Source: Podarcis muralis
Lineage: Eukaryota
DNA: 64,000 nt
Direction: 5' to 3'
NCBI RefSeq assembly: GCF_964188315.1
Contig: NC_135661.1
Location: forward strand, 45,260,001 to 45,324,000
Part shown: piece by piece, positions 1 to 64,000 of the stretch
Numbering within the stretch: position 1 is the first letter of the stretch
How the letters are laid out: the number at the start of each line of letters is the position of its first letter
Notes under the pieces: generated by a model
What the model was told of the DNA's origin: nothing
What the model saw: the letters and a program-made list of their open reading frames with translations, nothing else
Databases searched by the model: none
Program-made: the position numbers and the translations under genes

Positions 1-525
1 CTTGTATTGTCACCCTCCAGACCTCTCATGGAGGGGGCACATGAAGAAGGGCCTCAGATCATGATTGTAAGTTAATTTTTAACCCGGATGTGTTTTCCTG
101 TGGTAGTGTCACAAACCAAGCAACACTGGCAAAAGTCAGAATATCAGATGTGACTGAAGATGCCTTTTAAATTTTAATTACAAATTCAGGAAGAATGCAT
201 CATTTTCATAGGACACAGGTAGGCAACCTGCAGTTTGGGGGCCACACACAGCCCTCAGCCTCATTCTATGTGGCCTAGACTGACAAAATCAATGTCCTCT
301 GGACAGTTTACAAACATAAATAAAATACACAAATGCAATAAAACCGATACCACAATTTCTTTACAAGTATTAAATATATAGAAGGTAGCCAAGAACCTCC
401 TCTAGCCCCCTTTGGCAACAACCTACTGGTGGCAACCTGCCTTCAGCAATGGCCTTTCAGATAAGCTACTGTGGCAAAGAAGGACTGAATAGCTATTCTT
501 AATGAGAGCCTTTCTCTTCCTGCAG

Positions 526-639
526 GTTTTGCCTATTTTGTATGAGGCAGGAAACCCTGTGCAGCAGAACAGCAAGCTTCAGCACAAGCTGGAGAGTTTC
601 ATTGAAGAAGTCTCTCAGACTTGCAGCAGTGACATCCAG
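526..639 (+). CDS. CARMIL2: CARMIL2 exon VLPILYEAGNPVQQNSKLQHKLESFIEEVSQTCSSDIQ
   Basis: ttcctgcag|GTTTTG...ATCCAG|gtaagt; 114 nt, phase 0-0. Confidence 0.93.
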
Positions 640-3173
640 GTAAGTAGGTAGAGTTCCATAGTCACCTAGTAGTAGGAGATGGAAAATACTTTGGAGAGCT
701 GCTGCCAGTTAGAGTAGACAATATTGAGCTTAGATGGACCAAGTCTGCAGTTTTGCACCACACAACTGTAGCTTTTGGTGTGTGCTACAGAAATCAGCCT
801 CCTGAGAAATTCTGCTTCTGTTTTTTAAAAGAGTGTTTTAATCTATATGGTGACAGAATTAAGTCTATAATTGAACTGGTGACAAAGATGCTAACTGCTG
901 CAGCAGCATATAAACTCTGTCTGCTAACAGGTAGTGTGAACATATCTTTGCACCTTTTATGGCCATCAGAAGATATGCAAATATGACAAAATCAAAATGT
1001 TGGACCTCTGGCCTATAAATCCGAGAAGTCAAATGAGATTTCTCCTCGCAGATCAGGACAAAGATATCACTGCCTTAGTAGCTTCCTTTTTTAGCCACAA
1101 TTTTACCAGAATGGGTTCCCAATGAACCATCCTTTCGGGGAATAGACAGGGTGAAGCAGAATATCTAAGTGCACACAATCACAATGTGACCTTACTACCT
1201 TCAACAGCTTCACCCTTGTCCTTTTAACTACCCTAGTGACTTGAAATATTTTATACTGTGATACCAATAAAGGTATTTCGATTTGATTTGCAAATGTGTG
1301 TAAATGCCTAATTTCCATTGTTTATTAATAGCACCAAAAATGTTGCAGATATATATAGCCTTCTAGAGGAAGGTGACCTGGAACCTCTTGCAGTGAATTG
1401 CTTCCCCACACATGCTCACAAGTAGAAAGTAATAAAACTTCAGGTTTTGACGACTCCTCATGCCACATTTATCTCTTGCTTGTACTTTCTTCATAGACCA
1501 TCATGCATGCCTCATTGGTTGCCACTCAGAGTTTGTGCCCCAAACTCATGCAGAAAAATGACTTTCAGGACCACCTGATCGCCAGCGTGCCAAAGAAGAT
1601 GCTCCTTGACCAGCTTTTGACTGAGATGTACAGCAGGCTCACGTGGGTGACAGGACTAACCTTTCTCTTCAAGCCACACCAGAGTGCCTGTTTGGGTTGG
1701 AAGCATCTACTCAATCTTCAGCATTAAACGCTGAAGTAGAAAGAGAAAGGTTTTGCCTGCTGGCTGTGTTTCTCCTTGAGATTCCTGCTTCCTGGCATAT
1801 AGCTTTTCAGTAGAGACACATTTGGGGTAGATGGGGGCCTCTTTGAACTGTCCTTTTTATTTTTCATACAAGTACTGTTCTCCTTCGGCAGCTTAACCTC
1901 ATATCTGTAAGAATCTTGAGCCTCTTGTTTGGTATATGGGTCTGCAGAACTGTTCCCATGGCTCAGGCAGAAGCCAGCATCTTATGTCCTCTACATGTCA
2001 CTCTCTGCTATGCAGATACATCTCTCTGACAGCTGTCTAGGCTCCTAGGGCATAGTCACACCACAGAGTTAAACTGATGAAACAGATATTCCTCTTTCCT
2101 AGGGAATTCTGGGATTTGTAGTTCTGTGAGGGGGTAGCTTTACAGAGAATTCTCAGCACCTCACCAGATAAAAATCCCCAAGTTGCTTTAAAAAGGTTAT
2201 TTTTTGTCCTCAGCTTCTAAAATTTGTATAACATTCCAATCAACTTTAATCAATTTTCACATTTTTGTGGCATACAGTATAGGACCACATTCTAGATGCA
2301 TGTCTTCTTTCATTTTTCAAAGATAAAAGAATTTATTAAAAATGTTTTCCAGACTTCTTCATGAAGAATGTAAGAAGTGCCTTGCTGTGTCAGCCCTCAC
2401 TCACTAACAGATCCCAAGCAACTGAAATCTAGGTGCATCCTGTCTCTAAACTTGGAGGCTCCATTTAACCCTGATGATTAGTGGCCACTGATCCATATAT
2501 TTTTTCTGATAGTATTTTAAAGATACATAAGCCTGTGGCCATAACCACATTCCCCAAGAGCAGGATCCATATATCAATTGTTATTATTTATTAGGTATCT
2601 TACATGCCCTTTACTCTGAGGCCCCAGGGCAGGGTACAGCAATGAAAAAAGTACAATACAGTACAGTACAGTTAAAACAAATTAACAGTTTAGACAACAG
2701 GCTACATCATAAAATACACATGCCCCAGGTGTCAGAACTGGGAGAAATCCTCTTCTTCTCCCACCCTTTACCCAACATCTGATGGTCATGGGAGCCTTAG
2801 CAGTCACTTTATCTCACTTCTCAGCCTCCTTATTTCCCAAATCCTAACCCAAGTTATTGGTGCCAAAGTCTTACTACACAGTGGAGCTCTCCTTTGTGCT
2901 TCTCTGTGCTAATAGCCTGCTTTGTCCCTTCTTTGATAGGGAGATCCAGCAGTCAGTCACTGAGGCCATGGTCAATGGTATTGCTGATAAAATTCTGGAG
3001 GAGTTAGCCACCGTTCAAGGCAAGCTGGTGAGTGCCGGACAGGATTCCGGTCAATGTGCAAAGGCAAGACTGGCCCAGATAGGAGTTCTGTATGCTGCAA
3101 TTCCTTTCCTTGGTTTGCTCTCCTCAGTGTTAATGTAGGTTAATGTAGGTTTGAATGTCATTTTGTCTCTACC

Positions 3174-3216
<43 letters not shown>

Positions 3217-6200
3217 CACAGTTAGCCCTTTTATCTGTTTAAAATATTATTCAACTTTCCCACCAAGGAAGCTTGCTATATAAAAGGTTGAAGGAAGAAC
3301 AAACACATGGTATATGTGACCACACTTGTCAAGTTCTGGCTACTGCATCTCAAATGCTCAGATTCTTAAAGAGATGGAAAAGCCAGTTAAATATAGTGAT
3401 TCACTGGAACAAAACCACCATTTTCCCATGCCACCTGTCTAGTATACTGTCTCAGAGTCACTTTTTGAACCTACTTAAACCATTTCAGGCAAAACACCTC
3501 TCAAAACTAGCCCAGGAGCCACAGGTGATGAATGCTGCAGACTGGAACACTTTCCAACAGGGGCACAGAAGCCTGTGGGATGTTGTTGAGAAGGACTTCC
3601 AAAAGGAGGAGGTATGCATTTTCCAGCCCTCAGTGCATTCATTATTATACTAGCATGAGCACCACAGTAATTTCTAATTGGGATCAACCTAGTTATTTAA
3701 ATGCTCTGCACACGATCTGAAAGCTATCCCTTCACGTTGCATCTGTGACTCTCCTGATTTTACCTATATGTCCCAGTGTAGCTGGGGAGTGAATCCTGCA
3801 GTTATTCTTTTCCCCAAAAAGAGCAGTAGGGGAGTGGCCAAAGGTGGCAACAGAAGCAGTATGTACATACCTGTTCGATAACTTGAAAGGTAGCCCTGCT
3901 GGATCAGAGAAAAAACCTGTTTAGTCCAGCATCCTGTTTCCCAGTGTTGCTGGCCAGATGCTTCTGGGAAACCCAAAAGAGAGACAGGAAGTCTGAGAGC
4001 AATAGCTTTCTCCCACTGATGTTCCCCAGCAACTGGTACTTGGAGAGGGCTCTGCAAGCCCATCAACCCAGACAAATGTCACTTGCATCCACCAGTGGAA
4101 GGGATAACTGAATTTATACCCCAAGCTGCTTATCTGAGAAGCCTTTGAAATTTATGTGCTACTTTACAGTGCTGGGCATAGTGACATCTTTGCTGTGAAA
4201 ATGCCTTCATCTGACAAGTCTTTTGAAAGCAGTGGTGGGAATCGCTCCTGATCTGTTGTAGACATTTGCAAAATTACGCATAGCAGCTTGGTTCGATAGC
4301 CAAATTGTGTCACTAGTCCTTGCTATGTATGTTTTCCTTCTGGGATTTTAGAGATGTACTCACCACCTTCTGATATAGCTGCAAAGCTTCAAGCTTCAAA
4401 TTAATATTCATCTCTGCTTTGGGAGACTGCTATGAGCATATCTGCGTCACAGAATTAAAATGATCTAATAGTCATTCCCTGTCCCCAGTGAATCCTGGGA
4501 ATTGTATTTCTTTGAGGGAATGTGGTGGTCTCATTTTAGCAGAGAAGTCTTGTCAAAGCACAGTTTTTAGCAATCTTTGAGGAAAGCCACAGCAATGAAA
4601 CTGGTATGAAACAGAGATAAACTTGTAATAGGTTTGTCATTTCACTAATCTTCATTTAGTAGGTTGAGACCTAGACCTGTATCGTGGCCTGATCTAAGGT
4701 GGATCATATCAGCAGCACTACCCTAATATAAATATACAGTAAAAAGAAGTGGGTTATCATCAAATCCATTAAAAAAGTTTAAGATATCTCTGAACAGAAG
4801 CCATAGTCCCCTTTCTGAAAAGTCCCTGCCTTGTGGTGACACCACTCCATCAAATTAGGGTCAAACTACATGTAATGTTGTGTATAGTGTGTAATTATGT
4901 CTGGGTTTTTGAAAATGTAATATTTAGTGTGGACAGACCCCCCCCCCCCATGAGCACAGGGATGGGATTCTGATTAAAATCCCCCTCGTGCTGCAGGAGC
5001 CTTAGGGAAAAAGCTCTTGGTGCCTACAGAAGCTTCACATACACACAAGTAATAGAAGTACTGTTGGCAGGTTGGATTTTCATCAGGATCATAGCTGGGG
5101 AGGAGCCTGAGAACCTCAACTAGTATAAGAGATATATCTAAGAATTCCATGTTTTGTAGCTTTTCTTTAAATTTTGTATTCTTTTGAAAATAAATAAACT
5201 CTGAAAAGAAAAGAAAATCAAGGGTTCCAACACAGCATTAAATTTGAAAGAGGGGGAAAGATCTAGTTGTACACCATGCATTTAACACAATGTACAGTTT
5301 GACCCACTCTGCATTTTTATCCTCAAACTCCTTTGTTTGTTTGTTTGATTTGTAGGAATTTGTGTACCACTCAACATATAAAATACCATACCTTTTAAGA
5401 TTTAAAATAGACACAAAATAAAAAAAAGAAAATGATAAAGTATCTTCAGAAGTATTTATAACATGGCTGGGTCACTCCACAGCAGGGGTAGGCAACCTAA
5501 GGCCTGTGGGCCAGATGTGTCCCAATCGCCTTCTCAATCCGGCCTGCGGACGGTCCGGGAATCAGCATGTTTTTACATAAATAGAATGTGTCCTTTTATT
5601 TAAAATGCATCTCTGGGTTATTTGTGGGGCATAGGAATTCGTTCATTCCCCCCCCCCCCAAATATAGTCCAGCCCACCACAAGGTCTGAGCGACGGTGGA
5701 CTGAAAAAGGTTGCTGACCCCTGCTCTACAGAGTAAGCTTGTGTGTGTAAGAAAGTTTTAAGTGAGCATCTAGCACTGTATGCACTGTAGGCTCTTCTTA
5801 GATGGCCAGAGGGTAGGAATTCCACAAAGTATGTGCAAAGGGCCTAGCTGCAGGGGTCATGGATCAGACCTCAGGAATATGTAACAGGGTAAAACGTGCT
5901 TCTTAAGAAGACTGCAGTGTCTCCCCAACCTCACTCATTACCAAGGAAATATACGTAATAAATGAATAGAAAAATAACCTACCCAAGTGACACTGACACT
6001 AAGCTCCCCCCACTAAGCAAAATAATGTAAGTTTACCACACCACCCCCTCTTTCCCCCCTCCCCTTCTCTTTTCCCCCAGCCTGTACAACAGTGTCTCAC
6101 ACTGAATGTAACTGGTCAGTAGAAATGATTCTATGACCTGAAAAGAGACAATGCATGTACTTTTGTAAACCAAGAAAATCCTTAATAAAAAAATATTTTA

Positions 6201-7613
6201 AAAGCAGGCTACAGTGACAGGGCAGGTACATGGAGAATAAGACTGTCACTCAAATAGGCTGTTTCTAAGTTGTTTGGGATTTTATATACCATCAGCAAGA
6301 CCTTAAACCTGGCCTGGTAGCATACTGGCAGCCAGTGCAACAGTACAGTTGGTTTTTAAAGTATTGTTTCCTCTCTTCACAGTACAAGATGGCTGCCCAA
6401 TGGAAGCACAGCTGTTCCACAAGCATTCTGCCAACTCCTGGACTAAATGGTAGAGCATATTATATGTGTTGGTATGAATGAGCACCTTTTCTAAAATCCA
6501 CTTAGCTGGGAAACAGTTTAGGTGAATGCCAAAGGGTTTTATTTTTTTAAGTATTTCTGTGACAAGCATGAGTTTGAAAACACATACAATCATATATGGA
6601 CACTCAGTGGAGAGTTGAGAGTGGCTTTGGCCCCTGTTTGGTGCACAATTGGTGGCAACCTTTGTGTGAAATGCCCCAAATGCATAATGACCTAAATCTC
6701 AGAGATGATTAGGCAGTAACTCTAACTCCACTAAGATGGAAGTAAGCCCCCATGAATACAATAGGCCTTGCTTCTGTGGCTAGGATTGCAGCACTAAAAA
6801 CTCATTGAAATTAATGGATATACATTAGGCACAACAAACTCATCCTGTTGATTTCATTGGGGCTTTAGCATGACCAAGTACGTCTTAATTTTGGCCCAAG
6901 TGACTTACCGTAATTCCTGTATACTTCAATTTCAGGGCAAGTTTATACATTGGCATGTCTCCATGGAAGATTGCTTTCCTATCACCAGAGCCAGAGTTAC
7001 CATTAGGCAAAGTGGGGCAGCAGCCTCCAGTGGGGCTGGGGAGTAGGCAGCAAAATACTGAAGGAATGGTGGTGAGATATTGGATGGCAGAGCTGTGTGT
7101 GCACCACATAGCCTGTGCTCCCTCACTCCCATCTCTGAGCTACCCTGCTGCCCTTGGTTACAGTGGAGGATGCTGTCTGGTCATTTTTGTGGAAGCTAGA
7201 TTTGACTGCCACTCCAGTTGGCTTCCATCCATGTCATGGGAAGCACCATCTTGTCCTTTGCCTCAAGCAGCAAAATGTCTTAGAGTGGCTCTGCCTATCA
7301 CCACTTTATACTCTGGTTGTAGCATTGCACAACCCAGCCTAAAATGGTTGATCTTTGTACAGGAGTGGTTCCCACATCTTACGTTCAGAATAAATGATGC
7401 AAAGTCACCAGTGCTCTTAAATTTTAGATGGCCAGAATCCCCTATCTCTCCTTGAGTTATATAGGTCTTGCATGTGCTTTCCTTCTCCTCCTCCAGCCAG
7501 TCTAGGAAGATAGGGAGAATGAAGAGACAATGGCAAATTGGTAGATCCCATACTTTGCATTTTTCTATTGTGAACTGCTCTGGGATCTTCGGATGAAGGG
7601 TGGTGTACATTTT

Positions 7614-7656
<43 letters not shown>

Positions 7657-9086
7657 CACCACCAGGTTCCTGGCCTTTCCAGTTTAAAAACCTATTGCAA
7701 AAGACCAGTCTGAAGCCCTGGAGAGCCATTGCCAGTTACAGTAGACAATACTAGGCTAGATGGACAAATAGTCAAACCTGTGTAGGTATAAGGCAGCTTG
7801 CTAAGGCCCTACGAGGTCTGGGTGGCTGCAAGGCAAATGCAGTCTGGTGACTGTAGCAGAGGGGGCAGCAAGAAGGACGACAGGAGAAATGTGGATTTCA
7901 TCATGTGTCCAGTTGCTGGATAGCAGCAGCAGTAATGGGTAAGTGGAGGAGCAGGAATATGGAACAACACAGAAGTTTGGAAATACAGTGGTACCTCGGG
8001 TTACATATGCTTCAGGTTACATACTCTTCAGGTTACAGATTCCGCCAACCCAGAAATAGTGCTTCAGGTTAAGAACTTTGCTTCAGGATGAGAACAGAAA
8101 TCGTGCTTCGGCGGCGCGGTGACAGCAGGAGGCCCCACTAGCTAAAGTGGTGCTTCAGGTTAAGAACAGTTTCAGGTTAAGTACAGACCTCTGGAACGAA
8201 TTAAGTACTTAACCCGAGGTACCACTGTACTGGGGTTGTCTCCTGTTCACATGCGAGTGGGTGGCTGGCTTCAGGAAGTCACAGCACAGTTGGCTTAGGT
8301 TGTTTGCAAAGGAGACTTTGGCAACCTCTGAAAAGTGGGAATCCTTGCTTCACTCAAAATGAAAAGAAAAGGGGGTGGGGGAGAGGAGACACGACCTGGC
8401 TTTGTACAGAACCACCCACTCCTATTTGTCTTTGGAAAAGAAAATAAATCTGTAGCTGCTCCAGCTTCTATTCCTCAAAGCGTGAGCTAGCCAGGAAATC
8501 AGTCTCAGCCAGGGGATGCACTAGCTGCTCCTCCTCATCCTTCCTGAGGCAAGGCAGGCTTTTCCCATTGGTGCACAAAGCCCCGAGCCCATTAGCAGTA
8601 GCCAAGTCTGCCTTGTCAGTTTAGTCGCCTGATATGTAACAAATCTGCCTGTGTGACAGGAGACGTTGCTGTGCTGCATAGTGGCAGCCTGCTGTCCGCC
8701 TGGCAACTCCAAGGATTCCTCCCCCTCCCCCCTCCCCCCACCTCCTCCGACTTCTCTCTTTCAGGTCTATCGGAACTCGATTTTAAGGTAGAGGCAGAAG
8801 ATAACAAGATTGGGGCTCCCCAGGCTGAGCTGTCACTCAGCCGTGCCTCCGTGAAGTCACGCCCTGCCTCCACAAAGGATGCTGAAGCTGGGAGCAGGCT
8901 GCTTCCTTGCACAGAGCCTGCATCCGCACAATCCCTTATGGACCTGCCGACTGCAGGAGAGAAATTGGAGCATTATACCCGAGACAGGCCCAGGCCCAAC
9001 CGCAGGAACAGGCAGCCCCCCAGCAAGCCAAATGTAAGACTCCTCTTGCTTTTTTAAATCTCTAATTGCTTTTGCAGATGCACAAG

Positions 9087-9138
<52 letters not shown>

Positions 9139-12100
9139 GTGGAGAGAGAGGAAGAGAGAGAGAGAGAGATGGTCAAATGCCTTACGGGTGTTTATTGCAG
9201 CCCTGGAAGATGAAATGAGTAGAACAGCAGCTGTTTGATTATGCGCTTGTCAGCTGGGCACTGGCCACTGCTACGTAGAGGACAAGGTTGTTTATATATG
9301 AGTATATGCAGCATTTGGGGGTCTGGAAGCAGATCTTGGCTGCTTGTGTTTATTTCTTGGGTTTTGCAAGGTAGGGGAAATTGTAGCACTGCCCACTCTA
9401 GGAAAAACTGCAATCTGGATTCTGTGGCAACCATCTGCATGCACTCACTCACTTTTGAGTGCTATGTTTATTCAAACATTTATGGAAGAACAAACTTATA
9501 CCGCTGCATGGACAATCTACTGTCTCTTTCTGAAAAAATGTGGATTATTTTTGGAACTGTTAGCATGGATTATGCCACTAGATCCTTAGAATATATAAAC
9601 AGCTAAGTAAGGCCTTTGCTCTTTGAACATTTTGGGCATTGACCTGGTATGTTTTCCCAGGTGAAGGAGAATAAGGGAAGGGAAGGCTTGTACCACGAGA
9701 TGTCTTTTTAGCAGAAAATGGTCCATTTATAGAATTATAAATTAACCCTTTGACTACAGCTGAGAGTAAAAACAAAAAACAAAAACTTTGTGGTGCAGCC
9801 CAAGCTATATATATTAGAGAACTAGAAATCTGTGTTTAACAGAGGGGTGTGAGAGAGAGAAAGAGAAATGCATTCTTTGAGTGATATGTGAATCCAGATT
9901 ATGAATATAGCAATGCAAGTAATGCCTCGGAAGATGGAAGATGGAGAGTGGAGTTTGGCGTCCCTGCAAAGGTAACACATGTTTCTTCATCGCTTGTTGC
10001 CTTGAGGCACTGGGGCTGAGGGCTGTTTCCCACCACTACTTCTTTTTTTAGGGTGAAGCGTACCCAAAGTGTGTTTGTGTATGGTTACCACATACTTGGA
10101 AAAGTTCAAAATGTGGGTTGAACCAAGCAGTGATGAATAGTGAATTGTGAACTCGCTGTCTGATAATTAGTATTTATTCAATTGGACACCCACAAGAAAC
10201 TGCAGGAGGAGGGTGAAGGCAGTAGTGCAGTCATTTAATTAGACCCTGGACTTAAATGTGGGCCTTCCTTTTTAGATTAAAATTTGTATTACTTGCTTCA
10301 AAATTTGGTAAGTTAGCCCTGCTGCATTTACAGGTCCCCCTGTTCACTTTGGCAAGTGAGGCCCTGCATGATATTATTACATTTATAACTTACCTTTCCT
10401 CCAAGGAGCCCAAGGAAGTGCATGTAGTTCTCCTCCATAATTTATATTCACAACAACCCTGTGAGGTAGGTTAGACTGAGAGTTGGTGATTGGCCCAGTC
10501 TCATCCTGGGAGCTTTATGGCTAAGTGGGGATTTAAACCCTGGTCTCTCGGGTCTTGGTCTGACATGCTAACTAATACACAATACTTTCTTGTTTCGTTG
10601 CAATGAATTGACTCCTATGATCACTTCAGTGCCTGAAGGCCACAGGTTTCTTCCATCCCAGAAGTGATGGGAGAAATGGGTTCAGAAAAAGCACACCAAA
10701 GAGCCGCTGCTATTTTAACTACTCTCATAACAGTACTTGCTGCAAGAATTGAGAAGGGACCCTTTCCTGCCTACCTCCTGCTCCCTGATTTAGCCACCCT
10801 GGATATTCTCATTGAATACTAAAGCTGCTTCTCGTACATTAACCTAGACATGCTTGCAATAGTCCTGTAAGGCAGACCCATGGTATCAATATTAATCCCC
10901 ACATTGTTTGAAGATGGCATTGGGTTGCATGAAGCTGAGAACTTTTGACTTGTCTAAGGCAATCCAATGGATTTGCATGGCTAAGATTGGAAGCAAAGAC
11001 GTTTTGGCATATAGCTTTTGCTACTCTATAATGCTACTGTTATATAATAAAGATGTGTTTGTACATTCACACAAATGTATGAGATGCCTGACCACTTATT
11101 TTGGTGCTGCGGACAACATTTCCTACATCTGACTAGGAACTTCTTTTAAATCAGGCTCTCACCCCCCAGACTATGCTGAAGTGAAGGAGTGGGGAGAGTT
11201 TAGCTATTTATTGCCTGTGGTCTCTTACTCCCAATACTAGAAGCAACAACTGAGACTTGAACCCAGGACCATTCAGTTAAGTTGAGATGGCACCATAATT
11301 TCAGGACTGATCAAAGAAAGTACACTTCATAAAACACAAGCTTAATGTATGGAATTTGTGACCCCAGGAGATGCTGAATGGCATCTAGCACAGATGTCTT
11401 TAAAAAAAGTTTGGTCAAATTAATGGAGGATAGATCTATGAAAAATTATTCACCCTAGCAGCTCAATGGGACCTCCATATTTAGAGGCATCATATCCAGT
11501 GTTAGCAACAGATTTTTTTGGGGGGGGGGCAAGAAGTCCTCAGGGCTTCCTCCATTGCCATTATCACTGTTTCAGATTCACTTGGTGTTCTCCCTCTGGC
11601 CTAAATTCATACCACTCCCCCACCCCAAAAAAGGGCAAGACAAGTGGAGGCTGCTGCTGTTTCTCATGCTGGAATCTCTGATGTTGGAATAAGAGAGATG
11701 GAAGGGACCTTAAAAGTAATCTAGTCCAACCCCTTGCCAATGCAGTCTGTCCTCTGCTTCAATGTCTTGTTACTGCTTGCATGCTTGGAGGGGGTTAGGT
11801 AAACAGACAACAGCAACAAGGAGAAGGAGCGAGAGCAGAGTGCTCTGGAAGTTAGCGCTGGTCTTCCTGCTGGGTTGTGGGCTTTGGCTATTGCTCAGTG
11901 ATGCCAGCCCTGGGTATACCTAATGACTCTGAGATGCTGGGAGCAAGCAACAGGGGATGACTTATTTCTATAGGGCTTCTCAAGGGCACTGGAAATGCTA
12001 GACTACATGGACCCTTTATCTGAGCCATCATAGGCATTCCTTATGTTCTTTGTCTCAGTGTCCTTTGAAACAGGACCATGTACCTCTAAGTATGACTGGG

Positions 12101-14314
12101 CGAAGCTGAATATTTTGAGTTTCCTCCATTTCTTAATCTTTTCAGTTCTTCACATTTGTACATCAGTTTGTAATATCTATTTTTTAAAGTTCTCATGAAA
12201 ATTCATTTTAGTATAAATTTATTTTAATATAAACAATTGTATGCAGGTTTCCCTAATATACACATTTTTCCAAATCAAAATACAGTACACAATTAAACTG
12301 TGGAACTCGCTCCCATAGGAGGCAGTGATGGCCACCAACTTGGATGGCTTGAAAAAAGGATTGGACAAAGTCATGGAGGATGAGGCTATCAATGGCTGCT
12401 AGCCAGAATGGCTGGGCTCTGCCTCCGTGGTTGGAGGCAGCAATGCTTCTGAATACCAGTTGTTAAAAACTGCAGGTGGGGCGAGTGCTCTTGTGCTTGG
12501 GTGCTACTTGCAGGTTTCCCACTGGCAATTTGGTTAGCCACTGTAAGAACAGGATGCTGGTCTAGATGGACCTATGGCCTGATCCTGCAGGGCTCTTTTA
12601 TGTTTTTAATTTTCTGTAATATTTTGTATGTTATTTTCATACAAAATATGTATGTTATTGTATGTTATTTTGTATGTTATTTTCACTAATATGTGCGTTT
12701 TAATGCAGGCTGTATTCTAGTATACGTATTTTTACACACATTACTTGGCTAGAGAACTGCACTGCAAAGTTCAAAGAAGTGTAAATTTTGAAGGATGGTT
12801 GTGTTTTGGGTCAAATGTTGTTTAAGAAAGTGCAAATTAGGTAGATTCATCCTTGAATGCAAAGTGAATCAAATTTCTCCTCCATTCCTACTTCTGAGAA
12901 ACCAAAAACTCTCAGGCATGTTTGCATCATTACATGTTTATATTTCCATGTGTGCCCATATAACCCAAATCATTCCAGATATGTAGATAAAAAAAGGTAA
13001 AGGTACCCCTGCCCGTACGGGCCAGTCGTGTCCGACTCTAGAGTTGTGCGCCAGCGCTGTCCGGAGACACTTCTGGGTCACGTGGCCAGCGTGACGAAGC
13101 TGCTCTGGCGAGCCAGCACCAGCGCAGCACACGGAAACGCCATTTACCTTCCCGCTATAAAGCGGTACCTGTTTATCTACTTGCACTTAAGCGTGCTTTC
13201 GAACTGCTGGGTGGTTAGGAGCTGGGACCGAAAGACGGGAGCTCACCCCGCCACGGGGATTCGAACCGCCAACCATGCGATCGGCAAGCCCTAGGCACTG
13301 AGGTTTTACCCACAGCGCCACCCGCGTCCCTGATATGTAGATACATGCATATTAATTAGTGAGAGTGCAGGCAGAAGAGTGAATGACACCTATAGGTTGC
13401 CCCAATTGCTTACATCTCACCTATGGGTTGTGCAGGGCAAATTTGTCCCATAAAAATGTATTGGGCAGCCACTGCTGGAAACGACTATTTCCTATGAGTG
13501 GAAGCACTGTGAGATGTGTGGTGGATATGTGACCTACTGGATTTAGGCCTTTGAGATCGTTGGACAGGAGTGGGGAAACCACTTTTGCACAGAGGGACAG
13601 ATGCAAAAGTGGCCAACCTTTTTAGGCTACATTGACAGGTGGGTGGCTCTGCTCACCTGTCAGCTACGGGTACCTTTGAGAATGCCCTCAAAGGCTCCTG
13701 ATTGTTCCTTTTCAGCTGCAGCTTTACCTGTGTGATGCATGATGTCATATGACATCAGATGAGTGATAGGTGAGCCTAGCCCAGCAAATATGTTGTGGTG
13801 GCCAAATTTGGCCTGGTGGACCTAATTAGGCCCAGAGACTGCAGAATTCCCGACACTACAGTAGTGTTTTTTTTACTAGTTTGAATCCATTGAATCCCTG
13901 CCATTTAAATGACATGGGGAACAGCATAACTCAGGCATAGGCAAACTCGGCCCTCCAGATGTTTTGGGACTACAACTCCCATCATCCTTAGCTAACAGGA
14001 CCAGTGGTCAGGGATGGTGGGAATTGTAGTCTAAAAACATCTGGAAGGCCGAGTTTGCCTATGCCTGGCATAACTATTTGGTACAGAAGTCACTGACATT
14101 GCTTCAGAAAGGCCTGAAATAATCAGATATTCTTCCCTGGCTGCCCTTCGCTTGATTTTCCCCTTCTTTTGTTGAAGGGTTATACAAGATTGCTGTATTA
14201 TTATTTTTGTTAAGCCCAGCAAATGTACTGCAATTAAAGTTTCCAAGGTTCTTTGTGGAGACATTTCCTCCAAACCAGGCTGTTTACATTTTGGATATGC
14301 CTTCTATATGCAAT

Positions 14315-14353
<39 letters not shown>

Positions 14354-16140
14354 TTATTATTTATACCCCGCCCATCTGGCTGGGTTTCCCCAGCCACTCT
14401 CTCTGGGTTTCCCCACCAACAGGGCTGCCTTCAGATGTCAGTAGAAACACTCATATCATTTGGACCACTAGAAACAAAAGGGCTAGGTTGTGCTAAAGTG
14501 AGAGGAGTAAATGTCAGAAAGGATGTTGTGATGAGAGACCACCCACCAAAACATCACTACACATGTGACAAACTAAAGCACAAAAATGTGCTAACAAGCT
14601 TCCGCAGCAGCAGCAGTGGCTGCTGATGTGAAACAGGTTGTTTTTACTTATCAGCAGTAAGGGAAAATCAGGATTAAATGTGTAAAAAGGAAAAGTACAG
14701 ACTAGTATTTTATAATGATGTTGTGTGCATGCTGTGTAAATTTGGGTGCATGAGTAGCACCGATTCCACAATAAATTCCCATCTGGAAACATCCAAGCAT
14801 TCTAGTTAACAGGAGTCCTGCAATTTCAGATAGTTCTTAAGCTTGTTAAATCTGCCACAAAAACTCACCAGTGCAGACAATGTTCACTTGCATATGTTAA
14901 TTTCCTAAAATGTGTGCCAGATTAAAACAGCCCAGCATTAAATGGAGTTTTAAAATGAACTATCTTGGAATCCAAGAAGCCCTTTTAGACTAGCCAGTCA
15001 GAAGACAACCTCAATGTAGACCTGAGTGTGTTGTGTAATTTCAAATTGGCTTTAAACTTTGGAATATAGCCAAAGCCTGTTTGCTTTCCTCCCTTAAAAA
15101 ACCATAAAAATATGTGTTCCCAGGGCCACACAAAAAAATTCCCAGCATCCTCTGCAGATACATATTGGGGTGCCAAATGATTTGGAGTTCTGCACCCTGG
15201 TGTTTCTGCCAGTACTGATGCAAAGGTAGGCCCACACAATTGCATTTATACATGTGTGTATACACACACACGTATTCTTTAGCTGTGATTCCTGCATTGC
15301 AGGGGTTGGAGTAGATGACCCTTGGAGTCCCTTCCAGCTCTACAATTCTATTATCCACTGAAGTACAGCTCTTACTTTCTAACAGGAGTGTTTTTCTATA
15401 TTTTCATGTTCTCTCTTGATGTATTCTGAAGTAGTCAGCATTCAAGTCCTTGTGCTTTTCAGGTTACAGTTGATCAGATGTGCCTAATCAGGGAACATGA
15501 CCACTATTCTCTTTTTGTATAATGAGAGAGCAACATCTGTATAGAGAATTTTAAAGGGTCCTAGTTCAAAGAAGGAAGATGGATGCAATCTCCATGCTGA
15601 AGATATAGATATATTTATCTTCAGTTTTTATCACTCCCATTCCCATAAATAACAACAACACAGGAGGGACTCTCTGCTTTGCTAGGACCCTCCCTATTCT
15701 TTAGTTTAATTACTGTAATGCTTAACCCAACATTATGTCTTGTGTTGTGTGCCAAGCTGTGGGTTGCTTAGCTAGCACTGTAACTATCTTTCCAGGAGTC
15801 AAAACAAAAAAATTCCTTCCAGTAGCACCTTAAAGACCAACTAAGTTAGTTCTTGGTATGAGCTTTCGTGTGCATGCACACTTCTTCAGATACATGCTTC
15901 TTCTTTCCAGGAGTAGACACAGGGAAGCGTAGGATGGCTTCAGCTACTGTGTAGTGGTGGTATCATGTGATCTACTTGTGTCTTTCACTCTCCACTTTCC
16001 TTGGCTTATTGTCTGCATGCCCCCCCCCCCCCCAATGAAAAGCTGATGCTAATTGCAAGTCTTTGCACTTCCCTGTTTAGGGAAGATTTTAATGTTTGAT
16101 ATTTTATCACTTTTTTATTCTGTTGGTTACAATTGTTCAA

Positions 16141-16193
<53 letters not shown>

Positions 16194-19100
16194 CATCATT
16201 ATTACTACTACTACTACTACTACTACTACTAATGCACATATACAGGCCTCCTCATTTATCACTTCTATGTAGCTTCCATTACTTGCCCTGATGTTACAGA
16301 AATAATTAACTTCCTTTATTGTGAACACTTCAAAATCTGTCCCACACTCCAGGGTTGCTTCTCTTGAAGGGGGTGTGGCTTGCAGACTTGTGAATATAAG
16401 AGGGAGGCAAATGTTCTAGGATAACTTGAGACTCATGTACTGCCACCAGGGGAGACCTCCTGCTAGGTGCATTCCCAAAACCAAGTGTAGGGTCAACAGT
16501 TACTGTCATTAACTGGATCCATCATTGTGTGTGGAGTCTTGGAGAGACTGCTTTCCTCACATGAACATATCCTGCTTGTATTCTACTCTGTATCCTAAAG
16601 GTGTGTAAAGAAGAAGGTTTTCTGATTTTTTGAGCATACACCATGTTCTAAATCAGAGCCTTCTTAGCTAAAGGGTTCATGCAGCAAGGAAGCTAAAGCA
16701 GAATTTGGGAGTAGATTGTATATTCATGTCCAATAGGAGTTGCTTCCTTTGGCCTGATTCTAGATGATTAAATAAGAACATTAAATGCTTAAATGAAAGC
16801 ATGGGCTGGAGAATTAACCAAGTTTCTAAAATGCCTTCATACTTCTCAGATTTCAGTTTATACCATCTGGGTTTCAATAGCATATTCTGCAACCCTACTG
16901 TGGCATATATAATCTGCAGTTTTAAAGTGTGAGGATTGGATTACATTTAGGGTATGTTGTATTACCTCTTTTGTAGCTCCATAATCCAATTTGTAAGAGA
17001 AAGGTTGCTTCCAGGGTTGCTGAAAGGTTGAGAATGCTGGTCAAATTTACAGAAAGCTGATTTGATGTTTGGAAATAGTAATGGCAAGATAATAATAATT
17101 TAAAAAGATAATAAAAAAGTGGTGGTGTCTGCACTGTTCTGGGCAAAACTAAAAATGTATATTAATTTCTATGTCATATACTATGGTCACTTTTAGAGAC
17201 CTGTCTTCTTTATGTCTATTTCCATCTTCTACAGGAAAGTCCCTCTAATATTAATGAAGCATAAATTCAGTTGCAACTAATCTGTTTTATTGATTTTAGT
17301 GGGACTTGAGTGGGACTAACATTCTCTAAATTTGGGCTCATGTATTTAGTCCTGGGGATTAGTTATGTGTTTCCATATAGATGTACATGGAGTCCATTTT
17401 GCAACAAGTGGCTTTTTAATCAAATGTTTTGTTTTTGTAATGATTTATGGTTGAAACAAACTTTTATTTATTTACTGTAGAGACTCACCACCATTTGTTC
17501 AGTAACTATCTGCCAGTCCCACCCCTTGACCAAACACATGAGCTTTACATTGTGCTTCCTAAACTGTTCCCAGCACTACCAACAAATTGGCAAAGAACCT
17601 GGAAAGCTTCCACAGTCCAGCCCCCTCATTTTGAAACCACTCCATCTGCTGTGAATATGGGTTGTGTGAATCTCTATGTAGCTTAATGAGACTGATTGTT
17701 AAAGTATGTGCACAGCACATAACTCAACCCTTACATTGTTAACTGTGCTGCTGCTGCAGTCATTTCCAGGAGTTTCGCAATGCTATAATAAATGTGTCTA
17801 GAGCAGGGGTCAGCAACCTTTTTCAGCCATGGGCTGGTCTACCATCCCTCAGACCATGTGGTGGGCCAGACTATATTTTGGGGGGGGGGGTGAACGAATT
17901 CCTATGCCCCGCAAATAACCCAGAGATTCATTTTAAATAAAAGCACACGTTCTGCTCATGTAAAAACATGCTGATTCCCAGACCGTCCGTGGGCCGGATT
18001 GAGAAGGCGATTGGGCCGCATCCAGCCCCCGGGCCTTAGGTTGCCTACCCCTGGTCTAGAAAGTTGGGACCTGTCATGCTAAGGCAGCATTAAAATACCC
18101 TTCTTATATAGTTTTTCTATATTTTACTAATGTCTAAAAACAAGATTTACTGGTATGGCTGAAACAAAATTATATTGAAGGCTGTTAATCAGAACTGGAT
18201 GAAGAGTTAGTGAGGGTCAATATTATTGGTTAAGAAAAAGATGCCATCATGCCTAATAAAGCTCATGTGAGGCATGCCTCCTACTGGTACACCAGCCCTT
18301 ATCATCCTTTCTGTTTTTTTCTGTTTCTTCTGAAAGAAAACTGGATACTCCTCTGATTAGCATCCTGCGCTTGGTGCTTGCCACCATTTTTTTCTCCAAA
18401 TGTAAAGTATACAGTAAACTGTTCTTCTATTAAACATGTTTTGAAAACAATTCTGTTTTCCTTTTTTACATTCAGTCTAGAAATTCATTCTGACATCATG
18501 CATTAAGTTTGGCCCTTACTGCTGGTGTACACAACAATCATGTTCTAGAAAGTTAGAGGAGTGTTGGACCTCAGATGCAAGGACCCTACTCTAGCACAGA
18601 AAGAGAGGCAGTTTAGTGGCTTCCCACCATGCTCACACCCATTTGGCTTTCTAGGCCTCTTGGTAACCTGTGATGATGGATGGAAAGAGGGGCAGTTTAG
18701 GGGTTACCAAGAATTATGATCTGTCTCTACTTTGTCCACTGTGTTGCAAGATTTCCATGTTTGGAAGGTGAATCATGATCAAGACTGCAAATTGGCTTTT
18801 CTTAGAAGGTCAGCCAGACAGCACGGTGCCCAAAGCAGGGAGCAAAATCTTTGTTTTCTGATGAGTTTGCCATGGCTGAGTCATGCCGGCTTATGAGCTG
18901 AAGGTGACTATAAATCCAAGTGTTAAATACCTGAGCAACAGGTTTTTCTGTAGAGGAGCCAAATCCTAAAGAAAGATATCAGAGAATATCCAGGAGGCAA
19001 GAACCTCACAAGCAAGAAAGAGTGCATCCTCACTGCATGTATTTGTTGTGTAACATGGTACAAGTACTAACAACAATGCTAGGATTTATGTGCCCTCATC

Positions 19101-22100
19101 ATATTTGTGTAATGTGATATGATGTGAAGTTTCAGTTAAGAGTTTTCTAGACCCAAACAGTATTTGCTGCTTGAATAGCTGGCCAGACAAAATAGCTGAT
19201 TTCTACCCTCTGAGTCTGCAGTGTAAACAAGGAGAACAGAGTAAAGAGCCTGTATGGTGGTGGATTATTTTTCAATTTCATATTCCCATTTCTTATTTCT
19301 CCTGCTTGTCGCTCTGACTGTGGCACTTTCTCCTAGGTGCAGCCTCCTGTGCGTGAGAATGATGAAGACAGAAGCATCGCTAGGCTGGATGAAGGGCTAG
19401 ATGAGTTTTTCACAAAGAAGGTGATTCATGAGCATTTACAGTAAGTGAAGAGTTTTCCTCAGCCCAGTCGTTACCAGTGAACAATTACTAGATGGTGGGG
19501 CATTTCTGCACCATGGGGTAGAAATCAGGGAGGCAGCCCATGACATAGGCAAATATTATGACAATGATAAAAGTTTAATGAGATTTGTTAACAATTTTCA
19601 CAGCAGGCAGAACTATTGGGCAAATTTTGCATGAAGAATTGGATTGTTTCGCATGATGAATACATTCAGTGCTGAAATGGAGCACAAATGCTGTTTCCTA
19701 ACATGGAGTGGCAATGCTATCTAATGCTATTTAAGGAGACCATGCTTTCCCAAGCAGAGTAGCTTCCACCGGCACTATTGCATTGGCAGTTAACTTCCTG
19801 TAGTTCTCTGTTTTGATGTTGGGGAACATTCAAAACTGCTATCTTCAACCTGTGCAGACAAGGCATTTGTCATTTTCTGTCACAGAGTGGGTAATTATGC
19901 TGGTACCTGACTGGTTCTTCCTTCATTTAATACACTGAGTTCATTGTGGGCATATTTGTACCAAGGGTGCCCTATTCACAAAAATTCACTAGGATTCCAA
20001 GATGTCAATATGACTGCAACTCCTCAAGTAATTCTATGATTATTTCTTGTCTGGTTGCAGGCCTGCATCATTGGAATCCTGCCTGGCAGCAGCCACGCCA
20101 ACAACACCATCTGGTTCTCGGACCTTGAAAAAGAAAATTGGACACTTCTTTGCCTTCAAGAAGCCGAAGTCAAGCCGGGGTTCCAGGCCAGAGAAAGAGC
20201 CCGAGGGTAGTCCCTCAGCAACAAGGGGCAGGAAGCTGATGCTTAGTGACATTTTAAGGGCCCCCAGCAAAGCCAGCGAGCCAACTAAAGCACTAAGCAA
20301 GTCTGAGGAAGGAGGGCTGGTTTTGGAGAGCAGAGGTTACCTGGAGCAAAGCCAAACTCCAGACAGTGCTCGAAGGGCCAGGCCAAAATACTCCAGGGAG
20401 GGGAAGTCCCAGTCCCTGATTCTTCTGTCAGGCGAAGATGAAGAGGGTCTTGGTGTGAGACATGAGAAGGTAAGTCTTTTCTGTCTTGTGTGTGGCTCAG
20501 TATTTATTTAATTAATATATCTTATTTCCACCATGGAACTCAAGGTGGCATACATGGAATTCCCAGTCTCTTATACACTGACCAGACCCAGACCTCCTTA
20601 GTTTCAGCAAGACGGTTCCATTACGTGTCTATGGGACATTTCATGTGATGAATCTGGTCTTTTAAAGTCAAGAACGTGAACACTCAGTTTAGCCCTAAGA
20701 TGGAAGATGGTGAGTCCTATGATAGAGATGACTGGTCATGCCCCTTTGCTAAGGAGCAGAAAAAACAGGTTTATCCCTAACAAAGCTAGGCATAAGCTGC
20801 AGTTTTCTGTGGTTGTGTTCACAGACCAACTGTCAAGATATCTTCAAAGAACACATGCTTCCAGTTGCGTTCATGTCAAGAAAGGGAAGCATCCTGTAGT
20901 TGCTGACTACTTCGTAGTGAGGGGGATGTTATACAGGGGGGTGTTGTCTATTTTATCTCCCCTGCCTGCTCAAACCCAGTGAGACAGATGACTGTCAAGA
21001 AGCAGCTGTACAAGTTCTTTGTCATCATAGCAATGATTGCTGTAGGGTGGAAAGATGGATCTTACTGAAATTTCAGCTGTGGGAAAGGGACTGGATACTC
21101 TATTACTATTGGACTGTTTGGGTGAGTGTGAAGAGCAGGTGGTGGCTTGTTCAAGGCACCTGGTATAAAGCTAGCTAGCTTGCCTGACTGTCCTGGCAGT
21201 ATCCAGATAAAGGACCTCAGAAAGGACCCCCACCCCTGGTTCACACAAAATCTAAGGTTTAGCAACACAGCCAAGCTAGGATGCACAGCCTAGCTAGCTA
21301 GGTAAAGCTCCCAGTCTGTTTTGCTGAAGTAGTAAGTGGCATTGCAGCCCAGATTTGTCATGTGTTTTGTCCTATAGAAGAGGCCCTTTGAGAAGAGTGA
21401 TGGTGAACTGCCCAGCTCCTTTGAACAACGTGTCCATGTCATGCTGCATCGGATTGGTGTCACTAAGGTGTTATCCACTGAAGGTAAAAAGAAACAGGTG
21501 AGGACAATGCTGCTTTTGGTGGTGGGTCTTTTAGCAGTAATAGTGATTTTTGAATTGCTTGGAACAGGCAGCCTCCTTTGGGAGAAGCTAAAAGTGTAAT
21601 GAGAGCTAGGGAATGAAATGTGTTCTGAGCAGATTATTTTCTTTGCCTGCTTCGATTAGTTTAATTTTAAATAAAACACTGTACTTAATTGCAGCCCATT
21701 TTTGCCTTAAACGGAAAAATAACTAAGGCTGCAATTCTGTACACACATACCTGGGGGTAAGCCCTACTGAACGCAGTGGAATGTACTTGTAAACCTGCAT
21801 AGGATGCATAGTTAGTGTGAGTCTGTAATGCCAACAAAAGTAGTCTCTATGGAAAGAAATGCACATCCCAAATGATCTGCTGTTTGTTGCTTAATGGGCT
21901 TGCTCATGCACATCAGAGTCTCTTCAGTAGTGGGAGTTACTGGATAGATGTTCCTCTCTTTTGGCAAAAATCCAGATTGTGTTGCCTTTTAATCCATTCC
22001 ATCTCCAAGATACGTTCAATCCCTGGTATCTGATGGACACTTAAGTGATTGTAGTGGGATATTCCATTGCCCATGAGAACAATAGTATTACAAAATTGCA

Positions 22101-25100
22101 TGTAAACTGTCCATTACTGGCACCCTCCCTCTCATATCCACTGGGGCCTATCCCAACAGCATCCTAATTCTAACTTCAGTCAAACTGAGATCCTCTCCAT
22201 TTCGTGCCAAGTTGTAGGATTTCCTTTTCCTTGCCTTTCTCATGTAGAGACAGTGTTTTCCAGAAAGGATTATCCCCTGAGAGTTTTTCTTTGCATTCTT
22301 TTGCAGAGCAAAGATGGGGAGATTAAGAAAGCTGGTTCTGATGGTGAGTAGCAGCTGAATCTACTTCTCCCCTGCTCCTACTATTCACTATGTTACATTG
22401 CTTGAGCAGTCCATACCTTGTCCTTCCTGTAGGACAAGAAAAGTGTTTCAAATTTCTAGATGCCTCAACCCTGGAATCCAATATACTGTACTGTGCTCCC
22501 AAGAACCAGTACCCACTTAGTGCTCCTATCACTATGCCACATCAAAAACCTTCTCTTGAAACTCCCCTAGCTTCATAAATGGGTTGCTGTGTGAAAATCA
22601 CAGGTGCAAAGCCCCCTTGGGCATGTGAAATTAAGGAGCACACAAAAGAGACCCCTGGAAATCTATCCAGTTTTAACAGCAAGCATTTCAATGCATCCGT
22701 TTAGAAAGAGAAGCACAGAGAAAGCTGCAAACGCTTGCCTTCTGACTGTGCACTGAGCATTGATGACATCTACTGGACTTGAAAGGGAAATAATACGTGC
22801 GATATTCCTGAGAAAACACAGAACTCATGCCCATGGCGTCTTTCCACCCACTCATTGCTTGTTGTTTTCTTTGTTAAAGGAAAACCAACAATACCACTGC
22901 TTTGTTTGTTACAACTTCTTCACTGAAGTGCTCTCTGTAAACCTTAGAAAATCTGAGGAAGGCTAGCTACAGCCAACAATGCTGTTTTCACTGATTCAGG
23001 AAGATCATGTTGGGAACCAACATGTTGCAATTCCTTTTTTTATAAATGTTTTTATTAAAACATTTTCCATAAGTAACAAGAATACATTCAGTGTCTCTAT
23101 TTTCAAATAGTAGAGTCTTTCACACAGATCAATTGCAGTCAATTTGAGACATTTTTGTTATAAGCAATGTGGGGTTGAGGGGGAAAGAGAAATGGGGAGA
23201 TAGTAGAGAAGAAGGTGTTGGGAAGAGACAGTAAAGTTTCATTCTTTACAGAGTATATGAGTGCTGCTTTTATGTCTATGGTGTGTGGATAGGTGTCTTA
23301 CTTTTGCTGATGGAGTGAGAGCAAGAGATCATGCTACACATAATGACAAATGATTTATTTTAGCATCAACTCACTGTTTCAAATTCTATTTTATAATGTA
23401 ATGGTTCCGATCTTCTCAAATATGAGCTATGGGGTATCTTTCTGCAAGCAAGAGCAAGGTATTTTCATGCTAAGTGAGTAACTAGAGCAAACCTGCCACA
23501 ATGATCTGAAGATTTATGAGATATACAGCATGACTCCCAAATTTCAAACTGGGCCAGCAGGATATACTGCTGGCAGAGGTGCCAACAGCCTGACTGCTAG
23601 GGTGGTGAACCTCTGGCCTGCAGGCCAAACTTGGTCCCATTTACCCCACAAGGCTATTTTCCCAAAACCACACCCACCTGCCGATCTGCTGATGGGCAGG
23701 AGAGGGTTTAATCCTGCATTGGCGGTGCACTGTTCCCAGCAGGAAACACGATCATGTAGCCAAGGCAGTAAGATTTGATTCCCCCTCAACAGCTTAGTTC
23801 ATTCATGCCATCATTCCTGTTTAAGCCCCCAAAATTGGAGTTTCAAAGTGTGGGGTATGTCTGAAAGGGAGTGCTTCTCTAAATATCCAAGAGAGCAGTG
23901 ACAGAGGACGTGAAAGAAACATGCATTGTACAAGCTCATTTCTCCTCTCCCTCACCCTCCACTGCCTGCTCCGATTTTTAAAGGCTTGCTTCTTCTCTCC
24001 CACCCACCCCTTTAAACATCTGAGAGGGTGGTGGTGGGTAGGAGAAAGGAGCATGTTTAATGCAGGTTTCTTTCTCCTCCCTGTGGCACCCACTTGCTCA
24101 AATGTTTAAAGGACTTTGCCAGTTGCCCCAAGCTCTAAATCTCCAAGATTGGGAATTAAAGATGGGCAAGGGATTTTGACATGTGACTAACCCCACTTGT
24201 ATATCAAATTTGGCCTATGATAAGGAATCTGGCACATGGAGCCAAAAGGGTTGCAACTCTTGTCATACAGAGAACTAATTCTCTTGAGATAATATGCAAC
24301 ATATAATGAGCTTGCAATGGTGTTCGATATCTAGTTCTCAGTGAAGTGGTTAACCTGTGCACAAGCTTTATCACTTCACACTGGTGGAATTATGCCATTC
24401 ATATGTTGCTTTTTCCATTATCAAAATTTAGTAATACATACATGAGGTTCCCAGGCTATATCTCACCCTGGCACTGACCTGACCTAAACCTGCTTAGCTT
24501 CATTACAGTTGCCTTCAGACTATCTTCCATAGAAAAAAATCCCATACATGTAGAAAACTAGTTGTCAAGCAGAAGAGTTCTAGTTAGTTTTCTACATGCA
24601 GGGAAGGATTATATCATATAAGCCTCCAGCTGCATTCAGCAGGATCTAGGTTTTTACAAGTTTAGCTGCACTTTGGATAAATAACCCTTTAACTTTCAGC
24701 AGTAATCCATGCCCCCAAACACATTCTACACCTTGTTTTTGGCCTTGTTTCTTGAATGTGGTTGTTTGGTTTCTAGGGGATATTGTGGACAGTTCAGCGG
24801 AATCTCCTCCTTGCCCCTTGAAATCACGCACATACTCCATGTCCACAGGTAGGTGTGCTTTGAGATTGGTGAGTTTCTTTTCCATGGTGCTTTATAATAC
24901 TGTAGTTTTCACTCTTTAGCTATAGCAGATCAGTCTCTTCAACTGTTCACACACTTGCCATGGCAATCTGCATATAGAGCTCAGGGCCAAAGCTAGGCAT
25001 GGGACAATGGGGGATTTCCTTCCAATGTAATAAAAAATGTAAAAAATGTAAAAAAGTAATAATAATGGTATAAAGAGGGAATAAATAAATGATTTGGAGA

Positions 25101-27500
25101 TGCAGAATCATCCCAGAAGAACTGATCAAGCATGTAAGAGTGGGGTGTGTGAATGCTGGTCCACCTGATAGCATGTGGTGCTGTATTGCAGATCCCTCCG
25201 TGCGGCTAGGTCCTGCTGATGCTGCTGGCAGAACAGGTACAGAACCCAGTGGAGGATCCAGTGAGGGGAGACTATCCTGGAAAGCTCTTGGGAAGCAACT
25301 CAATGTAGAGCTCAAGGGCAAGTGTTCAGAACTCAGCTCTTCGCCAAGAAGAGCTTTTGCCGTACAAGAGCCAGCCAGCCCAAGAGAGCAGAAAGCAAAA
25401 GAGAGCTGGAGCAGCAGTTTGCCCAGGATTGGGAGAAGCACAGCAGGCCCTCTTCCTATGCGGAGGACTAGCAATGCTGGAGAAGGACGAGCATTTGCCG
25501 AGCTACAGAATTCATATGCTGACGTAAACGTGATTGCTGGAGGTACGTTAAGTAGATTCCGGTACTAGTGGGGCTCCAGTATTGAAATCCTGCTTCCCAA
25601 AATCTTGCTGCTTGCTTCTCTGCCAACATCCCAGAGGCCAGAGCACAGTGAAGCAAGTTTTCTCTATGTCTCAATTTGCTATAATGTTCATTTGGAACAA
25701 GGGAGAAGGAAAGTGTAATCTGGCTGTCTCAGCAAACTTGTATTTCTTGGAACATTGCATGGGATGTAGCTAATTAATCCAAAGCTTGTAGCTTGCCAGT
25801 GATAGGCTGGCCAAATCTGGAGGAGATATGGCTTAACAGCAAAACCTACTTTCTGTGTGGCTGCTCCCAGAATACGCCTGAAATTTGTCAAGGCCTGCTT
25901 GAATAGCATATAACCCCTACCCTCTATCTTTCAGACAATCAACTCAAACCCAAATCTCGTCTGAAGCCTGTGGCAAACCGGAGGGCCATGTCTGTTCATG
26001 AAGAACAGCTCAGGGACCAGGCCTGTGCAGCAGAGCTGCACCGTAAGTAAACATGCAGAGCACAGCATTCTTTCAGAGCACAAATCATGATCTAAAGAAT
26101 GAATTTACTGTCTAGGTGGCTCTTGCAAGAAGCAAAAACTCTTGCTTCCATGCGCCCTGGGGTACTTTTCAGATAATCCCCTTCTCCCAGTCTCATTTCA
26201 TTTTGGATTTGTTAACAAGAAACAACTGTCAACGTTTTAGACTTATACAGTGGTGCCCCGCAAGACGGACGCCTCGCAAGACGGAAAACCCACTAGACGA
26301 AAGGGTTTTCCGTTTTGGAGGCGCTTCGCAAAACGAATTTCCCTATGGGCTTCCTTCGCAAGACGAAAGCCCGTAGGGAAATCTCCGGGACAGCGGGGAA
26401 GCGCAGCGCGTCTTCCCCAGTCCTTGGACCTCCTCCGAAGCCGGGCGGCGGGGCAGGAACACCTCCTCCCACCGCCCGGCTTCGGAAGGGTGCTCTGAAG
26501 CCGGGCGGCGGGGCGGGAACACCTCCCGCCGCCCGGCTTTGGAAGGCTCCTCCGAAGCCGGGCGGCGGGGCGGGAACACCTTCTGAAGGCCGGCGGGGGG
26601 CAAAAGTCTTTGTTCCCCCCTGCCTGCCTTCCCGGGAGAGCGGAGAAACGCAGCGCGTTTCTCCGCTGTCCCGGAAGGCTTTTGAAGGCAGGCGGGGGGG
26701 AGCAAAGACTTTTGCCCCCCGCCCGCCTTCAGAAGAGGTCCTGGACCTCTTCTGAAGGCTGGCGGGGGGCAAAAGTCTTTGTCCCCCCTGCCTGCCTTCC
26801 CAGGGGCTTTTAAATCGCCCCGGACAGCGGAGAAGTCCTCCGCTGTCCCGGGGCGATTTTAAAATGCCGCCCGCCAGCATTTTAAGATCGCCCCGAACAG
26901 CAGAGAAGTCCTCCGCTGTCCCGGGGTTTTTTAAAATGCTGGGGGTGGGAAGAAAAGCCCTTGCCCCCCCCCCCAGCCTTCAGAAGAGGTCGGGGGACAG
27001 ACTGTCCCCGGACCTGGTCTGAAGGCGGTTTCCATAGGAACGCATTAATTGATTTTCAATGCATTCCTATGGGAAACTGTGCATCGGAAGACGAAAAACT
27101 CGCAAGACGAAGAGACTTGCGGAATGAATTAATTACGTCTTGCGAGGCACCACTGTATTGCTTTTTCTTCCACTAAGCACTGATTCAGTGAGATTGGCCT
27201 TCATCCCTGCCACCTATTTAGAAGTAAAAGTAAGTCAGGTGAATTAATATACAAGGTACCAGGGTTAGGTTTTGTGGTGGTTTGGGAACTGTGTAGGACA
27301 GTGTCTTCAACACTTCAAAGTGTGAGGAACTGGTTAGATAGTAGTCTCAAAATGCTGTCAGCAGAAAGCAAGGGTTAGTTTTTTCTAAAATAGGCACTGG
27401 GCCTCAGGTATGTACCGAATTACCAGGGACCTGGAGTGTTCCTTAAGTGAGACAGGCTGTTGCTGGTCAGCAGATGGGGAGAATGTAAGTTTTACACACA

Positions 27501-27559
<59 letters not shown>

Positions 27560-37200: not shown

Positions 37201-39701
37201 GTGTCTCATCTTACAAAGCAGAAAGATGGTGAAGTGAACTATGGTGTTGGCAGGGCTTTTTTTCAGAGGGAACGCACAGGAACTCAGTTCCAGCACCTCT
37301 CAGGTGGGCACCATTGCTACTCTAAGAGAACAAGGGATGTGTTCATGGTAGAGTTGCCATATTTTGAAGAGGAAAAAAGAGGACATATTTGCCGACTTCT
37401 AGGTCACTATTGTCTACACTTACTGGCAGCAGCTCTCTAGGGTTTCTAGAAAAATAGCACTGGGAAGGAGAAAGTGTTGAAGCATGGAAGAGACCAGCCC
37501 AATTTAGCCACTGTTTCCAACCAGAATGTAAAAAACAAGCAAAACCAACCACCAGTTAACACCTATGATATTTAAAGACAGCAAGTGTGGCTGCAGCAAA
37601 ATCAGATTATTCCGGCTGCCAGTTTCTAGTAGAAACTCAAGATGGACATACTTGCACTACTAAGGATGCATGGTGATGTTTTTGCTTCGCTGTGAATTAA
37701 GTATGCTTGTCATTTCCCAAGTATCTCTTAAAAAAAAATTGAGAATATAATTTTCAGACATCATAATCCACCCAAAGTTAAGAATATCTAGGTTTCATTG
37801 ATTTCTAAAATAAATGACTTACATCACTTAACTTTAGCTGGATAGTGCCCAAACCTCATTATTTTGAAAGCAAGAAAGGAGCAAAATAAATAAGTTTAAT
37901 TTTTGAAACCTTGAGAACATTGAATCACAGAAACCTTTAGCAGCCTAAACTACAATTTTTTTTAATAAATCAAGATATCAATTAAAAACATCAACACTTA
38001 ACTTCTTGTGTCATTTGTATTTGATTTCTTCAATAAAACAGTCTGACTTTCTTTCATGCTGAAAATTCCAATTATACTTCATCTTTACTATCAAGGCCAA
38101 AAGAAATATCCACTGATGCAAATACCTGGTACAAAGAGAAACAGAACAACTTTCTTCACAGGCAGTAGGACAACAACATGAATACTCACCACTGGAGGTG
38201 GACAGAGTCATTACTGGAATTTCATCCCAAGGGTTTTCTAAGGAACCATCTGGGCTTTCAGATTCAGCTGCCAAAAAAAAGAGTGCAATCAATTGTTTCC
38301 CTGCAAATAGGCCTCTTAAAGGTGCAGGCGACCCTGAGGTCAGGTTAAAGTAATGGGAAAGAGCTCTGGACATTCAAACATTCTAGAAATTCTCTCTTCC
38401 AAGAAGGCAGCCGGTGTAACCAAAGTAGGACAGAACTACCCTCTCCCCTCCCAAGCTGTGTTAAGGTGGAGCATGGTCTGCCCTCAAAGTAAGTTCAAGA
38501 TCATTCAAAATATCATCTACAGAGCAGGTTTTCAGAAATTAGTTTAGTGGAAAAATAAGAGCAGAGGTTCTGAAGTTACATCTACTAATGCTTATGGAAT
38601 AGCTTTGAACCACATGCACAGCATTGTAGCTTGGGGGGTGGCATTTGATATCTTATCTCCACATCCTTTCAAGACTCCCTGGCCGCATATGAGACTACTT
38701 TCAGCCATCCACGGTCACAAATGTTTTTCCCCTGTCAAATAACACCTATTAAAAAATTTCATGCTATACTGGAGAACTGCACATCTGTAGTTATCTATGT
38801 GCTCCTTAGTCCAGTGAAGGCGGTGAAGGTCCTGTGTGAGTGCCTGGAGGCTGTTGGAGGATGGATGGCGGCTAACAGATTGAGGCTGAATCCTGACAAG
38901 ACAGAAGTACTATTTTTGGGGGACAGGGGGCGGGCAGGTGTGGGGGATTCCCTGGTCCTGAATGGGGTAACTGTGCCCCTGAAGGACCAGGTGCGCAGCC
39001 TGGGAGTCATTTTGGACTCACAGCTGTCCATGGAGGCACAGGTTAATTCTGTGTCCAGGGCAGCTGTTTACCAGCTCCACCTGGTACGCAGGCTAAGACC
39101 CTACCTGCCCGCAGACTGTCTTGCCAGAGTGGTGCATGCTCTAGTTATGTCCCGCTTGGACTACTGCAACGCGCTCTACGTGGGGCTACCTTTGAAGGTG
39201 ACCCGGAAACTGCAATTAATCCAGAATGCGGCCGCTAGACTGGTGACTGGGAGTGGCCGCTGGGACCACATAACACCAGTTCTGAGAGATCTGCATTGGC
39301 TCCCAGTACGTTTCCGAGCACAATTCAAAGTGTTGGTGCTGACCTTTAAAGCCCTAAACGGCCTCGGTCCAGTATACCTGAAGGAGCGTCTCCACCCCCA
39401 TCATTCAGCCCGGACACTGAGATCCAGCGCCGAGGGCCTTCTGGCGGTTCCCTCATTGCGAGAAGTAAGGTTACAGGGAACCAGGCAGAGGGCCTTCTCG
39501 GTAGTGGCTCCTGCCCTGTGGAACGCCCTCCCAGCAGATGTCAAAGCAATAAACAACTATTTTACTTTTAAAAGTCATCTGAAGGCAGCCCTCTTTAGGG
39601 AAGTTTTTAATGTTTGATGCTGTACTGTTTTTAATATTCAGTTGGAAGCCGCCCAGAGTGGCTGGGGAAACCCAGCCAGATGGGCGGGGTATAAATAATA
39701 A

Positions 39702-39747
<46 letters not shown>

Positions 39748-40004
39748 GGTTTCATCCCAAAATCTCATAGCAAAGCAAGCCACCAGAAGTATCTGAGCCT
39801 ACAGTAAATGGGTATGAAGCATGAATATTGTCAGGTTTTGAAGAGATTACAGAGCACATGGCTCTCAACCACCACTATCCAGACGTCATTAGATAGATTA
39901 AGAAGCATAAGCAAGTGAACTTGACATTTGTCACCTTTCCTTGTAACTGAGTCAAGGGGCACTTGCTGCAGCATTTCAAGGTCTCAGCAGATTTATTAGT
40001 TTGG

Positions 40005-40037
<33 letters not shown>

Positions 40038-43000
40038 TACCACCCTTCATCCAAGGATCACAGGATGGTTTACAGTATAAAAACACAAAAAATACCATAG
40101 TAACAAACAATAACTCCCTACACCCATTGCTCTGCCAACTACTGGCATGTGGCACCCAGAAGACTGCCCACTTGGGAATGCAATACTGAGGCAGAAAGAG
40201 GTTTCCACTCTTGGCTTACAAAGTTGGGCACCTAATGAAATTCAACTTCCTATGACTATTATTGAGATGCTGCTCAGTAGGAGCTTTGGATACAGACAAG
40301 CAACCATTATCTGTAAAACTACTGATTTCATAATACAGTGGTACCTCTGGTTACCTCAGGTTACAGACTCCGTTAACCCAGAAATAGTGCTTCAGGTTAA
40401 GAACTTTGCTTCAGGATGAGAACAGAAATCGTGCTCCGGTGGCGCAGCAGCAGAAGGCCCCATTAGCTAAAGTGGTGCTTCAGGTTAAGAATAGTTCCAG
40501 GTTAAGTATGGACCTCCGGAACGAATTAAGTACTTAACCTGAGGTACCACTGTAGTCTTCTAGACTTTGAGAGCTCAGTTGTGGACCAAGGTGTCTTTTA
40601 GATAATGTGATATCCCCTTAAGTAGAAAGCTGCACTTGTGTCAACAGAAAAGCCATACATCGCTTTTGTGGCCTTGCAGGCAGAGAGACAACTACTGCTA
40701 CTCACCACTGAAAAAAGATACAGTACTTTGCTCATCATCTTGAGTACTCTCAAGAATAGCTTGAGAGGGCTCTGTAAGATAAAGGACAATCTGATTTTTA
40801 GCACGGACTCCCCGAAAGAGACATGTATTAGAACCAGCCATTAAAAAACTAACACCATCAGTAAAAAATTGGAATGAAAATCACCATAAATATCACAACA
40901 ACCAAACCAAGAGGCAGAAGCAGCAAGCAAAAGCACTTTTCCATCCCCATTACACTTTACCCCTCCCCAAAGGGCTGGACGAAGAGGTGTCTTCACCTAC
41001 CAAGGAAACAAGACTGTGAAAGACTAGGCAGCATTTCTCTTATCTCCGATCTTAACACTTTGACTAGTCTTTAAAATGAAGCAAGGAAGAAAAAGGCACC
41101 AGACACCAAAAGCTCTTACTTTCTCTTTAAAAGACAGCAGGCAGAGGTTTATATGTGATCTTAGTACTGTGAAACTTGGAACTTTGAATCACCTGACATC
41201 ATAAGATGCCAGGGGATTGGTAGCCTGTCCCCCTGGCCTGTGGAGGGTGGGCCAGATTCAGTTCCTCTTATCTGACAAATGCACCACCTCAGCTCACAGC
41301 AGCCCTCACCCTTAATTCATAACAATCATTTTAATGGTAGCAAGATTATAAGAACTATGAGATTCTGTGCAAAAAAATAGCAGTGGTGGACAATAAAAAC
41401 AGCCAGACCTTGCACTCTCCCTTCTACAGTAGCTTGGGTATTAAAATGTAGCTCCTGGTTGTGGTCACAGAATTCTCTGTTCACAAAACCTCAACCTTGG
41501 TGTCTCAAACATACTTAGGCTTTGTTAGTCCTTATAGATTGCCATTAAAATGCTGCATTTAGTTATGAAGTTCTAGGGACACTTGATATTCTGAAATAAA
41601 CAGAACTGCTTCGTAATAAAGTAATGTGGCAAATTCATAGGCTAGAGCAAGAATGGGGAGCGCTCTGAATACTCAATTACAGTTCTCACAACCCCTAGCT
41701 ATTGACCATGTTGCCTGGGGCTGATGGGCCCAACAGCATAAGGAAGGCTCCATCCTTAAGTAAGGTAATCTTTCACCCAGCACTCTGGCACTCACTTGGT
41801 AGGTAGGACTTGTGAAGTAATGCTTCATTTTCTGCACTGATCGTTAACAGCTTGGCTGGGATGGCAAAGACATTCTTGTGAACCTGAAATCAGAATTGTT
41901 ACTCCACTTCTGCTTCCCTGCATAGCACAACAGATCCACGCAGACCCAGCCAATGCTTAACAGGCCAATAAATCTTACCAATTACATAATTGTGCAATAA
42001 AATAGAAAATAAGGGACCCTGGTGAGCAAATCTCAGCCATTTACAGCCAGTATGGAAATTCTACCAGATCCACTGATCTGAGAAATAAAAAAACCTGACA
42101 TCTGCTTTACTTTCAGGGATGAAGGTTTTATCAGTTTTGATCTGTATTTTTTATTCTTTATTCTTCCATCATCTATCTACCCATTCAACCATCACACCCA
42201 CACACCCCATCCCTGTGATTTTCAGTTGAGATGTCACAGGCAGAACAGAGAACAGACCTTATCTTGCTTGCGTTCCACCTGCCATTTGGTGTCAGGATAT
42301 ACAGCCAACTGCTCAGAATCCAATAGCTTGCTGGGGTTCAATAAACTGAGACAATCCTTGGCATTTTCTTTTAAAGTACTGAGTCGATCCTGCTTTATCT
42401 CCTGCAGTACTTCAGAAACAGATGATGGCTCTTTACAGGAAAAGGAAATGTGCACAGTAAAATAGGGTGTTAGCTTTGGAACAAGAGTCCCATAACATTT
42501 CGCATTAGAGCTAAATGAAAATGAAACAGATGCCTACAACACTAGGCCAATTTTAAAAGTTAGTCAGAAATATGCTTGCATCAGTCTTTTTGTAATTTGA
42601 TCCAAGGTAAACATATTCTGGCAATAACAAGGTGAAAATTTCTGCTGTCAGCAAAACACATAAATCAGGATGTAATCTTGCTATCTAAAAGCAGATTACA
42701 AAATGTTTGTCCTCTGCTGTAAGTGGCCCAGATGCACCGTTGTCCACTGACAAGGGATTTTGTTTAGTGGAATCCACCTCTTTTGTTGAATGTATACTAA
42801 TCTGGCTAAAACAGTTTTACCCATTCTTAGAACTGTAATGTTTTTATTTATTTTACAATTGTGTATTATATTGTTGTAACCTGCCCTGGGATCTGGTAAA
42901 GGGCAAGAAAGAAATCTTAGGAATAAATAAATCAAAGTGACACAGAGCTATGCAATGCAAACACCCATCAATTCTCTGTTAAGGCAATAAGGGACAGAAA

Positions 43001-46000
43001 AACCACTTACAGTAAGCCTGAAACTTACACTCACTTTACTTATGCAATCACAACCTTATGCAGGTGACCAAAAAATAAACAAATAAACAAATAAATCAGA
43101 AAACCACAGGAAAAATAGGGTTAAATCAAAATGTGGTAGAGAAACAACAGATGGCAATCCCATCTGCCATTGCTGTCACCTGGGAGAGTGTTTGGGCACC
43201 TTCAGAGAATCAGAGTGAGAAAGGGTCTAGCAATTGCATGGAGAGCAAGGGGAAAGTGACCTGAAAGTGAGCAAAAGTCATCTGGAATGTGTGGGGAAGG
43301 TTGACTGAGCAAGTGGGGGTGGTCTGAGAATGATGGGAGTTGATCTGAAAAGTGGTCCGGAAGCAAGGGGAAGAGGTTTTTAAAACTTTTTTTTTTATGG
43401 CTTCTTACAGGTCTTCCTGGCTTTATGTGTTTTGTCATTTATGTGCAGTTCCACATAGGTTGCGGGCTTGCAGTACTGCATGATGCAAGTATGAAATGGA
43501 GACTTAATTAATCTTATACCAACCAGCCCCTTCTATTAGGTTACACTAGGATTTCCCTTTAGAAACGTCCAATGCTCACTATACAATACCTGAGCTGGAC
43601 CAGGGCTGGAGAGCAAGGCTTTTCCTGAAAGACACAAACAAAATAGAACCTAGAGTTAAGAATGGCAATGGGTTTGCAAAACCTTCAAACAACCTCCTTT
43701 TTATGTCTGAATCAAATTTTGCTGTTAATTGATTTTATCTGACCCAGTTTGATCCACTCTAAGGATGACATTTTAGCACATCCCTATCCCAAAATACTTG
43801 TTATGACATCTTAGAAATGGCTAGTACAGTAAATCCTTCCTTCTTTCTGAACAGCTCATTCTTTCTCTACTTCTGGATTGATTACAAGAAAGTAAATATC
43901 TCAGTTAAGGGACTATTAGCTTCCTAATAATTTTCCTTACAAACATGTTCTACTGCAAAATTTGGCATTTGAAACAAGAGAAATAAAAACTAATGTGTGG
44001 ACTATGGACGATTCCTATATAGTAGAGTCTATATCATCATCTAGTGAAAAGTTATTGTCTGTACATACAGAACTATCGATCAATTCTAGTAATATATCTT
44101 GCTGTTCATTGCACTATCCTTTCTCCAAGGAGTTCAGAGTGGTGTCCATGAAGGTTATTCCATGTTATCTTCACAATAGCCCTTTCTGTACTGAGAACCT
44201 GAAGTTTTGAGCTCTGACTGTTCTAAAACAAAAACCTTACTAATATGTGCAAAACAGAACCTGAAACGTGTTTTGGTAAGCCACATAGAATATTTCCACT
44301 GCTATCTTAAGCTAACTCACATATTAAGCATGAAGAAACAACTGTTGGACCATGTACTTACTGCCACAGTTCCTTTATCTTCTCCAGTACTGAGGGCTCC
44401 CGGTTGCTATAAAAAGATGACATCTTAGCATTCCCAGCTTTTCACCATAGTCCAAAGTTACCACTTAAGCTTCTCAGAGCAGAAGAACAAATGGATTAAA
44501 GAATGGATTTCGAAACCTGACCGATCATATGAAAAATTACAGAATACTCTTAGTTTCTGAATATGGTAGATCCCAAGCCCATCAAAAGTTACCAAAGCCA
44601 CTTGGAGAATTATTATTATTTTCATTTTTAAAAACAACCAATTTGCAGCTTCAATTTCCAGTAACAAAAACATCACTAAGTAGCAATTCTCTCAAAAATG
44701 AATGGCTGCCTCCAGGGTACACTGCCTGTCATCTTTCCAAATCCCCTTCTTTGACAATTTGAGAAAGCTGCAGCACTGAACTAAAAGAGGTAAGGGCCTA
44801 ACTACACAGGACGCTAATGAAAACATTTTCCCCAAATATAAATTGGTATGCAGCAGAGGCTATTTTCATTTAAATTGTGGCTGGGAGTAGAAGATTTGAA
44901 CCTTCCCACACCATACACCTCACCATACCTGGAGTTTCTGAGATAAAACCATACATGCACCTCTGGGTTGGCACTTAAATTTTTAAAAGCCACAATACGA
45001 TTGCTAACCACCTCATTCACATCACAGGTAGTAAGGCTCTAACAAAATAAGACTGTTGGGGAAGGACACATACCAATTCATTCTGCTCACAAAACCTCAA
45101 CCTTGGTCTCTCAAACATACTTAAGCTTTGTCAGTCCTTATAGATTGCCAGTAAAATGATGGCATTTAGTTATGAAGTTCTAGGGACACTTGATATTCTG
45201 AAATAAACAGAACTGCTTCGTAATAAAGTAATTTGGCAAATTCATAGGCTAGAGCAAGAATGGGGAGCACTCTGAATACTCAATTACAGTTCTCACAACC
45301 CCTAGTCAGTTTAATTTACCAAGCTTAAGTAAAATGTGATGCAAACTCAAGCAGACTCATATAAAGACTCATCTAAGCGTTTTCTAGCCAACCTTCTTCC
45401 ATGTAAATTCACACATCAAGCTCATAACAAAGCCCAGAGAAAGTCTCACCAGTCTTGCTGCCTCCGTTCCCTCCGCTTCATGGGCATCACTCGGAAACAA
45501 TCAAGTACAAGGTAAAATCGACAATCCTCCTGAAAGTGAAGGAAAGGCAGAATTAGGTATGTTGTGCCTGGATGAGTATTCAGTCCAATATAAGAACAAC
45601 ATAATGTTCCCAAATTTGATTGAATTATTACTTGAATGCAGAGGTGTCAAGTTGCCCCCAAGACTGAGGGGGCCCAGTGTGCATCATGTGTGACGTTGCA
45701 CCATCTAGAGGAGGTTGAGCGCTTTGGCCACTGAAGCTGCGACACATGATGCACAATGCATGTGACATGCATGCATGACGCACGCTGGGGCCCCTCAACA
45801 TCAAGGGGAACCAGCTCCTTTCCAACAAATACTGAGGGGGCCAAAGACACATTAAACCCCCTAGAGTTAGAACACCTGTTTGAATGATATGCAGGGAGCG
45901 GTGGGAGGTGGAGAGAACAGATAGCAGGGCCCTTAACAAAATCCAAAAGCCCCCTTCTTGGCTTTCCCTAAATTTAATCATATTATGCTCCCACAGCATA

Positions 46001-49000
46001 ATACAGAATGAGAGATGATAGGAAAAGAAGACAGCCTTCAGTCCATTAATATTAATTAGCGTAAGATTTGTAGGGAGGGGGGGAATTACAAAATGCAAAT
46101 GTCTCCTTGCTCTCTCCAGCCAATATAGGCTTGCTTCGGGACAATGTAACTGTCCATGTGAGCTGCTCAAGACCAACCTGTGTCCCATATAAGCTGTGCC
46201 AACAAAATACCACTTGGGACAATAAAGGATCCTTCACATGTTAGCTTTGCCCCTCAGGTTCATGGGATAAATGTGGCCTATTCACAAGAAACTTAGGCGA
46301 GAAAAATCTACCCACAAAATGGTAACAATAAGTAAATAAATACAGTGGTGCCCCGCAAGACGAACGCCTCGCAAGACGGAAAACCCGCTAGACGAAAGGG
46401 TTTTCCGTTTTGGAGGCGCTTCGCAAAACGAATTTCCCTATGGGCTTGCTTTGCAAGACGACAGCCCATAGGGAAATCTCCGGGACAGCGGGGAAGCGCA
46501 GCGCGTCTTCCCCACTGTCCTCGGACCTCCTCCGAAGCCTGGCGGTGGGGCGGGAACACCTCCTCCCGCTGCCGCCGGGCTTCGGAAGGCTCCTCTGAAG
46601 CCGGGCGGTGGGGCGGGAACGCCTCCCCCCGCCGCCCGGCTTCGGAACGATGCTCCGAAGCCGGGCGGTGGGGAGGGAACACCTTCTGAAGGCCGGCGGG
46701 GGGCAAAAGTCTTTGTTCCCCCCTGCCTGCCTTCCCAGGGGCTTTTAAATCGCCCCGGACAGTGGAGAAGTCCTCAGCTGTCCCGGGGCGATTTTAAAAT
46801 GCCGCCCGCCAGCATTTTCAGATTGCCCCGGACAGCGGAGAAGTCCTCCGCTGTCCCGGGGTTTTTTAAAATGCTGGGGGTGGGAAGAAAAGCCCTTGTT
46901 CCCCCCCCCCCAGCCTTCAGAAGAGGTCGGGGGACAGACTGTCCCTGGACCTGGTCTGAAGGCGGTTTCCATAGGAACGCATTAATTGATTTTCAATGCA
47001 TTCCTATGGGAAACCGTGCATCGCAAGACGAAAAACTCGCAAGACGAAGAGACTTGCGGAACGAATTAATTTCGTCTTGCGAGGCACCACTGTAATGAGT
47101 TCCCTGTTATTAAGATAAAGACTTGCCTTTCCTTTAACAAGTATCATTTAAGTTTTCAATAACCTCATGAGGTGGGTTAGGCTGAAATATAGTGACATGT
47201 TCAACACCATCTTCAGGTTCAACATTTAAAACTTTGAAAATAAATTGCAGTCACGGGGGGGGGGGGGGGACACAAAAAACACCATTTTCAGGGCCAGAGG
47301 GAGATTGGAAACTTATGCTTCACCACAACCACCCCCATTTTCAGGACGTAACTACTCACAAACTCACCTTAAGAGAGTGTGCTTTCCCAAGACTATAATG
47401 CTGTATCAATTTTTAAAAAGGAGGTGGGAGAAGTCACCTCACAATGATACTTCTTCTGCCTTAAAGATGGCAGACACTCAGACTGCTGACAAACTCAAAT
47501 CAGACAAAGGTTTGTGCCAGACAGCCTTCTGCATCAGGAGAAAAGTCAACCAACTCAAGAGTCACACCCTGACTATTATCCTAGCAGAACTTCTGAGGAG
47601 CAGATGAACCCTAATACCACAGATAAAATACAAGCCAACCTGTGGAGGCTGGCTGAGGCCTTCACATGTTTTCCCGCCAATTTATGTGAGGCAATGCAGC
47701 TGCACCTGATTCTAAGTACCGTATTTACTGGAATGTAATGTGCACATTTTTTTGCAAAATTAAGGTGCACATTTGATTTGATGGCACATTTTCAATCGCC
47801 AGCAAATACTTTTTTGGTTTCAAGGTTTTGAAAATTGAGGTGCACATTAGATTTTGGTGGTGTATTAGATTCTTGTAAATATGACTACTTCTTTCTAAAG
47901 CACCTGCTTTCTAGGCTCATAATAGAACCTGAGGTGATGTCAACGACATTTTTGTTCATCATAGGTCGGGTCAGAGGAAACAAAGGCAATTTTGGTAAAG
48001 AAATTGAGGCTGCAATCCAATTACTGTACATAGATTTAAACTGATTAATGGTAGGTGTTTCATTTTATTTATTTATTATTTTATTACACAACATACAAAT
48101 GCACTATACACAAAATACATAATAAAAATAACAACCAAACCCTGCCCACCCACAAACCAATATCCCTCATCCCCCCCCACCAGCTCCCACAAACACATTT
48201 AAAAGACAGTATAAGATGTTAATCAGCCCAAGGTCTGGCTGAAGAGGAGCGTTTTCACCTGGTGCCTAAAGGGGTGTAATGAAGGTGCCGGCTGAAACCT
48301 CCCTAGGGAGAGCATCCCACAAATGGGGAGCCACTGCAAAAAAGGCCCCATTCTTGTGTTGCCACCCTCCAGACCTCTGGTTGGGGAGGCACACAAAGAA
48401 AGATGAGGGTCACAGAATCCAGGTTGGTTTATATGGGGAGAGGCAGTCCTTGAGGTACTGTGGTCCTGAGCTGTTTAAGGCTTTATAGGTCAAAACCACC
48501 ACTTTGAATTGGGAAGGAAACTAATTGGCAGCCAGTTCAGTTGGGCCAGAATCAGTCTTCCTCTGGTGAGCAAGCTGGCCAACAAATTCTGCAAATTTTA
48601 CTGATCACCAGTAAAGAAAATAAAGTGAATTAATTCCAACAAAGATGGCAAAAGATGCTAGAAATGAACATCACTGAAGAAATATGGGGAAATACCATAT
48701 TTTTCCATGTATAAGACACCCCCATGTATAAGATGACCCCTATTTTTTAAACCCAAAATTAAGAAATTAAGTTGTTTAGCTTTTTGGTGAGGTGGGGGAA
48801 GTCACTTCCACCAATCGCCCACCCACCTGCCCGCCACTGTCAATCGCACAAGACAGCCACTGCCGATCGCACCTCACCGCAGTCGCCAATTGTCTGCCGC
48901 TTGCCACCACCAACAGCCCACCCGCCCACTTGCTGCAGCCGCCAATCGCCTGCCTCACCACAGCCACCAATCGCCTGCCCAATTGCCACAGCCACAGCCA

Positions 49001-52000
49001 ATCACCGTCAAGTCTTGCCGCAGCCACCAATCGCCCACCGAATTGCCACTGCCAATCTCCTGCTTGCTACTGCCATTAATCGCACATCCCGCCTCTGCAT
49101 TCACTATCCATGTATAAGACGACACCCAATTTTTGCCTTTTTTAAAAAGCAAAAAAGCATAGTCTTATACATAGAAAAATACGGTAAATTCTCTAATAAT
49201 TTGATATCCTGCAGGCCCAGCTTCCTATTACCTCAGTGGCAGAATCCCATGGTAGGCAGCAGACTTTCCTAAAACCAACAGTCCTTTAGAGGCATCTGGG
49301 TGAATGCATGTGAGCTAAAAGTGTGGTGTGAGAATACACACAAGCCGTAAGGCTTCAGTGTCTCTGTGCTCACTGGTTGCACGCCTGACCTTTGAGCACT
49401 GAGTGCAAAGATTCTAGTCACGTTCAGTTTTAAATGGTTAGACTCCTTCCCACCGTAAGAAACTCAGTATAATCGCGATCTTGACTGCCCAGGTTCAGCT
49501 GAGCATGGATAGGACTTACCTGTAGATAACTGGGAGAGGGTGGCAATGCAGTTTTTTACGGATTGGGTTTTTTATGTTTTTAGATATGTTGTAACCCACC
49601 CAGAGTGGCTGGGGAAACCCAGCCAGATGCATGGGGTATAAACAATAATAAATTAAATAATAAATATTCATGTGCCTTACCACTTTAGCTTCTTCTTTAA
49701 AACAAACCCTAAAATTCTGCAGGATGATGAACTGGCCAACAATACTGGAAAATCCAGACTGGGGTAGAGCACTAAAACAAGAAAGAAAGAAACATGTATT
49801 GCCTCTCTTGATAGCCATGCCCAATGGTTTGCCACATTGTCTAAAAGGCTGCAATTCCAAGCAAAATTTGGAAGAATCCATTCATTTCCTCAGAATACTG
49901 AAACTTTCAGCTTCTGTTGTTAAAAAAGGGAAATCCAAAAACAAAGACTGTAGATAACAGCAAATATATGTTTCGAGAATATATTTATTTTTAAATACTT
50001 GTACATCATCATTCAAAGGCTGCAGGTAGTTTACATCAAAATACAGTAAAATAATATAATCATGCAAGTAGTGCGCTTGTGTGCTCTGTGTGACCCAGAT
50101 TATGTAGTCCTTACTTTCCTTTAGCTAGGAACACATATTGCTCATCACTCATCCATATGTCGCTCCCTCCTCACACTACATTGCTCAGGTGGGGAGATCT
50201 TTCAAGTTCTACAAAAGCCCATGTGGAAAGTGCAGAATGAAGTTTGCCAACAGTGTGCAAATGCAAATGTGCACAAATCGGTTTGCAAAAATTATTCTAA
50301 GAACAGAACTTACACTGTCTCAGAGTGAATAGAGTAACTATGTATGCAGGACCTGAAATATTATGGAATTTACTCTTCCATGCTACATACTCTGCAAATA
50401 GAAATTAACAACTGGTTGTCTGCCATAGGTTCTCTTGTGTGTCTTAAAAAGTGAAGAATGCATGAAAGGTCTAAAGTTAATTTTTAAAATGGAATTCTTG
50501 CATTATGAGACTTCTGGTAGATTTTGTAACACAGAATTTTAGATTGCTTGGCACAGAATGGTATGCAGATTGCTAATGTGCTAGCTTTTGTACATGCACA
50601 TACAAAATGTACATGTTTCATAAAATTTATACACCACATAATTCTAAGAGAAAGCCTAAAAGTGGTTTAAAATCCCAAAGCAGTAATAAAAATGAAAAAC
50701 ACAAGGAACCATAACAAGGGTCTCTAACCAAAGCAAGGTGCTCTGTAGATAAAACCAGGAAAGTCACCACTACCTAAGCCTCTCAGAAATCTATTGCAGC
50801 AAGGCCCATGGCAGTGTTCATTTAAAAGCTAGCTAACCTAAGGATTAGCTACTGATCAGGACTGACAGAGGATACAGCTTTATGCCTTAAGCCTCTGGTT
50901 TGTGGAAGCTATGATGGGACAAGGGAAAAGTGGAGTGTGTGCTGATTCACACAGTAGCCTTTTGGAATCCTTCAACCTGGCGGGGGGGGGAGGGGAGAGA
51001 GAAAGAATCTTGCACAATTTAGTGAAAGAATCCAGTTACTTGGGCCACCAAAGAGATGTTGCTTTAACACTGGATGATGAAGTCACTGACCTCCATAAAA
51101 CAACTGATTAGTAATTTAAACTGGCAATGTATCCACATCAGCACAACGAAGAGAAGTATGAGACCATTTTAATTAGTTTTTCTTAAGAATTATGCATTGT
51201 AGTGTACCGCTTGTGGCGCTGTGGGTAAAAGCCTCAGCGCCTAGGGCTTGCCGATCGAAAGGTTGGCGGTTCGAATCCCCGCAGCGGGGTGCGCTCCCGT
51301 TGCTCGGTCCCAGCGCCTGCCAACCTAGCAGTTCGAAAGCACCCCCGGGTGCAAGTAGATAAATAGGGACCGCTTACTGGCGGGAAGGTAAACGGCGTTT
51401 CCGTGTGCTGCGCTGGCTCGCCAGATGCAGCTTTGTCACGCTGGCCACGTGACCCGGAAGTGTCTGTGGACAGCGCTGGCCCCTGGCCTCTTAAGTGAGA
51501 TGGGCGCACAACCCCAGTGTCTGTCAAGACTGGCCCGTACGGGCAGGGGTACCTTTACCTTTAGTGTACTGCTTAGTAAAATAATTAGATAAAATACCGT
51601 AATTATCTTCCAAATTAATATTATTAAAACACTGTAATCTATCTCCCCAAAGTCTCCCTTGCTTATTTTAATACTTTTTATTTTTTGTTTGAATATTATT
51701 TTAATTTTAGACTATTCAGTTTGTTTTTAAAGGTTGTGTGACAGACCCTCAAAACATTTCCATTTTTCTTAAGTGCTTGCCACAAGCTCAGCAAGATAGC
51801 AACAAGGCTGGAGAGCAGTTTGGAATCACCAGTATTTATTGCTACTCTATCAGGTTCCCTATAATAGGCTGTTTACCCAAACACCAATTTCACCCTGGCA
51901 AATTTGATGATTAGGACCTGGGAGACCTGGGTTAAAATCCCCTCTCACCCAGGAAGCTCACTGGACAACATTGGGCCACTCACCGTCTCTCAGACTAAGG

Positions 52001-55000
52001 TACCTCACAGGGTTGTTCAGAGGATGAAATGTAGAGTGAGGAGAACTATGTACACCACCTTAAGCCTATTGACGGAAAGCTGAGATATAAATGTAGTTCA
52101 TACATAAAGTGTAAAAATTACCATTTTGTCATCTGAACAGCTTTGGCTGTAACATCCACTTGGATATAATGATGCCCATCTGCGACGCACAGAATAGCTG
52201 CTGGAAGCTGCTCATCATGATCTAGAGCCTTTGTTTCATTTAGAACCTAGCAATAAATTGGGAGATAAGGCAGGAAAAGAAGTCAGGTATTTCCCACACA
52301 TATTAAAAATAGGGACCAAGCCACTCTAGAGTCTTTCATTCATTTTTTGGGGGAGCCGGGGCAGGATGAGGAAGATATGGAGACCCACAAAGTTTTGAAA
52401 GTCACAGTATGGCAATTTAGATCTGCATATGAGAAAAAAGCAATAGTTGTGGGAGCAGGGGACTTCCCATTTTTCAGAGGATGAATACTCCTGTTGCAAA
52501 AGGAATCATCTTAAAAAGATCAGTCTCCTAACAAGAAGAAAAACTCTCTTCTAAGCTGGTATGTGCTGACTTCCAATCTTTACAAGTACTTGTATTAAAA
52601 GACAAAATGGTGGGAAGGGGGGAGACTTCAATCTGCTTCCCAACTAAACAGGGGCACCATTTTAGTGAATCAAACTATTGTAATTGATCTAACTGATCAA
52701 CCAACTTAAACATTGCAGCTCCGGCTATAAAGCACATAGGCTGCAATCCTATCCTCATTTATCTGGGGGTAAGCTCCATTGAACACAGAGGGACTTGCTT
52801 CTGAGCAAGCATGCATGAGATTGCTCTAATATAAAGCAACTCTTATGCTCAAGCAAAAGGTCTCCTCTGGATTCAGAAGGCAGAACATAGCCACTGCCTC
52901 AGGAGCAGCAGAAGCATCAATTATGTCCACATTAATGTGGTGTAAGAGTGTATAATCAGGACATGGGACACGCAGGTTCAAATCCCCACTCTGCTATGAA
53001 GCTTTGTGTCAGTCTTTCTCTCTCTCTCTCGCTCACTCTGCCTAATGAACCTCAGAGCAAAACCACTCAAAGTGGTGGTCCATGGACTGGGGGAGGTCTG
53101 TGAACCATTAGCTACTGGTCCATGGTAACTTCACCACAGCCCAAGTTGGGTTGGACACTTCAAGATAGCTTGAGAAGCACCGCCTCACAAGGTTGTTGTA
53201 AAGAGAAAAGTGAGGGTGGAGACATTGTTCTAAGCTCCTTAGAGGAAGGGGAGTATGGAATTTTATTTTATTTTAAAAATTAAGAGTTCCCCATTCATCA
53301 CTGCTCAAAAAGTCACATGAATATACCCTCAGGACATGCCCAAGTTGACCCTCTTCTCTGGCTTCAGAATCCTTGTACTCCAGGAGAAGATTCACGATCC
53401 AAGGTTCCAAGTAGCAGGGCCTGTTTGTCTGGCTATCTTCATTGTCTAAACTGGAAAAAATAAGTAATTAAAATTACTAAGGCATGGGGAAATGTGCAAA
53501 AGTGGCATGGCAAAAAATGTTGCTTGATGGTATCACACTAAATATCTTCCAGATTGCTATACCATTAGAAGAAGAAGAAGAAGAAGAAGAAGAAGAAGAA
53601 GAAGAGGAGGAGGAGGAGGAGTTTGGATTTGATATCCCGCCTTTCACTCCCCTTCAGGAGTCTCAAAGCGGCTAACATTCTCCTTTCCCTTCCTCCCCCA
53701 CAACAAACACTCTGTGAGGTGAGTGGGGCTGAGAGACTTCAAAGAAGTGTGACTAGCCCAAGGTCACCCAGCAGCTGCATGTGGAGGAGCGGAGACGCGA
53801 ACCCGGTTCCCCAGATTACGAGACTACTGCTCTTAACCACTACACCACACTGGCTCTCCATTGTGCATTTATTCATCATTAAGAAAACAGAAAAACACAG
53901 AGAATGTTTGAGACAACATCATATTCAATGACCTCACCTTCTCATGTAACCATCAGTATAGTAAACAATTTGCAAGTTGGTATACAGAAAGTTCATCCAA
54001 GAAGCTCTTCATTTTAACTAAAGCACTATTCTTATTTGATAAGAAACAGAAACATGTACAGTGGAACCTCATGTTACGTACCGTCCTCCTTGCAAGCACT
54101 GCAGGTTACAAGCTCCACTAACCCAAAAGTAGGTCCTCTTATTGTGAACTTTGCCCCGGGATGCGAGTAGAAGTCGCGCACCAGCAGCGCGGCAGCAGCA
54201 GGAGGCACCATTAGTGAAAGCGCGCCTCATGTTACGAGCAGTTTCGGGTTGCAAGCTTCCAGAACAGATAAAGTTTGTAACCGGAGGTGCCACTGTATTC
54301 TAAGCCAGGTGCAGTGTGGTACAAAATTAGGTGTTTTGAGGAATAAGTTATGAGCATCATATAATTTTTATTTTAAAAAACACCCTTGATTGCAAAATTT
54401 ACTCCTGTCGCACATCACTCTATTTTCAGATACTTTTGCCAGAAATCTGGAGGGCTAGAAACTTGCAATATAAATATAAGTGTTGCAGAATTCTGTATTA
54501 GAGTCCAGATTTAGAGCAAAACTGGGGTGCAGGCAAGCAGTTCCTTAGAACAGAAGATCTTCCTTCCTGATACAGTTTCACCCATCAGTATCACTCCTTT
54601 CTCTTTTCTATTGAGATTCCCAGATTGCACTATGGGATTAGGAAGGGGTTTGCATTCACCCAATACCAACATAAAAAGCTTGTACAGACATGCCCACAAG
54701 GTCACTCACAGGGTACTCCAAGTGGTCTTTATCATGCTGGTGAATAGCATAAGGTTACTAGATTTTTTTCAATGAATCTGGGGACACTTCACTCTGAAAT
54801 GAGTCAGAATGATAGGATTTTGTCAGGGGACTGATTTGTAAATCTGGGGACTGTCCCCGGGAAACGGGGGTGTCTGGTAACCTTAGAATAGCAGCCTAAT
54901 GCAGATATGAAAGGAATATACAGGGCTGGTCGTTGCTGGTCCAAGAAGAACTTACAATTTTGGACACCCACTGCAGAGCTACTATAAATGTGGGTTGATG

Positions 55001-55682
55001 CAAAAACAGCAGACTCTCATTAAATCTAAAAGTAAAACCTGTTTTGACAGAACACTTTCTCAGACATTAGACAAATTCAGACTAAATTGAGTGGGAGAAT
55101 TATTCTACAACCTATTTTATTCCCTGGTAAGAGGAAAAATATAGAGATAGGTGAACTATTACTATTTATTTATTTATTTAATTTATATACAATAGCTTTA
55201 GGTATGGGTTTTACACACGTATTTTATGCCTGGCAGATAGGACTGGTTATATTACTTGGAAGGAAGCCCCAGCCCATCAAGATGCACGTGAAACTTCCAT
55301 AGAGTAAAACCCTGCCCACACTTACATAGAAGCTAAGCCTCACTGCAATCGTTCGGGACTCGCAGCCCAATAAGCCTACGTAGTACGGTGAATGGATAGC
55401 ATTTGCGCTGGAAGTGCATCCAAGTGGTCCAAAGCAAAAGATGCCGTGCGCGCCTCTGTACAGCAACGGAAAACTAATGTCCCGAGGTGGGAGGGCTGCT
55501 TCGGAAAATCAATATCCTACAGCGAGTAAAAGTCCGATTAAAAGGGAATTACGAAGCACTCAAGAGCTTCGCCACCCGCCAGCTTATTCCGCGGCCTCTG
55601 CCTGTCTGCTACACCAACGACAGGATCTGCAAACTTACCCCGTGGGCTTTGAGTCCCGCAGAGACCTCCGCTCCCGATTCAT
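34188..55682 (-). CDS. ACD: ACD (TPP1) shelterin subunit, complete; exons in transcript order 55682-55639,53450-53327,52246-52122,49771-49681,45529-45450,44406-44362,43624-43590,42430-42258,41883-41796,40771-40706,38267-38190,35793-34994,34609-34530,34245-34188
   Basis: 14 exons with AG/GT ends splice to 1887 nt (628 aa + TGA). OB fold: YLEPWIVNLLL, GHVLRVL, AILCVADGHHYI, GFSSIVGQFIILQN, FYLVLDCF. POT1-binding region: SVSEVLQEIK...CLSL...TKW...VFAIPAKLLTIS. TIN2-binding C-terminus: FHFTYMPPTSELCSQV...LLAWACWVF. The small 45-nt and 35-nt exons match the recalled human exon structure. Confidence 0.93.
34530..34609 (-). CDS. ACD: ACD exon EYVRGAPFHFTYMPPTSELCSQVHST(R) (TIN2-binding motif)
   Basis: ttcctgcag|GAGTAT...ACAAG|gttagt; 80 nt; matches human [24 protein letters not shown]. 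Confidence 0.92.
34994..35793 (-). CDS. ACD: ACD large Ser/Thr-rich linker exon (800 nt)
   Basis: ttgctttggcag|ACACA...CAGCAG|gtaaat; lies inside the 317-aa ORF 34916-35869; phase 1-0. Confidence 0.88.
38190..38267 (-). CDS. ACD: ACD linker exon ESESPDGSLENPWDEIPVMTLSTSS
   Basis: ttttttttggcag|CTGAA...CAGTG|gtgagt; 78 nt, phase 1-1. Confidence 0.85.
38811..39747 (+). mobile_element. L2-clade LINE, 5'-truncated: RT C-terminal ORF2 segment (open to 39617), 3' UTR and (TTA)n tail; antisense within an ACD intron
   Basis: WMAANRLRLNPDKTEVL, SRLDYCNALYVGLP, LHWLPVRFRAQFKVLVLTFKAL are typical L2 ORF2 motifs; the intact frame suggests a young copy. Confidence 0.92.
40006..40038. repeat. (AAT)n microsatellite
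   Basis: Direct reading. Confidence 0.9.
40336..40552. mobile_element. Tc1/mariner MITE (CAGTGGTACCTC family)
   Basis: TIRs and TA flanks; internal sequence similar to 7986-8227. Confidence 0.9.
40706..40771 (-). CDS. ACD: ACD linker exon PSQAILESTQDDEQSTVSFFS
   Basis: tcttacag|AGCCC...CAGTG|gtgagt; 66 nt, phase 1-1, open frame. Confidence 0.72.
41476..41698 (+). repeat. 223-bp direct repeat, copy 1 (ACD intron)
   Basis: About 96% identical to 45082-45305 by eye alignment (8 substitutions, 1 indel). Confidence 0.95.
41796..41883 (-). CDS. ACD: ACD exon VHKNVFAIPAKLLTISAENEALLHKSYLP
   Basis: gatttcag|GTTCAC...ACCAA|gtgagt; 88 nt; matches human VYTVPSSMLCISENDQLIL. Confidence 0.92.
42258..42430 (-). 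CDS. ACD: ACD exon PSSVSEVLQEIKQDRLSTLKENAKDCLSLL...TKWQVERKQDK (POT1-binding region)
   Basis: cctgtaaag|AGCCA...GATAAG|gtctgt; 173 nt, phase 1-0. Confidence 0.9.
43590..43624 (-). CDS. ACD: ACD micro-exon KSLALQPWSSS
   Basis: tgtctttcag|GAAAAG...CTCAG|gtattg; 35 nt, phase 2-1. Confidence 0.82.
44362..44406 (-). CDS. ACD: ACD exon (C)NREPSVLEKIKELW(Q)
   Basis: tttttatag|CAAC...GGCA|gtaagt; 45 nt, phase 2-2; matches human NQDLDVQKKLYDCL. Confidence 0.9.
45082..45305 (+). repeat. 224-bp direct repeat, copy 2 (ACD intron)
   Basis: See 41476-41698. Confidence 0.95.
45450..45529 (-). CDS. ACD: ACD exon EDCRFYLVLDCFRVMPMKRRERRQQD
   Basis: cactttcag|GAGGAT...GACTG|gtgaga; 80 nt; matches human [24 protein letters not shown]. 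Confidence 0.92.
46343..47092. mobile_element. Second copy of the GC-rich non-autonomous Tc1/mariner element (750 bp)
   Basis: Same TIRs and TA TSD; highly similar to 26248-27155, same orientation. Confidence 0.9.
47719..47885. mobile_element. Degenerate Tc1/mariner-type MITE (CCGTATTT TIR family)
   Basis: ta-ccgtatttactggaat ... attcttgtaaatatgac-ta. Confidence 0.6.
48062..48545 (-). mobile_element. Degenerate L2 LINE 3' fragment
   Basis: Reverse strand resembles the LPISFxxQFKVVVLTYKAL...GPQYLKDCL end of ORF2, plus an AT-rich tail. Confidence 0.7.
48695..49184. mobile_element. Tc1/mariner-type MITE (CCGTATTTTTCC...TIR family) with internal CCAATCGCC minisatellite
   Basis: ta-ccatatttttccatgtataagac ... 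gtcttatacatagaaaaatacgg-ta. Confidence 0.8.
49575..49665 (+). mobile_element. L2 3' tail fragment, 15 nt from an ACD donor site
   Basis: ccagagtggctggggaaacccagccagatg...ggggtataaa. Confidence 0.75.
49681..49771 (-). CDS. ACD: ACD exon (C)ALPQSGFSSIVGQFIILQNFRVCFKEEAKV
   Basis: ttcttgttttag|TGCT...AAAGTG|gtaagg; 91 nt, phase 2-0; matches human [19 protein letters not shown]. Confidence 0.9.
51213..51561 (+). mobile_element. Sauria SINE, near full length (same subfamily as 12990)
   Basis: A box gtggcgctgtgg, B box ggttcgaatcc, tail gtacctttacctt; 13-bp TSD tagtgtac(c/t)gctt. Confidence 0.92.
51905..52095 (+). mobile_element. MIR/Squam-like SINE remnant
   Basis: gggagacctgggttaaaatccc...cctcacagggttgttc core. 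Confidence 0.6.
52122..52246 (-). CDS. ACD: ACD exon VLNETKALDHDEQLPAAILCVADGHHYIQVDVTAKAVQMTK
   Basis: ttgctag|GTTCTA...AAATG|gtaatt; 125 nt; matches human [17 protein letters not shown]. Confidence 0.92.
52935..53250 (+). mobile_element. Older MIR/Squam-like SINE interrupted by a hAT-MITE-like insert (about 53055-53180)
   Basis: tRNA-like head and B box ggttcaaatccc; the core cctcacaaggttgttg resumes after the insert. Confidence 0.55.
53327..53450 (-). CDS. ACD: ACD exon LDNEDSQTNRPCYLEPWIVNLLLEYK...GQLGHVLR (OB fold start)
   Basis: ttttttccag|TTTAG...CTGAGG|gtatat; 124 nt; matches human VLRPWIRELIL...GQLLE. Confidence 0.92.
53568..53856 (-). mobile_element. tRNA-derived squamate SINE (Squam3/MIR-like) with (CTT)n tail
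   Basis: Head gagccagtgtggtgtagtggttaagag, B box gggttcgcgtctcc, core cctcacagagtgtttgttg, (GAA)n on the + strand. Confidence 0.8.
54059..54295. mobile_element. Tc1/mariner MITE (diverged CAGTGGTACCTC family)
   Basis: cagtggaacctc...gaggtgccactg with TA flanks. Confidence 0.85.
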
Positions 55683-56030
55683 AGGGGCAGCTGCCGAAGA
55701 CCCGTGTCAAAGCGACCTGCCCCTTTCTCTGGACAGGAGCGAGGCCTCATTCCCGCTCCGCCAGCTGGACTCCTCCTCCCAGCGACTTCCCAACGCGACC
55801 CGAGCTAGGTGGGCTGGCCGGAGGACGGGAGGGGCAGGCACGGACGGCCCCTTGGCGTCTCGCCCTCCCCTCCCGAGCTTCCCTTGCAGCGCCTGCAAAG
55901 CAGGAAGAGGAAGCGACGTTGGCGCGGGCTTTCCGTTGTGCAAAGTAAACAGCTCGGTCAGCTCAAGATGTCGGACGGCGAGGCGGGCAGATCCGCGCAA
56001 AGAGACATCCTTCCCCCCCCAGTTTCCTGA
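55340..56030. promoter_or_regulatory. CpG island / ACD promoter and first exon
   Basis: Dense CpG and high GC, not repeat-derived; contains the ACD exon-1 donor, tandem GGAA ETS-like sites (caggaagaggaagcg at about 55901) and a YY1-like caagatgtcgg (about 55964). Confidence 0.85.
55639..55682 (-). CDS. ACD: ACD predicted exon 1 coding part MNRERRSLRDSKPTG
   Basis: ATG in the CpG island, strong donor GGG|gtaagt at 55639/55638, phase 2 matches the next exon; start codon not independently confirmed. Confidence 0.65.
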
Positions 56031-57034
56031 GCCTTGCCAACTGGCCCAAACTGTGCTGGCTTGAAGCAAGCTCTGCAGTGCACTCAACTGCTCTGTGAAC
56101 ATTTTCATCTGAAGGCAGGATAAAAATGTTTACAATGAATAATAATAAATAATACTTTACTATATTTTCCGCACTTCCCTTTTCATTTCCCCAGGCCTTT
56201 AAAATTATATTATTGCTTTATGCTGTTGTAGCTGTCTGGATTTTACTCTTCTGTCCTCAGTTTAAATTGTTTTGCACAGTCACTTTTCCTCTGTTGTATA
56301 GTGATTGGTGATTTTATAATTGTATAGCACTTTTTTTTTAAAATTTTGTTTAATTCTTAAGAATGTTGATTATATCGCAGCCTGTAAAGTGTATGTATGT
56401 AATACACATTTCCCTCACATTTATCTAGCTGTAATCATTACAACGTCTTTGTAAGGTTGGTCAGTATTATTCCCTACCTACAACTGTAAGAGGCTCAGAG
56501 AGTGTGGCTACTGAATTCTGGCTAATGCATTGGAGTGATGGTTTCATTCAAACCAGGAACTATTGTGGATGATTATAACAATTCCAAAATTAGTGGGTGT
56601 TTAATTACATGTAGGAGCATTAGTAGATGGAGAAGTATTCTTTATGCAATATCACCATCTGTTGGATCCTGCAGGAAACGCAGAGGCCCATTAACAGTGA
56701 AATCCTATTCCCATCTTTTCAGAAGTACTGTACTGTAAGTTGTATTAAGTAGGATTTTCTCCCAGATAAATGACTCTAGTATTTTAGGCTGCAGGGCTAT
56801 AATTAGGTCACATCCTACAGCAATGCACAGAAAACCAGGTGGGGTGCAGAGGCTTCACACCTGTGCAGGCGTGCTCAGGTGTTAAATATGCACACAACTA
56901 TCAATGCCCTGTTAGCCGTGCCAGAATGGGGGGTCAGGTACCCCCCATCAGCCATGCATATCCAGGAACAGTGCATGTGTAGCTGTGGGTGAAGTGCACT
57001 GTCAACATATGCCCTGCTCCTGGTGGCCTTGTTA

Positions 57035-57380
57035 AAAGGTAAAGGGACCCCTGACCATTAGATCCAGTCGTGGCCGACTGGGGTTGCAGTGCTCATCTCG
57101 CTTTATTGGCTGAGGGAGCTGGCGAACAGCTTCTGGGTCATGTGGCCAGCACGACTAAGCTGCTTCTGGCGAACCACAGCAGTGCACGGAAACACCGTTT
57201 ACCTTCCCGCTGGAGCGGTACCTGTTTATCTACTTGCACTTTGACGTGTTTTCAAACTGCTAGGTTGGCTGGAGCAGGGACCGAGCAACCGGAGCTCACC
57301 CCGTCTCAGGGATTCAAACCACCGACCTTCTTATCAGCAAGTTCTAGGCTCTGTGGTTTAACCCACAGCGCCACCCGTGT
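57035..57380 (-). mobile_element. Sauria SINE, full length (second subfamily)
   Basis: aaaggtaaagggacccctgaccatta tail; perfect 17-bp TSD tcctggtggccttgtta. Confidence 0.93.
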
Positions 57381-57477
57381 TCCTGGTGGCCTTGTTAGGT
57401 GTGAGCTTAAGCACCAGGTGGCAGGATGGAGCCCGAGGGCCTCCACTCCCACGAATCCAATGACACAGTCATGTTGC

Positions 57478-58440
57478 TTAAACCATAGAGGTAGAACGGA
57501 TCTCAGAGGTCATTTAGTCCAACCAACTATTCTCAAGGCAGGATCTTCAATCATGTCTCGACTTATATAGCCTCTGTTTAAATACCTCCAGTGAAGGACA
57601 GTTTGTTTCACTGTCAGCCAGTTCTTACCATCGGAGAGTTTCTGCAATGCAGGGATGGGGAACCTGTGGCCCTTGACTCCCCTAGCCCCAGACATCATGG
57701 CCAATGGACAGGAATGATGGGTGTTGTAATCCAGCAATACCTGATTGATTTGTTGTCATGCTATGCCGATTTTAATTCAAATGAATCCCAAAGCGGCTTA
57801 CAAACAATAAATAACATAATAACAAACTCAGCATAAATAATACAAAATACAATATTTTTCCATGTGTAAGACTAGGTTTCCCCCCTAAAAAATAATGTCA
57901 AAAAATTAGGGGGACATTTTATACACGGATATGTCTCCCCTCAATTTCTTAAATCTGAGTCCCCCAAAATAGGGGGTGTCTTTTACATGGGGTCGTCTTA
58001 AAGACAGAAAAATACAGTAATTAACAAATCACAAATAAAACAATTATAATAGCAATATAGCCTTGCTTGCCAGAGCAGCCTTTCCAAATGTGGTGCCCTC
58101 AAAGTATTTTGGGCCTCTATTCCCTGCGTCTCTGTTATTATTGGCTATGCTGGTTGGGGCTGATGAGAGGGTACCAGCTTAGAGAAAGGCGTTATTGAGC
58201 TACAGAGAACATCTGCCCAATTCCTGCATAAGCATCATTAAGATATTTGAAGACTGCTATCATGTCTCCCAGCCATTTCAACCATAAAGTTCCTCAGAGG
58301 ACTTGGTTTCCTGACCCCTCACCTTCCTGATCTTTCTCCTCTGGACACTTTCCAGTTTGTCAGTGTCCTCCTTAAAAGTGTGGCTCCCAGTCCTAGTACT
58401 GAACACAGAGTTTGAGATGCCACCTGAGCAGTGCAGAATT
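57478..58440 (-). mobile_element. Fragmented CR1 LINE pieces interrupted by MITEs
   Basis: catagaggtagaacggatctcagaggtcatttagtccaacc; ttgaagactgctatcatgtctccc; ctctggacactttccagtttg. Confidence 0.6.
57850..58017. mobile_element. Degenerate Tc1/mariner-type MITE related to 48695-49184
   Basis: tttttccatgtgtaagac ... gtcttaaagacagaaaaatacag-ta. Confidence 0.6.
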
Positions 58441-58570
58441 AGGTTTGTTGCACCTCTCTGGGATTTTCTAAATTTAGAGTGGTAAACAAACCTTCAAGTA
58501 GTCTGAAGGTTATTTGAAAACTTGTCTTTGTGCTAGTCTGAATATGCCCTGAACTCTTGCCTGCAACATA

Positions 58571-58835
58571 AAAAGGTAAAGGTAAAGGACCTCTGACAGT
58601 TAAGTCCAGTTGTGAATGACTCTGGGGTTGCGGCACTCATCTTGCTTTACTGGCCGAGGAAGCCAATGTTGGTCTGCAGACAGTTTTTCTGGGTCATGTG
58701 GCCAGCATAACTAAGCTGCTTCTGGCGAAACCAGAGCAGCGCATGGAAACGCCATTAACCTTCCTGCTGGAGTGGTACCTATTTGTCTACTTGCACTTTG
58801 ACATGCTTTCAAACAGCTAAGTTGGCAGCAACATG
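58571..58835 (-). mobile_element. Sauria SINE, 5'-truncated
   Basis: (aaaggt)2 tail; 14-bp TSD ttgcctgcaacata. Confidence 0.9.
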
Positions 58836-59689
58836 TTGCCTGCAACATAGTAAACAGTAAAATAAAGAACCTCAGGTCATGCTGTTAGGTAATAGATCTA
58901 TGGAACAGAATGGAAAGATTTCAACTCTTACTGGTCTCAGAAAGTTTTAAGAAGTTTTCAGAAGTTGTGGGGGTGCCACTCAGAAAATGGCTGCCATGGA
59001 GGGAATGTGGCATAACACAAAATGGCTGCCATGGGAAGTGTGGCTTAACACAGTATTAGAGACAACCACCCCCTGACCACTTTATGCTTACCCATAGGAA
59101 ATCAGCTATGTCCTACTGGTGCTGATTATGGAGTTCACACACATGCTGCTACTGTCAAATAAGAACAGGGAGTACCAGAAAATATATATATAAGAGAGCA
59201 ACACCACTCTCATTTTACAGAAATTGATTAGAAGATGCCTGCACATTTTCCTCCATAACTTACTTTCTAGGAGAGCTGGAGCCTTTTTAAAATGAAAATT
59301 CCAGAGTTTGGGGCACCTGTCCAGGGGCTACTGGAAGCCCTCATGGGTGCCACAGCAGCTGTGGGCATCAAGATGACGACCCATGCTTTATATGCCTCCT
59401 ACAAACTGAGTTTGGAAAAGGGTCTCATCTTAATGCATAGGCAAGTTGGTAGGTGAGGAGGCATTCCATCAGATATGAGGGCCTTCAGCCACTTCAAATT
59501 GCAGAGCATGGTTCAGATGATACCTGCATTCTTCCATACCAAACCATTCCCCACTCTCTACACACAGAAAATTAGTATGTCAGAGAAAAAGGCTAGGATC
59601 CTTTCCCTTTGTGTGCTAATTTTTTGTGGCAAGGATTTTTTTAGTATGGGGAAGCATTCAATTGAGTGAGCACTTATTTAGAAAAAAAA

Positions 59690-59990
59690 GATGGTAGGTG
59701 GGGACATGACAGAGGTTTATAAAATTTTGCACATTGGGAGCAAATGGATAGAGAACACTCTTGTCTTCCCCCATAATAATAAAATATCTCCAGGCCACCC
59801 AGTGAAACTGATAGGCAGTAGATTCAGGAGACAAAAGTAATTACTTCTTCCCACAGCACTTAATTAACTTGTGAAATTCAGTGTTACAAGATGAGGCGAT
59901 GGCCACTTGCTCAGAGAGCTTTAAAAGATAATTAGACCAATTAATGGAAAGCTAGGTCTATCAAGGAACATTAGTCATGATAGCTCTGTG
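59690..59990 (+). mobile_element. CR1 LINE fragment
   Basis: gacatgacagaggtttataaaatt...gtgaaactgataggcagtagattcaggaga CR1 ORF2 end. Confidence 0.7.
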
Positions 59991-62140
59991 GGACCAGGTA
60001 AGCAACAGGGGAAGGCGATTGCCCTGCTTCTGAGTTGCTGGGGGCAAACAGGATGCTGGACTTCACGAGCCTGCACTCAGTAATTGGAAGTGGAATTGTC
60101 CAGAAACCAGCACGTGGCATTCTTGGGCAACTGCTAGGACCCCGAAGGCCCAAGGGAAACTCAAATGCATATGGCACTGTAGATGCCCAGGGAACACTCA
60201 GAGCTGGCAGGGTAAGAATGCTGAAAGAAATACAAACAGCATGGCTGGCATGTCTGAAAACCTGACTCCACAGCCTTAGACTCATTGTGTTGGAAGATAC
60301 CATTGAGGTCCTCTTGTCAAATCCTGGCTGCTCAACGCAGGATTCAGTTATAGCATCCTCAAGAGAAAACCATGCAGACTCTGCCAAAATGCCTCCAGCA
60401 CAGGAGAGCCCACCACCTCCCAAGTCACTTTTGTTTTTGCTCCATCTCCTCTGCTAATGCATTTGCATCTCTTGTACACAACACATGATGTGTCACACCC
60501 AATTGCACAGACTGGTTCACTGTATCTTCACCCTGTAGTGTAAACCACTAATATAATTCTGACAGCTGACAAATGAGTGGCGACTACGGCATTTGCATCT
60601 CCTTTTGGCAGCTCAGCATGACTGCTGCTCCGTTAATGGACTGAGCCCTGGATGATTGATTACAGTTCTGTGCCACTTTATCCAGAATGGCCCAAGGAGG
60701 TCAACCAGTTAAAAACTCATAAGACATCTCCATAAAACTCTACAGTACACCGCTATTTTTCTCATAATAAAAATAATTATCACATTTTTTGAAGAAAAAC
60801 TTTTATATAATATAGACTATTTTGTCAATTAGAATGCCTCTTGTTGCTGTACACTTAAATGCAGGCAGATCCAGAAGACTTTAGCTCTGGAACAAACAGA
60901 AAAAACATGAATTGTCATTCATGTAGTGCAGGGAAGATAGAGGGAAGCACAGCACCACAACTTTCAGAACATCAGCACCAGGATAACTGACAGATCCTCT
61001 TTGTTATGGTAAGTGAATGAGGTGATAGTGAGACTATCAAGTGAGTTTGTGACTGATTAGCACGGAGAAAGTTAAGCGAATGAAGAAAATAATCAAAGGA
61101 GAGGTTGGATACTTTTTTCCCTTTTCTTTGTTGGGGTTCCTACTTCACACTAGCAGTTTAAATGGTACAGTTTCTTGCAAGATTGCTTTCATTTCTAATT
61201 AAAAGCTGAAAGGTGAATTTTCAGCTTGTTGAATACCTTTTGCTAAAGCCAGAAGTGTTTTAAAAGCTGAATCTACAGTATGTGGTCAAAACTAAGCACC
61301 ACTGAGTTCAATGGAGCTTAATTCCAGGTAAGTACAAGATCACAGTCACACTGATTCAAAAACATTGGTGTTACGCTATATACTCCTGCTCATTGGTGTG
61401 TATGTGAACAAATGGTATGACACACCCAATGTGCATTTTTATTTTAAATAGTTTATGTATTGTGTTTGAATGCTGGGACCTGAGGGTGAGGGGCGAGTAA
61501 TAAATACAGAACAAAATGGAAAATTCTGGAAAAGCTTGAATGGGGTTTACTTCTGAGTAGATTTTGAAAAGGATCCCACTTAGCCTTCTTTAGTCTGCCC
61601 TGTGGTTTTACTAATATTTTGTGTTGTTTTTCTCACTCTGTTCCGCTTTCATTTTGATAGTAAGCCACCTTGAATATCTGTTTAGCCATTAAATAAATTG
61701 AGCAGTCAGGGTTTATCCAGCAACATTTCTAGCTTGGGTGCCTTTGTAGTGATGCAGACTGAATGCAACACATAATTCATTATCTCTGCTGATGGACCAG
61801 CTGCCTTTGGCTTTCCCTCAGCCATCACCTATCTGCAGCCATTCCAATGGGCTTCCTGAACTGTTTCCATCCCAACTGGTCATTACAATTTCTAACTGCT
61901 GATCCTGTCCTTTTTTTTTTTTAGATGTTGCAATTGTTATGGTCTTGTAAGCAGCCATCCCGAGTGGTATACTAGCACAAAGGGCAGGATTAAAATGCTC
62001 TAATTTAGAAAGAAAGAAACTATAATAACTAGTGACCAAGCTTTATTTTATCCCTCTCCTTCCTCCCCATTGCTTTTTCCTTGTGTGTATTGTACTGTCT
62101 TTTAGATCAGAAGCCTGGGGCCAGGGACTGTTTTCCAGCA

Positions 62141-62614
62141 CAGTGGTACCTTGGTTTACAAACAGTCCTGTTTACGAACTATTCGGTTTACAAACTCCGC
62201 AAAACCAGAAGTAGTGTCCTGGTTTGCGAATTTTACCTTGGTTTACGAATGGAAGCCAAACGGTGGAAAGGCACCAGTGGTGGGAGGCGTCATTAGGGAG
62301 AGCACGCCTCAGTTTAAGAACGGATTCGGTTTAAGAATGGACTTCTAAAATGGATTAAATTTGTAAACCAAGTTACCACTGTACAGTGGTACCTCAGGTT
62401 ACAGATGCTTCTGCTTACAGACGCTTCAGCTTACAGACTCCGCTAACCTAGAAACAGTACCTCGGGTTAAGAAATTTGCTTCAGGATGAAAACAGAAATT
62501 GCACGGCGGCAGCAGGAGGCCCCATTAGCTAAAGAGGTACCTTAGGCTAAGAACAGTTTCAGGTTAAGAACTGACCTCTAGAATGAATTAAGTTCTTAAC
62601 CTGAGGTACCACTA
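62141..62614. mobile_element. Two abutting Tc1/mariner MITEs (62141-62381 and 62384-62614)
   Basis: ...ttaccactg-TA-cagtggtacctc...; both carry family TIRs. Confidence 0.85.
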
Positions 62615-63257
62615 TACAGAATTGCCTTCAGACGGCTTGGAGGTCAGATAACTCCATACCCTCCAACATTTCTCCAATGAAAATAGGGACATCCTAAGGA
62701 AAAGTGGGACATTCCGGAATCAAATCAGAAACCGGGATGGCTTCAATAAATCAGGGACGTCTATGGAAAATAAAGATACTTGTAGGGTCTGTTTTTGTTT
62801 AGCCAAGTCTAACCTGACCCACGTTTTAATTTCTTTTTAGCTTGCTATTGATTTTAATTATTGTTGTATTTTTAAAATACAAGCAGTGACAATTTCACAC
62901 AGGGGTTCTGTTCCCACCCCCTGTGTCTGTCGGCGGAGTTTGCATAAGAGCACCCTGCTGTGTCCCCATCTTCATTCTCCATTCTGTCCCCAAAGAGCCA
63001 TGCATCGGGGATTGCGTGTCAACTGGACACACCTAAAATGGTTGCTGCCTGTACCTGTTTTTAGCTATCTTTTACTGATAAAATTAAATGTTTGGGGAGG
63101 GGGGTTGTAAATCGCTTAGCAGCCTATTTACAATCAAGTGGCATGTAAGTTTTGTTAACACATAAATGTGAAAATGTGATCAGGTGGACCTGTGCTACCA
63201 GCACAGAGTGAGTAGAAGAAAGCTGAATGTGAAAAGAGCCCCGAATATAGTTTAAGG

Positions 63258-63414
63258 CAGAGCTTTCCAAACTTTTCATGCTGGTGACATACTGTTTAGA
63301 CATGCATCATTTCAAAACACAGTAATTCAGTTTTATTAGCAATCTGGAGGTTAAACTAACCCCTTTCCAGGAGCACAGGGAGTGTTCGCGCAGCACACAG
63401 ATTGGAAAGCTCTG
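63258..63414. mobile_element. hAT MITE
   Basis: TIR cagagctttccaa/ttggaaagctctg; TSD gtttaagg/gtctaagg. Confidence 0.85.
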
Positions 63415-64000
63415 GTCTAAGGGCACATAAGGCAGATACCTTACCTGAAGCTAAGCAAGTCCGTGTGTGGGCACCAACTGAGCACTCCACATATGTTGAG
63501 TTGGCTTCCAAGATGGAATAAACAAATACACACACAAAAATAAACTCTGCCGTGCCAGCCCAAAGCATTTTGTTGCCTGAAGTGGAGCACCTAACATTTC
63601 CTCCCCATTCTGAGCACAACAATTCACAATGCTTCACTGCACCATTCTGTTCAGACATCAGTTCTTGCTTTTATCTAGCCTTCCTAAATTCCATCATGTG
63701 AAGCAGCCAACTTCACCTTGCTGCCTCCCCATTGGGAGACCTGTGAAAACTGTCCCCACAGTAATTGTTTGCGGAGTGCAAAAGCCAAAAAGGCACAATA
63801 TGGCAAGGGCCTTTTTACCTCCATCAGACATCTGCTAAGTTGCTGACTTCAGGCAGGCTGAACACCTGCCAGGGCTGCAGATAGATATGTACAAGCTCAG
63901 CACCAGCCTGGTGGGGTAAGATACACCCCAGGGTTTGCTGCAACCCATATTCTGGGCAGAGATAAGGGGCTCAACAAGCAGCCAAGGTGGAACCGCCTTC

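What the first reader, a model, noticed from the sequence alone, without database searches (positions are those of the whole stretch)
49681..49771. Acidic TEL-patch knuckle WEEKE replaced by CALPQ, and R180 replaced by Q
Seen: the spliced sequence VADGHHYIQVDVTAKAVQMTK-CALPQ-SGFSSIVGQFIILQN aligns without gaps to human [41 protein letters not shown], anchored on both sides (DG...GF...G...LQ). E168, E169, K170 and E171 become A, L, P and Q; R180 becomes Q; D166 becomes K. Established: this loop is the core TEL patch, and K170del causes human Hoyeraal-Hreidarsson syndrome/dyskeratosis congenita. With E215K and R96E, most telomerase-facing residues are changed, while the POT1-binding (42430-41796) and TIN2-binding (34609-34188) modules stay recognisable. 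Inference: selective remodelling of the shelterin-telomerase interface in this lineage.
Basis: partly seen in the sequence, partly recalled or inferred. Interest (0 to 1): 0.8.

Follow-up and report, generated by a model that had tools for sequence, protein, structure and literature searches.

The report
Reptile TPP1 lost its acidic loop
The wall lizard's telomere protein TPP1 really lacks the acidic loop that human TPP1 uses to hold telomerase, but every reptile and bird sampled shares this old change while sharks, frogs and mammals keep the acidic pair, and its broad outline is already published.

Summary
Observation confirmed. Window 49771-49681 (minus strand) is a coding exon of the Podarcis muralis ACD/TPP1 orthologue. 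With the upstream exon it reads ...QMTK-C-ALPQ-SGFSS..., and HMMER aligns this without gaps to human ...[14 protein letters not shown].... So E168A, E169L, K170P, E171Q, F172S, R180Q and E215K are real.

Interpretation partly supported. The change is not specific to the wall lizard. None of 44 sauropsid sequences (32 squamate, 2 turtle, 2 crocodilian, 8 bird) has the acidic 168/169 pair. All 3 cartilaginous fishes, 2 lobe-fins, 2 basal ray-fins, 5 of 6 amphibians and the named mammals keep it. R180Q and E215K belong to squamates (28/32 and 24/32).

The loop is therefore not "generally unconserved outside mammals", as Myler et al. 2021 state. In non-sauropsid jawed vertebrates, positions 168, 169, 212 and 215 are among the most conserved OB columns.

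The gene is single-copy and syntenic with CARMIL2, and it nests correctly in the gene tree. The window holds no alternative acidic exon. Two squamate contigs that look like transcripts carry the non-acidic loop.

The TERT side could not be tested. This scan already followed up the sister residue E215K on this same DNA. Interest is moderate.

The parts
49681..49771 (-). ACD/TPP1 coding exon: last base of the Cys codon (W167 position), then ALPQSGFSSIVGQFIILQNFRVCFKEEAKV. It carries the positions of human E168-F174, R180 and L183.
   Evidence: AG acceptor and GT donor read. 100% tblastn match to P0006/P0007. Gapless HMMER alignment to human TPP1 2I46.
52122..52246 (-). Upstream OB exon (VLNETKALDHDEQLPAAILCVADGHHYIQVDVTAKAVQMTK plus TG of the split Cys codon).
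53324..53467 (-). OB exon with the N-terminal OB (NOB) region, ...CYLEPWIVNLLLEY...; E at the human R96 position. Ends are tblastn alignment ends, not verified splice sites.
55638..55682 (-). Alternative first coding exon of isoform X6 (MNRERRSLRDSKPTG), in a GC-rich promoter-like region. Ends are approximate.
45452..45529 (-). OB exon EDCRFYLVLDCFRVMPMKRRERRQQD, with M at the human L212 position and K at the human E215 position.
   Evidence: Subject of earlier finding s1-172990.
41782..44405 (-). Four small exons (44405-44361, 43626-43591, 42443-42255, 41886-41782) encoding the OB-PBD hinge and the POT1-binding domain. Ends are approximate.
   Evidence: tblastn. The sauropsid profile A1 aligns over OB+PBD of human TPP1 (E=6.9e-27) and to the PBD-only chain 7S1T_B (E=8.6e-4).
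34994..40808 (-). Exons of the Ser-rich variable linker (40808-40701, 38370-38191, 35818-34994; alternative 3' end at 35102 in isoform X5). Ends are approximate.
34191..34612 (-). Two terminal exons (34612-34526, 34247-34191) encoding the C-terminal TIN2-interacting motif.
   Evidence: tblastn. phmmer match to human TPP1 residues 409-443 of chain 7QXA_O (E=6.9e-4) and to the TIN2-bound peptide 5XYF_B (E=0.16).

Best explanation
The exon belongs to the single-copy ACD/TPP1 orthologue of the common wall lizard; expression is inferred from relatives' contigs, not shown for Podarcis.

SHOWN. Its TEL-patch loop is non-acidic because of two old, clade-wide steps.
1. The acidic pair at human positions 168/169, which jawed vertebrates otherwise keep, is replaced by small or hydrophobic residues in every sauropsid sampled (reptiles and birds). 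In the same clade position 171 became an almost invariant Gln.
2. In squamates the basic residue at 180 became Gln and the Glu at 215 became Lys. An acidic residue appeared at position 96.

The OB fold is intact and as constrained as the POT1- and TIN2-binding modules. Loop positions 167-169 now vary freely, while Q171-S-G-F stays conserved.

INFERRED. [quoted passage not shown] Lizard TPP1 therefore cannot use that electrostatic helix-capping. The most likely reading is that sauropsid TPP1 still contacts telomerase through its OB domain, but through a re-wired, less acidic surface matched by changes in TERT TEN/IFD-TRAP. The alternative, that the OB has stopped recruiting telomerase, is less likely.
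For: - Identity and splicing. Pfam TPP1 PF10341 at 49.1 bits against a cut-off of 26.5.
- Fold: AF2 model with pLDDT 85, TM 0.74-0.77 to human TPP1 OB 2I46/5I2X/5I2Y, rmsd about 2.1-2.5 A over about 131 columns.
- Residue table over named taxa. Both 168 and 169 are acidic in 3/3 chondrichthyans, 2/2 lobe-fins, 2/2 non-teleost ray-fins, 5/6 amphibians and 4/4 named mammals. This holds in 0/44 sauropsids.
- Position 171 is Q in 88/93 sauropsid sequences that have data there.
- Position 180 is K/R in cartilaginous fishes, lobe-fins, 5/6 amphibians, 3/4 named mammals (platypus has Q), turtles, crocodilians and 123/123 birds; gar has Y. It is Q in 28/32 squamates.
- Position 215 is E in cartilaginous fishes, lobe-fins, non-teleost ray-fins, amphibians, mammals, crocodilians and 51/123 birds, Q in turtles and in the other 72 birds, and K in 24/32 squamates.
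- Column entropy. In non-sauropsid gnathostomes, positions 168, 169, 212 and 215 lie at the 9th, 19th, 10th and 6th percentile of OB columns. In squamates, positions 167, 168 and 169 lie at the 98th, 77th and 92nd. Net charge of 166-172 is -3 to -5 in non-teleost anamniotes, about -2 in the three teleosts and in mammals, and +0.7 on average in squamates.
- Orthology. A gene tree built without the trait columns gives amniotes 100/99*, sauropsids 98/93* and squamates 100/100*. A CARMIL_C exon lies at 8653-9057 in the window. There is one locus per squamate species and no second family.
- Domain constraint within squamates: OB 60%, PBD 65%, TIN2 motif 61%, linker 47%, loop 45%.
- Expression. Logan contig L001 (2715 nt, uninterrupted 638-codon ORF, skink-like) reads through the junction as S-K-C-L-L-P-Q-S-G-F. 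L002 (agamid-like) does likewise.
- Mechanism in human: PMC10055720. K170del disease: PMC4180972.
Against: - No TERT sequence could be examined, so co-evolution is untested.
- No binding or activity data exist for any sauropsid TPP1-telomerase pair in the papers searched. Myler et al. call this an open question.
- The high variability of positions 167-169 in squamates fits a surface that is no longer a contact at all.
- Sampling is thin for turtles (2), crocodilians (2 sequences, one genus) and full-length birds (8). Tuatara is missing.
- Teleosts also depart from the ancestral pattern, so loss is not unique to sauropsids. They keep only one acidic residue at 168/169 and have lost K/R180 and E215.
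- Polarity rests on outgroup comparison only. Formal ancestral reconstruction was not available.
- Transcript evidence is from other squamates, not from Podarcis.
Confidence: 0.55

Rival explanations
1. The OB-telomerase interface was lost in sauropsids, not re-wired. The TEL-patch face no longer recruits telomerase, which reaches telomeres by another route. The OB domain is kept for another role.
For: All five charged human TEL-patch residues are gone in squamates. Positions 167-169 are among the most variable OB columns in squamates, and the loop evolves at linker-like rates. In human TPP1, Glu-to-Gln at these sites already abolishes processivity stimulation.
Against: The OB domain is as conserved as the PBD and the TIN2 motif within squamates. 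Q171 is nearly invariant across sauropsids (88/93), and S172-G173 are conserved in squamates. L183 and L212 stay hydrophobic. Archelosaurs keep K/R180, and crocodilians and many birds keep E215. To my knowledge (not checked here), telomerase interaction is the only function assigned to this OB face.
Confidence: 0.25
2. Nothing lineage-specific happened. The TEL-patch loop is simply unconstrained outside mammals and drifts everywhere. This is the published generalisation and the reader's own refutation condition.
For: Myler et al. [quoted passage not shown] K170 and E171 are indeed mammal-specific states. Position 167 is variable everywhere. Teleosts are divergent.
Against: Positions 168, 169, 212 and 215 are among the most conserved OB columns across cartilaginous fishes, lobe-fins, basal ray-fins, amphibians and mammals. 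On the gene tree the acidic pair needs only 3 state changes. By the residue table these fit the sauropsid stem, teleosts and one frog.
Confidence: 0.12
3. A recent, wall-lizard- or lacertid-specific adaptive remodelling of the interface. This is the narrow reading of the reader's 'this lineage'.
For: Only the exact string C-A-L-P-Q is confined to Podarcis and Zootoca.
Against: The same non-acidic pattern occurs in geckos, skinks, amphisbaenians, anguimorphs, iguanians and snakes, and in turtles, alligators and birds.
Confidence: 0.02
4. Artefact. A mis-called exon, an alternative exon or a paralogue supplies an acidic loop in the expressed protein.
For: The window alone cannot exclude a paralogue elsewhere in the genome. 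No Podarcis transcript was seen directly.
Against: Canonical splice sites with a single AG after the pyrimidine tract. All four P. muralis sequences retrieved (isoforms X3, X5, X6, X7) use this exon. tblastn of the exon-equivalent from 38 vertebrates finds only this exon in the window at E<0.1; the sole acidic hit is a GAA/TTC microsatellite on the wrong strand. There is one ACD locus per squamate species and no second family among 1.84 billion representatives. Intronless contigs from two other squamates carry the non-acidic loop.
Confidence: 0.03

Closest known systems
Mammalian TPP1/ACD OB domain with the TEL patch (human PDB 2I46; telomerase-bound 7QXA, 7TRE)
   Same: Orthologous gene with the same OB fold (TM 0.74-0.77). 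Same domain order OB - POT1-binding domain - Ser-rich linker - TIN2 motif. Same loop length and register. Hydrophobic residues are kept at 183 (I) and 212 (M), and G173-F174 are kept.
   Different: W167C, E168A, E169L, K170P, E171Q, F172S, R180Q, E215K, R96E. The loop carries no acidic residue, so the glutamate helix-capping of TERT helices described for human (PMC10055720) cannot operate.
Non-mammalian vertebrate TPP1 as described by Myler et al. 2021 (Genes Dev 35:1625, PMC8653790)
   Same: The lizard is an instance of their statement that human TERT-contacting residues are not conserved outside mammals. They note that recruitment in non-mammals is an open question.
   Different: My wider sampling shows that this statement is too coarse. 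The acidic 168/169 pair, K/R180, L212 and E215 are conserved in cartilaginous fishes, lobe-fins, non-teleost ray-fins and amphibians. They are lost specifically in sauropsids (loop) and squamates (180, 215), and partly in teleosts.
Human loss-of-function TEL-patch alleles: K170del (Hoyeraal-Hreidarsson/dyskeratosis congenita; PDB 5I2X), K170A (5I2Y), Glu-to-Gln/Ala at 168/169/171, E215K
   Same: The lizard's natural residues (A168, Q171, K215, no Lys at 170) are of the same kind as substitutions that cripple human TPP1-telomerase function. The E215K/TERT K78E charge swap is from my own knowledge of Schmidt et al. 2014, not checked here.
   Different: These states are fixed, ancient and clade-wide in viable animals. 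They are not sporadic disease alleles, so the partner surface or the recruitment route must differ.
Est3 (budding yeasts) and ciliate TEBP-beta OB folds
   Same: Same OB-fold superfamily. They are recovered as weaker structural matches (9SWN_C, 2M9V, 6Q44, 1JB7_B), and their telomerase-facing surfaces diverge in sequence.
   Different: Remote homologues with 9-15% identity. The lizard protein is a true TPP1 orthologue.

Membership tests
TPP1/ACD shelterin subunit | N-terminal OB fold matching Pfam PF10341 above the curated cut-off | tested here: met
   P0006 (100% identical to the window's exons) scores 49.1 bits against a cut-off of 26.5, E=7.2e-13.
TPP1/ACD shelterin subunit | Three-dimensional similarity to the solved human TPP1 OB domain | tested here: met
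   AF2 model with pLDDT 85 and pTM 0.82. The top 8 PDB matches are all human TPP1, TM 0.67-0.77, E down to 6e-12.
TPP1/ACD shelterin subunit | POT1-binding domain directly after the OB fold | tested here: met
   Profile A1 aligns continuously over OB+PBD of human TPP1 (positions 7-242 to chain residues 8-238, E=6.9e-27) and to the PBD-only chain 7S1T_B (E=8.6e-4). Single-sequence phmmer of the PBD alone found no TPP1 chain. Binding itself was not tested.
TPP1/ACD shelterin subunit | C-terminal TIN2-interacting motif | tested here: met
   phmmer of the last 51 residues matches human TPP1 409-443 (E=6.9e-4) and weakly matches the TIN2-bound peptide 5XYF_B (E=0.16).
TPP1/ACD shelterin subunit | Orthology: position in the gene tree and conserved neighbourhood | tested here: met
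   Gene tree gives amniotes 100/99*, sauropsids 98/93*, squamates 100/100*. A CARMIL_C exon lies at 8653-9057. CARMIL2-ACD adjacency in human is from my own knowledge.
Mammalian-type TEL patch (telomerase-recruiting surface of TPP1) | Acidic loop E168, E169, E171 | tested here: not met
   A, L and Q in the window. 0/44 sauropsids have both 168 and 169 acidic.
Mammalian-type TEL patch (telomerase-recruiting surface of TPP1) | K170 and aromatic F172 in the loop | tested here: not met
   P and S in the window. P/A at 170 in 29/32 squamates and S at 172 in 27/32.
Mammalian-type TEL patch (telomerase-recruiting surface of TPP1) | Basic R180 | tested here: not met
   Q in the window and in 28/32 squamates. 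K/R in the other sauropsids.
Mammalian-type TEL patch (telomerase-recruiting surface of TPP1) | Hydrophobic L183 and L212 | tested here: inconclusive
   I and M in the window, so hydrophobic character is kept although the residues differ.
Mammalian-type TEL patch (telomerase-recruiting surface of TPP1) | Acidic E215 | tested here: not met
   K in the window and in 24/32 squamates. This agrees with earlier finding s1-172990.
Mammalian-type TEL patch (telomerase-recruiting surface of TPP1) | Physical contact with TERT TEN and IFD-TRAP, with stimulation of recruitment and processivity | not testable with these tools

The most novel reading that the evidence does not exclude
The acidic Glu-Glu loop, Glu215 and a basic residue at 180 form a TPP1-telomerase contact surface common to jawed vertebrates, over 400 million years old by my own dating (a hagfish and three invertebrates have acidic loops too, less securely aligned), not a mammalian idiosyncrasy as published. 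Sauropsids dismantled it in two steps: the loop on the reptile/bird stem, then 180 and 215 on the squamate stem, where 215 is charge-reversed. If so, reptiles and birds recruit telomerase through a re-wired TPP1-TERT interface, with matching changes expected in TERT TEN/IFD-TRAP. One possibility is a natural counterpart of the engineered E215K/K78E charge swap.
Probability: 0.4. Interest if true: 0.65.

Novelty: new variant of a known kind. Interest (0 to 1): 0.42.

Why it matters
The TEL patch is how human shelterin brings telomerase to chromosome ends, and its mutations cause telomere disease. The literature treats it as a mammalian feature and leaves open how non-mammals recruit telomerase.

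The pattern found here sharpens that question. Sharks, lungfish, coelacanth and amphibians carry the core acidic pair plus E215 and a basic 180, so a TEL-patch-like mechanism can be tested in them. Reptiles and birds are natural nulls for the acidic loop. Squamates are the extreme case, with every charged contact replaced and one reversed.

This gives concrete comparative experiments in chicken, lizard, frog and human pairs, and a defined place in TERT to look for compensating changes. It may also bear on the unusual telomere biology reported for reptiles and birds. For the wall lizard itself there is nothing special: its sequence is typical of its order.

Tried and rejected
- The 30-residue exon alone against PDB gave no hit. 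It is too short, and the whole OB domain was needed.
I did not work round it, so polarity rests on outgroup distribution and on counts of state changes.
- The TERT side could not be examined. No TERT sequence lies in the window, all protein-search quotas went to TPP1, I did not type a sequence from memory, and the scan's notes hold nothing on TERT.
- The third homologue search returned only length-filtered partial bird entries. It gave no tuatara and no extra turtles or crocodilians.
- An exact look-up of the Podarcis isoform in the contig collection found nothing, so there is no direct Podarcis transcript evidence.
- The PBD alone against PDB by single sequence gave only a chance FtsA hit. 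The profile search was needed.
- One literature query was badly posed and returned unrelated papers. Targeted queries for the TEL patch in chicken, zebrafish or reptiles found nothing beyond Myler et al., and their supplement is not held.
- Alternative acidic exon: rejected.
- Paralogue: no sign of one.
- Site-wise dN/dS was not attempted, because coding DNA was available for only three squamates.
Full report
WHAT IS IN THE SEQUENCE

On the minus strand, a pyrimidine tract and an AG (49773-49772) precede an exon that runs from 49771 to 49681. A GT donor follows at 49680-49679. The upstream exon (52246-52122) ends ...ATG ACA AAA TG|gtaa.

A search with the large linker ORF, then with a full-length relative, identified the gene. 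It is the ACD/TPP1 orthologue of Podarcis muralis, LOC114602020. NCBI isoforms P0006 and P0007 match the window's exons at 100% and use the same junction. tblastn maps about 14 coding exons between 55682 and 34191. P0006 passes the Pfam TPP1 model.

IS THE ALIGNMENT TO THE HUMAN TEL PATCH SOUND?

Four lines of evidence say yes.
- phmmer of the lizard OB domain against PDB sequences finds human TPP1 OB (2I46, 7TRE, 7QXA; E about 3e-7). The alignment has no gap through the loop: t-k-c-a-l-p-q-s-g-f over [10 protein letters not shown].
- MAFFT on 38 vertebrate OB domains and a profile alignment give the same register.
- The number of residues between the conserved Ala of the preceding helix and position 180 is the same in shark, mammal and lizard sequences read in the alignment.
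- An AlphaFold2 model of the lizard OB (pLDDT 85) superposes on human TPP1 OB crystal structures at TM 0.74-0.77. A model of a shark OB (pLDDT 85) has its strands and helix in the same register.

The substitutions are therefore real: D166K, W167C, E168A, E169L, K170P, E171Q, F172S, R180Q, L183I, L212M, E215K and R96E.

HOW WIDE IS THE CHANGE?

I collected squamate orthologues with names. I then ran a profile search over 1.84 billion representatives and named the key hits by cluster look-up. A further search added 119 bird entries, most of them partial.

Positions 168 and 169:
- Both are acidic in 3/3 cartilaginous fishes (loop E-Q-E-E-E/D-N/D-Y), coelacanth and lungfish, paddlefish and gar, 5/6 amphibians, and platypus, bilby and lemurs.
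- A hagfish, amphioxus, an annelid and an abalone also show acidic clusters here, but those alignments are less secure.
- None of the 44 sauropsid sequences that cover the loop has the pair. Examples are alligator E-S-A-Q-V-Q, birds E-N-A/T-H-x-Q, turtles E/K-C-A-Q-L-Q, and squamates K-x-S/A/F-L/M/P-P/A-Q.

Other positions:
- Position 171 is Gln in 88/93 sauropsid sequences.
- Position 180 is K/R in cartilaginous fishes, lobe-fins, 5/6 amphibians, 3/4 named mammals (platypus has Q), turtles, crocodilians and 123/123 birds, but Gln in 28/32 squamates.
- Position 215 is Glu in cartilaginous fishes, lobe-fins, non-teleost ray-fins, amphibians, mammals, crocodilians and 51/123 birds. It is Gln in turtles and in 72 birds, and Lys in 24/32 squamates.
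- K170 and E171 are mammalian states. Anamniotes have E/D and H/N/Q there.
- Teleosts are divergent. They keep one acidic residue at 168/169 and have no K/R180 and no E215.

Conservation statistics:
- Across 19 non-sauropsid jawed vertebrates, positions 168, 169, 212 and 215 rank at the 9th, 19th, 10th and 6th percentile of column entropy in the OB domain.
- Across 31 squamates, positions 167, 168 and 169 rank at the 98th, 77th and 92nd percentile.
- Net charge of 166-172 is about -3 to -5 in non-teleost anamniotes, about -2 in the three teleosts and in mammals, and +0.7 on average in squamates.

IS IT THE SAME GENE, AND IS THIS THE EXPRESSED FORM?

- A maximum-likelihood tree built without the trait columns recovers amniotes (100/99*), mammals sister to sauropsids (98/93*) and monophyletic squamates (100/100*, on a long stem of 0.57). 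An old paralogue does not explain the pattern.
- On that tree the acidic pair needs three state changes. By the residue table these fit the sauropsid stem, teleosts and one frog.
- The window also carries a CARMIL C-terminus exon. Together with the earlier notes that place CARMIL2 just upstream, this fits the CARMIL2-ACD neighbourhood I know from human 16q22.
- Each squamate species gave one ACD locus, and the exhaustive profile search gave no second family.
- tblastn of the exon-equivalent segment from 38 vertebrates found only this exon in the window. The one acidic hit is a GAA/TTC microsatellite on the other strand.
- Two Logan contigs with uninterrupted ORFs read straight through the junction with the non-acidic loop. 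L001 is skink-like with 638 codons, and L002 is agamid-like. That they are transcripts is my inference from the absence of introns.

WHAT STAYS CONSERVED?

- The sauropsid profile aligns continuously over the OB and POT1-binding domains of human TPP1 (E=6.9e-27) and hits a PBD-only chain.
- The C-terminal 51 residues match the human TIN2-interacting region (E=6.9e-4).
- Within squamates, mean pairwise identity is 60% for the OB, 65% for the PBD, 61% for the TIN2 motif, 47% for the linker and 45% for the eight loop residues.
- The OB is thus still under constraint. The first half of the loop is relaxed, and Q171-S-G-F is conserved.

MECHANISM

[quoted passage not shown] Glu-to-Asp is tolerated but Glu-to-Gln is not, and F172 inserts into TEN (PMC10055720). 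K170del causes Hoyeraal-Hreidarsson syndrome (PMC4180972).

The lizard has A, L, Q and S at these sites, so this mode of contact cannot operate. That step is an inference from the human structure.

I judge a re-wired OB-telomerase interface most likely (0.55). The reasons are that the OB and Q171 remain constrained and that the archelosaurs are intermediate: the loop is lost, but 180, and in crocodilians and many birds 215, are kept. Outright loss of the contact is the main rival (0.25).

COMPARISON WITH WHAT IS KNOWN

Myler et al. 2021 (PMC8653790) already state that the TEL patch and NOB are conserved in mammals.

An earlier follow-up in this scan reached the same view for E215K on this same DNA (s1-172990). 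I confirm its factual points. My sampling, however, shows that 'conserved only in mammals' is too coarse. The acidic pair, K/R180, L212 and E215 are conserved across non-teleost anamniotes, and the losses are clade-specific.

I found no paper stating this polarity. The library is incomplete, though, and Myler's figure and supplement could not be read.

VERDICT

- Observation: confirmed.
- Interpretation: partly supported. The interface is selectively remodelled with the other modules intact. The lineage is Sauropsida for the loop and Squamata for 180 and 215, not the wall lizard.
- Interest: moderate, 0.42. The gene and the general non-conservation are known. The ancestral-versus-derived pattern and the squamate extreme are a useful, testable refinement.

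Noticed in passing
window 49681-49771 compared with proteins P0009/P0010: Two sets of Podarcis muralis ACD models differ inside this exon. The window and P0006/P0007 have Pro at the K170 position and Ile at the L183 position. The UniRef/nr models P0009/P0010 have Leu and Val. They also differ elsewhere (97% identity in the linker exon). This suggests within-species or between-lineage amino-acid variation in the loop itself.
   Followed up: partly
proteins P0001, P0002 (Podarcis raffonei LOC128419274 isoforms X2, X4); equivalent to window about 41800-34191: Predicted isoforms start at MISAENEALL..., after the POT1-binding domain. They lack the OB fold and the PBD altogether. Whether such truncated TPP1 forms are expressed was not examined.
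   Followed up: no
window 8653-9057 (+): An ORF with a Pfam CARMIL_C match (E=3e-11). It is probably a 3' exon of CARMIL2 lying upstream of ACD on the opposite strand, which fits conserved synteny.
   Followed up: partly
window 46528-46684, and a look-alike region near 26270-27000: A GC-rich 60-bp tandem repeat (2.5 copies) lies in the ACD intron between the exons at 49681 and 45529. Translated fragments of the same element recur near 26.3-27.0 kb, so it is probably a dispersed repeat with internal tandem units.
   Followed up: no
window 38721-39617 (+), 33780-34079 (-), 48226-48474 (-), 6299-6346 (-): Recurring ORF fragments share a motif of the kind ...LHWLPV...FKVL.LTFKALNGLGP.YL.... They look like tails of a squamate LINE/SINE family inside and around ACD. 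Only the first (38721-39617) was scanned; it had no Pfam match.
   Followed up: partly
window about 53570-53650 and about 39700-39760: A TTC/GAA microsatellite and an AAT microsatellite lie in ACD introns. The first produced a spurious 'EEEEFGF' tblastn hit on the plus strand.
   Followed up: yes
proteins P0173 (platypus), P0090 (bilby): Even within mammals the loop is not invariant. Platypus has W-E-E-K-Q and Gln at R180. The bilby has W-D-E-R-P. 'Strictly conserved in mammals' seems to hold for placentals rather than for all mammals.
   Followed up: partly
bird proteins P0214-P0332: Position 215 is split among birds (Glu in 51, Gln in 72 of 123), while position 180 is Arg in all 123. Most B10K bird ACD entries are partial models that start inside the loop exon.
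   Followed up: partly
teleost proteins P0084, P0087, P0095 and unnamed teleost-like hits: Teleost TPP1 keeps an acidic stretch in the loop (such as Q-E-Q-E-D-R-E) but lacks K/R180, and the L212/E215 region is unalignable in detail. This looks like a second, independent departure from the ancestral surface.
   Followed up: partly
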